Source: an uncultured Rikenellaceae bacterium (GTDB taxonomy: Bacteria > Bacteroidota > Bacteroidia > Bacteroidales > VadinHA17). From it: a stretch of 39,244 nucleotides of DNA. The position numbers and the translations under genes were made by a program. The DNA lies in NCBI GenBank assembly GCA_964411285.1, contig CAYPKL010000187.1, positions 1 to 39,244 of the forward strand, read 5' to 3'. Under the pieces are notes generated by a model. The model was not told the origin of the DNA. It saw nothing but the letters and a program-made list of their open reading frames with translations, and searched no databases. This document shows positions 1 to 39,244 of this stretch, piece by piece (positions within the stretch are counted from its first letter, which is position 1; each line of letters starts with the position of its first letter).

Positions 1-2
1 CC

Positions 3-1733
3 TGCCCTGCAATGTTTACTAAAATTGATTCAATTGCAGGTTCTGCTTCTTCAAGGTTTACATGGTTACCCTGCCATGAAGCGGTAAGAAGCCAGCCTTA
101 TGATATCATCATCAAATCTGATGATTCCTATGATGGACTAAAATTATCGGATATCGATAATATGAAGATTAAAGTACTTGGACCCCCGCCAGTTTTGAAC
201 AGCGCCCTGCCTGAGGGTAAATTCGTTCGTCTCAGATGGAACAATTACGGAACCGGCTATATTTCAGGCTTCAGCATTTACAGACGGGAGGGAGCTTCAA
301 CCTTTAAGCCTGATTCATGTACTGCCGGGATTCCATCCTCAACGGGCTTTCTGAAAATAGGATACATTGAAGGCAGTTCTGCAACATCATTTGTTGACAC
401 CGACAACGGACAGGGATTGCAATATGGAAAAGAATACACATACAGAATTGTCGCAGTGTATCCTAACGGAACTGAAAGCAAGGCTTCAGATGAAATTACA
501 TCATCGCTCGTTTCAGGGATTCCGGTGATAACACATGTCAGTGTCAGGAGTACCTCAGTGGCAAACGGATCAATTTACATCAGCTGGGTAAAACCTGCCA
601 GACTTGATACTATTCCCGCCAATGGTCCTTATGAATACAGAATATACAGAGCTGAAGGAATTACGGGAACAAATTATCAGCAGGTGAGATCAATAATTAC
701 AGCAACACTTAATGAAACTGTTTTTATCGACACACTTATCAATACCCAGGTGAATGGCTATATTTATAAAATTGAGTTATACAATAATGCTCCCGGTAAC
801 AGATTCCTTATCGGAGAACCGGGTTATGCTTCATCAGTGTTCCTTTCCGCCAGCCCTGGTGACGACAAAGTGCGTTTTGTTATTAACCGTAATGTACCCT
901 GGATAAATTCAAGATATGATTTTTACAGGTTGAACGAAGGCACAATGAAATATGATTCAATTGGTTCAACAAACCAACTCACATACATCGATTACGGACT
1001 GACAAACGGAAAACAATATTGCTACCTGGTAAAATCTGTCGGTGGCTATGTTCCGGAGAACATGCCAAAGAATCTGGTAAATTTCTCAGAAACCATATGT
1101 TCCACTCCTTTGGACAACGAGGCTCCCTGTACGCCGGAAATAAGCGTAACAAGCCAGTGCGACAGTCTTTATAATACAATCAGGTGGACTGTTACAGGAG
1201 CAGATTGCCTTAATGATGTGGCCGGCTACATGATATGGTATAAAATGATGAATGAAGGAGAACTTTCTCTTATTCACACAATAAACGATAAGAATACATT
1301 CCTGTACAAACATTATCCGGGTGAAGTGATATCTGGATGCTATACCGTTACTACATTTGATAATGACGGAAATGATAGCGAAAAGCCGGCTACGGTTTGT
1401 ATAGATTCCTGTAATTTCTATGAAATACCTAATGTATTCACACCGAATGGCGACAATTTTAATGAAAAGCTGATAGCTAAAACGACAGGACTGGTTGAAA
1501 AAATCGACATTAAAATTTTTAACCGTTATGGAGTGCTTATCTTCCAGACCGACGAACCTAAAATTAACTGGGACGGTACATATAAAGGCAAAATTGTTTC
1601 ACCGGGAGTATATTTTTATCAATGTGATGTTTTTGAAAGAAGAATTTCAGGAATTGAACAATTCCACCTTTCAGGTTTTGTTCATGTAATAACCGAAAAA
1701 GGTGCAACGATTAATAAGGAAATTTTAAAATAA
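3..1733 (+). CDS. Secreted repeat-domain (Fn3/Ig-like) surface protein with T9SS type-B (gliding-motility-associated) C-terminal sorting domain; 5' end cut by window edge
   Basis: The frame is open back to the window start, and the first Met has no signal peptide, so the gene is probably 5'-truncated. The C-terminal ~90 aa ('YEIPNVFTPNGDNFNEKL...IKIFNRYGVLIF...WDGTYKGKIVSPGVYFYQ') match the PNxFTPNGDGxND-type CTD signature. Confidence 0.8.
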   Translation, partial: CPAMFTKIDSIAGSASSRFTWLPCHEAVRSQPYDIIIKSDDSYDGLKLSDIDNMKIKVLGPPPVLNSALPEGKFVRLRWNNYGTGYISGFSIYRREGASTFKPDSCTAGIPSSTGFLKIGYIEGSSATSFVDTDNGQGLQYGKEYTYRIVAVYPNGTESKASDEITSSLVSGIPVITHVSVRSTSVANGSIYISWVKPARLDTIPANGPYEYRIYRAEGITGTNYQQVRSIITATLNETVFIDTLINTQVNGYIYKIELYNNAPGNRFLIGEPGYASSVFLSASPGDDKVRFVINRNVPWINSRYDFYRLNEGTMKYDSIGSTNQLTYIDYGLTNGKQYCYLVKSVGGYVPENMPKNLVNFSETICSTPLDNEAPCTPEISVTSQCDSLYNTIRWTVTGADCLNDVAGYMIWYKMMNEGELSLIHTINDKNTFLYKHYPGEVISGCYTVTTFDNDGNDSEKPATVCIDSCNFYEIPNVFTPNGDNFNEKLIAKTTGLVEKIDIKIFNRYGVLIFQTDEPKINWDGTYKGKIVSPGVYFYQCDVFERRISGIEQFHLSGFVHVITEKGATINKEILK

Positions 1734-1752
1734 AATCCGGGGATTGACAGGA

Positions 1753-2955
1753 ATGAAAAAGATCTTAATATTGATCCTGATTGTTTTTTATGCAGGAACT
1801 CTTAATGGCCAGACACCTGTTGATATGTTGTTGAAGGCCAAAGCCATGGTTGATTCAGGAAAGCCAGGTGAGGCAGTAAATATTCTGACAAATGTACTGG
1901 GGCAATCTCAGGAGAGCATGGTTTACCTTCAGAGGGCAGAGGCTTATATTGCTGACGGGGACTATTCAAAAGCAATAAATGATCTGAATTCAGCAAACAA
2001 TATCACCCCTTCGTCAGGGGAATATGGTCTTGCACGTGTTTATGGCCTTAAAGGCGATGCGGCAACATCAATATACCATCTTGAAATGTGTCTGAAATCT
2101 CCTTTTAAAATCAGAGAAAAGGATGTTATGCTCGATCCTTCGTTCAGTGTAATAGAGAATAAGCCAGAGTGGCGGCAATTCTGGAAAAAGGAATGGTATG
2201 ACGGAAAAGAGAAGGGTATTTCGGAAGTTGAATACTATATTTCTTCAGGGAATATTGAGGAAGCAGCAAATATTTCATCATCAATATCAAGAGAGTATCC
2301 GGGTAGTTCCGCTGCTGTCTATGCTGAAGCTCTTGTAAATCTTGCCGGATCGAAATTTACAGAGGCCGGTAAAGCAGTAACTTCTTTGCTTGAAGAAGAA
2401 CCTTTAAACGAAAAATACCTGAGACTTTTAAGCAAGACACAGGAGGCTTCGGGAAATTTTACCGGAGCTTCGAATACATATACAAAGCTTATCGGGAATA
2501 GCGTTGTTGATGCCGGCCTGCTGATTCTGAGATCCGAATGTTACAGGAAGACAGGTGAAATTGACAAAGCCATTGCGGATATTGAAAAGTACCTGCAATT
2601 TTATCCTGAAAGCCAGAAAGCTATAAGTATAGCCGGAAAACTTGAATCAGCTGGTGGCGATAATTTAAAGGCAATGGAGTATTTTTCCCGTAATTTAAAA
2701 TTGCACCCTTCTGATGCCCAATGCTATATCGACAGGGCAAATTCGTATTTCATCTCCAGATCGTGGGATTGGGCTATTAAAGATTACAGTATGTCGCTTG
2801 ACCTTCAGCCTGCTAATCCGGAAGCATGGCTAAATAAAGGTATAGCTCTGTTAAATTCAGGTAAGGTGAATGATGCATGTTTCGACTTCAGAAGATCGTT
2901 CAGCTATGGTAATAAAAAAGCTACAGATTACATTAGCAGGAACTGCATAAAATAA
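1753..2955 (+). CDS. TPR-repeat protein with N-terminal signal peptide
   Basis: Signal peptide MKKILILILIVFYAGTLNGQ at the ATG at 1753 (the track starts at a TTG at 1744). Multiple 34-aa TPR-like units are visible (e.g. 'AEAYIADGDYSKAINDLNSA', 'ANSYFISRSWDWAIKDYSMSLDLQPANPEAW'). Confidence 0.75.
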   Translation: MKKILILILIVFYAGTLNGQTPVDMLLKAKAMVDSGKPGEAVNILTNVLGQSQESMVYLQRAEAYIADGDYSKAINDLNSANNITPSSGEYGLARVYGLKGDAATSIYHLEMCLKSPFKIREKDVMLDPSFSVIENKPEWRQFWKKEWYDGKEKGISEVEYYISSGNIEEAANISSSISREYPGSSAAVYAEALVNLAGSKFTEAGKAVTSLLEEEPLNEKYLRLLSKTQEASGNFTGASNTYTKLIGNSVVDAGLLILRSECYRKTGEIDKAIADIEKYLQFYPESQKAISIAGKLESAGGDNLKAMEYFSRNLKLHPSDAQCYIDRANSYFISRSWDWAIKDYSMSLDLQPANPEAWLNKGIALLNSGKVNDACFDFRRSFSYGNKKATDYISRNCIK

Positions 2956-2960
2956 TCCTT

Positions 2961-5441
2961 TCACGGTTGAGTTACCCTTATATGTTTATATATTTTTTCG
3001 AAAAGATCCCTTGGCTTAAATGGCTTTAAAACGTAGTCATTAATAGCTAAACCTTCAATTTTATCATGACTTTCTGACATTATTGCTGCTGTTAGCGCAA
3101 TTACCGGGATGGAATTAATTCTGGGATCAGACGATTCTCTGATGATCCTGGTTGCTTCTATACCATCCATAACCGGCATATGCAGATCCATTATAATAAG
3201 ATCGAAATCTTCCTTTTCAAGAATATCCAAAGCTATCTTTCCATTCTCGGCAGCCGTTACATTAATTCCCCAGCTTGTCAGAAATTTATTTGCAACAAAG
3301 AAGTTGATCTTGTTATCCTCTGCCATCAGTATCCTTTTACCTTCCAATCCTGTATAGGACTCTGATTTTTCTGCAGTAATATTCAATTTGGAAATTTCAG
3401 GAACACCAAAATTCAGACAGAATTTGAAAGTTGATCCAACCCCTGGCTCGCTTTCAAGTTCAATTTTCCCTCCCTGGAGCTCAACAAGTCTCTTGCATAT
3501 GGCTAATCCGAGGCCTGTGCCACCGTAATGCCGCGTAGTATCAGGTGATGCCTGTGTGAAACTATCAAAAATTATACTGTGTTTATCCTTCGGAATTCCT
3601 AATCCGGTATCTCTTACCTGAAACTCAATCCTTACATCATTATTAGTTCTTTCGATTGCCCTTAAAACAACATGAATGCTGCCCTTCTGGGTAAATTTAA
3701 GCGCATTTGAAAGCAGATTCGACAGAATCTGGTTTAACCTGATGGAGTCCCCGATTACTTCTGAAGGAAGGCTGTTCTCATTTACTATGTCAAATTCAAG
3801 ATCTTTTGCCTTTGACCTGAATGAGTAGGTCCTCATGATATCTTTCAGAAAATCTCCGAGATTAAACTGAGCCTGTTCGAAGACAATCTTTCCGGACTCC
3901 ATTTTATTGAAATCAAGGACATCATTTACAAGTGTAAGAAGATGGTTCCCTGAAAACCTAAGGGTTTTAATGAAATCCATCTGATCCTCACGCGGATTGC
4001 CCTGCAATAACAGGTTGGAAATTCCTATCACTTCATTGAGCGGAGTTCTGATTTCATGACTCATCGTCGACATAAATTGCTGCTTTGATCTTGCTGCTTC
4101 TTCCGCCTTAAGACTGGCATGGATCAGATTGTCGAGCATTGTTCTCCTCTGTATAGCTATTGCTATCTGATTTGCAATAAATTCCAGAACATTGACATCC
4201 TCCTGTGAGAACTTGTCCTCGTCGTGATAATCCTGAAGCGCCATAACTCCAATAATCTCTTTGTCGGCTTTCAGAGGAACTCCCATCCATATCTTACAAG
4301 GAGCTCCCACGAGAGCAATATCTCCTGAATTCTCCAGCGATTTCAGGTCGGTCTCCTTAAGTAAAACAGACCTTTTCAAACCTATAACCCAGCTTGTTAT
4401 GGTTTTCCGGGCAGGTAATTCTTCGAAGTTATCTTGTTCATCAGCAAAAAATGGCATCGACAGGGTATCATTCTTTTTATCATAAAGGGCAATGAAGAAA
4501 TTAATTGTATCCCATATCTTGCTTAACTCATGAACTATTGTCGGATAAATATCTTTGATATCCAGTTGGTTAAGAGCAGCCGTTGAAATATTATACAATA
4601 TTTCCTGTATCAGCTGATTCTTCTTTTCAAGGGAAATATCCCTGTAAATAACAAGGTATGCAGCAGTCTCTCCGTCAATAATTATATTTGAGGCTATCAG
4701 GGAAACATTTATCTTATTTCCTTTTTTATCCTGTCTGATTGTCTGCTTGGAAATCTTGGTGTTATCGGATGTGAGACTCTCTATGCAAAGAGCATCTTTC
4801 TTCAGTTCTTCCGGAACAATAAGGTCGTCAAGAATATTTCCGGCTGCTTCTTCAGCCGAGTATCCGAAGAGGCTGCTGAATTCTTTGTTTATACTCGTAA
4901 TTCTTCCACTACGACTGATAATTGCAATTGCTTCAGGGATTGACTCAATAAGATTCTCCAGGAAGACTTTTTCCCTGTTTATCTGCTGTTCATAATTTTT
5001 CTGGTAGCTTATATCAGTAAGCACTCCCCTGTAGCCAACCAGTTTATCCTTATTAAACAGGGCAAATGAGTGAGTCAGAACCGGAACCAGCGATCCATCC
5101 TTTCTTTTGGCATAGTATTCGTTGCTTGATATTTGCCCGGGTGATTCGAGCCCTTTCAGGTTCACAATCATTTTCCTGTAACTGTCAGGGAAAATTTCCG
5201 AGATGTAGGTACCTTTTGTAAGATCTTCCTTCGTATATCCAAAAAATTTAAGACTTTGAGTATTAGCATATAATATCCTGCCTGTCAGATCTACATCATA
5301 AACCATTTCCGGCAACATGTCAGCAAACTGCTCAAATATGATATATTCCCTGTCAGGGCTCAGTCTGATAGATTCCAGTTCCTCAGTCAGCTTCCTGTTT
5401 GCCACTAGAAGCTCTTCATATTCCTGTTTGTAATCAATCAT
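2961..5441 (-). CDS. Hybrid sensor histidine kinase (coiled-coil, 2x PAS, GAF, HisKA, HATPase_c, receiver)
   Basis: H-box 'MSHEIRTPLNEV', G-boxes 'DTGLGIP' and 'GGTGLGLAICK', and a C-terminal receiver 'RILMAEDNKIN...DLIIMDLHMPVMDG...KP'. The N-terminal PAS-like and GAF-like segments are recognised by length and pattern only. Confidence 0.85.
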   Translation of the reverse strand: MIDYKQEYEELLVANRKLTEELESIRLSPDREYIIFEQFADMLPEMVYDVDLTGRILYANTQSLKFFGYTKEDLTKGTYISEIFPDSYRKMIVNLKGLESPGQISSNEYYAKRKDGSLVPVLTHSFALFNKDKLVGYRGVLTDISYQKNYEQQINREKVFLENLIESIPEAIAIISRSGRITSINKEFSSLFGYSAEEAAGNILDDLIVPEELKKDALCIESLTSDNTKISKQTIRQDKKGNKINVSLIASNIIIDGETAAYLVIYRDISLEKKNQLIQEILYNISTAALNQLDIKDIYPTIVHELSKIWDTINFFIALYDKKNDTLSMPFFADEQDNFEELPARKTITSWVIGLKRSVLLKETDLKSLENSGDIALVGAPCKIWMGVPLKADKEIIGVMALQDYHDEDKFSQEDVNVLEFIANQIAIAIQRRTMLDNLIHASLKAEEAARSKQQFMSTMSHEIRTPLNEVIGISNLLLQGNPREDQMDFIKTLRFSGNHLLTLVNDVLDFNKMESGKIVFEQAQFNLGDFLKDIMRTYSFRSKAKDLEFDIVNENSLPSEVIGDSIRLNQILSNLLSNALKFTQKGSIHVVLRAIERTNNDVRIEFQVRDTGLGIPKDKHSIIFDSFTQASPDTTRHYGGTGLGLAICKRLVELQGGKIELESEPGVGSTFKFCLNFGVPEISKLNITAEKSESYTGLEGKRILMAEDNKINFFVANKFLTSWGINVTAAENGKIALDILEKEDFDLIIMDLHMPVMDGIEATRIIRESSDPRINSIPVIALTAAIMSESHDKIEGLAINDYVLKPFKPRDLFEKIYKHIRVTQP

Positions 5442-5525
5442 TTAAGGCAATGTATCAAATCTAAATTAAGGCATTAATGCTTTTTTAAGATCTAATATAC
5501 AAACTCGGTTTTTAGTAAAAAAGTA

Positions 5526-6185
5526 TCAGATTCTGAACGATTTCCTGATGTTTTTTCCGGAGTAATATTTGCAGAAATCCTTTAACCCGCATTCATTACA
5601 TAAAGGATTTCTTGCCTTGCAGACATATCTTCCATGCAAAATGAGCCAATGGTGTGCTTTATGCATAAGTTCCACAGGTAAATTTTCTGATAATTGTTTT
5701 TCAACGCTTAATGGTGTTGTTGCATTTCTCACAAGCCCAACCCTTTTTGATACCCTGAATACATGAGTATCAACAGCCATGACAGGTTTCCTGAATACTA
5801 CCGAAGCAACAACATTGGCTGTTTTTCTTCCCACACCTGGCAGTCTCTGCAACAATACCGGTTCTGATGGAACAATTCCATTGAATTCACTCATCAGCAT
5901 TTTAGCCATGCCTGACAAATGTTTTGCTTTATTGTTGGGATAGGAACACGATTTTATAAACTCATAGATTTCCGGAATTTCTGCACGTGATAATGATCTG
6001 GCATCGGGGTACTTTTCAAGCAGTCGCGGAGTTATCATGTTAACCCTTTTATCGGTGCACTGAGCTGAAAGTATCACTGCAACAATAAGACCAAACGGGT
6101 CAGGGTAGGTAAGTTCTGTCTCCGCCACCGGTTTATTGATCATGAAGTATTCAATTGTTCTCCTGTATCTCTCTTTTAAAACCAT
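5526..6185 (-). CDS. nth: Endonuclease III (DNA-(apurinic/apyrimidinic site) lyase)
   Basis: Helix-hairpin-helix 'LPGVGRKTANVV', catalytic-region 'AVDTHVFRV', and C-terminal 4Fe-4S motif C-x6-C-x2-C-x5-C ('CKARNPLCNECGLKDFC'). Confidence 0.92.
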   Translation of the reverse strand: MVLKERYRRTIEYFMINKPVAETELTYPDPFGLIVAVILSAQCTDKRVNMITPRLLEKYPDARSLSRAEIPEIYEFIKSCSYPNNKAKHLSGMAKMLMSEFNGIVPSEPVLLQRLPGVGRKTANVVASVVFRKPVMAVDTHVFRVSKRVGLVRNATTPLSVEKQLSENLPVELMHKAHHWLILHGRYVCKARNPLCNECGLKDFCKYYSGKNIRKSFRI

Positions 6186-6338
6186 AACATACGGGGATTA
6201 GGATAATGTGAAGTTAACGCTTTTAAAATTGTTGCCTTAAACGGACAAGTGGTATTTTGAATTTTATCTTTTATTTCACTTGTAAAAGTTAACATTAAGT
6301 TCAGGAATTAATAACTTTATCAGCTAATAGTATTGTAA

Positions 6339-7376
6339 TTGGAGAAAATAGTAATAAATACCCCGGGCTCGGTCTCAGAAATATTTATTGGGAAAAACTG
6401 GGAATCTGTTACCACCTTACTTCCTCAAAGCGGAGTAGTAATTATTACGGATCAGACTGTTATGAGACTTTACGGAGAAAAGTTTCCTGATTTTCCTGTA
6501 TTAATCATTGAAGCCGGTGAAGGAAGTAAGAAGATAGAAGTCATTGAGAATATGGCAGTCAGACTTATTGAAGAGGGAATTGACAGATCTGGCTTTTTAT
6601 TGGGAATAGGAGGGGGCGTAGTCTGTGATATTACAGGATTTCTGGCTTCAATTTTCATGAGAGGCATCAGGTGCGGGTATGTTTCATCAACTCTTCTTTC
6701 ACAGGTCGATGCAAGCACGGGTGGCAAGAACGGCATCAATCTCGGAAACTCAAAAAACATACTTGGCTGCTTCAAACAACCTGAGTTCGTGATCTGTGAC
6801 ACAACCATGCTCAAGACACTTAGTGATGAAGATTATTTCTCAGGTCTGGCGGAACTTATTAAAACAGGTATTATCGGAAATGAAAAACTATTTGATGCGA
6901 TTGAACACAATCGGGCAGGAATAATTGATCGTGACCCTGAGCTCCTTTCAATTTTAATATCGATGGCCGTTAATTTTAAAGCCTCAGTTGTGTCGGAAGA
7001 TGAAACGGAATCAGGAATAAGAAGGATTCTTAATTTTGGACATACATTTGGACACGCTATCGAGCTCTATTGCTCATTCGGACACGGTTATGCCGTCGCT
7101 TCAGGAATGGAGCTTGCTGCCAGGTTTTCATTTAAAAAAGGTTATATAACAGTACCAGAATGTAATAGGATAATCGGCCTGATGAAATCGTTCAGCCTTT
7201 TGCGGAATTTTAATATCCCCGATAGTCAGATCAGCCGGCTTATTATGCATGACAAGAAAAAAGCGGGGACCAATATTTATTTTGTATTTACAAAGGGTAT
7301 AGGAAAAGCTGCAGTTGAGAAAATTCCGATAAGCGAAGTGGTGGACTTTTACCTGATTGATAAAAATGAGAAGTAA
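6339..7376 (+). CDS. aroB: 3-dehydroquinate synthase
   Basis: Motifs 'GIGGGVVCDITGF' (NAD-binding Gly-rich), 'DASTGGKNGIN' and 'NFGHTFGHAIE' (metal-binding His). TTG start at 6339. It is followed 11 nt later by aroC. Confidence 0.85.
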   Translation: MEKIVINTPGSVSEIFIGKNWESVTTLLPQSGVVIITDQTVMRLYGEKFPDFPVLIIEAGEGSKKIEVIENMAVRLIEEGIDRSGFLLGIGGGVVCDITGFLASIFMRGIRCGYVSSTLLSQVDASTGGKNGINLGNSKNILGCFKQPEFVICDTTMLKTLSDEDYFSGLAELIKTGIIGNEKLFDAIEHNRAGIIDRDPELLSILISMAVNFKASVVSEDETESGIRRILNFGHTFGHAIELYCSFGHGYAVASGMELAARFSFKKGYITVPECNRIIGLMKSFSLLRNFNIPDSQISRLIMHDKKKAGTNIYFVFTKGIGKAAVEKIPISEVVDFYLIDKNEK

Positions 7377-7387
7377 TACTGAAAAAA

Positions 7388-8383
7388 ATGAATTCATTCG
7401 GTTTCATATTCAGGGTTTCAATATTTGGCGAATCGCATGGTAACGCAATAGGGGTGCTGATAGATGGTTGTCCACCGGGAATTCCTGTCTCCCCTGAGGA
7501 TTTTACAGCTGATCTGTCAAGAAGACGAAGCGGACAGAAAGGCACCACTTTAAGGCACGAGGCTGACCAGCCTGAAATCCTTAGTGGCATTTTCAACGGA
7601 TTTACTACCGGATCGCCTATAGCAATTATGACTAAAAACAGCGACAGAATTTCCTCTGATTATGATGAATTTAAGAATGTACCCCGTCCGGGTCATGCCG
7701 ATTATGTTGCTGCCATAAAATATTCAGGATTTGCTGATTTGCGCGGAAGCGGTCATTTCTCAGGAAGAATAACCTGGGGCCTTGTTGCAGCTGGCGTTAT
7801 TGCAAAACTTATTGTAAAACCTGCCGAAATATCAGCAAAACTAATCTCAGCAGGCGGTGAAACTGATATCAATAAGGCAATTGAAAAGGCAATTTCCGGG
7901 AATGATTCAATAGGGGGTATCATTGAATGTGTCGTAAACAAACCTCAGAAATCGCTTGGTGAACCTTTCTTTTATTCTTTTGAATCAGCTTTGAGTCATC
8001 TTGTCTTTTCGATCCCGGCCATAAAAGGAATCGAATTTGGCTCAGGGTTCTCAGCAGCATCTATGAAAGGATCGGTACATAATGATCCGTTTATTGACAG
8101 TGCCGGTAAAACGGCAACAAATAATGCAGGTGGAATAAACGGTGGAATTTCAAACGGGAATGAAATTGTTTTCAGAGCGGCTGTTAAGCCAACTTCATCA
8201 ACAGGGGTGGAGCAGAAGACATTTGACTTCAGCAAAGACCGCTCGACGACTCTTAGTGTAAAGGGACGTCATGATACCTGTATTGCTTTACGGATGCCTG
8301 TAATAGTTGAGGCGGCAACTGCTATCACAATGGCCGACCTGTTGTTGATTGACAGAGGGATAAATGGTTCAGGAAGTAAATAA
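7388..8383 (+). CDS. aroC: Chorismate synthase
   Basis: N-terminal signature 'FRVSIFGESHGNAIGVLIDGCPPG', plus 'RPGHADY' and 'KGRHDTCIA'. Confidence 0.9.
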   Translation: MNSFGFIFRVSIFGESHGNAIGVLIDGCPPGIPVSPEDFTADLSRRRSGQKGTTLRHEADQPEILSGIFNGFTTGSPIAIMTKNSDRISSDYDEFKNVPRPGHADYVAAIKYSGFADLRGSGHFSGRITWGLVAAGVIAKLIVKPAEISAKLISAGGETDINKAIEKAISGNDSIGGIIECVVNKPQKSLGEPFFYSFESALSHLVFSIPAIKGIEFGSGFSAASMKGSVHNDPFIDSAGKTATNNAGGINGGISNGNEIVFRAAVKPTSSTGVEQKTFDFSKDRSTTLSVKGRHDTCIALRMPVIVEAATAITMADLLLIDRGINGSGSK

Positions 8384-8437
8384 TTTACTGAAATTACACT
8401 GTTATTGCCGCACTGGTGTTTTTCCTTTACATTTTTT

Positions 8438-9760
8438 TCAGTAAGCTTTAATTTTTAGAACTTCAGTTGTTGACGGAGTAATTTTAAATCTGTCATCAAT
8501 CCTTTCACCAACAATCCATACTATATCACCGGCAGATTCAAGTATCAGAGCCTCTTCCTTTTCAAAAAGAGAATACTTTTCATCAACAAAGTAATCACTC
8601 AGTTTCTTTTTGTCATGCATACCCAACGGAATAAAAAAGTCACCTTTTTTCCATCTCCTGATGATCAGAGGGAATGAAATTTTTTTAAAATCAATTAATG
8701 CACTCTTCTTATCACATTTAGTACTAAATCCTGGAGAGATCTTCATGATATCAGCTGATTCTATACCGGGAGCTGATCTGAGATTTTCAGTGTTAATTAT
8801 TTCACAATAGATATGATCCGTAACATTAATTACAGAAACATAAAGTTCTCCCCTGTTTTTAATCAGCCTGTGGGTAGAGGTTATAATTTTTCCTCCGGTT
8901 CGGCCTTCTATAACCTTTAAAAGATCCTTTACCGATGAACTTGTTATACCAAAAGGCTTGAAAAGCTCAAAGGCCAGAGCATTGTTCTCCAGGTAAGGCT
9001 GCAAACTATTAATTTTATACTTAAGTATTTTTCTATCAATATATGATGATTGTTCATTAATTTTCTGAAGGAGATCAGTTACAATTTTATTGGTTTCTGC
9101 CAGCCTTTCGGCTGTTTCATTAAGAGCCGATACAACTGCCGGATTGATCTGCTTCAAAACCGGCAAAACCACATGCCTGATTTTATTCCTTGTGTATTTG
9201 GTGTCAGCGTTTGATCGATCTTCCCTGAAAGAAATATTATTGAGGTCCCGGTATTCTTTGATCATATCACGGGTAGCAAAAATTAGTGGCCGGATAATGC
9301 TGTGGCTGACGGATCTCATTCCGGTGAGACCTGTTATTCCGGTTCCTCTTATCAGGTTTATCAAAAAGGTTTCAATATTGTCATTAAGGTTATGAGCCAC
9401 TGCTATAAAATCATAATTGTTTTCAGACCGGATGGTTTCAAACCATTGATATCTTAACTCCCTTGCTGCCATTTGCACTGAAATCCTGTTCTTTTTTGCA
9501 TATTCTTTTGTTTCGAATTTTACTGAGTAAAATGGAACATTATGGTCAGATGCTATTTTTTCTACCAGCCCTTCATCTTTATCTGATTCATCTCCCCTGA
9601 GGTTGAAATTGCAGTGTGCAATCCCTGATTCAAAACCGGCTGACAGGAAAAGATGAGCCATTACCATGGAGTCGATGCCGCCACTTACAGCAAGCAATAT
9701 CCTGTCTCCTTTCCGGCAGATCTTATTCTCCTCAATATATTTTAAAAAATCCCCAAACAT
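8438..9760 (-). CDS. tilS: tRNA(Ile)-lysidine synthetase
   Basis: PP-loop 'LLAVSGGIDSMVM' shortly after the internal Met 'MFGDFLKYIEENK'. I place the start at 9760, which removes the overlap with the upstream gene. Confidence 0.85.
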   Translation of the reverse strand: MFGDFLKYIEENKICRKGDRILLAVSGGIDSMVMAHLFLSAGFESGIAHCNFNLRGDESDKDEGLVEKIASDHNVPFYSVKFETKEYAKKNRISVQMAARELRYQWFETIRSENNYDFIAVAHNLNDNIETFLINLIRGTGITGLTGMRSVSHSIIRPLIFATRDMIKEYRDLNNISFREDRSNADTKYTRNKIRHVVLPVLKQINPAVVSALNETAERLAETNKIVTDLLQKINEQSSYIDRKILKYKINSLQPYLENNALAFELFKPFGITSSSVKDLLKVIEGRTGGKIITSTHRLIKNRGELYVSVINVTDHIYCEIINTENLRSAPGIESADIMKISPGFSTKCDKKSALIDFKKISFPLIIRRWKKGDFFIPLGMHDKKKLSDYFVDEKYSLFEKEEALILESAGDIVWIVGERIDDRFKITPSTTEVLKIKAY

Positions 9761-9776
9761 TATTTCAGTCAGATCC

Positions 9777-11726
9777 TTATTTATATGGTAATAATGATGG
9801 CATTCCCGGCTCAAAGTTGTAAGGACTGAGCAATTGCTCTCCTGAAACCACAACAGGTTGGGTCCTTGAATATTCCGGGAGGTTGGGAAAAAATCCCAAC
9901 CTCACCTGCAAGGTGTTAAAGACCATATTGTCATTTCTGATTCTTATTCCAACGCCTATAGAGGAAAGAAAATCACCGCTGCCCACATGCTCGTTGGTAT
10001 CAAACAGAAATCCGAAATCAGTAAATCCAAAAAAGGCAAATTTAAATCCATAAAAGTTTACGGGGCTGAAAAGGACTGATTCAATGTTGAATGAAAGCCG
10101 TTGAGTTCCCCCGACTGTATCATTCCTGAAACCAGAAAAACCATTCTCACGGTTAAAAGAAAGATATTCATCTGAATATCTGTCAAATCCCCGTGTGTAA
10201 TCTACATTAACAAAGTTCCTGATGCGCGACCGGCCCAAATAAAGCATATTAGATATAAAGTTGGTCCTCAGCAGTAACATTCCCTGTTCAGTCCGGCTGT
10301 TAATAATAAATGCTGCAAAACCAGCTGAACTGTAAAAATATCCAATACTCTTGATTGAGTGGCCTATAGAAAGGCTGGTACCCAGATAAGTTCGTTGTTT
10401 GAATTCACTTATTTCTCTGCCGGCGGTAAAATCAATCAATCCGCCGTATGGAATATCCTCGGTCCTTCCATATCCGTAAATCAGGTTGGTTTTGTAGAAT
10501 TTCTGGACCGACAGAGCTACAGAACCGAGAAATATTTTATTCTTCTGAAGGCGATGGTACGAATCCGGTTGAATTACGGGATGGTTGAATACATTATTGT
10601 TTTTATACCTGGCGCCTATAATAAAACGGGATACTCTTTCAGGATTTATTAAAAATGATCTCGAAATCCAGTAATCCTGAAGGTTATATTTCAAAGGCTC
10701 AGGTTCAGTACTGGAGTTAAAATCTTCTGTTGTAAACATCTCCTTGATCGAAACTCCTCCTGCATATTTCGTTGTGGAGCTGATAAGTTTCCTGCTAAGA
10801 TCAAATCCGTAGGTTTTTTCCCCAAGTCCGTCATAGAAGAAGAGATCGAGATTAATAAAGGTTTTATTTATATTGTTTACCAGATATTTGGCACCAAAAC
10901 CGGGTGAGTCTGGAAATCTCGAATTATATGGAACTTCAATCCGGAATTCATGACCCATTCCGAAAATATTCTTGTCATAGAGTGAAACAGATCCCTTTTT
11001 TAGACTGCCGATGGTGATACCTGCCCCCAGGGAGTAGATATCTTTGGTCAGAACCATTATATCTGCTTCACTTTCGGAAACAGGTACCACGATAATTTTT
11101 GCATCATTTATAAACGGAAGGTCCCTGAGTAATCTTTCATTGTCGCTCAATGTAAGAGGTGATATTGAATCGCCTGCTGAAAACAGCAGGTTTTTCCTGA
11201 TAATGTTCTCGCTGGTATTGATATGGGTCTTGTTAAGCAAGCTCTCCAACCCGTTTGGATTGAAAGCTGCCGGACTTTCGATATTTGATCCAAATACACT
11301 AAGCCGGCTAATTTCTATTTTCCGTATCTTCTTTCCTGCAAATTCAATATAGCTTACATCGCTGGTCCTTGTTATAGATTTACTGACTGTCTTGTCAGGA
11401 GAAATAATCAGAAAATCAAAGAGTTTACGTGTGACGATTTTTTTAGATGCCCTGCTTTTAAGTGAATCAAGGAATATTACAGTCTTGTACCTTTCAGGAT
11501 CAGAAAAAGGAATGAGATAAACATCCTGCCGGTAGCTGGTATCGATAAAATAGAGTCTGATGTTTTTTGGATTTATGAGAGGTGCTGTAAATGGACGCTG
11601 CAATAATGTGTCCTGATCCGGTGTTTTTTGAGAGTATAATGGATTACAAAAAAACAGAAACGCCGGGATTAATAAAACAGATATCGAATACCGGTGTTGT
11701 CCTGTTTTATTTGTTTCAGGTTTCAT
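9777..11726 (-). CDS. Omp85/BamA-family-like outer-membrane beta-barrel protein
   Basis: Signal peptide 'VLLIPAFLFFCNPLYSQ'. The C-terminal region resembles the Omp85 barrel end ('GFSGFRND..GGTQRLSFNIE...FFGFTDFGFLFD...SIGVGIRIRN...LQVRLGF'). The family call is from pattern only. Confidence 0.55.
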   Translation of the reverse strand: MKPETNKTGQHRYSISVLLIPAFLFFCNPLYSQKTPDQDTLLQRPFTAPLINPKNIRLYFIDTSYRQDVYLIPFSDPERYKTVIFLDSLKSRASKKIVTRKLFDFLIISPDKTVSKSITRTSDVSYIEFAGKKIRKIEISRLSVFGSNIESPAAFNPNGLESLLNKTHINTSENIIRKNLLFSAGDSISPLTLSDNERLLRDLPFINDAKIIVVPVSESEADIMVLTKDIYSLGAGITIGSLKKGSVSLYDKNIFGMGHEFRIEVPYNSRFPDSPGFGAKYLVNNINKTFINLDLFFYDGLGEKTYGFDLSRKLISSTTKYAGGVSIKEMFTTEDFNSSTEPEPLKYNLQDYWISRSFLINPERVSRFIIGARYKNNNVFNHPVIQPDSYHRLQKNKIFLGSVALSVQKFYKTNLIYGYGRTEDIPYGGLIDFTAGREISEFKQRTYLGTSLSIGHSIKSIGYFYSSAGFAAFIINSRTEQGMLLLRTNFISNMLYLGRSRIRNFVNVDYTRGFDRYSDEYLSFNRENGFSGFRNDTVGGTQRLSFNIESVLFSPVNFYGFKFAFFGFTDFGFLFDTNEHVGSGDFLSSIGVGIRIRNDNMVFNTLQVRLGFFPNLPEYSRTQPVVVSGEQLLSPYNFEPGMPSLLPYK

Positions 11727-12426
11727 GGTATTTATTATTCAACACATCGTCTGAATTGAACTGGAATCCAAGACGTTTACCTGTTATCACCCGTGAATGT
11801 TGAATTTTCGCCTCAGCTTGTCCTACCGTCGCTATTTTAACCGTATCGTATGGGGGGACAAGTAAATCGAATTCAAGTGAGTATTGTATTGCTGTAGAAA
11901 TAATTAATTGTAATGAGGACCTGCTGATTGCCTCATTCCCGTAATTTGAGAAAAGCATTCCCATCTGTCTTTTACCTTCAACAAAATACTGGTTCTCATG
12001 ATTAATGAATATTCTTGCGATTAAATAACCAAGATCATCTAATCTGGAATACCTGAATGAATCAAAAAGGAAGTTATAAATATTAATTATGCCCGAGTAT
12101 GCGTTGAATTTATTCTTTTGTATATAGGGTGTTTTCCATGCAGGATGTTCACGGTCGAACTGAAATATATTTGAATGCATGCTAAAAAGCAGTATATCAC
12201 CTGCTACTTTCACCTGTGCATCAAAATTGCTCCTGTCGGTATATTCCAATTTAATCCGGTTATCAAGCCCTCCCAGACTGGTATTTATATCCCTCGACAA
12301 AGTTTTTAAGATATCCTTTATAACAGCGAACCACTCAAGGGTATTATCATATACTTTTTGTTTAAGGAGCGATTTTTCCTTTAGGGTTCCGATAATTACA
12401 AGCTTTTTATCATCCATTTCGGCCAT
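11716..12426 (-). CDS. Uncharacterised cytoplasmic protein (no recognisable domain)
   Basis: Intact 236-aa ORF with no signal peptide. Its stop overlaps the start of the Omp85-like gene by 11 nt, and it lies downstream of proS on the same strand. Confidence 0.6.
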   Translation of the reverse strand: MAEMDDKKLVIIGTLKEKSLLKQKVYDNTLEWFAVIKDILKTLSRDINTSLGGLDNRIKLEYTDRSNFDAQVKVAGDILLFSMHSNIFQFDREHPAWKTPYIQKNKFNAYSGIINIYNFLFDSFRYSRLDDLGYLIARIFINHENQYFVEGKRQMGMLFSNYGNEAISRSSLQLIISTAIQYSLEFDLLVPPYDTVKIATVGQAEAKIQHSRVITGKRLGFQFNSDDVLNNKYHET

Positions 12427-12574
12427 GGTTCGGGTTAATTAATATTTACAGGCATCTAATTTAGCAATTATTAATATAAAATGTTTCCTGCGGTATATTT
12501 TAAGAAATCCGGTGTTGTTTCTGTTGGAAATCAGTCCATTTTATTTTTCAATTGATAGGTAGGCCTGAAATGAT

Positions 12575-14050
12575 TTAATATGATCTGGCAAATAAAACAC
12601 GCCTTTTGGAAGGTTTCCCGGAATAAATACATTTACCATCCTCTTCGGGAGAATCAAAAGGAATGCACCTGATAGTTGCTTTAGTCTCCTCTTTTATTTT
12701 TTCCTCAGTTTCCGGAGTTCCATCCCAATGGGCCAGAATAAATCCGCCGGTACTGTCAAGAACTTCCAGGAAGTCATTCCAATTATCAACCCGGAAAGTG
12801 TTTTCATTCCTGAAGTTAACCGCCCTTGTAAATATATTGTTCTGAATATCATTTAATAGTTCAGGGATCAGGGCAGGTACTTTTTGTATCGGTACCGTCT
12901 CCTTTTCCAGCGTATCCCTTCTTGCAATCTCCACAGTTTCATTTTCAAGATCGCGCGGTCCGATGGCAATCCTTACAGGAACACCCTTAAGTTCATAATC
13001 GGCAAATTTCCATCCCGGCTTATTTGTATCCCTGTCATCATATTTCACAGAGATCCCTGTTTTTTCAAGATCGGCTTTTAGAAGCTTAGCTTTTTCCGAT
13101 ATCTTTTCCAGCTGTTCTGATGTTTTATAAATTGGTATAATTACAACCTGGAGAGGTGCCAGTTTCGGCGGTAGTATAAGTCCGCGGTTGTCGGAATGTG
13201 CCATTATCAAAGCCCCAACCATCCTGGTTGACAATCCCCAGGAGGTAGCCCATACATATTCCAGTTTCCCGGTCTTATCCGTAAACTGAACATCAAATGC
13301 TTTTGCAAAATTCTGGCCCAGAAAATGGCTTGTTCCTGCCTGAAGAGCCTTCCCATCCTGCATTAATGCTTCGATTGTATAGGTATCCAGTGCTCCGGCA
13401 AACTTTTCATTTTCACTTTTATACCCTCTTATGACAGGGAGAGCCATATAACTCTCTGCAAAATCAGAATATACATTTATCATCTTCTCGGTTTCTTCGA
13501 TTGCCTCTTCACGGGTAGAATGTGCAGTATGCCCCTCCTGCCAGAGAAACTCAGCTGTTCTCAGAAAAAGCCTTGTCCGCATTTCCCACCTTACCACATT
13601 TGCCCACTGATTAATCAGGATTGGAAGATCACGGTATGATTGAATCCAGTTTTTGTACGAATTCCATATTATCGTTTCAGATGTCGGACGGATTATTAAT
13701 TCTTCTTCAAGTTTTGCAGCAGGATCAACAATGATCCCATTTCCTGACTCATCGTTTTTAAGCCTGTAATGCGTTACAACAGCACATTCCTTGGCAAACC
13801 CTTTAACATGAGCAGCTTCCTTGCTGAAAAATGATTTTGGAATAAAAAGCGGGAAATAGGCATTAACATGACCTGTAGCCTTGAACATTTTATCTAACTG
13901 AGCCTGAATCTTTTCCCAAATTGCGTAACCATAGGGCTTGATAACCATACATCCCCTTACTGCGGAATTTTCTGCCAGATCTGCCTTGATGACCAGATCA
14001 TTATACCATTGTGCATAATTTTCATCCCTGTTCGTTAAGAATTTCGCCAT
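12575..14050 (-). CDS. proS: Prolyl-tRNA synthetase, archaeal/eukaryote-like class II type
   Basis: Starts '[27 protein letters not shown]' at the internal ATG at 14050. Class II motifs are present ('[14 protein letters not shown]', '[11 protein letters not shown]'), and the C-terminus ends in '...ARSY', typical of this ProRS type. Confidence 0.92.
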
Positions 14051-14141
14051 TTTTTGGTATGGTATTTGTTTTAATACATAAAAAATAAGGTCGTAAAAAT
14101 AAATATAAAACTTGGAAATTAATAAAACCAGGGGGTGCATC

Positions 14142-15593
14142 ATGAAAACAATATCTTACATTGGCATCTTATCGGCACTTCTGCTTACAGGATTCTCTGC
14201 AAAAGCACAGGATGCTGACTATGAAAATTACAGCAACGATGACGCCAGAGTAATCGTAAACAACTATTATGATAATAATGGCTCTGATTACTATTATTCA
14301 TCAAGAATTAACAGGTTTCACAGATCGTATGCTGCTTTTGATTATTATTCACCTGTCTATACTGATTCATACTGGTACGATTACGATCCATGGTCGTGGG
14401 GTATAAGTATTTACAGCGGAGGTTTCGGATTTAACCTTGGATATAATCCCTATTATTACAATTATTATCCTTACAGCTACGGTTGGAACGATCCATATTA
14501 TTATGATTCTTATTACCGGGGATATTCCCCCTGGTACTATAGTTACTGGAGACCATCGATCTGCTGGGGATTAGGAAGTCTCTGGTCAGATTTTACGTGG
14601 GGTTTAACCCGACCCTTCTATTGGATGAATAACATGTGGCACGGATTCGGACATTCATATTATGGCTATCATAATCATTTTTATAATGATTATTCCTACC
14701 GTTATTCATCAGATTACGGGAGGCATAATTTTGAAGCAGGAGGACGTGGTTTCAGACAGGGATCCAATCAGGAGTCCAGGAGAGGTGAATCAATTAATAA
14801 TCCTTCAGGGAGAGATGGAAATTACCGCCGGGAAAATTATGATAACGTATCCGGAAATATTGAGGGAAGAAGGAACGGCAATTCCGCAATTAACAACGGA
14901 CAAAATCGCGGTTCAGCCGACAGATCATATTCAGCCGGCAGAGGATCATCATCTCCGGATTTACGAAGATCAGATAATTCTGGTTCTGCTTCCCGGAATT
15001 CCGGAAATCAGGGTAGCTATAACACTACCAACCGGAGAACCGGTGAAATGAGGAGCAATCCGGGATACAATAACAGGGTAAATCAGAACGCTTCCAGTCC
15101 TGCTACACGAAGAGCAGTTGAAACAGGTTCGAACCGTGGATATGCAATTAACAATAATTCATCAGGAAATTCAAATGTATCCAAACGGAGCACAATGGCC
15201 GGTAATGCAAACCAGCCCTCCTCCCGGCGTTCCTCAGTGTATGGTCAGACTAATAATTCGCACAGCACCAACCGGTCTGTGTCCGGAAGTTTGGGCAGAC
15301 CTTCAGTCAAGTCCGGATCTATGAGTGCATCAGCAAGAAATTCTGGCTCAATATCACGCAATTCAGGCTCTATATCGCGTAGTTCCGGCTCAATGTCACG
15401 CGGCTCAGGTTCAATGTCACGAAGTTCAGGCTCAGTGTCACGAAGTTCAGGCTCAGTGTCACGAAGTTCGGGGTCAATGTCACGAAGTTCAGGCTCAATG
15501 TCAAGAAGTTCGGGTTCAATGTCACGAAGTTCGGGCTCAGTGTCACGAAGTTCGGGCTCTTCTCATTCCTCCGGAAACAGGGGAAGAAGATAG
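14142..15593 (+). CDS. Secreted low-complexity protein: signal peptide, Tyr/Trp-rich region, Ser/Arg/Asn/Gly-rich polycationic tail with 7-aa tandem repeats
   Basis: Signal peptide '[24 protein letters not shown]' at the ATG at 14142. The aromatic-rich block includes e.g. '[35 protein letters not shown]'. The tail ends '...[21 protein letters not shown]'. It is a paralog of the next gene. Confidence 0.7.
15339..15569 (+). repeat. 11 tandem copies of a 21-nt unit (consensus agt tca ggc tca atg/gtg tca cga) encoding (S/N/G)SGS(M/V/I)SR, in frame inside the 14142-15593 CDS
   Basis: Counted directly. Units begin at 15339, 15360, 15381, 15402, 15423, 15444, 15465, 15486, 15507, 15528 and 15549. 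Units 5 and 6 are identical, and the last unit is degenerate. Confidence 0.95.
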
Positions 15594-15646
15594 GCCGGAT
15601 TTATAATGTTTTGAACTGAATTAAATTGTAACTTTAGAAAAAATAT

Positions 15647-15654
15647 TAAATTTG
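15647..15654 (+). promoter_or_regulatory. Possible Bacteroidota -7 promoter box (TAAATTTG, fits TAnnTTTG)
   Basis: Exact match to the TAnnTTTG consensus in the intergenic region, but ~95 nt upstream of the ATG at 15749. Confidence 0.3.
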
Positions 15655-15748
15655 TTGGAACGTTATATGATCATCCTGAAAAGCAAATAATTTGGTACGG
15701 TATTTGAGCATATATAAAAGATAACAAAAACAAATAGAAAGAAATAAA

Positions 15749-17074
15749 ATGAAAGCACTATACTACATATTCGGAATTGTAATTCTTACTCTGGCTTCCT
15801 GCTCTTCAGGACTTTATGTAGGAACTGAATATGATGATATTTACTATCAAAAATCAGACAGACCGGTAACCCGGGCTCAGTCGGCAGATAATCAGCCTAT
15901 TGTTGAGGGTAATCTTAAGTCGGATAATTATTATAATAATATCTATGCAACTGATACTCTTGTATCCAATGAATATTCAGACGCAGTTGACAATAATGAT
16001 GCAGGGGTTTATAATGACTATTATGATAATTTTGATAATTACTCTTATTCAGGCAGGTTAAGGAGATTTTATGGAAGTTCCTTTTATCCTTACTGGAGAG
16101 ATCCTTTTTACATGATGCCTTCTTTCGGATACAATTCTTTCTATGGCGGCTTCCCTTATTCCTATAATCCTTATTCCTACGATTCATATTTCTATGATCC
16201 ATACTATTCATATGGTTATGGCGGTTATTATGGCGGCGGGTTTAATGGCGGTTATTATGGCAACTATTTTTACGGAGGATTATATAACAGATTTTACAGT
16301 CCTTATTACAGTTACTATTCTCCTTATTATGGTGAAAGTAATATCTCTTATGGAAGAAGAGAAAGGCAGAGCACTTATTCGACAAAATGGTCAGGCGGCA
16401 ATGCTTCTCCCGAGGCTTCAGCATCCAGAAGAGCTACAAATGCCACCGGAGGATCAGGTACCTCAGAAGCCGCCAGGCCTGCTTCAGGTGAGGTTGTAAC
16501 CTCAGGTTCACGGAGAACTTCATCACAGGGGACTTCTCAGCAAGCTGGAACAGCTACTGAAAGAAAACTTGATCAGAATTCTTCAAAATCCGGTAGTGAG
16601 AACCTGTCAGGCAATCAGTCAAGAAGGAGTTCCGCTGATTCAAGACCTGAATACAACTCTGTCAACAGGAGCTATACACCCAGCTACAGTAATCCCAGGA
16701 TGAGCACACGGCCATCATACAATAATACAAGGGTTAATTCAAATGTTAACAACAATAATTCATCAACCCGCAGATATTATCAGAATTCATCAAACAGCGG
16801 AAGAAACAATTCATCATATTCTTCAGGTCAGCCCAGATCCAACTCTTCAAATAGTGGTTCAGGAAGTTATTCAACTCCCTCCAGAAGAAGCTCAGGCGGA
16901 GGAACCTACTCAGGAGGATCTTACCGTTCATCAGGAGGATCAACCTATAGCAGTGGTTCATCTTCAGGATCATATTCGAGAAGCAGTGGTGGCTCATATT
17001 CATCAGGCTCCTCCTCTTCTTCATCCTCCGGGAGTTCATCAGGCTCATCAGGCTCATCAGGCAGAAGGAGATAG
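15749..17074 (+). CDS. Lipoprotein paralog of the preceding gene: lipobox, Tyr/Gly-rich region, Ser/Arg/Asn/Gly-rich tail
   Basis: Lipoprotein signal 'MKALYYIFGIVILTLASC'. It shares the module 'NDYYDNFDNYSYSGRLRRFY' with gene A. The aromatic block includes 'SYGYGGYYGGGFNGGYYGNYFYGGLYNRFYSPYYSYYSPYYG'. The tail ends 'SSSSSSSGSSSGSSGSSGRRR'. Confidence 0.7.
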   Translation: MKALYYIFGIVILTLASCSSGLYVGTEYDDIYYQKSDRPVTRAQSADNQPIVEGNLKSDNYYNNIYATDTLVSNEYSDAVDNNDAGVYNDYYDNFDNYSYSGRLRRFYGSSFYPYWRDPFYMMPSFGYNSFYGGFPYSYNPYSYDSYFYDPYYSYGYGGYYGGGFNGGYYGNYFYGGLYNRFYSPYYSYYSPYYGESNISYGRRERQSTYSTKWSGGNASPEASASRRATNATGGSGTSEAARPASGEVVTSGSRRTSSQGTSQQAGTATERKLDQNSSKSGSENLSGNQSRRSSADSRPEYNSVNRSYTPSYSNPRMSTRPSYNNTRVNSNVNNNNSSTRRYYQNSSNSGRNNSSYSSGQPRSNSSNSGSGSYSTPSRRSSGGGTYSGGSYRSSGGSTYSSGSSSGSYSRSSGGSYSSGSSSSSSSGSSSGSSGSSGRRR

Positions 17075-17127
17075 TAAAAACAAAAAATTTTGCATGATTT
17101 AAATTCATTCTGTTCAGAGTGCGGGAA

Positions 17128-17135
17128 TAGGTTTA
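17128..17135 (+). promoter_or_regulatory. Possible -7 promoter box (TAGGTTTA, one mismatch to TAnnTTTG)
   Basis: Lies 19 nt upstream of the ATG at 17154. It has the same TAGGTTT core as the box upstream of citDE. Confidence 0.3.
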
Positions 17136-17153
17136 AATAAAAATTAAATTCCA

Positions 17154-18635
17154 ATGAAAAAAATAACAATAGTTCTGGCTTCGATATTCCTCACATTTTC
17201 CGGAATATTAGCTCAAAATGTAGATGACGCTCTTAGATATTCGCAGATATTCTATAATGGGACAGCAAGATTTATGTCAATGGGTGGGGCTTTTACCGCT
17301 GTTGGAGGCGATCTGTCGACACTTACACAAAATCCAGCAGGCCTTGGAGTATTCAGATCATCAGAAATATCAATCACACCCCAGTTATTCCATTCAAAAA
17401 CAACTGCTGGATTTAATGGATCAACTACTGATTACCTTTATAATTTCAACCTGGGACAGGCAGGTATTGTAAGCAAATTGATCTCTTCAAATAAGGAAAC
17501 AGGGTTGGTTTCCCTTAACTTCGGATATTCATTCAACAAGACTAACAATCTTAATTCAACCGTAAGAATCCAGGGAATAAACAACACCAGCTCTATGGCC
17601 GATTACTGGGCCGACATAAGTGAAGGAACCAATTATAATGACTTAAGCGGCGCCGCAGGCCTTGCTTACGACGCCTGGATTATTGATACAATTACAGGAA
17701 CTAATTCAACAAGTTACGGAACAGCGTTCAATAATTACGGTGATAATATCGGCTCAGTTTACGGACAAAACATGCGAAGGATCATAACCAACCAGGGATA
17801 TACAGGTGAACATGCATTTTCAATCGGTGGCAATATTTCAAATAAAATATTTTTTGGTGCAACATTGGGAATAAACCGGTTAAAATATACTGGTCATTAT
17901 GAACATCTTGAAAAAGCTGACTACGTTATGGACGCCGGATTAAAAGATTTTACATACACCGAACACTTTGAGAATACCGGAACCGGAGTCTCATTTAAGA
18001 TCGGGGCAATAATAAAACCAATCGAAAGCATCAGGATCGGACTGGCATTCCATTCACCTACCAGATACAAAATTGACGAGTATTTCTATGATAACATTAG
18101 TTCTAATTTTGATGGTAATGACAGCTATGAATTCGAGAATGATCCCAACAGGTACAATTATGCTCTGACAACTCCTTTCAGAGCCATAGGCGGTTTTGCA
18201 GTACAGATCAGGAAAGTTGCCATTTTAAGCGCTGATTATGAATATATTGATTATTCTACTGCAAAATTCTCTGAAACAGGGGATGATTATGATTACAGCG
18301 AGAAGAATCTTGAGATAAAGAATACGCTGCAACGAACTGGTAATTTAAGGTTTGGAGGAGAATTCAGACTGAATAAATTGTATTTCAGGGGAGGTTACGG
18401 TTATTATGGTAAAGTATTCAGACCGGGAGAATTAAATGAAGATATGCACCATAGCTCAATCTCTTGCGGTTTAGGCTTCAGGGAACAAAATTTTAATGTG
18501 GATCTTGGTTACGTAAACATGAGTAATTCTCAGGACTACATTCTTTACAATACTTTTTCAGAGAATGTATCATCATCTTTGAACACAACAAAAAATATTT
18601 TCATGGTTACGCTTGGCTATAAGTTTGGTTATTAA
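17154..18635 (+). CDS. FadL/OMPP1/TodX-like (PorV-like) outer-membrane beta-barrel protein
   Basis: Signal peptide 'MKKITIVLASIFLTFSGILAQ'. The N-terminal hatch-like segment 'ARFMSMGGAFTAVGGDLSTLTQNPAGLGVF' carries the NPA motif typical of FadL-family proteins. Alternating beta-strand patterning runs to the aromatic C-terminus '...LGYKFGY'. Confidence 0.65.
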   Translation: MKKITIVLASIFLTFSGILAQNVDDALRYSQIFYNGTARFMSMGGAFTAVGGDLSTLTQNPAGLGVFRSSEISITPQLFHSKTTAGFNGSTTDYLYNFNLGQAGIVSKLISSNKETGLVSLNFGYSFNKTNNLNSTVRIQGINNTSSMADYWADISEGTNYNDLSGAAGLAYDAWIIDTITGTNSTSYGTAFNNYGDNIGSVYGQNMRRIITNQGYTGEHAFSIGGNISNKIFFGATLGINRLKYTGHYEHLEKADYVMDAGLKDFTYTEHFENTGTGVSFKIGAIIKPIESIRIGLAFHSPTRYKIDEYFYDNISSNFDGNDSYEFENDPNRYNYALTTPFRAIGGFAVQIRKVAILSADYEYIDYSTAKFSETGDDYDYSEKNLEIKNTLQRTGNLRFGGEFRLNKLYFRGGYGYYGKVFRPGELNEDMHHSSISCGLGFREQNFNVDLGYVNMSNSQDYILYNTFSENVSSSLNTTKNIFMVTLGYKFGY

Positions 18636-18660
18636 TACTTTGAACTACTTCCGGTTAAAA

Positions 18661-18684
18661 AGGGCTCATAGAGCCTTTTTTTTT
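18661..18684 (+). terminator. Rho-independent terminator after the FadL-like gene
   Basis: 'agGGCTCataGAGCCttttttttt': a 5-bp GC stem extendable by G-U and A-U pairs, a 3-nt loop, and a 9-T run. Confidence 0.55.
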
Positions 18685-18733
18685 ACTGTCCGATAATGTG
18701 AACAAGTCAGATAACATAGAATATAAGTCCTGC

Positions 18734-19336
18734 CTAAAGATACTCAATTGATTCCGGCCCCATATTGAATATAAGGTCAAGAATACTTAGCCGGGGTACA
18801 AATCCGCTGTTATTAAATACTTGTATATATGCCTTTTGATGGATATCTGACTTCACTTTTGGTGATATTCGGTACCTAAAATCATTATCTGGAACGGTAA
18901 CAGGTTCGTAAGAAAGGGTGTAAGAAATATTCTTATTTATTTGAAGGATTTCAAGGCATTTCTTAAGCAGTTCAATATTAAGATCGAGAAGGAATTTGTG
19001 ATTGCTGATCAGTATCTTTTCAAAACTGTCAGAAAAAAACTGGAAATAGGGTGAACGGTTATAAGAGGAGGTGAGGGCCCTTAAATGAATCTGCTGCCAT
19101 CTTTTTGAGTAATCGATCCTTACATCCTTTGTTTGTGTTTTAATACTTCCGCCTTTGAGAACAGGGACAGAAAGGTTCATTATACCGTTTGATGTGAGAA
19201 TCCTGCACCTGTTACGGTATGTCTGCTTCAGATAATTTTCTTCCTGTTCAATGCAGACTTCTTCAGAATTCCTGATATGACCGAAATATTCTGAGGGAGG
19301 GAAATAGGCAGTAGAGAGTAGTATTTTCCCGGGCAT
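18734..19336 (-). CDS. WbqC-family protein (function unknown)
   Basis: N-terminus 'LSTAYFPPSEYFGHI...EENYLKQTYRNRCRILTSNGIMNLSVPV' matches my memory of the WbqC-like family signature. The gene starts 7 nt after the larB stop. Confidence 0.7.
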   Translation of the reverse strand: MPGKILLSTAYFPPSEYFGHIRNSEEVCIEQEENYLKQTYRNRCRILTSNGIMNLSVPVLKGGSIKTQTKDVRIDYSKRWQQIHLRALTSSYNRSPYFQFFSDSFEKILISNHKFLLDLNIELLKKCLEILQINKNISYTLSYEPVTVPDNDFRYRISPKVKSDIHQKAYIQVFNNSGFVPRLSILDLIFNMGPESIEYL

Positions 19337-19343
19337 AAAAAAT

Positions 19344-20093
19344 CTACTTCATCTGATTGATCATACTTGCAGAAAAACCGGCTCCGAATCCATTATCGAT
19401 ATTTACCACGGTCACGCCGGAGGAGCAGCTGGTGAGCATCGCGAGAAGTGCGGAGATGCCTCCGAAATTTGCACCATATCCTACACTTGTAGGTACTGCA
19501 ATTACAGGTTTATCTACCAGACCGCCTACTACGCTTGCCAGTGCACCTTCCATTCCTGCTATTACAATAACTACCCTGCAGCTTCTTATTTCCGGTAGCT
19601 TGTCGACCAGACGGTGAATCCCCGCAACTCCGGCATCGTAAATCCTTAATATTTTATTACCAAGAAGTTCAGCGGTTACCGCAGCTTCTTCTGCAACAGG
19701 AATATCAGATGTCCCGGCGGTAATAACTGCAATTCTACCTTCCGGACTTACAAGTTTCTTCTTCTGAACGCTAATGATCCTGGCTTCGGGATAAAAAAGT
19801 GCTGAAGCGACTGCTTTTTTCACAGCCTTAAACATCTCTTCACTGGCACGCGTTCCAACAACATTGTTTTCTTTCTCAGACATTATTCTGAAAATTTCAA
19901 CCACCTGACCGACTGATTTGCCTGCACAATATATAATTTCAGGGTAGCCGGTACGAATTTCCCTGTGATGATCTATTCTTGCAAATCCAAGATCTTTGTA
20001 AGGAAAATCTCTGAGGACTTCAAGAGCCTGTTCAACACTTTTTTTTCCATCCCTTACTTCATTAAGAAGATTTTCAATTTCTTTTTTTGTCAT
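19344..20093 (-). CDS. larB: Nickel-pincer cofactor biosynthesis protein LarB (PurE-like NaAD carboxylase/hydrolase)
   Basis: ~120-aa N-terminal extension followed by a PurE-like domain 'IAVITAGTSDIPVAEEAAVTAELLG...VIVIAGMEGALASVVGG'. The start overlaps the larE stop (ATGA). Confidence 0.85.
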   Translation of the reverse strand: MTKKEIENLLNEVRDGKKSVEQALEVLRDFPYKDLGFARIDHHREIRTGYPEIIYCAGKSVGQVVEIFRIMSEKENNVVGTRASEEMFKAVKKAVASALFYPEARIISVQKKKLVSPEGRIAVITAGTSDIPVAEEAAVTAELLGNKILRIYDAGVAGIHRLVDKLPEIRSCRVVIVIAGMEGALASVVGGLVDKPVIAVPTSVGYGANFGGISALLAMLTSCSSGVTVVNIDNGFGAGFSASMINQMK

Positions 20094-20893
20094 ACAATTG
20101 AATTTACCGGATCGGAGCTACCTGATCTGTATCCTTCGAGATCCAAAGATATATATCTGAATCCGATTTTTTTTAGATTCTCTATAATAAGTTCTTTTTC
20201 AGGTGTGTGAACAATCTTTTCCAGATATCCCGGGAGGCACTCAAGTCTTGCCAGATCACCATGGACTCTGACTCTGGTTCCCGGATAGCCTTTTGAAGTA
20301 AGAAAATACTCTGCTTTTTCAATCATATTAAGCACTACGGTATCGATTTCATTATTATAAGGAATTCTTGTAAGCAGACAGGCCATTGCAGGTTTGTCCC
20401 AAAACTGAAGGCCGGAATGGTGTGAAATCTCCCTTATATCATTTTTCGTCATTCCTGCCTCGAGCAGCGGACTTCTTATATTTAGCTCCTGTAAAGCTTT
20501 AAGCCCGGGCCTGAAAACTTTTGTGTCATCCGCATTTGTTCCGTCAATAACGTGGCTGTATCCATTTTCTGCTGCAAACGAAAGTAATTCCGTAAAAAGA
20601 GTCTTTTTACAGAGATAACATCTTTCAACTGGATTATTTCTGATAACCTCAGGGAAAGTAATATCTATTATTTTGTGATTTATTCTGTGGGTTATGGCAA
20701 ACTCAGCAGCTTCTTTTATTTCAACGGCTGGAATATAGGGTGTCCTGATTGTTACACCAACGATATTGAGACTCTTCAGAGTATGCGCCCTGTAAAGAAG
20801 AAATGAACTGTCAACTCCTCCTGAAAAGGCAACGACGAATGATTTGAGGTCCTTCAGAATTGTATCGAGTTTTTCCAGTAGATTATTTTCCAT
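20090..20893 (-). CDS. larE: NPN cofactor sulfur-insertion protein LarE (ATP pyrophosphatase, PP-loop)
   Basis: PP-loop 'VAFSGGVDSS', 'CYLCKK' (C92, C95) and 'PAMACLLTRIPY' (C172). Confidence 0.85.
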   Translation of the reverse strand: MENNLLEKLDTILKDLKSFVVAFSGGVDSSFLLYRAHTLKSLNIVGVTIRTPYIPAVEIKEAAEFAITHRINHKIIDITFPEVIRNNPVERCYLCKKTLFTELLSFAAENGYSHVIDGTNADDTKVFRPGLKALQELNIRSPLLEAGMTKNDIREISHHSGLQFWDKPAMACLLTRIPYNNEIDTVVLNMIEKAEYFLTSKGYPGTRVRVHGDLARLECLPGYLEKIVHTPEKELIIENLKKIGFRYISLDLEGYRSGSSDPVNSIV

Positions 20894-20896
20894 GGT

Positions 20897-22075
20897 TTAA
20901 TTCTGAGCCTTGGTTATTACTGAAATAATATTGTTATATACATCTTTTAAGGGGATTCTCCTTTCCAGGGCAATTCTTTTGCAATCTTCAAATTCAGGTT
21001 TAACAGATACCACTTTCCCCTTGAAATATGAGTGTTTTAAAGTGACCTCACCATATATTGTGGGAACCTTGCTGAATTCTCTTACAAGAGTATCTTTCCT
21101 GAATTGAAAAGTTCTGATCCCAAGTGATGTTGACTCTGAGAACACGATCTCTTTAACTAAGTCAGCCAGACCTGTTTCGCAGATTATGTTCAGTATTATT
21201 CCGGGTCTTCCTTTTTTCATGATGATGTTTGTATAAAACACATCTGAAGCGCCTGCTTTAAAAAGCCGGTCGGATATGTGCTCATAGAATTCAGGATTCA
21301 TGTCGTCGATATTACACTCAATATGGAGAGCATCATGTCCTGTATTTTCATTATCAGCAATTTCTCCAAGCGAAACTCTCAGAAGATTAGGAACATCAGG
21401 ATGATCCTTATGACCAACTCCATAGGCTGTTTTACTGATCCTGACAGAAGCGTTGCTGCCAAAATCAGTTCCCAGAGCGGAAAGTATTGCAGCACCGGTT
21501 GGGGTTGTTGCCTCAAAATCGACCCCCCCCTTCCTTACAGGAATCCCTTTGATGATTTCAATTGTTGCCGGAGCAGGAACAGGTAGTTTGCCATGTTCAC
21601 ATCTGACAAAACCTCCGCCAAGTTCAACTTCTGATACAAAAACCCTGTCAACATTAAGGGCATGAAAACAAATTGCTGCACCTGTAATATCAATAATGGA
21701 ATCAATGGCTCCAACCTCATGAAAATGAACCTCATTCACATCGATCCCATGAACAAGAGCTTCTGCTTCGGCCACCTTTCTGAAAATCTTCATTCCCGTT
21801 TTCTTAACGTCCTCATTAAGTGAGGAACCTGAAATTATTTGCTCAATATCTGAAAGGTGCCTGTGATTGTGATCATGGAGGGTCTGCTTTACCGTGACTT
21901 TGGTTCCCATTATGCCGTGCCGCTGGTCTTTTTCTGAAATCAGTTCCCAGCCTTTGAGATTTAATTTACTTAGTTCTTTAATAAGGAAATCTTTGTCGAC
22001 TCCTAACTCCAGCATTGCACCTAAATTCATATCACCGCTGATCCCGGAAAAACAATCATAAAATAATACTTTCAT
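20897..22075 (-). CDS. larC: Nickel insertion protein LarC (DUF111), single intact ORF
   Basis: N-terminus 'MKVLFYDCFSGISGDMNLGAM', His-rich 'TLHDHNHRHLSD', and a length typical of full LarC1+LarC2. Confidence 0.88.
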   Translation of the reverse strand: MKVLFYDCFSGISGDMNLGAMLELGVDKDFLIKELSKLNLKGWELISEKDQRHGIMGTKVTVKQTLHDHNHRHLSDIEQIISGSSLNEDVKKTGMKIFRKVAEAEALVHGIDVNEVHFHEVGAIDSIIDITGAAICFHALNVDRVFVSEVELGGGFVRCEHGKLPVPAPATIEIIKGIPVRKGGVDFEATTPTGAAILSALGTDFGSNASVRISKTAYGVGHKDHPDVPNLLRVSLGEIADNENTGHDALHIECNIDDMNPEFYEHISDRLFKAGASDVFYTNIIMKKGRPGIILNIICETGLADLVKEIVFSESTSLGIRTFQFRKDTLVREFSKVPTIYGEVTLKHSYFKGKVVSVKPEFEDCKRIALERRIPLKDVYNNIISVITKAQN

Positions 22076-22253
22076 ACATTCTTAACATTAAAAATATTAA
22101 ACAAATAATAACAAGGAAAGTTAATATAGATCAAATTCTGATTAATGAATTCAATCGGGTTGCTAATATACAATTTACATTGATTATGGAATAATAATAA
22201 AAAAATGTCGTATTTTTCGAATCCTTTCTGTTTATGGTTAGCAATGATTGGAA

Positions 22254-23177
22254 ATGATGAAAAGAAGAGCTTTTTTTAAAACCTCTCTCAGTGCCGGACT
22301 AGCCACAGGAGCTGTTTTTAGCTTAGGTGGTTATAATAAACTATGGGCATCTTCTCCGGTTGCTGCAAAATACGATATGATTGCAGTTATGGGTGGTAAC
22401 CCTGACTCAATGTTCGATCTGGGCATACAGGAGTTGGGAGGGATAGGTGAATTTGTAAAGAAAGGTCAAAAAGTACTGATTAAACCTAATATTGGATGGG
22501 ATGTCCTGCCTGACCTCGCTGCAAATACCAATCCCCTGCTTGTAAAAAGAATTATAGAACACTGCTTTAAAGCTGGTGCTAAGGAAGTTTATGTACTCGA
22601 TCATTCAATTGACAACTGGATAAATACCTATAAGAATTCCGGTATTGAAAAAGCCGCTAAATCAGCCGGGGCAAAAGTAGTACCCGCTAATTCTGAAAAA
22701 TATTATCAGGAGATAAGTATTCCCGCCGGAGTAAAGCTTAAAAACGCTAAAGTCCATGAGCTTCTACTGGAGACAGATGTTTATATAAACGTTCCTGTTT
22801 TAAAGGACCACAACTCAACACGAATGACCTGTTCCCTGAAAAATGCAATGGGACTTGTCTGGAACAGGGGATACTGGCATGCCAACAACCTCCATCAGTG
22901 CATTGCCGATTTTGCGTTGTTTGAGAAGAAACCGGCGCTTAATATTATTGACTGCTACAATGTTCTCGTAAAACATGGTCCAATGGGAGTTTCAAAAGAA
23001 GATGTTGTACAAATGAAGTCACTTATTATAACAACTGACTGGGTTGCAGGTGATGCCGCTGCTGCCAAAATGCTTGGTATTGAACCTGAAAAAATTGATT
23101 ATCTTCTTATTGCAAGCAAAATGGGAATTGGGAACATCAAGCTGGACACGCTTAATATTAAGCGTATTAAAATGTAG
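22254..23177 (+). CDS. Tat-signal DUF362-domain protein
   Basis: Twin-arginine signal 'MMKRRAFFKTSLSAGLATGAVF'. DUF362-like motifs 'KVLIKPNIG', 'VPVLKDHNSTRMTCSLKNAMG' and 'IIDCYNVLVKHGPMG' are present. There is no Cys cluster motif. Confidence 0.65.
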   Translation: MMKRRAFFKTSLSAGLATGAVFSLGGYNKLWASSPVAAKYDMIAVMGGNPDSMFDLGIQELGGIGEFVKKGQKVLIKPNIGWDVLPDLAANTNPLLVKRIIEHCFKAGAKEVYVLDHSIDNWINTYKNSGIEKAAKSAGAKVVPANSEKYYQEISIPAGVKLKNAKVHELLLETDVYINVPVLKDHNSTRMTCSLKNAMGLVWNRGYWHANNLHQCIADFALFEKKPALNIIDCYNVLVKHGPMGVSKEDVVQMKSLIITTDWVAGDAAAAKMLGIEPEKIDYLLIASKMGIGNIKLDTLNIKRIKM

Positions 23178-23183
23178 TTGAAA

Positions 23184-24743
23184 ATGACCTCATCCTTTCT
23201 CAGAAGATTTCGCATAGTTTTTTCTGCAGTTATCCTGGTATTCTTCATTTTTATTTTTATCGATTTCAAAGCGATAATGCCTAAGAATTATATTAATTAT
23301 CTGCTTTATTTCCAGTTTATTCCTTCTGTTATAAAATTTTTTAACCTTAAGACAATTGCTGCAGGAGGATTTTTAGTTGTGCTGTTACTTACTCTCCTCT
23401 CCGGCAGGACATATTGCTCATTCCTTTGTCCTCTTGGAATAGGACAGGACCTTTTCAGCAGAATAGGTGGTTACATCAAAAAAAAATTCAGAAGGTTTGG
23501 TTATAAAAAACCTTATACAATTATCCGTTATTCAATTCTGGTTATTACAATCGCCGGGACTATAATCTGGGGTATATATTTTTTGACACTCCTGGATCCC
23601 TACAGCATATTCGGCAGATTTATGACCTATCTTATAAAACCGGTTGTTTTATTGTTAAATAATTTTTTTTCGGGGATACTTGTTAAATTTGATAATTATT
23701 CATTAAATCATATTCAACTGGATGGCTATGAACTTATTACTTACTCCTTACCATCAGCTTTCTTCATTATTGTAGGCCTCCTGTCACTGACAAAAGGCAG
23801 ACTCTATTGTAATATGATCTGTCCGGTAGGTACTTTTCTGGGATTTCTGTCAAAAATATCACTTTTCCGGATCAGGTACAATGAAAGCAAGTGTACCCGA
23901 TGCGGAAGATGTTCAATTGGATGTAAATCTTCATGTATCGACTTCCTGAATCACGAAATTGATGTAACCCGGTGTGTTAATTGTTTTGACTGCATTTATA
24001 CTTGTCCCGAAAAAGCTTTGTCTTACACCTTTATTGGTCACGAAACTGAAGACCGGAAAACTGATGAGAGCAAACGTAAATTTATCGCCGGATCACTTCT
24101 TCTTCTTTTTGGCATACCATATTCTTCAAGAGGACAGGAGAAAAGCGTTCCTGTTCCGAAAAGAGAGTCTACCGTTAAAGAAGAAAAAACATTTCCGGTC
24201 TGCCCTCCGGGCGCCGGATCTATTGAGGATTTCAACAGTCATTGTACAGCTTGCTCACTTTGCATTACAGTGTGCCCGAATAATGTGCTTGAGCCGGCCA
24301 TAAGGCAATACGGTATAGCTGGATTTATGCAGCCGGTGATGGATTATCATAAAGGTTTCTGTCAGTATAACTGCACAAAATGTACAGAAATTTGTCCCAC
24401 CTATGCATTAAAACCACTTTCTCTCGAGGCTAAGAAACTGAGTCAGATCGGGAAAGCTATATTTATTAAGGACAATTGCATCGTTAAAACTGAGAAGACT
24501 GCCTGTGGAGCCTGCTCAGAAAGCTGTCCGACAAAAGCTGTTTACATGATCCCGTATGAGGGTAATCTTGTTATTCCTGAAACAAACGAGGAAATATGTA
24601 TTGGCTGCGGACATTGTGAAAATGCTTGTCCGACAACTCCATACAAAGCTATTTATGTAAATGGTAATCCTATACATCTTGCAGCCAAAAAGCCTGAAGT
24701 AAAAGAAACGGGAATTACCAAACCTGAGGATTTCCCGTTTTAG
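23184..24743 (+). CDS. Membrane-bound NapH/MauN-like polyferredoxin (multiple 4Fe-4S motifs)
   Basis: The N-terminal half has several TM helices and two CxxxCP motifs ('CSFLCPLG', 'CNMICPVG'). The C-terminal half has about six ferredoxin-type motifs ('CTRCGRCSIGC', 'CVNCFDCIYTCP', 'CTACSLCITVCP', 'CTKCTEICP', 'CGACSESCP', 'CIGCGHCENACP'). Confidence 0.8.
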   Translation: MTSSFLRRFRIVFSAVILVFFIFIFIDFKAIMPKNYINYLLYFQFIPSVIKFFNLKTIAAGGFLVVLLLTLLSGRTYCSFLCPLGIGQDLFSRIGGYIKKKFRRFGYKKPYTIIRYSILVITIAGTIIWGIYFLTLLDPYSIFGRFMTYLIKPVVLLLNNFFSGILVKFDNYSLNHIQLDGYELITYSLPSAFFIIVGLLSLTKGRLYCNMICPVGTFLGFLSKISLFRIRYNESKCTRCGRCSIGCKSSCIDFLNHEIDVTRCVNCFDCIYTCPEKALSYTFIGHETEDRKTDESKRKFIAGSLLLLFGIPYSSRGQEKSVPVPKRESTVKEEKTFPVCPPGAGSIEDFNSHCTACSLCITVCPNNVLEPAIRQYGIAGFMQPVMDYHKGFCQYNCTKCTEICPTYALKPLSLEAKKLSQIGKAIFIKDNCIVKTEKTACGACSESCPTKAVYMIPYEGNLVIPETNEEICIGCGHCENACPTTPYKAIYVNGNPIHLAAKKPEVKETGITKPEDFPF

Positions 24744-24808
24744 CTGATTCTTTTTTTAATAAATCATTAAAACATGATTTTTATCTGCAGTGAGTTCCTT
24801 TTAGCAGC

Positions 24809-24816
24809 TAATTTTG
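24809..24816 (+). promoter_or_regulatory. Bacteroidota -7 promoter box (TAATTTTG)
   Basis: Exact TAnnTTTG match 35 nt upstream of the mce ATG. Confidence 0.5.
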
Positions 24817-24850
24817 TTCTTTTATATCTTTCATAATAGAGCCACTGATA

Positions 24851-25255
24851 ATGAATCCCTCACATATTGAACATATTGGAATTGCAGTTGAAAATCTCGA
24901 GAATTCAATCAGATTATACGAAACTATCTTCGGATTAAGTTGCTACAGAATTGAAGAAGTAGCCGACCAGAAAGTCCGTACCGCATTTTTCAAAATAGGC
25001 AAGACAAAAATTGAGCTTCTGGAATCGACAGACCCCGAAGGACCGATCAGTAAATTTATTCAGAAGAGAGGCGAAGGTGTTCATCACCTTGCATTTGCAG
25101 TTGATAATATTGAAGAAAAACTTGAAGCGGCACAAAAAGCAGGGGTAAAACTGATTGATTCTGTTCCAAGAGCAGGGGCAGAGGGATTGGAAATTGCATT
25201 TTTGCACCCGAAGTCCACTTATGGGGTGCTTATTGAATTATGTGAAAAAAAGTAA
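24851..25255 (+). CDS. mce: Methylmalonyl-CoA epimerase (VOC/glyoxalase fold)
   Basis: 'IEHIGIAVENLENSIRLYETIFG...GEGVHHLAFAV...IAFLHPKSTYGVLIEL', 134 aa, located immediately upstream of the carboxyltransferase. Confidence 0.85.
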   Translation: MNPSHIEHIGIAVENLENSIRLYETIFGLSCYRIEEVADQKVRTAFFKIGKTKIELLESTDPEGPISKFIQKRGEGVHHLAFAVDNIEEKLEAAQKAGVKLIDSVPRAGAEGLEIAFLHPKSTYGVLIELCEKK

Positions 25256-25274
25256 ATAAGTTATTATTAAATAA

Positions 25275-26834
25275 ATGGATAGTCAGGAAAAAGTCAAAAA
25301 ATTAATCGACCTGAGAGAAAAAGCCCGTCTGGGAGGAGGAATTCAAAAAATTGACGACCAGCATTCCAAAGGACGATTAACAGCAAGGGAAAGAATTAAT
25401 ATCCTGCTTGATGAAGGCAGTTTCGAAGAGTATGATATGTTCGTGACCCACAGGACTGAAGATTTTGGAATGGGTAATAAAAAATATCTTTCCGATGGAG
25501 TTGTTACAGGTCATGGTACCATTGACGGAAGAGTAGTGTTTATTTTTGCCCAGGACTTTACAATATTCGGCGGATCACTGTCGGAAACATTTGCTCTTAA
25601 AATCTGTAAGATAATGGATCAGGCCATGAAAGTTGGAGCTCCTGTAATTGGTATTAACGACAGCGGAGGAGCAAGGATCCAGGAAGGTGTAAGAAGCCTG
25701 GCCGGATATGCCGAAATTTTCCAGCGTAATATTCTGGCATCAGGCGTGATTCCACAAATATCAGCAGTCTTTGGCCCGTGCGCGGGAGGAGCAGTTTATT
25801 CGCCCGCTCTTACTGACTTCATCATTATGAGTGAGAAGAGCAGCTATATGTTCGTAACGGGACCAAAAGTTACAAAAACAGTGACAGGTGAGGATATTTC
25901 AACAGAGAACCTTGGCGGATCCCATGTTCATGGAACCAAATCGGGAGTTGCTCATTTTGTCGTTGATGAGGAGGAACATGGCCTTTTGCTTATCCGCAAA
26001 CTACTTAGTTATCTTCCACAGAATAATATGGAGGAGCCGCCTCTAACCGAATGTGACGATCCGATAGAAAGGAAAGATGATGACCTGAACAGAATTATTC
26101 CTGAAAATACAAATCAACCTTATGAGATAAAGGATATTATTTATAAAATTATTGATAATAATGAATTCCTGGAGATCCACGCCGGGTATGCCAGAAATAT
26201 AGTTGTTGGTTTTGCAAAAATGGGTGGTATGCCTGTTGGAATTGTTGCAAATCAACCTAATTTTCTGGCCGGAGTGCTCGACATAGATGCATCGAGAAAA
26301 GCAGCAAGATTTGTAAGGTTTTGTGATGCTTTTAACATTCCTATTATTACCCTGGTTGATGTCCCCGGCTTCCTGCCAGGCAGTGGACAGGAGTATGGCG
26401 GCATAATCGTCCATGGGGCAAAATTGATGTTTGCTTATGGAGAGGCCACAGTACCAAAAGTTACGGTCACTCTGCGAAAGTCGTATGGGGGAGCTCATTG
26501 CGTAATGTCATCAAAACAGTTGCATGGCGATATTAATTATGCATGGCCTTCAGCCGAAATTGCCGTGATGGGGCCATCAGGGGCAATAGAGATCCTCGAA
26601 GGCAGGACATTAAGTGAGATTAATGACCCTGATAAAAAAGCGTCATACATTTCTGAAAAGGAAACTGAATACCGGAATAAATTTGCAAATCCCTATGAGG
26701 CAGCCAGATATGGCTACATCGACGATGTCATTGAACCCAGGAATACAAGATTCAGAATTATCAGGGCCCTGCGGACTCTGGCAACAAAGAAAGATCCGGG
26801 ACCTATGAAAAAACATGCCAATATACCTTTGTAA
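25275..26834 (+). CDS. mmdA: Methylmalonyl-CoA decarboxylase alpha subunit / acyl-CoA carboxyltransferase
   Basis: Carboxyl-transferase family motifs 'FAQDFTIFGGSL', 'NDSGGARIQEG' and 'GPCAGGAVYSPALTDF', 519 aa. The decarboxylase assignment (rather than carboxylase) rests on operon context. Confidence 0.85.
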   Translation: MDSQEKVKKLIDLREKARLGGGIQKIDDQHSKGRLTARERINILLDEGSFEEYDMFVTHRTEDFGMGNKKYLSDGVVTGHGTIDGRVVFIFAQDFTIFGGSLSETFALKICKIMDQAMKVGAPVIGINDSGGARIQEGVRSLAGYAEIFQRNILASGVIPQISAVFGPCAGGAVYSPALTDFIIMSEKSSYMFVTGPKVTKTVTGEDISTENLGGSHVHGTKSGVAHFVVDEEEHGLLLIRKLLSYLPQNNMEEPPLTECDDPIERKDDDLNRIIPENTNQPYEIKDIIYKIIDNNEFLEIHAGYARNIVVGFAKMGGMPVGIVANQPNFLAGVLDIDASRKAARFVRFCDAFNIPIITLVDVPGFLPGSGQEYGGIIVHGAKLMFAYGEATVPKVTVTLRKSYGGAHCVMSSKQLHGDINYAWPSAEIAVMGPSGAIEILEGRTLSEINDPDKKASYISEKETEYRNKFANPYEAARYGYIDDVIEPRNTRFRIIRALRTLATKKDPGPMKKHANIPL

Positions 26835-26845
26835 ATCCGATAAAA

Positions 26846-27208
26846 ATGCATCCTGGCATGATCCTTATTACAGAAATGACACCACACCAGATTACTCTGG
26901 TTAATGTGCTTATAATTTTAAATATAGCTTTACTTTCAGTTGTATTCCTGTTCCTGTTTTTCCGTTACCTGCTTCCATGGATTTCCACCTTCAGGCCCAA
27001 CAAGAGAAATAACAAAATTTCTGATAAGACAGCTGTGAAGCAATTTCATGATGAGCGTTCCGCTGACAAGGCAGCTGTAGCAATGGCCCTGTACCTTTAT
27101 TTTAATGAAACCCATGATGAGGAGAGCGATATAATTACAGTAAAACGCGTTTCTAAAACATATTCACCATGGAGTTCAAAGTTATACAGTATGCGAAATC
27201 TACGATAG
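26846..27208 (+). CDS. OadG-family / MmdD-like small membrane subunit
   Basis: One TM helix ('LVNVLIILNIALLSVVFLFLFF') followed by 'AAVAMALYLYFNETHDEESDIITVKRVSKTYSPWSS', which resembles the Bacteroidota OadG-like proteins found between mmdA and the BCCP gene. Confidence 0.6.
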   Translation: MHPGMILITEMTPHQITLVNVLIILNIALLSVVFLFLFFRYLLPWISTFRPNKRNNKISDKTAVKQFHDERSADKAAVAMALYLYFNETHDEESDIITVKRVSKTYSPWSSKLYSMRNLR

Positions 27209-27268
27209 TATCAATCTATTTATTATTCACTTAAGCGGTTAGTTAAATAACCGGTTTATTTCTGGGAA

Positions 27269-27688
27269 ATGAAAAACTTTAAATTTGCGATTGACGGAAA
27301 AGAATACGACGTGGAAGTCCTCTCACTCAATGGGACTACTGCTAAATTGAAAGTAAATGGCACTGACTATAACGTTGAGATACAAAAAGAAACGAAAGTC
27401 AATAAGACTCCGATTGTTGTGAGATCATCAATCAGGGAACCTCAGAAAGATATTGAGAAAAAGACCGGCGGTCCGAAAACTGAAGTTAAGTCCCCGCTTC
27501 CAGGCATTATTGTAAAGATATTTGTTACTGTCGGTGAGTCGGTTCAGAAAAATCAGAGATTATTCAGTCTTGAGGCAATGAAAATGGAAAATGAAATAAA
27601 AGCGGAACGAGACGGAGTAATTACAGGTATTAAGGTTGCACCTGGGCAATCAGTACTTCAGGATGAAAATATTTTGGAAATGGATTAG
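27269..27688 (+). CDS. mmdC: Biotin carboxyl carrier protein (MmdC-like)
   Basis: Biotinylation motif 'LEAMKMENEI' in a C-terminal biotinyl/lipoyl domain, 139 aa. Confidence 0.85.
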   Translation: MKNFKFAIDGKEYDVEVLSLNGTTAKLKVNGTDYNVEIQKETKVNKTPIVVRSSIREPQKDIEKKTGGPKTEVKSPLPGIIVKIFVTVGESVQKNQRLFSLEAMKMENEIKAERDGVITGIKVAPGQSVLQDENILEMD

Positions 27689-27762
27689 TAATACCTGCAA
27701 TTTTAATTACCTCACCTGTAATCTATTCTGTTTCTTCCGGCTGTTTACATAAAAAAAAATAG

Positions 27763-27770
27763 TAGGTTTG
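27763..27770 (+). promoter_or_regulatory. Bacteroidota -7 promoter box (TAGGTTTG)
   Basis: Exact TAnnTTTG match 25 nt upstream of the citDE ATG, inside the 106-nt gap after the BCCP gene. It overlaps a small hairpin, gtttgt-attgaa-acaaac. Confidence 0.5.
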
Positions 27771-27794
27771 TATTGAAACAAACCAGTTGGTAAT

Positions 27795-29012
27795 ATGAGC
27801 ATTATGTTGGCACATGCTGGAAATTCAGGTCCCAAAGTCAGATCCGATTGTGAGGTAACTCTTGAGTTGAAAAACGAGGGAGGAATAGTAATTGAACTGA
27901 AATCAAAGGTTTACCCTTTATATGGCGTTTCAATAAAAAATCTTTGCCTTGATATCCTGTCATTTTTCGGAATTAAAGATGCTTATCTGAAAATCGAAGA
28001 TGCCGGAGCTCTGCCTTTTGTTATTTCGGCCCGACTGGAAGCTGCTGTAAAGCAAATTGTGGATACGGACCTTGAATATCTTCCTGATCTTATTTCTGAA
28101 AACCTCTATTCAACAAACGCTGACAGGTTTCGTTTTTCTCGTCTTTATCTCCCCGGCAATACACCCGGCATGATGATAAATGCGGGATTACATTCCGCAG
28201 ACGGCATTATCCTGGACCTTGAGGATTCAGTAGCTCCTGAAAGAAAAAATGAAGCCAGAATACTTGTCAGGAACGCTTTGAGGCAGGTAAATTTCTATGG
28301 TGCCGAGCGTATGGTAAGGATAAATCAGGGGGACCGCGGACTGAGGGATCTTGATTCCGTTATACCCCATAATGTAAATCTGGTACTTATTCCCAAATGC
28401 GAGAACCCCGATGCTATTGTTTCTGTAGAAAAACGGATTTCAGAAATAAAGAGGCGCCATAACCTTAATAATCCAGTATATCTTATGCCGATCATTGAAT
28501 CGGCGCTCGGAATTGAAAAAGCATTCATGATTGCCGGATCTTCAGAAAACATTGTGGCATTGGCAATAGGACTGGAAGATTTTACTGCTGATCTGGGCGT
28601 TCAGAGAACAAAGGAGGGTATAGAGTCACTCTATGGAAGAACAAGGTTGGTGATAGCTGCCAAGGCTGCGGGTAAACAGCCGATTGATTCTGTGTTTTCG
28701 GATGTAGATGATATGGATGGACTTCTGAAAAATGTCCTGGCCTCGAAAGCTCTGGGTTTTGAAGGAATGGGATGTATACACCCTCGTCAGATACCAGTTA
28801 TCAGGCAGGGATATGCTCCTGAAAATGGTGAAATAGAAAAATCCAAAATGATCGTTATGGCTTTTAAAGAGGCTGAAAAAAAAGGTCAGGGAGTAGTTGC
28901 CCTGGGATCTAAAATGATCGATTCGCCTGTGGTGGCTCGGGCACAAAAAACAATTGACCTTGCAATTAAGCTGGGGTTATTACCAGACAACTGGATAAAT
29001 GAAATTTCCTAG
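27795..29012 (+). CDS. citDE: Fused citrate lyase acyl carrier protein (gamma, CitD) and citryl-CoA lyase (beta, CitE)
   Basis: The N-terminal ~95 aa are CitD-like ('AGNSGPKVRSDCEVTLE...', compare the AGTLESxDV prosthetic-group Ser region). The remainder is CitE/HpcH-like ('RLYLPGNTPGMMINAGLHSADGIILDLEDSVAP', 'MPIIESALGIE', 'LEDFTADLG'). Confidence 0.75.
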   Translation: MSIMLAHAGNSGPKVRSDCEVTLELKNEGGIVIELKSKVYPLYGVSIKNLCLDILSFFGIKDAYLKIEDAGALPFVISARLEAAVKQIVDTDLEYLPDLISENLYSTNADRFRFSRLYLPGNTPGMMINAGLHSADGIILDLEDSVAPERKNEARILVRNALRQVNFYGAERMVRINQGDRGLRDLDSVIPHNVNLVLIPKCENPDAIVSVEKRISEIKRRHNLNNPVYLMPIIESALGIEKAFMIAGSSENIVALAIGLEDFTADLGVQRTKEGIESLYGRTRLVIAAKAAGKQPIDSVFSDVDDMDGLLKNVLASKALGFEGMGCIHPRQIPVIRQGYAPENGEIEKSKMIVMAFKEAEKKGQGVVALGSKMIDSPVVARAQKTIDLAIKLGLLPDNWINEIS

Positions 29013-29042
29013 AAAAGAATAAAAATTAACCTGACAGGCGAT

Positions 29043-30599
29043 ATGGCAATCCCTACTGTTATTAATGCTGCCGGCAGAGCAGTGCCTCTCGAAATCAATG
29101 GTAAAGCTGTCATCCCTTTTAAAGGAGTAGGAGGGTACAGGCCATCAGGAAATAAGTATGGCCCGCCAATCCCGACTTGTGCAGATTTTCCTGGTGATGG
29201 CAACAAGGTAGTATCATCACTTGAAGAAGCCCTTAGCAGGTGTGGCCTCCGTGACGGAATGACAATTTCAACCCATCATCACTTACGGGATGGCGATCTT
29301 GTGAGTAACAAGGTATTTGACCTGGCGTCGGCAATGGGGGTGAAAGATCTTGTCTGGTTCCCTTCAGCTTCATTTCCATGTAATGATCCTGTAATTAAAT
29401 ATCTTGAAGACGGAACCATTAACAGGATTGAAGGTAGTATGAATGGTCCGCTGGGAAGGTTCGTTTCCGAGGGAAGGATGAAAGGTACTGCCGTATTGCG
29501 ATCACATGGCGGACGTGTTCAGGCTATACAGGATGGTGATGTAAAAATAGATATCGCAGTAATAGCAGCTCCTTCTGCCGATTATTACGGAAATGCAAAA
29601 GGTACTGGTGGCCGTTCTGCCTGCGGTGTTTTGGGTTATGCAAAGGTTGATTCAATGTATGCTGAAAAGGTGATTGTTGTGACCGACAATCTGGTGGATA
29701 TTCCATGCTTTCCAATGGAGGTTGAAGGGAATAATGTTGACTATGTAGTTGTTGTTGATAAAATAGGGATTCCGGAAAAAATTGTGTCAGGCACTACCCA
29801 GATCACAAAGAGCCCCGACAGATTATTGATTGCAGAACTCACCGCATCTTTTCTGGAAAAATCTGGCATTCTCAAAGATGGTGTTACAATGCAGGCAGGG
29901 GCTGGTGGTACTTCATTGGCAATAGCCGTGTTCCTACATGAGATTTTAAGGAAAAGGGGGTGGAAGTCAAAATTTGGATTCGGTGGCAGCACCAGGTACA
30001 TGGTTGAAATGCTTGAACAGGGGCAGATGGGATATATTCTTGATGCACAGGTTTTTGATCTTGACTCTGTAGTTTCAGTTGGAAAAAATCCCAACCATAT
30101 CCCATACTCGGTTTTTAATGCTTATAACTACCATTCTAAAGGTAATCTTACCAGTATGATGGATATTATGATACTTGGCGCTACCGAAATTGACCTTAAA
30201 TTCAATGGTAATGTGGTCACTCACTCTGACGGATATCTGCTTCACGGAATCGGAGGCTGGCAGAATTGTCTGCACGCAAGAAACGTAATATTGCCGGTAC
30301 CTCTTTTCCGCGACAGGATACCCGTTATTGTTGATGAGGTTACAACACTTTGTGGTCCCGGAGAGCTTATTGATGTAATTATCACCGAAAGAGGGATAGC
30401 AATTAATCCTTTGAGAAAGGATCTTATTGAGAGCGTCAGAAACAGCAATCTTCCTGTTGTGACCATTGAGGAGCTTAAAGCTGAAGCTGATAAAATATGC
30501 GGTATACCAATGAAACCTGAGTTCGAAGATGATATTGTTGCAGCCATAAAATGGGTCGATGGCACCGTAATTGATGTTGTCCGAAAAATTAAATCCTGA
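29043..30599 (+). CDS. citF: Citrate lyase alpha subunit (citrate CoA-transferase)
   Basis: 518 aa. 'KVVSSLEEALSRCGLRDGMTISTHHHLRDGD' and the overall length and pattern are typical of CitF. It sits immediately downstream of citDE. Confidence 0.8.
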   Translation: MAIPTVINAAGRAVPLEINGKAVIPFKGVGGYRPSGNKYGPPIPTCADFPGDGNKVVSSLEEALSRCGLRDGMTISTHHHLRDGDLVSNKVFDLASAMGVKDLVWFPSASFPCNDPVIKYLEDGTINRIEGSMNGPLGRFVSEGRMKGTAVLRSHGGRVQAIQDGDVKIDIAVIAAPSADYYGNAKGTGGRSACGVLGYAKVDSMYAEKVIVVTDNLVDIPCFPMEVEGNNVDYVVVVDKIGIPEKIVSGTTQITKSPDRLLIAELTASFLEKSGILKDGVTMQAGAGGTSLAIAVFLHEILRKRGWKSKFGFGGSTRYMVEMLEQGQMGYILDAQVFDLDSVVSVGKNPNHIPYSVFNAYNYHSKGNLTSMMDIMILGATEIDLKFNGNVVTHSDGYLLHGIGGWQNCLHARNVILPVPLFRDRIPVIVDEVTTLCGPGELIDVIITERGIAINPLRKDLIESVRNSNLPVVTIEELKAEADKICGIPMKPEFEDDIVAAIKWVDGTVIDVVRKIKS

Positions 30600-30613
30600 C
30601 GAATATTGTGTTA

Positions 30614-30772
30614 ATGGAAAAATTTAAATGTTCAATCTGTGGTTTTGTCTACGATCCGGAAGAGGGCGACAGCGCTTCCGGCATTGACCAGGGAGTTCAG
30701 TTCAGTGAACTTCCTTCTGATTATATATGCCCCATCTGCGGCGCGGGGAAGGATGAATTCTATGTATGTTAA
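30614..30772 (+). CDS. rub: Rubredoxin (52 aa; absent from the ORF track)
   Basis: My own translation from the ATG at 30614 gives MEKFKCSICGFVYDPEEGDSASGIDQGVQFSELPSDYICPICGAGKDEFYVC*. It has the canonical CxxCG...CPxCG pairs and the YDP / F..LP core. Confidence 0.85.
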   Translation: MEKFKCSICGFVYDPEEGDSASGIDQGVQFSELPSDYICPICGAGKDEFYVC

Positions 30773-30792
30773 TAAAATTCCTTTTTCCAGAC

Positions 30793-32259
30793 TTAACTCC
30801 TTTCTGACGGTATGTTTTTGATTACATCGGTGAGAAGATCCCAGAACATCTGTACCGTTCCGATTTCTATTTTTTCTTCAGGAGTATGAGCGCCTCTGAT
30901 TGTAGGTCCGAAGGAAATCATATCAATTCCTTTGAATTTTTCGAAGATAAGGCCGCACTCCAGCCCTGCATGAATGGCTCTTACAGCAGGTTCTTTCCCA
31001 AAAAGCCTCTGATACGATTTTTTTGTTATTCTAAGAATCTCCGATTTAAGGCTTGGCGTCCAGGCAGGATAACCATCGGAATGAACCACTTCTGCTCCGG
31101 CAATAGAAAGACACATTTTTACTCTTGATGCAACCTCATGTTTTGATGACTCCACCGAACTCCTTTGTGTTGTAACAATTTTTACGGTGTTTTTTTCAGA
31201 GAAACTTATTGAAGCAAGATTTGTAGAGGTCTCAACCAGATCTTCCATCTCCTTCGACCACGCAATTACTCCGTGAGGACAGCAATGAAGAGAATCAAGT
31301 AATTTTGCCTGACCTGTTTTGTTCATTACATAATCAGGAGAATCAACCTCTTTTACTGAGACCTTAAGTTGGGCTTCCAAACTATCGAATTCCTTATCAA
31401 ACTCTATCTGATAGTTCTCAATCGCTTTAAAAACCTGTTCTTTTAAAAAATTCCTGACAGTGATAACTGCAAATGCTTCACGGGGTATTGCATTTCTAAG
31501 ATTACCGCCATTGAATGCTGACAGGGAGATATCATACTGATTAGTGAGATCGGATAAAATCCGGGTCATTAATTTGACCGAGTTCCCGAATCCTTTGTGG
31601 ATTTCGTCACCAGAGTGGCCCCCGCGAAGACCGGTTATTGATATCTCTAATCCTTTTTCGTCTTTTAATGCAGCTTTCTTCCTGTATTTAAAGGTACCTA
31701 CAGTATCCATTCCTCCAGCACATCCGATAAAAAGAATTCCTTCATCCTCTGAGTCAAGATTGAGCAGGGTTCTTCCTTCGAAAAAATCATTCTTTAAATT
31801 GATGGCTCCCGTCATCCCCGATTCCTCATCAACTGTAAAAAGACATTCAATTTTTCCTGCTTTAAGGTTTTTATCAGTTAAAATTGCAAGTTGTGAGGCA
31901 ATTCCAATACCATCATCAGCCCCGAGAGTGGTTCCTTTGGCTGATACCCATTCATTATCGATGACCGGAATTATTGAATCCTTAGCCCAGTTATGTGGAT
32001 AGTCTGCATTTTTCTCGCCAACCATATCCATATGACTCTGAAGAACCACTGTCCTGACGTTTTGATATCCTGGCGATGCCTGCCTGAAAATTAAAATATT
32101 ACCTGCTGTATCTTCCTTTGATTCCAGATTATTCTTTAACGCAAAATCAAGAAGATATGTTCGTATGGACGCTTCATTTTTGCTCAGCCTTGGTATTTTG
32201 CAAATCTCCTCAAAGTACTTCCAGACCGGCGAAGGATTTAACTTGGACAATGTGCTCAT
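30793..32259 (-). CDS. pepD: Aminoacyl-histidine (Xaa-His) dipeptidase, M20 family
   Basis: 'LNPSPVWKYFEEICKIPRLSKNE', 'LQSHMDMV', 'GTTLGADDGIG' and 'FTVDEESGMTGA'. I place the start at the internal ATG at 32259. Confidence 0.88.
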   Translation of the reverse strand: MSTLSKLNPSPVWKYFEEICKIPRLSKNEASIRTYLLDFALKNNLESKEDTAGNILIFRQASPGYQNVRTVVLQSHMDMVGEKNADYPHNWAKDSIIPVIDNEWVSAKGTTLGADDGIGIASQLAILTDKNLKAGKIECLFTVDEESGMTGAINLKNDFFEGRTLLNLDSEDEGILFIGCAGGMDTVGTFKYRKKAALKDEKGLEISITGLRGGHSGDEIHKGFGNSVKLMTRILSDLTNQYDISLSAFNGGNLRNAIPREAFAVITVRNFLKEQVFKAIENYQIEFDKEFDSLEAQLKVSVKEVDSPDYVMNKTGQAKLLDSLHCCPHGVIAWSKEMEDLVETSTNLASISFSEKNTVKIVTTQRSSVESSKHEVASRVKMCLSIAGAEVVHSDGYPAWTPSLKSEILRITKKSYQRLFGKEPAVRAIHAGLECGLIFEKFKGIDMISFGPTIRGAHTPEEKIEIGTVQMFWDLLTDVIKNIPSERS

Positions 32260-32403
32260 GCTTATTAATTTATCAGAAAGCCAGCCACAAAAGTAACCAT
32301 TTTTCTTTAATGTTTTTAAAGCAAAAAAAGCCGATGAGGACAGATCATTCAAATTTTGCTATTTTTACTGCAACATCCTTAAACTAAATTCATTTCTTCC
32401 AAT

Positions 32404-33600
32404 ATGAATAAAAGAACAATTGTAACATTACCCGGCGATGGGATCGGCTTAATAGTTTTGGAACAGGCATTAAGGGTTCTTGATGCCTCAGGATTTAAAG
32501 CAGACTATATTCATGCAGATATTGGCTGGGAATTCTGGCGTAGGGAAGGAAATCCTTTGCCCCAGAGAACTCTTGATCTTATTAAGACCCATAAAATTGC
32601 CCTGTTTGGTGCAATTACATCAAAACCAAACGAGGAGGCGGCTTCCGAACTAGACAGCTCTCTTCAGGGAAAAGGCTTTGTGTACTCAAGTCCGATAGTT
32701 GGTCTGCGACAGAAATTCAACCTTGACATTTGTTTACGCCCATGCAAATCATATAATGGAAATCCCCTGAACTTCATCAGAAGGGGTAAAGACAACATGA
32801 TAGAGGAACCTTCTGTTGATGTTGTGATCTTTCGCCAGAATACCGAATGCCTTTATTCAGGAGTGGAATGGACGAATCCCCCGGAACAGGTATATCAGGC
32901 ATTGATGACTCATCGTAAGTTTGCAGAGAACTTCAGTAAAGTCCCGCGCGAAGAACTATCAGTTTCGGCAAGGATCTTTACAAAAAAAGCCACCGAAAGA
33001 ATTGTTTCTGCAGCTTTTGAACATGCCAGAAAATATGGATATAAATCAGTTACAGTATGTGAAAAACCAAATGTGATCCGTGAAACATCAGGATTGATGT
33101 GGAAGATTGCAAAAGAGATGCAGAAGAACAGCTATCCTGAAATTAAATTGCTGAATACCAATATTGATGCCCAGATGATGTGGTTGACAAAGAATCCGGA
33201 AGATTATGGGGTTATTGTTGCCGGAAATATGTTCGGCGACATTGTATCTGACGCATTTGCAGGATTGATAGGAGGACTGGGATTTGCGTGCAGCGCTCAG
33301 TTTTCATCCGATGGAATTGCTGTCTTTGAACCCACTCACGGATCTGCGCCTAAATACGCCGGCTATGAGATCCCCATTGTCAATCCTGTTGCCATGATTG
33401 AATCTGCATGCATGATGCTTGACTATATCGACGAAAAAGCTATTTCTTCGAAAATCAGAAAAGCTGTTGCAGAGGTAATAATTGAGGGTAAAGTCAAAAC
33501 TTACGATATGATGAAGCTTTCCGGAAGACCTGATGTGGTAAATAACGGAGCAGCTTCTACAATACAGATGACAGACGCAATAATTTCAAAACTTAAATAG
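32404..33600 (+). CDS. Isocitrate/isopropylmalate dehydrogenase-family beta-decarboxylating dehydrogenase (substrate not assignable by eye)
   Basis: Family signature 'NMFGDIVSDAFAGLIGGLG', N-terminal 'IVTLPGDGIG', and 'LRQKFNLDICLRP'. Confidence 0.8.
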   Translation: MNKRTIVTLPGDGIGLIVLEQALRVLDASGFKADYIHADIGWEFWRREGNPLPQRTLDLIKTHKIALFGAITSKPNEEAASELDSSLQGKGFVYSSPIVGLRQKFNLDICLRPCKSYNGNPLNFIRRGKDNMIEEPSVDVVIFRQNTECLYSGVEWTNPPEQVYQALMTHRKFAENFSKVPREELSVSARIFTKKATERIVSAAFEHARKYGYKSVTVCEKPNVIRETSGLMWKIAKEMQKNSYPEIKLLNTNIDAQMMWLTKNPEDYGVIVAGNMFGDIVSDAFAGLIGGLGFACSAQFSSDGIAVFEPTHGSAPKYAGYEIPIVNPVAMIESACMMLDYIDEKAISSKIRKAVAEVIIEGKVKTYDMMKLSGRPDVVNNGAASTIQMTDAIISKLK

Positions 33601-33615
33601 TCAAAATCATTCTTA

Positions 33616-34167
33616 ATGAAAGAAACTATTAGAAATTTATGGCCTGAGCTTGAATGGATTAACGATGAATCCCTTCGTGAAAAGACCGCCAGAACCTGGG
33701 AAATAGCTCTGGAAAGAAGTGCACTTAAGGCGGAAGATCTTGACCGGATACCATTTACACTACTATGCGGACCGGATCTGAAAGTGAGCTTCATGGATCA
33801 TAAAAGATGCGTAGTTCACATCGCCAAAGCTTCCGGTGAGAAAATGAATGATTTTTTTGGCAAGGATATGCCTGTTAATATGGATGTGCTTATCTCAGGA
33901 GCTATACTCGCTGACGTTGGAAAATTGCTCGAATATGAACTTGATGCAGAAGGGAAAGCTGTTCAGGGAAGATATGGACAATATATGAGGCATCCGTTCT
34001 CAGGAGTTTCACTCGCTGAGGAGTGCGGGGTTCCGCCCGAGGTATGTCATATAATTGCGGCTCATGCCCATGAGGGTGATCTCGTTAAGCGTACTGTTGA
34101 AGCTTACATTGTACATCATGCCGACTTTATGACCTTTCTCCCCTTTAAAGACCGTCTTGTCATTTAA
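33616..34167 (+). CDS. HD-superfamily-like small protein (variant motif)
   Basis: The layout 'HKRCVVHIAKASG...GAILADVGKLLEY...RHPFSGVSLAEE...IIAAHAHEGD' parallels HD-domain phosphohydrolases. The canonical His-Asp dipeptide reads Ala-Asp. Confidence 0.5.
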   Translation: MKETIRNLWPELEWINDESLREKTARTWEIALERSALKAEDLDRIPFTLLCGPDLKVSFMDHKRCVVHIAKASGEKMNDFFGKDMPVNMDVLISGAILADVGKLLEYELDAEGKAVQGRYGQYMRHPFSGVSLAEECGVPPEVCHIIAAHAHEGDLVKRTVEAYIVHHADFMTFLPFKDRLVI

Positions 34168-34173
34168 ACAAAA

Positions 34174-34214
34174 AGGAGGAGATCTAAAGAACTGACTCTT
34201 AATGATCTCCTCCT
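34174..34214. terminator. Bidirectional hairpin between convergent genes
   Basis: A perfect 11-bp inverted repeat, aggaggagatc (34174-34184) / gatctcctcct (34204-34214), with a 19-nt loop. It lies between the HD-like gene (+) and the acyl-CoA ligase (-). There is no strong U-tract. Confidence 0.5.
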
Positions 34215-34234
34215 GAATTTATCGGATAATCCTG

Positions 34235-36148
34235 TTACCCGAGTTTCATTTTTTCCACCTCTTCAATATTTCGTTCATTGGCAACGTCTTTTGCATCTGG
34301 AGTGTAGAGATAATCAATTAATTCACTGTATTTGTCCATTATCTTTCCCCTTACAATTTTCATTGTCGAATTCATTAATGCGTTCTCTTCGCTAAAGCCT
34401 TCTTCGAGGATGGCGAGAGCGACAGGAAGCCATCTCTGAGGAAACATTCTGCCGAATTTCCCGTTTGTTCTATATTCATTCACCTCATTTTCAAGCAGTG
34501 TCAGAACAGCTTTCTTACCATCATCGGAATCGGCTGTCAGATCCCTCTCTTCCAGGTAAATCTTAAGCGCATGCTGATTTGGAACAATAAGGGCAACCGT
34601 ATAAGGCTTCTGATTATTATAAAGCATACACTGATCTATGTAATTAGACTGCTCTGTAATTGCCTCTTCAATGCTTTCAGGACTAAATTTTTCTCCGTCA
34701 TCTGCAATTAGCAGACTCTTAAATCTTCCCAGAACATACAGGAACCCCGATTCGGTCATGTACCCCATGTCGCCTGTGTATAGCCACCCATCTTTTATTG
34801 TTTCCCTGGTGGCGGCTTCATTTTTCCAGTATCCGTACATTACATTTCCGCCTTTGATCACAATCTCCCCTTTCTGACCGAGAGGCAATTCCTTTCCTTC
34901 ATCATCACAAATTTTAAGATCCATGTTATTTACCAGCACACCTGAAGACCCAAGCTGGTGTCGGCCGGTAGAGTTTGAAGAAATAACCGGGGAAGCTTCA
35001 CTAAGGCCATAACCCTGGTACATTGGAATTCTAAGAGCATAAAAGAATCTCTGCAGTTCTATATCGAGCAGTGCGCCTCCGCCGATAAAATAATCCAGTT
35101 CCCCTCCAAAACTTTCGCGGATTTTGCTGAAAATAATTTTATCATAAAGATCTATCAGGGGTTTTTTTAATTTTTGTAATCCTTTCCCCTTATTCCAGCC
35201 TTCCTTATTGTATGAATAGGAAATCGCTATTGCATGATTAAACAGCATCTCTGTCAATCTCCCTTTTTCTCTGATACCCTTTTCGATATTTTTCCTGAAG
35301 TTCTTGGCGATTGCCGGAACACTCATAAGAAGGTTAGGCTTTATCTCTTTGAGGCATAAAGGTAGATTTCTTAGAGTTTCCATTGGAGTTTTTCCGGTCT
35401 TTACCGAGGCAATACTGGCCCCCCTTCCCATGAAAGCATAGATTCCGCACGTATGACCAAAAGAGTGATCCCATGGCAGTATAAGAAGAGTTTTATAAAA
35501 TGCAGGGATATCCATCAGACTGTAGGATTGATAAACATTGGTAACATAATTTCCATGAGTCAGAATGATCCCCTTAGGATCAGCTGTGGTTCCTGATGTG
35601 TAGCAGATATTGGCAAAATCCGAAGGTTTAACGCTTTTGAAGATATCTTCAAATTTAGCTTTGTTTTCAGGTGCATCAAGCCATTCCCTTCCTAGCTTCC
35701 TTACTTCATTAAAATGTATCTCCTTATCTGAATATTCTTCCTGGGTGTCGAAATGAATAATCTTTTCTATCGAAGAACAATCATCTATTATGTTTTTTAG
35801 TTTTTGAGCCTGTATCGAAGAACAAAGAATCATTTTTGATTCTGAATGATTTATCCTGAACATGATTTCTTCGGGAGTCAGTTTAACTGACAGGGGAACA
35901 TTTATAGCACCGGTAAAAAGAGTCCCCAGTTCACCAATTACCCAACTGTTGCGTCCCTCCGAAATAAGGCTCAGCCTGTCACCTTTTTTTATTCCGAGTT
36001 GCAGTAGTCCTGCAGCAAATTCATATACTTGTTTTCTGGTTTCACCGTAAGTTGTTCCTTCGTATTTGTCTTGCGGTTTTTCCCATAAGTAAACATTGCT
36101 ATTAAACTTTTCAACACTTTCTTCAAAAAATTGTATGAGTGATTTCAT
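34235..36148 (-). CDS. Long-chain-fatty-acid--CoA ligase (AMP-forming)
   Basis: AMP-binding signature 'ICYTSGTTADPKGIILTHGN', plus 'GYGLSEASP', 'WLYTGDMGY' and 'KIVRGKI'. Its 637 aa is typical of the Bacteroidota FadD-like group. Confidence 0.85.
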   Translation of the reverse strand: MKSLIQFFEESVEKFNSNVYLWEKPQDKYEGTTYGETRKQVYEFAAGLLQLGIKKGDRLSLISEGRNSWVIGELGTLFTGAINVPLSVKLTPEEIMFRINHSESKMILCSSIQAQKLKNIIDDCSSIEKIIHFDTQEEYSDKEIHFNEVRKLGREWLDAPENKAKFEDIFKSVKPSDFANICYTSGTTADPKGIILTHGNYVTNVYQSYSLMDIPAFYKTLLILPWDHSFGHTCGIYAFMGRGASIASVKTGKTPMETLRNLPLCLKEIKPNLLMSVPAIAKNFRKNIEKGIREKGRLTEMLFNHAIAISYSYNKEGWNKGKGLQKLKKPLIDLYDKIIFSKIRESFGGELDYFIGGGALLDIELQRFFYALRIPMYQGYGLSEASPVISSNSTGRHQLGSSGVLVNNMDLKICDDEGKELPLGQKGEIVIKGGNVMYGYWKNEAATRETIKDGWLYTGDMGYMTESGFLYVLGRFKSLLIADDGEKFSPESIEEAITEQSNYIDQCMLYNNQKPYTVALIVPNQHALKIYLEERDLTADSDDGKKAVLTLLENEVNEYRTNGKFGRMFPQRWLPVALAILEEGFSEENALMNSTMKIVRGKIMDKYSELIDYLYTPDAKDVANERNIEEVEKMKLG

Positions 36149-36351
36149 CAGGCAGGTAAAATATTTATGAGTAAAAATAAAAAATCTAATATACGAAATC
36201 TGTTATATTCCAATAATACCTATCAGGTTTGCTCCTTATTGCCTTCTTCACGTGGTAAAAAGAGACTTCCTCTGATGGAGTACATTTTAAAGAATTGCCG
36301 ATATAGTCAAGGTAATGTACTGTAAATTTGCCGGAAATAAAAACTGGCTGT

Positions 36352-37614
36352 TTATCTGAATATTGTTTCATTTCTGTCTGGTCCGACTGAAACCATTCTG
36401 ACTGGAACCTTTGTCTGCTCTTCGATAAACTCAATGTAATATTTAAGTGCTCCCGGCAAATCCCCGTAATCCCTTATTCGTGAAATATCATTATTCCAGC
36501 CATCAAATTCAAGATAAACAGGCTCAGTTTTTGCATCGTTATTGAAAAGAATTTCATCGCATTCTTTGCCGTCAATCATGTATGACCTGCAAACCTTTAT
36601 TTTGTCAAACCCCGAAAGGACATCCGGCTTGGTCATAAAGAGCTTCGTGACACCGTTTATCATTATGGCATACTTAAGTGCAGGCAGATCAAGCCATCCG
36701 CATCTTCTTGGCCGTCCTGTCGTAGCCCCGTACTCACACCCTTTCTTCCTTAATAGTTCTCCGGTTGAATCGCATAGTTCTGTTGGAAATGGTCCGCTTC
36801 CTACCCGGGTACAGTAGGCTTTAAAGATGCCAAATACCTCTCCGATACTTTTGGGAGATACGCCTAGTCCTGTGCAAGCGCCAGCGCTTATGGTGCTTGA
36901 GGATGTAACAAACGGATAGGAACCGAAATCAACATCAAGCATTGTACCCTGCGCACCTTCGGCAAGTACTTTTTTGCCATTGGCAATGAGGTCATTTATT
37001 AGATATTCGGTATTTTCTATTCTAAAGCTTCTGAGAAGCTCTATTCCTTCGAACCACCCCTTCTCAAATGACTGAAGATCATAATCGAAATTGTAATTCT
37101 TCAGAATATCAACATGATATTCAACAAGCCTGCGGTACAATTGCATGAAGTTCCAATTGAGGATATCGCCCACTCTCAGCCCATTCCGGCTGGCTTTGTC
37201 AGTATATGAAGGACCGATTCCTTTTAGAGTGGATCCTATTTTTGAATTTCCTTTTTTATTCTCATAAGCAGCATCCAATATCCTGTGAGTCGGTAGAATA
37301 AGGTTTGTCCTCGCAGATATGACCAGCCTCTTTCTTAGTTCTTCTACAGGCGGGCCAAGGTGCTCGATTTCATCTTTGAAAACGGCCGGATCGAGTACTA
37401 CCCCGTTACCAATTATGTTGAGCTTCTCCTGATGAAATATTCCGGAAGGGATAAGATGCAAAACATGTTTCACATTGTCAATCTCAAGTGAATGACCTGC
37501 ATTAGGTCCACCCTGAAAACGTGCCACAATATCATAAGCGGGACTAATGGCATCCACAATTTTCCCCTTTCCCTCATCACCCCACTGCAATCCTAACAAT
37601 ATATCAATGTTCAT
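36352..37614 (-). CDS. purA: Adenylosuccinate synthetase
   Basis: 'GLQWGDEGKGKIVD', 'GGPNAGH', 'GIGPSYTDK' and 'GATTGRPRRCGWLD'. I place the start at the ATG at 37614 (MNIDILLG...). Confidence 0.93.
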   Translation of the reverse strand: MNIDILLGLQWGDEGKGKIVDAISPAYDIVARFQGGPNAGHSLEIDNVKHVLHLIPSGIFHQEKLNIIGNGVVLDPAVFKDEIEHLGPPVEELRKRLVISARTNLILPTHRILDAAYENKKGNSKIGSTLKGIGPSYTDKASRNGLRVGDILNWNFMQLYRRLVEYHVDILKNYNFDYDLQSFEKGWFEGIELLRSFRIENTEYLINDLIANGKKVLAEGAQGTMLDVDFGSYPFVTSSSTISAGACTGLGVSPKSIGEVFGIFKAYCTRVGSGPFPTELCDSTGELLRKKGCEYGATTGRPRRCGWLDLPALKYAIMINGVTKLFMTKPDVLSGFDKIKVCRSYMIDGKECDEILFNNDAKTEPVYLEFDGWNNDISRIRDYGDLPGALKYYIEFIEEQTKVPVRMVSVGPDRNETIFR

Positions 37615-37685
37615 ATTAGATATTATATCGGAATTATAAAACAAATTCCAAGGTACAAAATATTTCCTGCCAATGTCGTTTTCTG

Positions 37686-38144
37686 TTAAACTGATTTCTT
37701 CTTTTCCTTCTTTTGGAGCGATCCGTAAATGTATAGTGAATGATACATCGGGGTAAAGTTGTATAGTAAACTTGCCGTCCTTACAATTTCATGAATTCTT
37801 GGGTCACAAAACTCAACTACTTTTCCAGTCTCTAAATCAATAAGATGATCGTGCTGACTGCATTGATGTGCTCTTTCGTATTGTGCTATATTTTTGCCAA
37901 ACTGATGTTTTATAACAAGATTACAGTCAATCAGTAAATCAATTGTATTATACAGCGTTGCACGGCTGACACGGTAGTTTTTATTCTTCATGAAAATATA
38001 AAGCGATTCTATATCAAAATGACCGGTTCTGGAGTAAATTTCATCCAGAATGGCAAATCTTTCAGGAGTCTTACGGTGACCCTTTTTTTCAAGATACTCA
38101 GTGAAGATCTGTTTTACAGTTGATTTTGTACCATCACTTATCAT
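37686..38144 (-). CDS. fur: Fur-family transcriptional regulator
   Basis: N-terminal winged-helix '[14 protein letters not shown]...[12 protein letters not shown]' and metal-site '[20 protein letters not shown]'. Confidence 0.8.
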
Positions 38145-38208
38145 TTCATGCCTGCTTAATTAATTTATACTGTATATTTTTAAAAATTTAAGAATGCAAA
38201 TGCCAGAA

Positions 38209-39243
38209 CTATTCTGAAAAGTCTTCAACCCTTTTGATATTTTCAATACCCCTGACGTTTGATATTTTAAGAATCAGGTTATTAAGGTCTCGGGTATGAT
38301 GCACATAAAGGTCGATAGTTCCTTCAAAAATTCCCTCTCGGACACTGATGTTAATGTTGGTCATATTAACCTTAAGTTCAGATGAAATAATATTTGTAAT
38401 ATCATTAACAAGTCCTATTCTGTCAACACCGGTCATGCTTATTCTTGCCAGGAAGGAGACCAGTTTATGAATAGCCCACTTAACCGCAATGATCCTGTTT
38501 CCCTCGTTCGCCATTAACCTGATGGCAACCGGACATTTTGGCTTATGAATTACAATTCCACCCTCAGGAGACCGGTAGCCTATTACCTCATCGCCGGGAA
38601 TAGGATTACAACATTTTGCAATCTCATACGATTGTTCAGCATTTTCAATGTTCTCTCTTAAAAGAAAAGGGATACTTCCGTCTATTTTTGCATCGGTTGA
38701 TTCATCATCCTCTTTTTTGCTTTTTTTGGAGCCCAAAAGCTTTAATTCCCAGTATTTTATGACGTTTTTTGTGGGGCTTTTGCGGATTATTTTTTTAAGA
38801 TTTTCCAGGTTTATAGTACCAAGTTCGATCCCCGAGTAAAGTTCGTCCTTGTTAAAAACATCGTATGAGAGCATCAGTTTTCTGAGAATCTCTGAATTTG
38901 GAGTTACTCCGAGTTCTCCAAGTTTTGCTTCAAGGATCTCCATACCTTTCTGAATACGGTTAGTCGTTTCAGTTTTGAGTTGGCTTTTAATTGCTTCCTT
39001 TGCCTTGGATGTTCGCACAAATGATAACCATTCCTTTTCCGGCTTTGCTATGTCTGATGTTATAATTTCAACCTGATCGCCGCTCATAAGGATAGCACTT
39101 ATCGGATTGAGCTTGTAGTTAATTTTGGCACCGATGGCTTTATTGCCTATTTCAGTATGAATCTCATATGCAAAATCGAGAGCGGAAGCTCCTTTTGGGA
39201 GGCTTACCAGAGTACCTTTCGGGGTAAAGACCATTATCTCTGA
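38209..39243 (-). CDS. RelA/SpoT-family (p)ppGpp synthetase/hydrolase, C-terminal part (TGS ... ACT); N-terminus lies beyond the window
   Basis: TGS motif 'VFTPKGTLVSLPKGASALDFAYEIHTEIGNKAIGAKIN', a Cys-containing middle region 'IAKCCNPIPGDEVIGY', and a C-terminal ACT-like domain. The frame is open to the window end. Confidence 0.88.
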   Translation of the reverse strand, partial: SEIMVFTPKGTLVSLPKGASALDFAYEIHTEIGNKAIGAKINYKLNPISAILMSGDQVEIITSDIAKPEKEWLSFVRTSKAKEAIKSQLKTETTNRIQKGMEILEAKLGELGVTPNSEILRKLMLSYDVFNKDELYSGIELGTINLENLKKIIRKSPTKNVIKYWELKLLGSKKSKKEDDESTDAKIDGSIPFLLRENIENAEQSYEIAKCCNPIPGDEVIGYRSPEGGIVIHKPKCPVAIRLMANEGNRIIAVKWAIHKLVSFLARISMTGVDRIGLVNDITNIISSELKVNMTNINISVREGIFEGTIDLYVHHTRDLNNLILKISNVRGIENIKRVEDFSE

Positions 39244-39244
39244 T

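Follow-up and report, generated by a model that had tools for sequence, protein, structure and literature searches.

The locus described here lies on a contig of an uncultured Rikenellaceae bacterium (GCA_964411285.1 CAYPKL010000187.1:1-39244), all 39,244 nucleotides of which constitute the window that was analysed. Three open reading frames (ORFs) on the plus strand, here called A (483 aa, counting from the ATG), B (441 aa) and C (493 aa), follow one another, and their features are collected in Table 1. On one side they are flanked by a divergent gene for prolyl-tRNA synthetase (proS), the start of which is probably Met32 of its ORF, at nt 14050; the orthologs of this enzyme are 491 aa long and carry the domains tRNA-synt_2b, HGTP_anticodon and ProRS-C_1. 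On the other side lies a terminator-like hairpin, shared with the convergent gene wbqC. The intergenic gaps of the locus are short, and the spacer between A and B holds a candidate promoter element, TAAATTTG. Tyrosine averages 4.5% over the ORFs of the window; it makes up 10% of A and 13.6% of B. The source organism possesses a type IX secretion system (T9SS). A first-pass annotation had described A and B as exported low-complexity proteins preceding a FadL-like barrel with an NPA motif and a terminator, and every sequence feature that it reported was found in place, including the aromatic stretches and the basic tails.

Table 1. Features of the proS-linked locus, numbered from the first nucleotide of the window
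Feature	Position	Strand	Basis or remark
proS (prolyl-tRNA synthetase)	12575..14050	-	ORF; conserved divergent neighbour
Gene A, signal peptidase I secreted paralog of lipoprotein B, 483 aa	14142..15593	+	lineage-specific
A signal peptide (22 residues), predicted cut before Gln23	14142..14207	+	read off the sequence
A aromatic low-complexity zone, residues 41-195, 37% Y/W/F	14262..14726	+	composition
A conserved core (45 residues)	14289..14423	+	15-sequence alignment
A polycationic S/G/R/N tail, residues 196-483, net +31, last residues NRGRR	14727..15590	+	
21-nt tandem repeat, 10.6 copies, coding SRSSGS[MV] heptads	15337..15559	+	
Gene B, outer-membrane lipoprotein, 441 aa	15749..17074	+	conserved barrel partner
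B lipobox LTLASC, Cys18 lipidated residue (predicted)	15785..15802	+	Cys invariant in orthologs
B anchor-proximal conserved segment CSSGLYVGTEYDDIYY	15800..15847	+	alignment
B conserved motif NYYNNIYATDTLVSNEYSDAVD	15926..15991	+	YY[DK]N[IYL][FY] kept across classes
B aromatic/Gly low-complexity zone, residues 86-200, 41% Y/W/F, 30% Tyr	16004..16348	+	
B motif common to A, YSYSGRLRRFYGSSFYPYWRDPFY	16040..16111	+	hhalign anchor of A vs B families
B S/G/R/N/T tail, residues 201-441, net +21	16349..17071	+	composition
B tail conserved island 1 YGRRERQSTYSTKW	16349-16390	+	
B tail conserved island 2 RPEYNSVNRSYTPSYSNPRMSTRPSYNNTRV	16643-16735	+	
B C-terminal SGRRR	17057..17071	+	
Gene C, FadL-fold outer-membrane barrel, 493 aa	17154..18635	+	predicted fold
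C N-terminal tail/hatch QNVDDALRYSQIFYNGTARFMSMGGAFTAVGGDLSTLTQNPAGLGVF, NPA at 17331-17339	17214..17354	+	31-sequence alignment
Hairpin terminator	18657..18681	+	11-bp stem + T run; terminator-like; common to convergent wbqC

The export signals proposed earlier for A and B are supported by conservation: Cys18 of the lipobox is invariant among B orthologs with an intact N-terminus, and the ..KAQ motif at the A signal peptide is kept in the orthologs of A. In the anchor-proximal segment of B the residues S20, L22, Y23, G25, E27, Y28, D29, D30, Y32 and Y33 are invariant, and the pattern C..Y.G...D[DG][IL]Y is retained even by the Flavobacteriia-type lipoproteins. Residues D69-T70-L71 fit the motif D-[ST]-[AILVMT], which we take to be the Bacteroidota O-glycosylation sequon. 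The family layout begins with the lipid-anchor Cys, continues through short conserved acidic and tyrosine motifs to a helix-prone Y-S-x-R-[IL]-x-R-F-[HY] element, and ends with a Tyr/Gly/Phe low-complexity zone and a Ser/Arg-rich polycationic tail of 240-290 aa, the last residues of which are Arg-Arg. Within the tail of B (S33/G13/R11/N9/T7 %), the SYTPSYN.PR island recurs in distant long forms, and nearly all B orthologs terminate in ...GRR/RRR. AlphaFold2 prediction, a check suggested by the first-pass annotation, returned only low confidence for the N-terminal part of B (residues 1-215, pLDDT 40.7, pTM 0.14), a value that may partly reflect the shallow alignment of 14 sequences; a short helix appears at residues 100-108, within the motif shared with A. 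B is a predicted disordered chain, aromatic and then polycationic.

Profile searches with B recovered 1989 representatives of 50% identity clusters at E<=1e-3, 519 of them at <=1e-10, yet A, B and ten distant relatives had no match in Pfam or NCBIfam and none among solved structures. For A and B in particular, zero Pfam models were returned at E<=1, T9SS C-terminal domains included. As ORF 12-1733 of the same window matches CHU_C and thus serves as a positive control, such a domain in A or B would have shown, and in the absence of a type A or type B C-terminal sorting domain (Pfam, E<=1) both proteins were rejected as T9SS cargo, in agreement with what had been noticed at first. Judged by their shared sequence features, the proS-linked Tyr/Arg-rich lipoproteins appear to be a new family, defined by a lipobox Cys, the pattern C..Y.G...D[DG][IL]Y, a YY[DK]N motif, an aromatic/Gly zone and an S/R tail with a final RR, in a gene located between proS and a FadL-like barrel of about 500 aa. 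B displays all of these features, and A only the core, the aromatic zone and the tail.

A and B show no significant similarity by BLASTP, but comparison of the two families with hhalign gives a probability of 98.7%, and the module that they had been proposed to share is located at 14259-14321 in A (21 residues) and at 16013-16072 in B (NDYYDNFDNYSYSGRLRRFY). Furthermore, single intermediate lipoproteins match the cores of both, and P0258 and P0398 combine a lipobox with the A-type motifs INNYY..RINRFHR or SWGASIY. At the profile level and through these intermediates, then, A and B are distant paralogs, as had been suspected. In an alignment of 15 sequences, the A core has invariant or near-invariant columns at S54, R55, I56, R58, F59, H60, Y63, F66 and Y69, and further ones at P71, T74, Y77, Y79, P83, G87, I90 and Y91. 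The homologs of A form 60 clusters with about 50% identity across the N-terminal ~100 aa, and most orthologs keep a C-terminal xRR. Their tails are much shorter than that of A (S29/G14/R14/N13 %), so that the heptad repeat appears, from the sequences compared, to be an expansion specific to this lineage. A itself is missing from about 20 related loci, in which proS directly adjoins B; it is a duplicate of B that has shed its lipobox together with the N-terminal ~90 residues, and it occurs in only one Bacteroidales sub-clade.

Low-complexity DNA can give rise to chance ORFs, and overlapping ORFs in other frames of the repeat regions, together with the choice of the wrong frame by gene callers on truncated contigs, would be in keeping with such an origin for A and B. 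This explanation is effectively refuted: in over 150 loci, and across some 2000 clusters, the reading frame is conserved together with the signal peptides, the motifs and the C-terminal RR, and mass spectrometry detects the protein encoded at the same position in Flavobacterium johnsoniae. Since both A and B have conserved homologs, their features go well beyond chance.

The barrel encoded by C is supported by modelling. Its AlphaFold2 model (pTM 0.70; residues 1-67 of low confidence) finds BamG, TodX and FadL as top Foldseek matches, with E values of 1e-11 to 4e-14 against FadL, TodX, TbuX and BamG and target-normalised TM-scores mostly of 0.53-0.66, and we conclude that C is a predicted beta-barrel of the FadL type. 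Its score against the Pfam model Toluene_X (PF03349), 26.0 bits, is under the gathering cut-off of 29.7, and many C orthologs have a precomputed match to that model; homologs exceed 3900, with 64-100% identity in the best 120 listed. In the 31-sequence alignment, residues 21-71 form a dense block of invariant columns, and the NPA motif (residues 60-62) keeps N60 and P61 in every sequence and A62 in at least 90% of them. C thus resembles FadL, TodX and TbuX (PF03349), transporters that pass hydrophobic substrates through a lateral opening, in its barrel fold and its N-terminal hatch with NPA but differs from them in falling under the Pfam cut-off and in a mature N-terminal tail about seven residues longer than that of FadL, as counted from the NPA (N60 less a 20-residue signal peptide, against N33 in FadL) in a part of the model that is of low confidence. 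It is further set apart by an obligate lipoprotein partner encoded upstream, a feature missing from classical FadL. With the T9SS cargo shuttle PorV, to which the barrel had been likened at first, C shares membership of the FadL superfamily and residence in a T9SS-bearing Bacteroidota organism, but its neighbour proteins have no T9SS C-terminal domain and no PorV entry is among the best 50 fold matches listed. The PorV2 (PorVQ2) model gives 26.3 bits against a cut-off of 325, a weak match over the last ~70 residues, and UPF0164 gives 17.7 bits against 21.4; on these scores C was rejected as a PorV or PorQ, and the analogy is weak.

The tandem pair of A and B had been proposed to form a unit with the barrel. 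For B this stands, and for A, a clade-specific gene, it does not: the conserved unit is B and C, not A and B. In a sample of about 75 Bacteroidales metagenome-assembled genomes (MAGs), a B-core ORF lies directly 5' of C at every locus with upstream DNA, proS being divergent and upstream of the lipoprotein gene. Among Flavobacteriia-type metagenome loci, C comes next after B in each of 63 and proS occupies the same divergent position in 62 of 64, with at least five families represented among the genes downstream of C. Another three distant loci, whose flanking genes differ, also show the order proS, B, C. The synteny check proposed at first therefore bears out linkage to a FadL-like barrel and proS with essentially no exceptions, and B and C constitute a two-gene outer-membrane module, wide in Bacteroidota, with a divergent proS and a barrel of ~490-510 aa.

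A counterpart exists in F. johnsoniae, where Fjoh_4939 is proS, Fjoh_4940 is a signal peptidase II lipoprotein and Fjoh_4941 is a FadL-family barrel of ~55 kDa (PMC12045153), the same order as in the window. Tryptic peptides of Fjoh_4941 align colinearly with flavobacterial C homologs, and the two genes are very probably the orthologous pair, Fjoh_4940 being placed by gene order alone. Relative to B, the Flavobacteriia-type lipoproteins are shorter (320-370 aa), bear the motifs SCGSYQY and YYKNYF, and come without an A paralog. Both products were detected by proteomics, Fjoh_4940 with about 46 spectral counts and a 2.6-fold increase under TamL depletion, and Fjoh_4941 with a 5.6-fold increase (PMC12045153), which speaks for expression and for a link to the envelope. 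The same study remarked on the adjacency of the two genes without assigning a function (PMC12045153). The idea that the system is undescribed holds as regards Pfam and NCBIfam, and not wholly as regards this pairing.

The tight linkage of B and C could reflect co-regulation only. In its fullest form, this explanation makes C an independent importer of fatty acids or other hydrophobic molecules and B a stand-alone spacer or tether that reaches from the outer membrane to peptidoglycan and binds the cell wall through its cationic tail, the adjacency amounting to growth-linked regulation beside proS. It draws on the NPA hatch motif that C retains, the polycationic tail and probably periplasmic orientation of B, the candidate promoter element in the A-B spacer and the short gaps. 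It is rather unlikely, given that B and C remain adjacent without exception in Bacteroidales and Flavobacteriia-type loci while the outer genes change, that B ends in Arg and not in an Lpp-type Lys, and that the rates of B and C correlate beyond proS. With proS controlled, the partial correlations of B and C distances are 0.67 (n=55) and 0.42 (n=43), neither of which was reached in 500 permutations, although this mirror-tree correlation may be too high, since p-distances saturate and the slower evolution of proS can leave some phylogenetic signal uncorrected. Like B, which probably faces the periplasm, Braun's lipoprotein (Lpp) is an outer-membrane lipoprotein whose C-terminal residue is basic and conserved; Lpp, however, is a short helical trimer, and B is long, predicted disordered and Arg-Arg at its end. 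Lpp is joined to peptidoglycan through its C-terminal Lys by an L,D-transpeptidase, and Arg lacks the amine used. With GRR/RRR as the C-terminus of nearly all orthologs, B was rejected as an Lpp-type peptidoglycan-linked lipoprotein.

The position of B in the envelope bears on what the pair may do. [quoted passage not shown] The rule is a heuristic, and a route to the surface, perhaps via the barrel, is still conceivable for B. The first-pass annotation had envisaged A and B on the cell surface, as a self-associating layer (amyloid, condensate or dityrosine-crosslinked) or a binder of extracellular DNA, capsule or lipopolysaccharide, with a PorV-like barrel as anchor or shuttle. Aromatic zones of 37-41%, Arg-rich tails of +21 to +31, predicted disorder, the adjacent FadL-fold barrel gene and the T9SS of the organism all accord with that picture. 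The missing surface-export signal of B, and the classification of Fjoh_4940 as periplasm-facing (PMC12045153), make it less likely than a role within the envelope, and A, with only a signal peptidase I signal, by itself reaches no further than the periplasm. Considering also the lack of a T9SS C-terminal domain and the PorV comparisons above, we regard a surface layer as improbable. Curli and Fap systems combine amyloid subunit repeats with a dedicated CsgG- or FapF-type channel; in the present locus A and B have no Pfam match of any kind, and C is FadL-like.

A precedent is offered by the Bacteroidota BAM complex, in which BamH docks by its conserved lipidated N-terminus onto BamG, a FadL-like barrel (PMC12578637, PMC12611786). 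Here too a 14-strand FadL-fold barrel is paired with a lipoprotein, BamG ranks first among the fold matches of C, and BamG2 and BamH2 form one operon (PMC12578637). B and C might then be a paralogous pair that serves the biogenesis of outer-membrane proteins or lipoproteins alongside BamA, in which the Tyr/Gly zone of B would act like extracellular loop EL3 of BamA. The best fold matches of C, BtBamG (9hiv_F) and the F. johnsoniae BAM chain 9n2d_B, point in this direction, as do the operon arrangement, the Tyr/Gly/Asn-rich composition of EL3 in Bacteroidota BamA (PMC12578637, PMC12611786) and the conserved N-tail of C, ~7 residues beyond that of FadL. In BamG an N-terminal extension of ~10-12 residues threads the lateral opening; the model of C is of low confidence at residues 1-67. 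F. johnsoniae BamG and BamH are, however, Fjoh_1412 and Fjoh_0823, and Fjoh_4940 and Fjoh_4941 are outside the five proteins named as co-purifying with BamA in that species (six in Bt; PMC12578637, PMC12611786). Neither C nor its profile finds BamG in PDB sequences, and C is ~90-100 residues longer; it was rejected as BamG. BamH is folded, with a crescent or carbohydrate-binding-like domain, and surface-exposed, with an export signal, whereas B, predicted to be disordered (pLDDT 40.7), has no acidic residues at +1 to +6, no similarity to BamH and no PDB sequence match, and was rejected as BamH. A BAM-like function for the pair is thus improbable, on a par with the surface layer.

A bolder conception, which we hold to be unlikely, is that B, in this lineage together with its soluble paralog A, represents a new class of disordered envelope protein. 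Where a FadL-type channel opens to the periplasm or the surface, the Tyr/Gly zone and Arg/Ser tail might form a self-associating, condensate- or FG-nucleoporin-like phase that takes up hydrophobic cargo or attaches to peptidoglycan or to anionic lipids, and the C-terminal Arg-Arg might be an undescribed recognition or processing signal. The likeness of A and B to eukaryotic prion-like proteins of the FUS type ([G/S]Y[G/S] plus RS/RGG) and to FG-nucleoporins is a resemblance in Tyr/Gly- and Arg/Ser-rich composition only; those proteins are not homologous, and B is a bacterial envelope protein with a lipid anchor.

The reading that we favour, with a probability somewhat short of one half (about 0.45), is that B and C form a barrel-lipoprotein complex whose disordered aromatic and polycationic tail acts inside the envelope; its mechanism we infer as follows. 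The anchor-proximal conserved segment of B would dock onto barrel C, by analogy with BamH on BamG. The aromatic zone and cationic tail, given the missing surface-export signal, probably hang into the periplasm, where soluble A would join the tails of B. Contacts between Tyr and Arg could let these regions self-associate, or they could bind anionic components of the envelope, for example phospholipid head groups or peptidoglycan. In this way the cell wall or periplasm would be linked to a FadL-type channel for hydrophobic molecules, and the module may form part of outer-membrane or lipid homeostasis.

Genes B and C make up a conserved two-gene outer-membrane module, consisting of a lipoprotein of motifs set within disorder (B) and, downstream of it, a partner with the FadL fold (C). 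Barrel-lipoprotein pairs built on this fold are a known kind of system in Bacteroidota; not previously described are this family of disordered Tyr/Arg-rich lipoproteins and its constant place beside proS, the prolyl-tRNA synthetase gene. The first-pass annotation had placed three ORFs and their features on one strand, and a recheck of ORFs and composition bore this out.

Coordinates of the genes and sequence features discussed in the text
Feature	Position (nt)	Strand	Detail
Protein with T9SS sorting domain	12-1733	+	CHU_C (type B)
ORF between tilS and proS	9777-11726	-	649 aa
ORF between tilS and proS	11716-12426	-	236 aa
proS, mechanical ORF	12575-14143	-	522 aa
Gene A	14142-15593	same as B, C	483 aa ORF
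Motif of A quoted in the first-pass annotation	14259-14321		
21-nt tandem repeat	15337-15559		codes SRSSGS[MV] heptads in A tail
Promoter-like match	15647-15654		inside A-B spacer
Gene B	15749-17074	same as A, C	441 aa ORF
D69-T70-L71 of B	15953-15961		
Motif of B quoted in the first-pass annotation	16013-16072		
Gene C	17154-18635	same as A, B	493 aa ORF
Hairpin + T run	18657-18681		3' of C
WbqC-like to ferredoxin-domain genes	18734-24743		3' of C

At its N-terminus protein A has a signal of the signal-peptidase-I type (..SAKA↓Q), and B has the lipobox LTLASC. Both then run through three zones: an acidic N-terminal part, an aromatic zone in which Tyr, Trp and Phe make up 37% (A) or 41% (B) of residues, and a Ser/Gly/Arg/Asn-rich tail of 288 aa with a net charge of +31 in A (ending NRGRR) and of 241 aa with +21 in B (ending SGRRR), the charge being owed to Arg almost alone. 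The ORFs of the window average 4.5% tyrosine; A reaches 10% and B 13.6%. The 21-nt repeat in the tail of A is a lineage-specific expansion.

Neither protein matches Pfam or NCBIfam, nor do ten distant B-family members; the B profile found nothing meaningful among PDB sequences, megablast matched the locus to no plasmid, and the literature searched yielded nothing specific on Bacteroidota lipoproteins rich in tyrosine or arginine. Homologs are many. For A, a search with the N-terminal 200 residues retrieved 60 clusters of homologs, which share a strongly conserved core but differ in their tails. Against 1.84 billion representatives, the B N-terminal profile matched 1989 proteins at E<=1e-3 (519 of them at E<=1e-10), with alignments starting at their N-termini, so that the relatives of B number about 2000 clusters. 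Its orthologs keep the lipid-anchor cysteine, the anchor-proximal segment SSGLYVGxEYDDLYY, the motifs YYxNIYAADTLVS and YSYxGRLxRFYGNYFxPYWRDPFY, the islands YGRRERxSxxSxKW and, within the 'low-complexity' tail, RPEYNSVNRSYTPSYNNPRMSTRPSYNNxRV, and a C-terminus ..GRR or ..RRR. Among the matches are shorter Flavobacteriia-type lipoproteins with SCGSYQY.G..DGIYG, YYKNYF, an aromatic/Gly zone and an S/R/T tail ending RRG or RGRR; members in Lacinutrix and Gelidibacter are annotated merely 'hypothetical protein'. A and B are thus real genes of an unnamed family. We reject a gene-calling artefact in view of the conserved motifs, the C-termini and the gene linkage across loci.

An AlphaFold2 model of B residues 1-215 (pLDDT 40.7, from a shallow alignment) has no confident fold and only short helices, which lie over the conserved motifs; with that caveat of alignment depth, the prediction agrees with a disordered chain in which short linear motifs are scattered. 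The D-T-L of residues 69-71 is invariant among Bacteroidales B orthologs and unconserved in the Flavobacteriia-type proteins; it fits D-[ST]-[AILVMT], the general O-glycosylation sequon of Bacteroidota. Two short-read contigs with an identical C gene (loci L005 and L007) end abruptly inside gene B, and on these fragments the gene caller gives a 119-aa wrong-frame ORF, in the frame of window 16743-17102. Breaks of this kind explain why many database homologs are 'partial'.

A scan with the C alignment against one genome per species gave 80 loci with a C identity of 38-79%, each in an uncultured member of the Bacteroidales, and a B-type ORF lies directly 5' of C at every locus that has upstream DNA. 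The whole Bacteroidales neighbourhood is colinear, so this adjacency, taken alone, is weak evidence. Three distant loci with other flanking genes retain the order proS, lipoprotein, C homolog. In a sample of 80 Flavobacteriia-type metagenome loci, a C homolog of ~510 aa follows the lipoprotein in 63/63 cases with enough downstream sequence and proS is divergent upstream in 62/64; past C the next gene varies, with at least five families represented. The test set in the first-pass annotation, whether homologs sit beside a FadL-like barrel and/or proS, is passed strongly. With proS controlled, B and C distances give partial r of 0.67 and 0.42, neither reached in 500 permutations, which is suggestive only. 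A locus of the Bacteroidales type (proS, B, C, wbqC-larB; C 63% identical) in a MAG labelled 'Chloroflexota bacterium' (L031, JBLNAO010000259.1) is probably binning contamination.

The B-C gap is 79 nt, and none of the terminators listed by a hairpin/terminator scan lies in it. The A-B spacer of 155 nt holds TAAATTTG, which fits TAnnTTTG, the Bacteroidota -7 promoter pattern; B and C may thus have a promoter of their own. Orthologs of ProS are 491 aa long, and its true start is probably Met32 (nt 14050), leaving a divergent promoter region of ~91 nt ahead of gene A.

BLASTP of A against B gave no significant similarity, and paralogy had to be sought through profiles and intermediate proteins. 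The two family profiles align with a probability of 98.7% over a stretch that starts at the R-[IL]-x-R-F motif and spans the aromatic zone, a value to be read with composition bias in mind. Support of an independent kind comes from other lineages, where single lipoproteins match the A core and the B core together and some pair a lipobox with motifs of the A type (INNYY..YRINRFHR or SWGASIY, for example). Judged from these sequences, A and B are distant paralogs, the B form being ancestral. At about 20 related Bacteroidales loci A is missing and proS abuts B directly; A is accordingly a clade-specific duplicate from which the lipid anchor and the first ~90 residues have been lost. Of the earlier view of A and B as a tandem unit, the paralogy stands, while the unit proper is B with C, and A is a lineage-specific addition.

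C is weakly FadL-like in Pfam, under the cut-off, and neither the sequence nor its profile found a sequence-level match among PDB sequences. Its AlphaFold2 model (pTM 0.70) matches about equally BtBamG, the F. johnsoniae BAM chain 9n2d_B, TodX, FadL and PgBamG (E 1e-12 to 4e-14). The most conserved part is the N-terminal tail holding NPA; counted from NPA it is about 7 residues longer than that of FadL, and lies in length between FadL and the extended BamG tail. PorV has no entry among the best 50 fold matches and the NCBIfam scan also speaks against it, so C is not PorV and the PorV analogy drawn earlier loses its footing.

According to two papers of 2025, the BAM complex of Bacteroidota contains a FadL-like barrel, BamG, which grips the lipoprotein BamH by its lipidated N-terminus; BamG2-BamH2 is a paralogous pair in one operon (PMC12578637, PMC12611786). 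By analogy, BamG-BamH is the closest mechanistic precedent for C-B. The fold matches would also suit a BAM-related accessory pair, a rival to a separate module; B and C are, however, not BamH and BamG themselves, which in F. johnsoniae are Fjoh_0823 and Fjoh_1412. A TamL study lists adjacent genes Fjoh_4939 (proline-tRNA ligase), Fjoh_4940 (an SPII lipoprotein of unknown function, classed periplasm-facing, with about 46 spectral counts and up 2.6-fold under TamL depletion) and Fjoh_4941 (a FadL-family barrel, up 5.6-fold) (PMC12045153). This is exactly the conserved proS/lipoprotein/barrel triad, Fjoh_4940 being placed by gene order. Six Fjoh_4941 tryptic peptides from the BAM paper supplement map colinearly on flavobacterial C homologs; Fjoh_4940 (A5FA28), looked for in the same paper's supplements, did not turn up. 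Together these data show that a model organism expresses the pair and that the pair responds when the outer membrane is perturbed.

We propose that B uses its conserved anchor-proximal segment to dock on C, as BamH docks on BamG, and faces the periplasm, since the six positions after Cys hold no acidic residues (rule: PMC12578637). That feature and the classing of Fjoh_4940 leave the surface matrix with a PorV-like shuttle, including its amyloid and eDNA variants, unsupported. A further rival reading gives B and C independent functions. The aromatic zone and Arg-rich tail would act inside the envelope, by self-association or by binding peptidoglycan or anionic lipid, and might link the periplasm to a channel for hydrophobic molecules; A, with a signal-peptidase-I signal only, would be a soluble periplasmic version. 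An Lpp-type covalent tether is rejected, the C-terminus being Arg instead of Lys. T9SS cargo is likewise rejected: the Pfam scan found no sorting domain in A or B, with the CHU_C match at the start of the window, which implies that the organism has a T9SS, as positive control. BamA of Bacteroidota has a flexible 38-residue extracellular loop, EL3, of unknown function and rich in Tyr, Gly and Asn (PMC12578637), resembling in composition the aromatic zones of A and B (that of B at window 16004-16348); disorder rich in Tyr and Gly may recur as a theme across the envelope of this phylum.

Elsewhere in the window, the 649-aa and 236-aa ORFs lack Pfam matches, recur at almost every one of the 80 related Bacteroidales loci, with 58-94% identity for the 236-aa protein, and may be another uncharacterised conserved pair. 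Beyond C, a convergent WbqC-like gene is followed by matches to AIRC (larB-like), QueC (faint; larE-like) and Ni_insertion (larC-like), then by DUF362 and ferredoxin-domain (Fer4) genes, an arrangement kept across related loci; the lar assignments are our reading and suggest a nickel-pincer cofactor cluster.

Bacteroidota envelopes centre on barrel-lipoprotein complexes, and a FadL-like barrel has only recently been recognised as an essential BAM subunit. B/C is a second such pair, present in Bacteroidia-type and Flavobacteriia-type genomes, fixed beside an essential housekeeping gene and yet without a name or domain model; proteomics of F. johnsoniae detects it readily, and its level goes up when the outer membrane is under stress. 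B itself is unusual for bacteria, consisting almost wholly of conserved short motifs in tyrosine-rich and arginine/serine-rich disorder. With the family defined, Fjoh_4940 and Fjoh_4941 offer a way to test it in an organism open to genetics; the family could turn out to represent a new way in which Bacteroidota handle lipids or hydrophobic molecules or, alternatively, a new link between outer membrane and cell wall.

Follow-up and report, generated by a model that had tools for sequence, protein, structure and literature searches.

A DUF362 protein paired with a polyferredoxin as a candidate client of the nickel-pincer nucleotide beside a larCEB operon

The nickel-pincer nucleotide (NPN) is the product of a biosynthetic set comprising LarB, LarE and LarC, and until 2026 LarA alone was known to tether it (PMC13524815). 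In about 15% of genomes larB, larC and larE occur without larA (PMC11796402), and an earlier note on the DNA studied here, made from the sequence alone, rightly stated that NPN clients are still to be found, a recognised open question in the field (PMC11796402, PMC13524815). A larCEB operon in a contig of an uncultured Rikenellaceae bacterium raises this question in a concrete form: which protein would use the cofactor? We analysed the whole stretch of 39,244 nucleotides (henceforth termed the window) together with related loci. The earlier note had proposed a co-transcribed WbqC-family protein as a new NPN enzyme or maturation factor. Our analysis points instead to a DUF362 protein encoded divergently from larC, which the note had overlooked and which is the better candidate. 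The features of the locus are collected in Table 1.

Table 1. Features of the larCEB locus and its flanks (positions in the window)
Feature	Positions	Strand	Description
wbqC-family gene	18734..19336	-	200 aa, last operon gene; PF08889, E=4e-39
larB	19344..20093	-	carboxylase/hydrolase on nicotinic acid adenine dinucleotide (NaAD); NF033503, AIRC domain
larE	20090..20893	-	PP-loop sulfur insertase, predicted [4Fe-4S]-dependent type; TIGR00268
larC	20897..22075	-	CTP-dependent nickel insertase (cyclometallase), 392 aa, one ORF; PF01969, E=5e-143
Bidirectional terminator-like hairpin	18657..18681		11-bp G+C-rich stem, T-runs on both strands
Divergent intergenic region larC/DUF362	22076..22247		172 bp, A+T-rich; both promoters presumed here
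DUF362 protein	22248..23177	+	309 aa, Tat signal; PF04015, E=3.6e-46; proposed NPN client
Membrane polyferredoxin	23178..24743	+	521 aa, two NapH-type Fer4_5 modules and several 4Fe-4S dicluster domains

The four genes larC, larE, larB and wbqC follow one another head-to-tail on the minus strand. Reading the junctions confirmed the spacing given in the earlier note: the larC TAA and the larE ATG are separated by the three nucleotides acc, the larE stop and the larB start share a common ATGA (4-nt overlap), and seven nucleotides, atttttt, lie between the larB TAG and the wbqC ATG. The terminator-like hairpin comes only after wbqC, between it and a convergent gene for a FadL-like outer-membrane protein. 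This tight packing makes a single transcript for the four genes probable, as the note had supposed. A scan of the intergenic region upstream of larC for sigma-70-type promoters was uninformative, since that consensus does not inform on Bacteroidota promoters.

Each of the three Lar proteins scores above the cutoff of its curated NCBIfam equivalog model, with 297.8 bits against 175 for LarB and 290.2 against 150 for LarE (models in Table 1). The single LarC ORF spans both the LarC1 model (TIGR00299, 214.8 against 90) and the LarC2 model (NF052512, 138 against 50), and is intact, with the His-rich HDHNHRH patch seen before at residues 67–73, of which three homologues all keep His67, His69 and His71. 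LarE proteins are defined by an SGGxDS PP-loop and, besides it, by one of two cysteine arrangements, a lone sacrificial Cys or a CxxC-C cluster (PMC9283937); the translation contains the P-loop SGGVDS and CYLC...MAC, i.e., a CxxC-C motif. LarB, LarE and LarC are thus common to this locus and the Lactiplantibacillus plantarum operon (larA-larB-larC1/C2-larD-larE), which differs in having LarC as a frameshifted pair and a LarE of the sacrificial single-Cys type rather than the [4Fe-4S] type. A further difference is that the window holds no Lar_N or LarA_C protein: a profile search of all ORFs of 110 aa or more found neither domain, and tblastn with three LarA proteins gave a best E value of 0.29 across the window and 82 related loci. 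No such ORF matched the aldo-keto-reductase TIM-barrel family PF00248 either, and the window therefore offers no NphT-like arrangement, in which a TIM-barrel of this family with a Lys/His pair adjoins larBCE. By sequence, larCEB is an NPN-biosynthesis set without a canonical larA nearby, and NPN production is predicted. The earlier statement that no LarA-type gene is present holds for Lar_N/DUF2088, but it passed over a DUF362 gene (PF04015) of the same clan.

This gene is encoded on the plus strand, 172 bp away from larC on its upstream side. Its product matches PF04015 over profile positions 1–200 of 200 with 158.2 bits against a gathering score of 24; an alternative ATG six bases downstream would give the 307-aa protein of the public gene call. 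The N-terminus carries a predicted Tat signal, KRRAFFK ... LWA/SS (full stretch MMKRRAFFKTSLSAGLATGAVFSLGGYNKLWA/SS), in which a twin-arginine precedes a hydrophobic segment and an AxA-like site of cleavage, and export is predicted. All 34 close homologues compared retain Arg6 and Arg7, and PF10518 (TAT_signal) is precomputed for the homologues P0485 and P0493. The protein has no conserved Cys cluster, which together with the Tat signal suggests that its cofactor is loaded in the cytoplasm.

We propose the adjoining polyferredoxin, in which Pfam finds Fer4_5, Fer4_7 and similar domains, as the partner in electron transfer, and the pair is also kept in Ignavibacteriota, Tenuifilaceae, Parabacteroides and one metagenomic locus (L167). 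It resembles NapH/MauN, NapF and NapG, all far under cutoff, and is not a NapH (TIGR02163, 91.3 against 213; NF007013, 80.1 against 234). The architecture recalls NapG/NapH modules, in which a Tat-exported soluble subunit works with a membrane protein bearing CX3CP (Fer4_5) motifs and 4Fe-4S domains, except that the Tat subunit here is a DUF362 protein without a Cys cluster and not a ferredoxin. Nitrate reductase genes are absent from the locus.

Pfam groups DUF362 with the DUF2088 domain of LarA in clan CL0471 (PMC11770544), and several alignments place them in a common register. L. plantarum LarA, whose sequence was verified against 5huq, itself matches PF04015 (E=5e-5, 23.9 bits, residues 83–246). 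Twelve different DUF362 representatives align to the LarA HMM in one register, with His188 on His174 and Lys198 on Lys184. A comparison of 99 DUF362 with 10 LarA sequences by hhalign gave a co-linear alignment of 250 columns (P=0.058) with the same pairs and, in addition, His211 on His200; at default settings the hhalign comparison was not significant. In LarA, Lys184 tethers NPN and His200 binds nickel, while His108 and His174 are the catalytic histidines. The His188-Lys198-His211 triad is complete in 93 of the 99 diverse relatives, which share 32–52% identity (conservation of 94%, 94% and 93%, respectively), and every lar-linked DUF362 protein retains it. Four of the exceptions are without all three residues and two have one left; all six are also without Asn81, a joint loss as expected if these residues form one functional site. 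Taken together, and although the alignments are individually weak, Lys198 and His211 appear to be the equivalents of LarA Lys184 and His200, and the DUF362 protein is, on this sequence evidence, a remote homologue of the N-terminal, cofactor-binding domain of LarA.

The likeness ends with that domain. Even at E<=10 the DUF362 protein matches PF04015 alone and neither Lar_N (PF09861) nor LarA_C (PF21113), both of which a LarA control matches, and the column of LarA His108 aligns to Asp122, a mixed Asn/Asp position; the nearest histidine, His119, is a His in 37 of the 99 relatives. The missing C-terminal domain and the unconserved His108 equivalent count against a client role for DUF362. LarA homologues with one catalytic His do exist (PMC12611868). 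The AlphaFold model has a pLDDT of 46.9, too low for reading the fold or the geometry of the triad. In size (about 300 aa), in these two absences, in its Tat signal and in its polyferredoxin partner the protein departs from LarA in ways that speak for extracytoplasmic net redox chemistry and not for cytoplasmic racemisation.

Homologues of larC with 63–74% identity occur at 80 species-level loci. In the surrounding Bacteroidales clade a DUF362 gene lies upstream of larC at 69 of 72 loci. Outside the clade, DUF362 and lar genes are neighbours in no fewer than three other, independent contexts, namely one Streptomyces cluster and two metagenomic architectures. In Streptomyces sp. NBC_01450 it is divergent from an operon containing larE-larB-larC, with LarA not found nearby; at two metagenomic loci (L114, L116) DUF362 shares an operon with a 2x[4Fe-4S] ferredoxin and LarE, and at L167 the DUF362-polyferredoxin pair is convergent with LarE. 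These LarE matches, in 3 of 80 metagenomic DUF362 loci, compare with one in total for eleven control genes in the same 703 kb. The remaining 77 loci show no lar gene, half of those contigs being shorter than about 6 kb, and none was found within 8–10 kb of the DUF362-polyferredoxin genes of Rosettibacter, a Tenuifilaceae MAG, one further contig and Parabacteroides. That most DUF362 loci are without a lar gene, and that three clade loci are without the DUF362 pair, also speaks against DUF362 as client. Both chromosome-sized PLSDB records with DUF362, from Streptomyces and Acetoanaerobium, carry larB/larC, and neither matches the L. plantarum LarA query (E<=1e-5), a query that also misses the Lar-domain protein of Loktanella, so that divergent LarA homologues may have escaped it.

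Owing to the LarA homology, the conserved triad, the recurrent lar neighbourhoods and the enrichment over control genes, we tentatively favour the DUF362-polyferredoxin pair over WbqC as the candidate NPN client, at a likelihood that we put a little short of even. In such a system larCEB would make NPN, with wbqC carried on the same transcript, and the DUF362 protein would be loaded with the cofactor in the cytoplasm, exported folded via the Tat pathway and docked on the membrane polyferredoxin. There, NPN may take a hydride from, or give one to, a periplasmic substrate and be re-oxidised or re-reduced via the Fe-S chain to the quinone pool, which would make DUF362 a net oxidoreductase and not a racemase.

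The proposal that makes WbqC, as part of the larCEB transcript, a new enzyme dependent on NPN or an additional maturation factor draws on a strict linkage. At 70 of 70 related Bacteroidales loci wbqC adjoins larB, its start falling about -2 to +12 nt after larB, and the link persists where WbqC identity drops to 42%, where upstream synteny is broken (L068) and where DUF362 is missing (L037, L044). Since these three loci keep larCEB-wbqC without the adjacent DUF362 pair, the wbqC-lar linkage is stricter than the DUF362-lar linkage within the clade. The position of the terminator-like hairpin behind wbqC, and the conserved Lys, His and Cys residues of a family without assigned function, also fit this proposal. 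However, the whole neighbourhood of about 20 kb is syntenic across the clade, so the adjacency counts as one ancestral event, which weakens the claim. Beyond the clade the link was not seen: the closest outside homologues (36–42% identity, near full length, tblastn of PLSDB) lie in dapB-S26 peptidase-lepB-wbqC clusters or other contexts, all without lar genes, and no WbqC was found near the lar genes of Streptomyces, Embleya, Acetoanaerobium and Loktanella or among the 80 metagenomic DUF362 loci. Nor is wbqC, as the last gene, in the usual place of a client as had been claimed; larA lies upstream of larB in Loktanella and in the L. plantarum operon, and at a Rhizobium locus it directly precedes larC. 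A structure model of WbqC (pLDDT 81.7), a check that the note had also called for, has the bacillithiol cysteine-adding enzyme BshC (4wbd), of a ligase-type Rossmann-like fold, as its sole Foldseek match and matches neither LarA, aldo-keto reductases nor any dehydrogenase, the nicotinamide-type Rossmann enzymes included. WbqC is moreover the fastest-evolving protein of the block, with a mean clade identity of 57% against 69% for LarC, 76% for DUF362 and 79% for LarB, the highest in the operon. We consider a client or maturation role for WbqC improbable.

A real possibility, if distinctly less than an even one, is that the client is encoded elsewhere in the genome, as a canonical LarA homologue or an enzyme of aldo-keto-reductase or ornithine-cyclodeaminase type, and that wbqC and the DUF362-polyferredoxin pair stand beside larCEB by chance. 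The window covers 39 kb of the genome, most examined DUF362 loci have no lar neighbour, and NPN clients of unrelated fold do exist (PMC13524815). Clostridium butyricum megaplasmids with larB-larC and no match to DUF362 or to the L. plantarum LarA query suggest that there are further client types. Against chance proximity stand the recurrence of lar genes beside DUF362 in four unrelated contexts, enriched over control genes, and the homology of DUF362 to LarA with the cofactor-binding Lys and His conserved; in addition, the phyla to which most LarA homologues have been assigned do not include Bacteroidota (PMC11770544). Alternatively, the lar cluster could be decaying or repurposed in this clade, with neither finished NPN nor a client, as might be read from the 10 of 76 species-level loci where larE is cleanly absent from its place between the other two lar genes. 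Yet all three lar genes of the window are intact and well above the equivalog cutoffs, the clade identities of LarB and LarC indicate purifying selection, and larE could be encoded elsewhere in those ten genomes. We regard decay as highly unlikely.

DUF362 is a very large, function-unassigned family in anaerobes, often fused or paired with ferredoxins, and the relatives of the protein described here make up about 5,000 clusters at 50% identity. Beyond this locus, the LarA superfamily may have a second large branch in the triad-positive DUF362 proteins, which would bind NPN and use it as a genuine redox cofactor connected to Fe-S partners. These would be a soluble ferredoxin in some lineages and, in Bacteroidales and Ignavibacteriota, a membrane polyferredoxin serving a Tat-exported subunit. 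Anaerobes without larA would on this view have in them one major class of the NPN clients so far missing, to which the cyanobacterial Npun_F2552 family may belong as well. We hold this wider reading to be possible, while leaning against it. If DUF362 does bind NPN, thousands of proteins would gain a function, and nickel-pincer chemistry would reach beyond the "borrowed hydride" of racemisation and take in net electron transfer, some of it outside the cytoplasm. A precedent is NphT, an NPN-dependent hydride transferase of aldo-keto-reductase fold (Nat Chem 2026; PMC13524815), which was found by the same logic, from a gene beside larBCE in larA-less loci, and in which likewise a Lys tethers the cofactor and a His ligates nickel. 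In contrast to DUF362, NphT has an unrelated TIM-barrel fold, is without an Fe-S partner and is not exported.

WbqC, for its part, is probably a passenger housekeeping gene product with a BshC-like ligase fold, placed on the lar transcript, we think, through an accident of gene order. It is a clear family member (135.2 bits for PF08889 against a gathering score of 21.3; homologues are annotated by NCBI as "WbqC family protein") and most likely the clade's copy of a widespread Bacteroidales gene found elsewhere after dapB-lepB, as are the closest homologues in Parabacteroides, Bacteroides and Prevotella. The match to BshC (probability 0.99, TM 0.50 over 158 columns, E=0.044) comes with 8% sequence identity and joins a protein of 540 aa to one of 200 aa, and the activity of WbqC is only predicted; on the strength of the fold we infer a putative ligase that would form an amide on an amino sugar or a component of the envelope. 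More distant wbqC genes lie in amino-sugar clusters without lar genes, and that of Bacillus adjoins a PIG-L (BshB-like) deacetylase and sugar aminotransferases, surroundings in keeping with an amide bond being formed on an amino sugar after its de-acetylation.

The four successive minus-strand ORFs called in the window as larC, larE, larB and a WbqC-family gene were examined at their junctions, and the spacing reported in the earlier note proved exact: larC and larE are 3 nt apart, larE and larB share an ATGA, and 7 nt separate larB from wbqC. Immediately 3' of wbqC there is a hairpin with T-runs on both strands, consistent with a single transcript that terminates after this gene; a sigma-70 promoter scan was set aside because that consensus has no meaning for Bacteroidota. 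LarB, LarE and LarC all score above the curated equivalog cutoffs (Pfam and NCBIfam), and LarC is indeed a single intact ORF, spanning the LarC1 and LarC2 models with the HDHNHRH patch at residues 67-73. LarE carries SGGVDS and CYLC...MAC motifs, the latter corresponding to CxxC-C, the signature of the [4Fe-4S]-type, catalytic LarE described for Thermotoga (PMC9283937). In its biosynthetic half, the locus is an ordinary Lar system. Lar_N and LarA_C domains are absent from all window ORFs of 110 aa or more, and tblastn with three LarA proteins gave no match either there or among 82 related loci. The observation underlying the earlier note, a nickel-pincer nucleotide (NPN) operon lacking larA, was confirmed.

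Features of the lar locus and its surroundings in the window
Feature	Position	Strand	Product	Remarks
ORFs without Pfam family	9777-12426	minus	649 and 236 aa	
ORF without Pfam family	14112-15593	plus	493 aa	
Lipoprotein-like ORF	15749-17074	plus	441 aa	extreme Tyr/Ser/Asn/Gly-rich low-complexity composition; no Pfam match
WbqC-family gene	18734-19336	minus	200 aa	
larB	19344-20093	minus	249 aa	
larE	20090-20893	minus	267 aa	
larC	20897-22075	minus	392 aa	
DUF362 protein gene	22248-23177	opposite to larC	309 aa	172 bp upstream of larC; PF04015, E=3.6e-46
Membrane polyferredoxin gene			521 aa	directly after DUF362 gene; NapH-type Fer4_5 modules, several 4Fe-4S domains
Downstream block	24851-30599	plus		glyoxalase-family (methylmalonyl-CoA epimerase-like), carboxyltransferase, 120-aa ORF, biotin carrier, CitD-CitE fusion, CitF

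What keeps the locus interesting is a gene pair beside larC that had been overlooked, encoding a DUF362 protein and a membrane polyferredoxin. From sequence, this pair could quite possibly be the NPN client, at close to an even chance. The DUF362 protein begins with a textbook twin-arginine signal, predicting Tat export, and contains no Cys cluster of its own. A PDB sequence search returned nothing meaningful, and an AlphaFold2 model built from a shallow alignment (sequences about 80% identical) reached a pLDDT of 46.9 and yielded only generic Rossmann and alcohol-dehydrogenase matches in Foldseek (TM about 0.2). Every DUF362 protein tested (those of the window and of loci L083, L089, L090, L114 and L167) gave a sub-cutoff match to NF052623, the 'Npun_F2552 family', whose name comes from a gene of Nostoc. 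The classic larBCE-positive, larA-less group is the cyanobacteria.

DUF362 and the N-terminal domain of LarA (DUF2088) belong to a common Pfam clan, CL0471, for which reason DUF362 sequences form the outgroup of the published LarA tree (PMC11770544). Residues 83-246 of Lactiplantibacillus plantarum LarA, its query sequence checked against PDB 5huq, match the DUF362 model at E=5e-5. Among 1.8 billion representatives searched, 5,254 DUF362 relatives were retrieved; 99 of these, with 32-52% identity, were aligned, and the near-invariant positions include Lys79-Pro80-Asn81, Asp177, Asn181, His188, Lys198-Asn199, Gly202, His211 and Asp235. With a LarA HMM, twelve different DUF362 representatives aligned in a single register, pairing LarA '...EADLLIAEGFIEPH174FFAGFSGGRK184' with DUF362 '...ADVxINVPxxKxH188xxxxxTxxxK198N'; one of the twelve alignments reaches further and equates LarA His200 with DUF362 His211. 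In LarA, Lys184 is the thioamide tether, His200 a nickel ligand and His174 a catalytic acid/base (PMC11770544, PMC13524815). With a 10-sequence LarA profile, hhalign aligned DUF362 and LarA co-linearly over 250 columns and recovered the same three residue pairs; at P=0.058 this supports the register and is no proof alone. Default hhalign with a LarA profile of three sequences gave no significant result and chose another short segment, in which the N-terminus of DUF362 falls on the beginning of the LarA C-domain. Nor did an HMM of the DUF362 subfamily recover LarA.

The complete His188-Lys198-His211 triad is present in 93 of the 99 relatives; of the other six, four have none of its residues and two have one, and Asn81 is lost in all six. 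Across this alignment the triad behaves as a unit, and the six defective representatives (P0262, P0265, P0284, P0298, P0306 and P0329) look like catalytically dead paralogues. DUF362 resembles LarA in clan and, by alignment, in its cofactor-binding residues, but it is not itself a LarA, having neither a Lar_N nor a LarA_C domain and no conserved equivalent of His108. NphT, to which it is also unrelated, is an enzyme of aldo-keto-reductase fold that the same gene-neighbourhood logic brought to light in 2026 (PMC13524815).

A LarC-anchored scan of species-representative genomes yielded 80 loci, every one from a Bacteroidales MAG with LarC 63-74% identical. All belong to the same syntenic clade. 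The whole region of about 20 kb is syntenic, running from citrate lyase, glyoxalase, polyferredoxin and DUF362 through larCEB-wbqC to the FadL-like gene and proS. DUF362 lies upstream of larC in 69 of 72 clade loci. The DUF362-polyferredoxin pair is missing beside larC in L037, L044 and L068, all of which keep larCEB-wbqC; the glyoxalase gene directly abuts larC in L037 and L044, and the upstream context is completely different in L068.

Three further DUF362-lar contexts occur outside the clade. In Streptomyces sp. NBC_01450, DUF362 is divergent from an operon ending in larE-larB-larC, with no LarA nearby. The other two come from a semi-random sample of 80 metagenomic DUF362 loci (703 kb). In L114 and L116 of this sample, the genes for DUF362, a 2x[4Fe-4S] ferredoxin and LarE form an operon that adjoins aconitase-X and altronate/galactarate dehydratase genes. 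In L167, also of the sample, a DUF362-polyferredoxin pair is convergent with LarE. These LarE proteins are all above the equivalog cutoff, and the triad is kept in all lar-linked DUF362 proteins. Eleven control genes gave one match in total across the same 80 loci.

On the proposed mechanism, LarB, LarE and LarC would produce NPN in the cytoplasm, where Lys198 of DUF362 would become its attachment site and His211 would complete the coordination of the nickel. Once folded, the holoprotein would be exported by Tat and would work with the membrane polyferredoxin. DUF362 has no Cys cluster that could otherwise account for a dependence on Tat, which suggests a cofactor loaded in the cytoplasm. The recurrence of ferredoxin-type partners, a polyferredoxin in the window and L167 and a soluble ferredoxin in L114 and L116, suggests net hydride-to-electron conversion and argues that the protein is an oxidoreductase and not a racemase. 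The main rival explanation, that a canonical NPN client is encoded elsewhere in the genome, is a tangible if doubtful possibility. It gains from the fact that most DUF362 loci examined have no lar neighbour: none was found within 8-10 kb of four other DUF362-polyferredoxin modules (Rosettibacter, a Tenuifilaceae MAG, another contig and Parabacteroides) or in most of the 80 metagenomic loci, and the DUF362 loci of Acetoanaerobium and Subdoligranulum have no adjoining lar genes.

The earlier note had instead proposed WbqC as a new NPN client or maturation factor, which we now regard as very unlikely. Within the clade, its coupling is the stricter one: wbqC follows larB in 70 of 70 loci with enough sequence (spacing about -2 to +12 nt), whereas DUF362 can be absent next to larC. 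Since the whole surrounding region is syntenic, however, this adjacency represents one inherited event. Outside the clade, the best homologues, from Parabacteroides distasonis (42% identity), Bacteroides finegoldii (39%) and Prevotella sp. 299 (40%), belong to dapB-S26 peptidase-(lepB)-wbqC clusters. The Bernardetia gene adjoins a Clp ATPase gene, and that of Bacillus cereus sits inside an amino-sugar cluster (nucleotide-sugar dehydrogenase, two DegT aminotransferases, epimerase, GNAT acetyltransferases and PIG-L deacetylase). None of these out-of-clade loci contains lar genes. A PDB sequence search with the WbqC profile gave nothing meaningful; the predicted structure (AlphaFold, pLDDT 81.7) had as its sole structural match BshC, the bacillithiol cysteine ligase, which together with the Bacillus PIG-L neighbour suggests a ligase that forms amides on amino sugars. 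No protein of the syntenic block is less conserved than WbqC, which is probably the clade's housekeeping copy and last in the lar operon by chance. Among open-access papers, we found no literature link of either DUF362 or WbqC to NPN.

In 10 of 76 related species, larE is cleanly gone between larC and larB (L003, L015, L017, L021, L023, L036, L039, L048, L050 and L061), with larC, larB, wbqC and DUF362 kept; either these species have a second larE elsewhere, or their pathway differs. WbqC as a LarE substitute was considered and dropped, as it is present with or without larE. The record NZ_CP154629.1 (Acetoanaerobium noterae, 2.63 Mb; L092 and L182), labelled a plasmid and chromosome-sized, carries larB-larC near 326 kb and a DUF362 gene near 1,082 kb. 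It has no LarE homologue within 10 kb of the former or 8 kb of the latter, and no LarA match at E<=1e-5 across the record.

Synteny with the lar locus extends, in most relatives, to the block downstream of the polyferredoxin gene, which looks like a decarboxylase and citrate-lyase module; the 120-aa ORF of this block has no significant family match. The lipoprotein-like ORF, flanked by proS and the gene for the FadL-like outer-membrane protein, shows 36-59% identity across the clade. The 649- and 236-aa ORFs overlap by 11 nt and are kept beside tilS in relatives, with the same sizes in the gene calls of locus L002.

Follow-up and report, generated by a model that had tools for sequence, protein, structure and literature searches.

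Which enzyme is served by a lar operon that is not accompanied by larA? LarB carries out the carboxylation and hydrolysis of NaAD, LarE the sulfur transfer, and LarC the nickel insertion in the synthesis of the nickel-pincer nucleotide (NPN), an organometallic nickel cofactor. Around 15% of genomes hold larBCE without larA (PMC11796402), and NPN clients are now being sought through their adjacency to lar genes (PMC11796402, PMC13524815). The window analyzed here, a stretch of 39,244 nucleotides from an uncultured Rikenellaceae bacterium (contig CAYPKL010000187.1), contains one of these operons. An earlier note, made from its sequence alone, pointed to the divergently transcribed neighbor of larC—a DUF362 protein with a twin-arginine (Tat) signal, followed by a polyferredoxin—as a second candidate client of the cofactor.

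The operon starts with larC (20897..22075, minus strand), which encodes fused LarC1 and LarC2 portions (PF01969, E 5e-143) and exceeds the NCBIfam cutoffs for both of them (TIGR00299, NF052512). This gene is followed by larE (20090..20893, minus strand; TIGR00268 score 290 bits, cutoff 150) and larB (19344..20093, minus strand; NF033503 score 298 bits, cutoff 175). As previously noted, the operon lacks a known client; neither Pfam scans of the ORFs of at least 120 residues nor tblastn with LarA detected a LarA (DUF2088) gene in the window. The gene calls also agree with the AT-rich divergent spacer of 178 nt described between larC and the Tat-signal DUF362 gene (22076..22253), where shared regulatory sites had been envisaged. 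The alignment of 65 orthologous spacers reveals two conserved blocks in this divergent promoter region, GCTAATATACAAT at 22162-22174 and GTCGTATTTTTCG at 22207-22219, which we infer to be Bacteroidetes-type -7 elements. No riboswitch or other known RNA was found with Rfam in the spacer or in the rest of the window.

The DUF362 protein, a sort of "mini-LarA" of 307 residues (22254..23177, plus strand), covers the full PF04015 model (positions 1-200; 158 bits, gathering score 24, E 3.5e-46). To our knowledge, no member of this large family has been characterized. The N-terminus of the protein, MMKRRAFFKTSLSAGLATGAVFSLGGYNKLWA/SS, holds a twin-arginine motif, a mildly hydrophobic region, and a LWA cleavage-type site. 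It conforms to the pattern of Tat substrates (MMKRRAFFK...LWA/S), and export is predicted from the sequence. The signal peptide would comprise residues 1-33 (22254..22352, plus strand; motif K3-R4-R5-A-F-F-K, with the predicted cleavage after LWA), and the AlphaFold model gives residues 1-35 no ordered structure. The near-consensus signal recognized in the earlier note (KRRAFFK in the window) has counterparts in relatives of this protein: 108 of 125 diverse family members have an RR motif, and the Akkermansia orthologues carry the N-terminal sequence M[KQ]RRDF[IL]K. Inspection of the sequence revealed no Fe-S, Moco, or haem motif to account for the Tat signal. The protein has exactly four cysteines (C104, C193, C216, and C234), scattered and outside any Fe-S motif, in line with the earlier description. 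DUF362 domains are often found in proteins that also bear Fe-S-binding domains (Pfam description quoted in PMC5742341), and the longer DUF362 representatives analyzed here hold no additional informative domains.

Sequence searches against the PDB, performed with the single query and with a 107-sequence profile, retrieved no relative of the DUF362 protein, so its link with LarA is seen only by fold comparison. LarA, the nickel-dependent lactate racemase, gives its name to a superfamily (DUF2088/IPR048068) with the PDB entries 5HUQ, 6C1W, 2YJG, 9EIA, and 9Q3J. When the AlphaFold model (pLDDT 87.8) was compared with the PDB by Foldseek, the top 18 matches all belonged to the LarA family (probability 1.00, E from 9e-6 to 4e-4), with TM values (query) of 0.40-0.53. 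Scores then fall sharply, the first non-LarA match being an unrelated protein with a TM of 0.26. The comparison with LarA structures suggested in the earlier note, in which homology could not be established by eye, uncovers a specific similarity. Moreover, Pfam clan CL0471 holds both DUF362 and LarA_N (DUF2088) (PMC11770544). The model supports a LarA-like fold for this protein, which would be a shortened relative of LarA. LarA has 424 residues, compared to the approximately 270 of mature DUF362, and its C-terminal ~90 residues are absent from DUF362, which stops around LarA residue 336 in an extended alignment.

At the sequence level, the similarity between both proteins is marginal. The best hhalign result, obtained with a LarA profile of 13 sequences (PDB entries and plasmid larA genes), has an E-value of 0.06, and two of 120 column shuffles match the real score. 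Alignments to a single LarA sequence or to a three-sequence profile were not significant, and LarA_N (PF09861/DUF2088) gave no match to the DUF362 protein even at E 10, PF04015 alone being reported. In the best alignment, DUF362 residues 48-199 face LarA residues 37-187 (LarA sequence and numbering checked against 5HUQ), and D175/H186/T192/K196 correspond to LarA D163/H174/S180/K184. K184 is the lysine that tethers NPN in LarA, and H174 is a catalytic histidine. K196 and H186 fall on these two residues with an identical D-11-H-10-K spacing, and the motif "KDH..T.MT.SLKN.MG" (residues 184-200), singled out in the earlier note for its Lys and His residues, indeed aligns to LarA H174...K184. A LarA HMM finds this motif in four of its five best DUF362 matches, as in the case of "AKQHGLAGYTGAMKNL" against LarA "epHflaGfsGGrKsi". 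Together, hhalign, the LarA HMM, and about 148 relatives delimit a conserved active-site stretch, D175...H186...T192...K196...G200...R205...H209 (22776..22880, plus strand). Among these relatives, K77, N79, T92, D116, Y126, N179, K184, H186, R205, D219, D233, and D267 are invariant; D175, K196, N197, and H209 are near-invariant (one or two exceptions each, with a single one for K196 and for H209); and position 192 is either T or S.

The equivalent of the nickel-binding His200 of LarA is ambiguous, as this residue sits in a gap of the extended hhalign alignment, and H209 lies 13 residues past the lysine, a distance of 16 residues in LarA and of 15 in the DUF362 protein of Streptomyces. The LarA residues His108 (catalytic), Asp72 (ribose), and Arg75 (phosphate/carboxylate) were set from PMC12611868. 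In a low-confidence alignment, H108 is replaced by Y126 and D72 falls on N79/I80. The carboxylate-binding residues R75, Y294, Q295, and K298 of LarA are not kept in the DUF362 alignment, where the positions aligned to 294/295/298 are Ala-rich. R84 is found in 77 of 126 family members and is a Val in the window protein.

The second gene of the pair encodes a polytopic polyferredoxin of 521 residues (23178..24743, plus strand), delineated by Pfam and NCBIfam matches and by a motif and hydropathy map. As the TAG stop of the DUF362 gene ends at 23177, with a TTG at 23178 and the first ATG at 23184, the gap between both genes is 6 nt instead of the 7 nt formerly given, or zero if TTG is the start codon. 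The count of two CxxxCP and about six 4Fe-4S motifs holds, with C80 and C211 (Fer4_5 twice), both membrane-proximal, and six ferredoxin-type Cys motifs. The protein consists of a NapH-like membrane part, a 2x[4Fe-4S] domain, an internal Tat-like motif with a weakly hydrophobic helix, and a NapG/NapF-like 4x[4Fe-4S] domain. Its designation as NapH-like therefore applies to the membrane part, and the whole protein is better described as a NapH-NapG fusion that contains an internal Tat-like signal. The NCBIfam models for NapH, NapF, and NapG give partial matches, far below the equivalog level (NapH scores 80-91 bits where the cutoffs are 213-234, and NapG 53 where the cutoff is 269), and no napA, napB, or other nap gene was detected in the window by Pfam scans.

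The internal signal (24072..24128, plus strand) reads K299-R300-K301-F-I-A-G-S and is followed by a low-hydrophobicity helix (302-317), with helices at this position showing a hydropathy of 0.9-1.3 against 1.8-2.6 in the other helices. The motif takes the form [KR]-R-[KRA]-F across 59 homologues (SRRAFL in Akkermansia), with KR—as in the window—in 44 of the parsed loci and RR in 25. Tat is predicted to insert the last helix and to leave the C-terminal Fe-S domain on the periplasmic side, so that part of the Fe-S chain itself would be periplasmic. A comparable protein is PFD from the delta-proteobacterium MLMS-1, a dual Sec/Tat polyferredoxin whose Tat dependence has been demonstrated experimentally (Tooke et al. 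2017, PMC5449189). Both hold NapH-like helices, cytoplasmic clusters, and a NapG-like four-cluster domain, and the Tat motif that precedes the last helix of PFD, itself weakly hydrophobic and trailed by positive charges, has a Tat-like counterpart in the window protein. PFD carries R-R where the window polyferredoxin has K-R, although many orthologues of the latter also have R-R. Furthermore, DUF362 is mentioned 0 times in that study (PMC5449189), whereas the window-type polyferredoxin always follows a Tat-DUF362 gene.

Indeed, the polyferredoxin is encoded directly downstream of DUF362 in all loci that extend far enough, and this pairing spans Bacteroidota, Ignavibacteriota-type, and Verrucomicrobiota loci. 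In terms of gene neighborhoods, the distribution of the pairs is linked to that of the lar genes, a point on which the earlier note had made its proposal depend: adjacency recurs in Bacteroidales and Akkermansiaceae and, for a distant DUF362, in Streptomyces. All 80 informative loci of the Bacteroidales clade of the window have larC-larE-larB in this divergent arrangement, and so do two loci (L144 and L148) of a second Bacteroidota-type clade. The same is true for Akkermansia glycaniphila (L060) and for two further Akkermansiaceae lineages retrieved by LarC-anchored look-ups (P0401 and P0395), which gives at least three species in this family. In Streptomyces, a distant cytoplasmic DUF362 lies divergent to a cluster encoding a DAHP synthase, a chorismate enzyme, larE, larB, and larC. 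DUF362, the polyferredoxin, and the lar genes all diverge in parallel between clades. No LarA homologue was found by tblastn in the window, in 157 loci, or in L178-L180, and a scan of viral contigs for LarA homologues returned one fragment.

For most pairs outside the clade of the window, the nearest 10 kb hold no lar gene. This is the case for 26 of the 28 informative loci of clade B, for nine of ten in Akkermansia, and for the pairs of Prolixibacter, Melioribacter, and Parabacteroides distasonis. The lar genes also have other clients: in A. muciniphila, larCEB stands alone and there is apparently no close orthologue of the window DUF362. The Akkermansia DUF362 clusters are small. In eight loci without lar, the divergent position is filled by a membrane protein of 172 residues with no family match. 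Matching of MAG accessions between the DUF362 loci and the LarC look-ups yielded no assembly common to both, and no Parabacteroides LarC was present in the plasmid collection.

The LarA fold with its key residues, the pairing with the polyferredoxin, and the lar adjacency in three phyla make DUF362 a strong candidate NPN enzyme, and the proposal of a second NPN client is supported by the fold, the Lys/His motif, and the recurrent adjacency. DUF362 shares with LarA the fold (by Foldseek), the Pfam clan, the D...H-x10-K motif, and the vicinity of lar genes; however, no LarA is known to hold a Tat signal or to have an Fe-S electron-transfer partner, and DUF362 has both. We give about even chances to a model in which a periplasmic, NPN-dependent, LarA-like catalytic subunit is wired through the polyferredoxin to the quinone pool. 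According to it, both genes would encode a two-subunit oxidoreductase facing the periplasm. NPN produced by LarB, LarE, and LarC would be loaded onto the DUF362 protein in the cytoplasm and tethered to Lys196, with His186 acting as acid/base and His209 probably on the nickel. Once folded and loaded, the protein would leave the cytoplasm through Tat and dock in the periplasm on the polyferredoxin, at the NapG-like domain with its four clusters. The NapH-like membrane part and the cytoplasmic clusters of the polyferredoxin may provide the connection to the menaquinone pool or to a cytoplasmic redox partner. The hydride chemistry that LarA runs as an internal, "hidden" redox cycle would here take place at NPN on a periplasmic compound, plausibly a sugar or a hydroxy compound, and would be coupled to net electron flow. 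That the exported DUF362 protein is the first extracytoplasmic NPN enzyme, doing net redox by sending the electrons of a hydride, removed from or donated to its substrate, through a six-cluster wire to the quinone pool, is a more tentative suggestion, which we consider possible rather than probable.

Several of these observations also fit a periplasmic redox pair in which the LarA-fold subunit uses another cofactor or none, lar serves another client, and the adjacency is inherited synteny; the role of the conserved Lys, His, and Asp would then be to bind either a simple metal ion or a substrate. The numerous pairs without adjacent lar genes outside the window's clade, the stand-alone lar operons of Akkermansia, and the 172-residue protein at the divergent position of eight lar-less loci argue for this alternative, as do the weak profile similarity to LarA, the ambiguous Ni-ligand His, and the missing substrate residues of LarA. 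We nevertheless regard it as rather unlikely. The divergent arrangement occurs in two phyla, with a distant DUF362 next to larEBC in a third; the tether Lys and the nearby His are kept at the spacing of LarA; no LarA was detected in any lar-adjacent locus; and the Tat signal is not explained by any alternative cofactor motif.

NPN dependence could also be combined with a different reaction, if DUF362 racemized or epimerized a periplasmic substrate in the manner of LarA, without net electron transfer, and the polyferredoxin served only as a membrane anchor or in the reductive repair or activation of the cofactor, which is sensitive to oxidation. The characterized enzymes of the LarA family are all racemases or epimerases (PMC13524815), NPN enzymes are labile (PMC11796402), and H186 and Y126 could supply two acid/base groups. 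However, a transmembrane Fe-S chain of six clusters, strictly co-inherited and translationally coupled, would be a costly anchor, and the frequent Fe-S domains in DUF362 proteins (PMC5742341) point to real electron transfer, which leaves this reading improbable. Even harder to sustain, and in our opinion very improbable, is that lar and the DUF362-polyferredoxin pair are adjacent by a coincidence devoid of functional meaning. The 80 loci from the clade of the window belong to related genomes and represent roughly one event, but Akkermansiaceae, the second Bacteroidota-type clade, and Streptomyces show the arrangement too, the length and motifs of the spacer are conserved, and no family other than DUF362 is homologous to the one long-known NPN client.

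An NPN-dependent DUF362 protein would have parallels in other systems. NphT, an NPN-dependent homologue of aldo-keto reductases, is the first client with a non-LarA fold (Nat Chem 2026, PMC13524815). Like DUF362, it was spotted by larBCE adjacency in clusters without larA, and its conserved Lys and His were taken as indicators of cofactor binding. Unlike DUF362, predicted to be exported and with a LarA fold, NphT is a cytoplasmic TIM-barrel, for which NPN binding and the shuttling of hydride between substrates have been shown experimentally. On the other hand, NapGH and MsrPQ-type systems follow the same logic of a Tat-exported periplasmic protein served by a membrane electron-transfer partner, although the NapA/NapB/molybdoenzyme partner of NapGH is absent here, where a LarA-like protein takes its place. 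The DUF362 protein thus provides a concrete candidate NPN client, with a key residue, K196, and a built-in redox partner. By extension of the more tentative suggestion, DUF362 proteins would form a second branch of NPN enzymes, one that could explain part of the "orphan" larBCE operons. If the proposal is correct, nickel-pincer chemistry would reach from hidden-redox isomerization to respiratory-type electron transfer, and an organometallic nickel cofactor would join the known cargoes of Tat. A function would also be assigned to a pair that is widespread in anaerobic Bacteroidota, Ignavibacteriota-type organisms, and gut Akkermansia and Parabacteroides.

Eight nucleotides downstream of larB lies a WbqC-like gene (18734..19336, minus strand; PF08889, E 4e-39), which travels with the lar operon in the clade of the window and is missing from the Akkermansia and Streptomyces clusters, its membership in the lar/DUF362 system being uncertain. 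A PDB sequence search with its product retrieved no relative, and the single-sequence AlphaFold model has a pLDDT of 33.5. As for LarE, the window protein carries C92-x2-C95 plus C172, which suggests an enzyme of the [4Fe-4S] type.

The earlier note had described larC, an AT-rich divergent spacer of 178 nt, a Tat-type DUF362 gene and a polyferredoxin gene in that order, a layout borne out by ORF and family calls. The genes larC (20897–22075), larE (20090–20893) and larB (19344–20093), all on the minus strand and all passing curated NCBIfam cutoffs, serve the synthesis of the nickel-pincer nucleotide (NPN), the cofactor of the lactate racemase LarA. Across the spacer (22076–22253) lie, on the plus strand, the DUF362 gene (22254–23177; PF04015, E 3.5e-46) and, directly after its stop ending at 23177, the gene of a 521-residue polyferredoxin (TTG 23178, ATG 23184). 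Judged by eye, LarE (20090–20893, minus strand) holds a C92-x2-C95 pair and C172, which suggests a catalytic [4Fe-4S]-type enzyme as opposed to the single-Cys, sacrificial LarE of L. plantarum. No LarA gene was found in the window by Pfam scans of its ORFs or by tblastn with LarA, and tblastn detected no LarA homologue in the 157 loci searched or in three further loci from plasmid records (L178–L180).

The DUF362 product begins with MMKRRAFFK, after which come a stretch of mild hydrophobicity and LWA/SS, and its sequence holds four cysteines and no Fe-S motif, in agreement with the near-consensus twin-arginine signal and the scarcity of Cys pointed out in the earlier note. A PDB sequence search returned no match for the protein, nor for a 107-sequence profile of diverse relatives. 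The AlphaFold model, built on 141 homologues, has a mean pLDDT of 87.8, with disorder confined to the signal peptide (residues 1–35), and in the proposed structural comparison with LarA, performed with Foldseek against the PDB, the best 18 matches all belong to the LarA family (probability 1.00, E 9e-6 to 4e-4, TM normalised to the query 0.40–0.53; structures 9EIA, 4NAR, 8EZH, 2YJG, 9Q3J, 7S91, 5HUQ, and 6C1W), the next being an unrelated methyltransferase with a TM of 0.26. This result agrees with Pfam clan CL0471, which contains both DUF362 and LarA_N (DUF2088), and owing to which DUF362 sequences served as the outgroup in a 2024 LarA study (PMC11770544). Judged by its modelled fold, the protein is a LarA relative of approximately 270 residues in its mature form.

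By score, the profile similarity between DUF362 and LarA is weak: hhalign gave E values of 0.14–0.21 with thin LarA profiles and 0.06 with a 13-sequence profile, and 2 of 120 column shuffles reached the real score. Every run placed D175/H186/T192/K196 on D163/H174/S180/K184 of LarA, with an identical D-11-H-10-K spacing in both proteins, so that the Lys/His motif likened earlier to the NPN tether would fall on H174 and the tethering lysine itself (L. plantarum sequence and numbering, H108, H174, K184, and H200, confirmed against 5HUQ). When a LarA HMM was run against 108 DUF362 proteins, the motif region was matched in four of the five best matches, as in 'DADRLINIPVAKQHGLAGYTGAMKNL' against 'eadlliatGliepHflaGfsGGrKsi'. 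Among some 148 relatives drawn from genomes and metagenomes, K77, N79, T92, D116, Y126, N179, K184, H186, R205, D219, D233, and D267 are invariant, D175, K196, N197, and H209 have one or two exceptions each, and T192 is either T or S, regardless of whether lar genes adjoin. The distance from the lysine to H209 is 13 residues, compared to 16 for the Ni-binding histidine of LarA and 15 in a Streptomyces DUF362 protein, and the extended alignment leaves LarA His200 opposite a gap. H214 varies among these relatives and was consequently ruled out as the Ni ligand. The protein departs from LarA in other respects as well: in a low-confidence alignment, the residue opposite its second catalytic His108 is Tyr126, its carboxylate-binding Arg75, Tyr294, Gln295, and Lys298 are not conserved, and its last ~90 residues are absent. 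According to a 2025 structural study, the smallest conserved set of LarA active-site residues comprises a catalytic His, the Ni-binding His, the Lys, a ribose-binding Asp, and a phosphate-binding Arg/Lys (PMC12611868); of this set, the alignments clearly assign the Lys and one His to the DUF362 protein.

The polyferredoxin holds five hydrophobic helices, the two CxxxCP motifs described previously, and exactly six ferredoxin-type Cys motifs, where about six had been reported. Its N-terminal part matches NapH/MauN models and, twice, Fer4_5, and its C-terminal part matches NapF and NapG models, with every NapH/MauN/NapF/NapG score falling far short of its equivalog cutoff. The stretch DESKRKFIAGSLLLLFGIPYSSRGQEK is located after the first dicluster domain and before the last four Cys motifs, at a position that reads [KR]-R-[KRA]-F in 59 homologues and SRRAFLG, a textbook twin-arginine motif, in Akkermansia. 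The helix that follows is weakly hydrophobic (hydropathy of 0.9–1.3, compared to 1.8–2.6 for the other five) and is succeeded by positive charges. The same architecture, and apparently the same hand-over rule, are described for the dual Sec/Tat 'polytopic polyferredoxin', in which NapH and NapG are fused and the last helix is Tat-dependent according to reporters (Tooke et al. 2017, PMC5449189, whose text makes no mention of DUF362). By this likeness, two of the clusters are predicted to be cytoplasmic and four periplasmic, in an Fe-S chain that would cross the membrane.

Scans of species-representative genomes and of metagenomes yielded 73 and 80 loci, respectively, and the polyferredoxin gene directly follows the DUF362 gene in all those where the contig continues, an order also found in Prolixibacter, Melioribacter, and Parabacteroides distasonis. 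Both genes form a fixed two-gene module. The adjacency to the lar genes is narrower than this pairing: larC-larE-larB occupies the same divergent position in 80/80 informative loci of the window's clade (identity of ~58% or more), in two of 28 from a second clade (L144 and L148), and in one of ten from Akkermansia (A. glycaniphila). The nearest non-identical relatives of A. glycaniphila LarC (55–57% identity) also divergently adjoin a DUF362-polyferredoxin pair, and the Akkermansia DUF362 proteins with and without adjacent lar genes are interleaved by identity. A stand-alone larC-larE-larB operon is general in this genus, as in A. muciniphila and A. massiliensis. The Akkermansia DUF362 clusters are small, which suggests the lack of a close orthologue of the window's protein in A. 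muciniphila; this means just that lar genes have other clients. A plasmid-record search added a lar-DUF362 neighbourhood from a third phylum, in Streptomyces sp. NBC_01450 (NZ_CP109481.1, 33000–52000), where the DUF362 gene and a cyclase gene are divergent from genes for a DAHP synthase, a chorismate-binding enzyme, larE, larB, and larC; this DUF362 protein is distant (24% identity), has no signal peptide and carries the motif RTH-x9-KNLVGLLPG.

Identities to the window's LarC, LarE, LarB, DUF362, and polyferredoxin are 49%, 49%, 64%, 55%, and 43% in L148, and 42%, 38%, 44%, 46%, and 34% in A. glycaniphila. The five genes diverge in parallel between clades, which fits a five-gene block passed on as a unit, by inheritance or transfer, and broken up in many lineages. 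A coincidental adjacency seems very improbable. The adjacency could also be inherited synteny, with the same module using a different cofactor; we regard this explanation as possible, if rather doubtful. Nearly the whole DUF362 subfamily carries a Tat signal, and the window's protein holds no classical Tat-cofactor motif, a combination that would be explained by a cofactor whose synthesis and attachment are cytoplasmic. NPN fits this description, and the three genes for its biosynthesis lie divergently next door, which favours the NPN model.

In this model, a periplasmic catalytic DUF362 subunit would carry NPN, with K196 as the tether, H186 as acid/base, and H209 as the probable Ni ligand, and would dock on the polyferredoxin at its NapG-like domain in the periplasm. 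Through the polyferredoxin, electrons would cross the membrane and reach either the quinone pool or a cytoplasmic partner. We give this whole chain about an even chance. Alternatively, the protein may bind NPN and perform LarA-like isomerase chemistry, the Fe-S protein being an anchor or reactivator; we judge this variant improbable. The carboxylate-binding residues of LarA are missing, and carbohydrate-binding modules and dockerins occur fused to DUF362 domains in other proteins (PMC5742341), so that a hydroxy compound, of sugar type or otherwise, is a reasonable guess for the substrate, and no more.

Each part by itself is of a known kind, from the DUF362 domain and the clan that joins it to LarA to the polyferredoxin of dual Sec/Tat type and the orphan larBCE operons, and no function for DUF362 is assigned in the literature found. 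The 2026 paper with which the search for clients other than LarA began describes the reactions of the LarA family as confined to racemisation and epimerisation (PMC13524815). A Tat-exported, Fe-S-wired LarA relative acting as an NPN client would, if true, be new, and would make the question of NPN users where LarA is absent directly testable. The DUF362 protein also has a sub-threshold NCBIfam match (E 2e-17) to the 'Npun_F2552 family', of which no mention was found in the literature and whose name resembles a locus tag of Nostoc punctiforme, which would make the family cyanobacterial. Most cyanobacteria make NPN and have no LarA (PMC11796402), so a DUF362-type protein there may be a candidate of interest.

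The Bacteroidetes −7 promoter element has the consensus TAnnTTTG. Orthologous spacers keep their length, mostly 160–190 nt, and share two blocks, GCTAATATACAAT (22162–22174) and GTCGTATTTTTCG (22207–22219), which appear to resemble this element, one per strand. Beyond these blocks, the alignment of orthologous spacers gave no evidence of a shared regulator site in 22076–22253, and an Rfam search of the spacer matched no family.

Several minor observations concern the other loci. The Streptomyces cluster looks biosynthetic, is unannotated in its record and includes a LuxR regulator and an acyltransferase on the DUF362/cyclase side; its DUF362 protein has 418 residues, with a Cys-containing C-terminal extension. 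Eight loci without lar genes (L076, 9387–9905, minus strand; L109, L115, L118, L120, L136, L137, and L152), Melioribacter among them, encode a divergent polytopic membrane protein of ~172 residues immediately upstream of DUF362, in the place that larC occupies in the window; it has no Pfam or NCBIfam match. The P. distasonis 'plasmid 5' (L178, NZ_OY725750.1) and Subdoligranulum variabile 'plasmid 34' (L180) records hold chromosomal-type housekeeping genes (tgt, lptF/G, and xylAB) and seem to be pieces of chromosome wrongly labelled as plasmids; P. distasonis, a carrier of the pair, is a cultivable gut species.

In the window, a WbqC-like gene (PF08889; 18734–19336, minus strand) lies 8 nt downstream of larB, a position it keeps almost without exception across the window's clade; the lar clusters of Akkermansia and Streptomyces lack it. 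Its product has no sequence relative in the PDB and a single-sequence AlphaFold model with a pLDDT of 33.5, and could be a cofactor-synthesis accessory or an unrelated passenger. Directly 3' of the polyferredoxin gene (24851–30599, plus strand) are encoded a methylmalonyl-CoA epimerase, a carboxyltransferase, a small membrane protein, and a biotin carrier, followed by a CitE-like lyase with a fused acyl-carrier domain and by CitF. The epimerase gene shows synteny across most of the clade's loci; no functional link between these genes and the pair was found. Three ORFs of 649, 236, and 493 residues (9777–12426, minus strand, and 14112–15593, plus strand) have no Pfam match at E 1e-4. Finally, a 441-residue ORF (15749–17074, plus strand) has a lipoprotein-like start (…LASCSS), an extremely Tyr/Ser/Gly/Asn-rich composition and a long Ser/Gly tail, and the mirror ORFs on the opposite strand are low-complexity artefacts.

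Follow-up and report, generated by a model that had tools for sequence, protein, structure and literature searches.

Citrate lyase is a textbook enzyme that relies on an unusual covalent cofactor and on three dedicated helper genes, and software for pathway reconstruction calls 'citrate lyase' on the strength of citE and citF only. CLYBL and the malyl-, citramalyl- and citryl-CoA lyases act on free CoA thioesters. The alpha and beta subunits of citrate lyase from Klebsiella, when isolated, reportedly also use free acetyl-CoA and citryl-CoA, a result of the 1970s attributed to Dimroth and Eggerer.

A fusion of the gamma and beta subunits is itself already known: it was noted in 2012 for Ignavibacterium album, in which IALB_1146 and IALB_1147 were annotated as CitF and a fused CitE/CitD protein, and the authors proposed citrate fermentation or a role in an unconventional reverse TCA cycle (PMC3362086). 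The available part of that article mentions neither missing activation genes nor a lost serine and reports no biochemistry. We found no report in the literature of a loss of the activation system in the fused citrate-lyase clade. Here, we analyze a fused locus in a stretch of 39,244 nucleotides (the window) from an uncultured Rikenellaceae bacterium, which contains the following features:

24851-25255, + strand: methylmalonyl-CoA epimerase (TIGR03081, 159 bits, cut-off 115)
25275-27688, + strand: variable Mmd cassette of three genes
25275-26834, + strand: MmdA-type carboxyltransferase (PF01039, TIGR01117)
26846-27208, + strand: small membrane protein, OadG-like by position only, without a Pfam match
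27269-27688, + strand: BCCP
27763-27770, + strand: candidate -7 promoter box TAGGTTTG, read from the sequence within the 106-nt gap 5' of citDE
27795-29012, + strand: CitD-CitE fusion protein, 405 aa (Pfam and NCBIfam matches)
27840-27851, + strand: Arg16-Ser17-Asp18-Cys19 motif of the fusion, at the place of the canonical E-S-x-D attachment site (alignment A1)
residues 1-88 of the fusion: ACP-like domain
about residues 89-114 of the fusion: ordered linker
residues 115-405 of the fusion: CitE TIM-barrel lyase domain
29043-30599, + strand: CitF, alpha subunit/CoA-transferase, 518 aa, 30 nt 3' of citDE (TIGR01584)
30614-30772, + strand: rubredoxin gene, 52 aa, 14 nt 3' of citF (PF00301, 72 bits, and translation)
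30793-32352, - strand: M20 dipeptidase, PepD-like (PF01546 and PF07687)
32404-33600, + strand: IDH-like beta-decarboxylating dehydrogenase, 398 aa (below all model cut-offs)
33616-34167, + strand: HD-fold protein, 183 aa (HDIG TIGR00277, 32 bits)

We regard TAGGTTTG as a candidate promoter element on the basis of TAnnTTTG, which we take to be the consensus of the Bacteroidota -7 box. A rubredoxin gene lies directly 3' of citF in 10 related Bacteroidales loci, and synteny identifies the M20 dipeptidase as a kept neighbour in the window's clade, in opposite orientation to the lyase genes.

An earlier note on this DNA had described a single ORF joining a CitD-like ACP domain to a CitE domain, with CitF next to it, and profile searches bear out this architecture. 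PF06857 (CitD/MdcD-type ACP) matches residues 17-87 of the fusion with 64.2 bits (cut-off 25.1), confirming the CitD-like nature of the N-terminal domain, and PF03328 (HpcH/HpaI-CitE) matches residues 117-330 with 165 bits. The best NCBIfam match of the fusion is citE (TIGR01588); its score of 253 bits lies below the cut-off of 443, and citrate is therefore a presumed substrate. RipC, a citramalyl-CoA lyase of the itaconate pathway, is the second-best NCBIfam match of the CitE domain (145 bits), and citD (TIGR01608) matches with 57.7 bits, slightly below its cut-off of 63.5. CitF scores 474.6 bits against PF04223 and 523.2 bits against TIGR01584, above the equivalog cut-off of 501.45, and has PDB relatives in 2hj0 and 1xr4.

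The CitE domain combines the TIM-barrel fold with Mg-binding and catalytic motifs (DxED, R, E, D and a C-terminal lid Asp). Across 57 fused homologues, LDLEDSV, VRIN, IIES, GLEDF, IHPRQ and MIDSP show little or no variation, and the catalytic-type motifs of the fusion align with the same motifs in CLYBL. An AF2 model of the fusion (pLDDT 96.5, pTM 0.94) retrieved 5vxc, 5ugr, 4l9y, 6aq4 and 8khl as top Foldseek matches, the closest structure being human CLYBL (5vxc) with an rmsd of 1.8 A and a TM score of 0.89. Since the pTM of 0.94 extends over both domains, the model argues for a fixed ACP-like domain as opposed to a tethered, swinging one. Asp18, a GAL motif, Arg80 and Glu82 of this domain are invariant in the seven-sequence alignment A1, and such strong conservation shows that it has kept some specific function.

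The canonical attachment Ser (E-S-x-D) is missing from the window's fusion, which carries Arg16 in its place. In alignment A1, E. coli Ser14 (L-E-S-G-D) and the CitD Ser of the split-gene relative G038 (L-E-S-S-D) align with Arg16, and Ser17 follows one position later, beside the invariant Asp18. Among 65 fused representatives, the canonical Ser place (position -2) holds Arg or Lys in 59 and Ser in three, and the Ser17 place (position -1) holds Ser in 23 and Gly, Asn, Ala, Gln or Cys in 42. The earlier note's reading of a retained Ser that aligns with the prosthetic-group Ser thus fails twice, Ser17 being offset by one residue and not kept across the fused family. Its occurrence is scattered over the tree: the 23 rows that have it need 19 changes, which is no improvement on shuffles. 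RSDC is invariant in the 120 closest homologues of the window's fusion, and 48 of the 51 fused loci have Ser at the Ser17 place. Relatives close to the window's fusion on the tree that lack this Ser include P0125 (KND) and P0140 (RND), and most of the distant fused members carry Gly, Asn or Ala instead, some of them beside CitF; for the Ser-less fused genes P0137 and P0146 citF is adjacent, and for P0153 it lies 5 kb away. A split CitD with E-K-S-D occurs without CitX in three Oscillospiraceae genomes, two of them labelled Faecousia, and is an independent parallel to the fused clade; CitX is present with the split CitD of L086 (L-E-S-S-D) and of L108.

The activation genes citC, citX and citG are absent from the window, as the earlier note had remarked, and a genome search of the kind it proposed, tblastn included, found CitG, CitX and CitC nowhere on the contigs of the corresponding metagenome-assembled genome (MAG) G000 (3.49 Mb, 534 contigs, 87.5% complete), with the E. 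coli control detected in these searches. Nor did any of the 27 relatives carrying the fusion, many of which are 97-100% complete, yield one of the three proteins; in the split-gene relative G038, by contrast, citD-citE-citF-citXG-citC lie together. In a phylum sample of 200 high-quality genomes, the 17 fusion carriers, with a listed completeness of 99-100% in nearly every case, are likewise all without CitX, as are four of five fused-locus genomes searched whole, two of which are chromosome-level (L033 and L061). The exception is the genome of L071, a fusion carrier that also has CitX. citX, citG or citC lie within 10 kb of 11 of 27 split loci but of none of the 51 fused loci, which span more than 10 phyla. 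The absence is lineage-wide and no window-edge artefact, and the notion of a non-canonical lyase is supported; the suggestion that activation might occur in trans finds no support in the searches of the own genome and the 27 relatives for all three proteins and of the 17 carriers of the phylum sample for CitX.

Phylogenies of CitE and CitF, another check that had been proposed, separate the fused forms from CitXGC-linked lyases. Fused CitE sequences form one clade (SH-aLRT 96) that excludes the CitXGC-linked citrate and citramalate lyases with split genes, and CitF from fused loci occupies its own side of the CitF tree, giving the same partition. Citramalate lyases from glutamate-mutase clusters nest among citrate lyases in the CitE tree, with the fused clade apart from these mutase-linked split enzymes. 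The fusion is present in 28 of 41 related genomes and in thousands of metagenomic sequences from more than 10 phyla, including Bacteroidota, Ignavibacteriota, Planctomycetota, Fidelibacterota, Acidobacteriota, Cloacimonadota and KSB1. The earlier note had considered its observation unremarkable should such fusions prove common and characterised, with citCXG elsewhere in the genome. They are indeed common, but they are uncharacterised and citCXG was not found elsewhere, and the finding therefore stands.

Upstream of the lyase genes, the window contains an Mmd cassette, to whose biotin-dependent decarboxylase the earlier note had proposed that oxaloacetate might be passed. Two observations leave this coupling, as worded there, without support. 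The carboxyltransferase is MmdA-type (PF01039/TIGR01117), i.e., of the acyl-CoA and not the OadA type, and sits beside a methylmalonyl-CoA epimerase; an OadA/PycB/5S-like gene of G000 lies elsewhere, on contig C104. Moreover, the cassette is variable and dispensable within the genus: in the stretch from the epimerase to citDE, congeneric species have the cassette, have it without oadB, or lack it. oadB separates bccp from citDE in G004, G011 and G013, L043 shows the same oadB-less order as the window, and the whole cassette is missing at the lyase site in G024 and G018. Neither the window nor G000 contains the OadB/MmdB pump subunit (PF03977, OAD_beta). The epimerase heads the locus in the window's clade even where the cassette is missing (synteny in L011, L012 and L015) and occurs in eight fused loci. 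The Mmd cassette is a variable insertion, predicted from its sequence families to act on acyl-CoA rather than oxaloacetate, and its genes belong to the propionate (methylmalonyl-CoA) route, with at most a pathway-level link to the lyase.

The constant partners of the fused lyase are instead the HD-like protein and the IDH-like dehydrogenase. Among 41 related genomes, the HD-fold protein occurs in the 28 with the fusion and in no other, and, in the 200-genome phylum sample, it occurs in 15 of 17 carriers versus 0 of 183 non-carriers; the carriers G159 and G211 have RSDC without an HD-like gene. Alignment A3 shows H62, D100, H126, H145, H150, H167, H168 and D170 as invariant and the His of the HD dyad as lacking, and a fold search returned generic HD-domain matches only. 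The HD-fold protein may act in activation as a factor not recognised so far. The IDH-like dehydrogenase is closest, about equally, to homoisocitrate and isocitrate dehydrogenase models, below all of their cut-offs, and represents a second paralogue in addition to the canonical icd-gltA of contig C56. Within the phylum sample, 15 of 17 carriers and 2 of the 183 other genomes have an orthologue of it, and the gene adjoins 16 of 51 fused loci. HD-like and IDH-like genes adjoin the fused lyase in several phyla, and fused loci of other phyla have as neighbours a HacAB-type aconitase-family protein (TIGR01343, above cut-off), an AksF-like dehydrogenase and a PrpD-family protein.

With the attachment Ser and citG, citX and citC lost, the enzyme probably works with free acetyl-CoA. 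We thus predict, with slightly better than even confidence, that fused CitDE and CitF constitute a prosthetic-group-independent lyase, in which CitF uses free acetyl-CoA as the CoA donor for citrate and CitE performs the cleavage. The fused clade would have given up the covalent 2'-(5''-phosphoribosyl)-3'-dephospho-CoA prosthetic group; the CitF step would yield citryl-CoA and acetate, and the CitE step would convert citryl-CoA to oxaloacetate and regenerated acetyl-CoA. Acetyl-CoA would then serve as a catalytic non-covalent cofactor, making CitG, CitX and CitC unneeded. It is the lost tethering system that points to the use of free acyl-CoA. The former carrier domain may have been kept as a rigidly docked structural or docking module, and, more speculatively, Arg16, at the place of the old phosphodiester-bearing Ser, may touch the phosphates of the free CoA ester. 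Because no citrate-uptake gene is linked, the citrate cleaved is probably made internally. The lyase, the IDH-like dehydrogenase and the HD-fold protein would form a co-inherited module, to which other phyla add HacAB-type and PrpD-family dehydratases, and which may provide an ATP-independent link of 2-oxoglutarate, isocitrate and citrate with oxaloacetate and acetate. In a broader version, which we offer tentatively and regard as doubtful, CitDE, CitF and the HD-fold protein would be an unrecognised three-part lyase, either cofactor-free or armed by the HD-fold protein, that together with the IDH-like enzyme (elsewhere with HacAB/PrpD-type proteins) provides an ATP-independent route connecting 2-oxoglutarate with oxaloacetate and acetate in anaerobes of more than 10 phyla.

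Several other explanations have to be weighed against the predicted use of free acetyl-CoA. The same chemistry might act on another substrate, namely citramalate, 2-methylcitrate or homocitrate, within a module for 2-oxoacid chain shortening or lengthening. We consider this rather unlikely, although the sub-cut-off citE score with RipC as second-best match, the nesting of the homologous citramalate lyases among citrate lyases and the methylmalonyl-CoA epimerase at the operon start in the window's genus, pointing to propionyl-CoA metabolism, are in its favour, and the homoaconitase-family (HacAB-like, TIGR01343, above cut-off), AksF-like and PrpD-like neighbours would also fit homocitrate, methylcitrate or citramalate chemistry. 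CitF, however, passes the equivalog cut-off for the citrate-lyase alpha subunit (523 versus 501), glutamate mutase and methylaspartase genes are found in 0 of 51 fused loci, no PrpD-family homologue was found in G000, and the dehydrogenase is about as near to isocitrate as to homoisocitrate dehydrogenase models. Alternatively, a thiol cofactor might still be tethered, on Ser17, by enzymes other than CitX and CitG, such as a phosphopantetheinyl transferase (PPTase) or a system involving the HD-fold protein. RSDC invariance in the 120 close homologues, Ser in 48 of 51 fused loci, the independent origin of [KR]-S-D in split Oscillospiraceae CitD, the strict co-occurrence of the HD-like protein with the fusion and an ACPS-family transferase in G000 are consistent with such a cofactor, as is the membership in the HD superfamily of E. 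coli AcpH, an enzyme that removes the prosthetic group of ACP. Yet the residue is not Ser in 42 of 65 fused representatives, including P0125 and P0140, Ser-less fused genes still pair with CitF, and a CitG-type precursor synthase is absent from the genomes searched. G159 and G211 combine RSDC with the lack of an HD-like gene, the HD-like protein is devoid of the dyad His, and the CitD fold is, by AF2 secondary structure, distinct from the four-helix ACP that PPTases recognise. Together, these points make tethering unlikely.

A mainly synthetic role, in which oxaloacetate and acetate (via acetyl-CoA) would yield citrate, so that the lyase stands in for citrate synthase, conserves the thioester and supplies the IDH-like enzyme for glutamate synthesis, strikes us as distinctly improbable. 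CitE/CLYBL-type Claisen cleavage and CoA transfer are reversible, the genomic link to the IDH-like gene is tight, and acetate kinase lies directly 3' of citF in one Ser-less relative; but G000 already has two citrate synthases, one by the canonical icd fragment, as well as aconitases, and the formation of citrate from acetate and oxaloacetate, near neutral in its equilibrium at 1 M, is strongly unfavourable at physiological concentrations. Finally, a classical citrate lyase with citC, citX and citG hidden in stretches missing from the assembly is conceivable for a MAG that is 87.5% complete in 534 contigs, but this explanation is effectively refuted by the same absence in 27 relatives and 17 phylum carriers, many 99-100% complete and chromosome-level assemblies included, and by the replacement of the canonical Ser.

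A large clade has dropped the helper genes and the attachment serine, yet its three catalytic modules are strongly conserved. If free acetyl-CoA is used, this would represent a simpler, portable, ATP-independent two-gene module for citrate cleavage that would be useful for metabolic engineering, and it would bear on the old question of how a reductive TCA cycle could be closed in Ignavibacterium and similar organisms without ATP-citrate lyase. The HD-fold protein, whose distribution almost perfectly tracks that of the lyase, is a concrete candidate gene; if the three-part system holds true, it could support, for example, a redox-neutral fermentation of glutamate or 2-oxoglutarate or an ATP-saving branch of the reductive TCA cycle.

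In comparison with CitDEF of Klebsiella pneumoniae and E. coli (EC 4.1.3.6), the window's system shares the CitF, CitE and CitD-fold modules, the order D-E-F and presumably the overall reaction from citrate to acetate and oxaloacetate. It differs in that gamma and beta are fused, with the CitD fold as a domain and not a separate subunit, in the Arg that replaces the attachment Ser, in the separate clade of its CitE and CitF, in the lack of CitG, CitX and CitC in the carriers searched, except for CitX in the genome of L071, and in the lack of a linked citrate transporter, OadA-type oxaloacetate decarboxylase or two-component regulator. With MmdABCD(E) and OadGAB, the neighbouring cassette has in common an MmdA-type carboxyltransferase, a small membrane protein and BCCP, plus an OadB/MmdB pump in relatives, but the window's genome is without the beta pump subunit, the carboxyltransferase is an acyl-CoA enzyme and the cassette is dispensable in the genus. 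Citramalate lyase of glutamate-fermenting Clostridia (EC 4.1.3.22) is likewise a CitDEF homologue, and the E-K-S-D CitD without CitX in the Oscillospiraceae genomes examined represents a parallel loss; its genes, in contrast, are split, take the opposite side in both the CitE and the CitF tree and belong to glutamate mutase/methylaspartase clusters not seen at the 51 fused loci. CLYBL, the malyl- and citramalyl-CoA lyases and the citryl-CoA lyase (CCL) of Hydrogenobacter and Aquifex have the same CitE-type TIM barrel and catalytic motifs; unlike this group, the window's enzyme keeps a CitD-fold domain, and its citryl-CoA would come from ATP-independent CitF and not from an ATP-dependent synthetase as in the pairing of CCL with citryl-CoA synthetase. 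The same architecture as in the window is seen in IALB_1146/IALB_1147 of Ignavibacterium album, and Ignavibacteriota loci fall into the same clade.

The open reading frame at 27795-29012 joins a CitD/MdcD-type ACP domain to a CitE/HpcH-type lyase domain, as assigned by a family scan, and its top NCBIfam models are citE at 253 bits (cut-off 443) and citD at 57.7 bits (cut-off 63.5). Its surroundings are as follows.

Upstream of citDE, same strand: methylmalonyl-CoA epimerase
25275-27688, same strand as citDE: Mmd cassette, consisting of an MmdA-type carboxyltransferase, a 120-aa membrane protein without a match in the family scan, and BCCP
27763-27770: TAGGTTTG box, a -7 promoter match in the 106-nt gap ahead of citDE
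27795-29012, plus strand: citDE fusion, 405 aa; residues 17-87 match PF06857 (64 bits), residues 117-330 match PF03328 (165 bits)
29043-30599, same strand as citDE: citF, 518 aa, 30 nt past citDE; TIGR01584 score 523 against an equivalog cut-off of 501
30614-30772: rubredoxin, 52 aa, a previously unlisted gene 14 nt past citF
Downstream of the rubredoxin gene, minus strand: M20 dipeptidase
32404-33600: IDH-like dehydrogenase
33616-34167: HD-fold protein, 183 aa

A rubredoxin gene directly 3' of citF also occurs in 10 related Bacteroidales lyase loci (L011, L012, L015, L033, L034, L042, L043, L065, L077 and L081), beside a lyase whose reaction has no obvious redox step.

The ORF list, the family scans and the genome searches bear out the earlier note's observation that a fused CitD-CitE and a CitF stand in the window without citC, citX or citG. 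In the window's own metagenome-assembled genome (MAG; 3.49 Mb, 87.5% complete), profile searches that detected the E. coli control returned no CitG (PF01874), CitX (PF03802) or CitC (TIGR00124), and tblastn with E. coli and Bacteroidales queries for the same three proteins found none. The fused gene is present in 27 of 40 relatives, namely 23 of the 24 genomes of the genus and four from other families of the order, and CitG, CitX and CitC are absent from all 27, these related genomes being samples that are not independent of each other. The sole relative with split citD and citE (G038) has the gene row citD-citE-citF-citXG-citC. The fusion occurs in 17 of 200 high-quality genomes sampled from the phylum, and in all 17 CitX is absent above the cut-off. 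A locus scan with one genome per species yielded 51 fused and 27 split loci; phmmer of every ORF within 10 kb placed citX, citG or citC at 0/51 fused versus 11/27 split loci. Whole-genome searches of five fused-locus genomes, of which those of L033 (Bacteroidales) and L061 (Phycisphaerales) are at chromosome level, found CitX absent in all except a Geopsychrobacteraceae genome. An assembly gap as the cause of the missing helpers is ruled out by the whole-genome searches of 41 relatives, 200 phylum genomes and 10 locus-derived genomes. The activation genes are thus missing across the whole lineage, and activation in trans, which the earlier note had considered, finds no candidate in the window's genome or its 27 fusion-bearing relatives, nor a CitX in the phylum carriers.

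The prosthetic group of canonical CitD is attached within an L-E-S-x-D motif, at Ser14 in Klebsiella and in E. coli. The Ser previously described as retained in the window protein is not this residue: in an alignment of seven CitD domains the canonical Ser matches Arg16, and Ser17 falls one residue later, at the variable "x" ahead of the invariant Asp18. The R-S-D-C motif (Cys19 being its last residue) does not vary among the 120 closest homologues, and Ser occurs in 48 of the 51 fused loci. Family-wide, motif states were read from an alignment of 65 fused representatives from 50%-identity clusters: position -2 is Arg in 34, Lys in 25 and Ser in only 3, and position -1 is S in 23, G in 16, N in 10, A in 9, Q in 3, C in 2, R in 1 and D in 1. 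The Ser state is scattered over the CitE tree (19 changes for 23 rows, equalled by 87 of 500 shuffles), on which close neighbours of the window protein have K-N-D and R-N-D. Judged from these alignments, no Ser is kept across the fused family under either alignment of the one-residue offset. Representatives lacking the Ser still keep a citF partner: P0137 (K-G-D) has citF and then acetate kinase adjoining, P0146 (R-G-D) lies beside citF, and P0153 (R-G-D) has citF 5 kb away. This reading of gene context left out P0228, P0125 and P0136, whose contigs are too short; P0228, on a 2.8-kb contig, is fused and shows the canonical LESSD motif. A real, though unlikely, alternative is that Ser17 carries a non-classical modification in the window's sub-clade, where R-S-D-C is invariant; the K-N-D and R-N-D states of its near relatives speak against this.

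A basic residue in place of the Ser is also found in split CitD. Three Oscillospiraceae loci (L085, L096 and L101, in genomes G041-G043, two of them labelled Faecousia) read E-K-S-D, and CitX is absent from all three genomes by whole-genome search; it is present in the genomes of two other loci, L086 (L-E-S-S-D) and L108. L096, at least, lies within a glutamate-mutase (citramalate lyase) cluster, and CitD of a DHVE2 archaeon reads L-E-K-G-D. By the motifs, the Ser-to-basic change arose independently in split CitD, and the Oscillospiraceae proteins look like a second, independent loss of the CitDEF prosthetic-group system.

A survey of the fusion returned about 8,000 close matches, and a separate one many 50%-identity clusters. 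Fused loci occur in Bacteroidota, Ignavibacteriota, Planctomycetota, Fidelibacterota, Acidobacteriota, Cloacimonadota, KSB1, Krumholzibacteriota, Chloroflexota, Armatimonadota, WOR-3 and others. By these match counts and the locus scan, the CitD-CitE fusion is common, and it is consistently uncoupled from the classical machinery. Phylogenies of both subunits, built by quick searches with SH-aLRT as the support measure, set the fused clade apart from CitXGC-linked citrate lyases. In the maximum-likelihood tree of CitE domains, a branch with SH-aLRT 96 separates 47 fused sequences and a truncated one from the split enzymes, among which CitXGC-linked citrate lyases and glutamate-mutase-linked citramalate lyases are mixed. 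A WOR-3 fusion (L082) falls on the split side and represents an independent fusion event. CitF of fused loci is partitioned as in the CitE tree. Together with the lineage-wide lack of helpers and the replaced Ser, this separation upholds the earlier proposal of a non-canonical lyase. Two representatives, P0148 (943 aa) and P0209 (927 aa), are CitF-CitD-CitE triple fusions in single polypeptides. Two further loci, L121 (G003:C5) and L122 (G022:C7), from MAGs in few contigs, contain short out-of-frame stretches with stops in citDE, and in G022 also in citF, for which indel errors or pseudogenes are the most likely explanation. Stop-codon recoding was ruled out, since the in-frame TGAs lie within the out-of-frame stretches and thus reflect frameshifts or assembly indels.

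An AlphaFold2 model built with 57 homologues covers all 405 residues with a pLDDT of 96.5 and a pTM of 0.94, and the linker in it is ordered. By this prediction the ACP-like alpha/beta domain is held firmly against the TIM barrel, not loosely tethered. Its top structural matches, CLYBL (rmsd 1.8 Å), malyl-CoA lyases, M. tuberculosis CitE and citramalyl-CoA lyase, bind free CoA esters. The motifs LDLEDSV, VRIN, IIES, GLEDF, IHPRQ and MIDSP align to CLYBL counterparts and vary little or not at all across the fused family.

The Mmd cassette does not accompany the lyase everywhere. Three arrangements of the locus occur in the genus: epimerase-mmdA-delta-bccp-oadB-citDE (G004, G011 and G013), the same row without oadB (the window and L043), and citDE straight after the epimerase (G024 and G018). 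OAD_beta, the OadB/MmdB pump subunit, was found nowhere in the window's genome and is missing in 15 of the 24 genomes of the genus. Direct decarboxylation of oxaloacetate by the adjacent biotin enzyme, the coupling envisaged in the earlier note, is ruled out, as the cassette is variable and its carboxyltransferase is MmdA-type and acyl-CoA-specific. The window's genome further carries an OadA/PycB/5S-like gene (contig C104) and two more mmdA-bccp pairs (C432 and C293), so that the cassette may be used in the manner of a transcarboxylase.

The constant partners are the HD-fold gene and the IDH-like gene. Among 41 related genomes, the 28 that bear the fusion, and no others, have the HD-fold gene; in the phylum sample it is present in 15 of the 17 carriers and in none of the 183 non-carriers, frequently on a separate contig. 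Ala replaces the His of the HD dyad, and H62, D100, H126, H145, H150, H167, H168 and D170 are invariant in its alignment. A fold search with the model returned generic HD-domain matches only, none giving a function, and a profile search against the PDB found nothing. A tie between this protein and the RSDC Ser is unsupported, as both carriers without the gene still have RSDC. An orthologue of the IDH-like protein occurs in those 15 HD-bearing carriers and two non-carriers. In Planctomycetota, Fidelibacterota and other Bacteroidota, genes for the IDH-like protein, the HD protein, a fused HacA-HacB homoaconitase-family protein and a PrpD-family protein are followed, in this order, by citDE and citF. 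Such a cluster, with a HacA-HacB of 591 aa and an MmgE/PrpD-family protein of 483 aa, adjoins citDE-citF at L041, L054, L059, L061, L063, L069, L073 and L092, and looks like a self-contained tricarboxylate pathway module. The window's genome has its HacAB-like gene on contig C22, and tblastn found no PrpD homologue in it.

A canonical-type icd fragment lies directly upstream of citrate synthase in this genome (C56:56-1648, an icd-gltA pair), and the IDH-like gene of the window is therefore an extra paralogue. Two citrate synthases and several genes of the aconitase family are present, ruling out the lyase as a stand-in for an absent citrate synthase. A search for a 2HCT citrate carrier came up empty, the only CitMHS match was weak, and no transporter recurs across the fused loci; we therefore read the lyase as acting on internal citrate, or possibly a homologue. 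It would probably belong to an ATP-independent branch connecting, in one direction or the other, 2-oxoglutarate/isocitrate with oxaloacetate and acetate.

The simplest reading of these data is that the fused clade gave up the covalent cofactor. CitF would then convert citrate to citryl-CoA using free acetyl-CoA, which the CitE domain would split into oxaloacetate and acetyl-CoA, partial activities of the kind reportedly described for isolated Klebsiella subunits by Dimroth and Eggerer in the 1970s. The ACP-like domain, which is conserved, would have a structural or docking role; speculatively, the basic residue in place of the Ser may hold a phosphate of the free CoA ester. The literature covered, which leaves most subscription journals outside, contained no report of the clade's missing CitG, CitX and CitC, its lost Ser, its HD-like partner or its biochemistry. 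The 2012 genome paper on Ignavibacterium album reports CitF (IALB_1146) together with a fused CitE/CitD (IALB_1147), and suggests that they ferment citrate or take part in an unconventional reverse TCA cycle (PMC3362086). The fused enzymes represent a CitDEF variant without the classical helpers that is widespread, conserved and directly testable.
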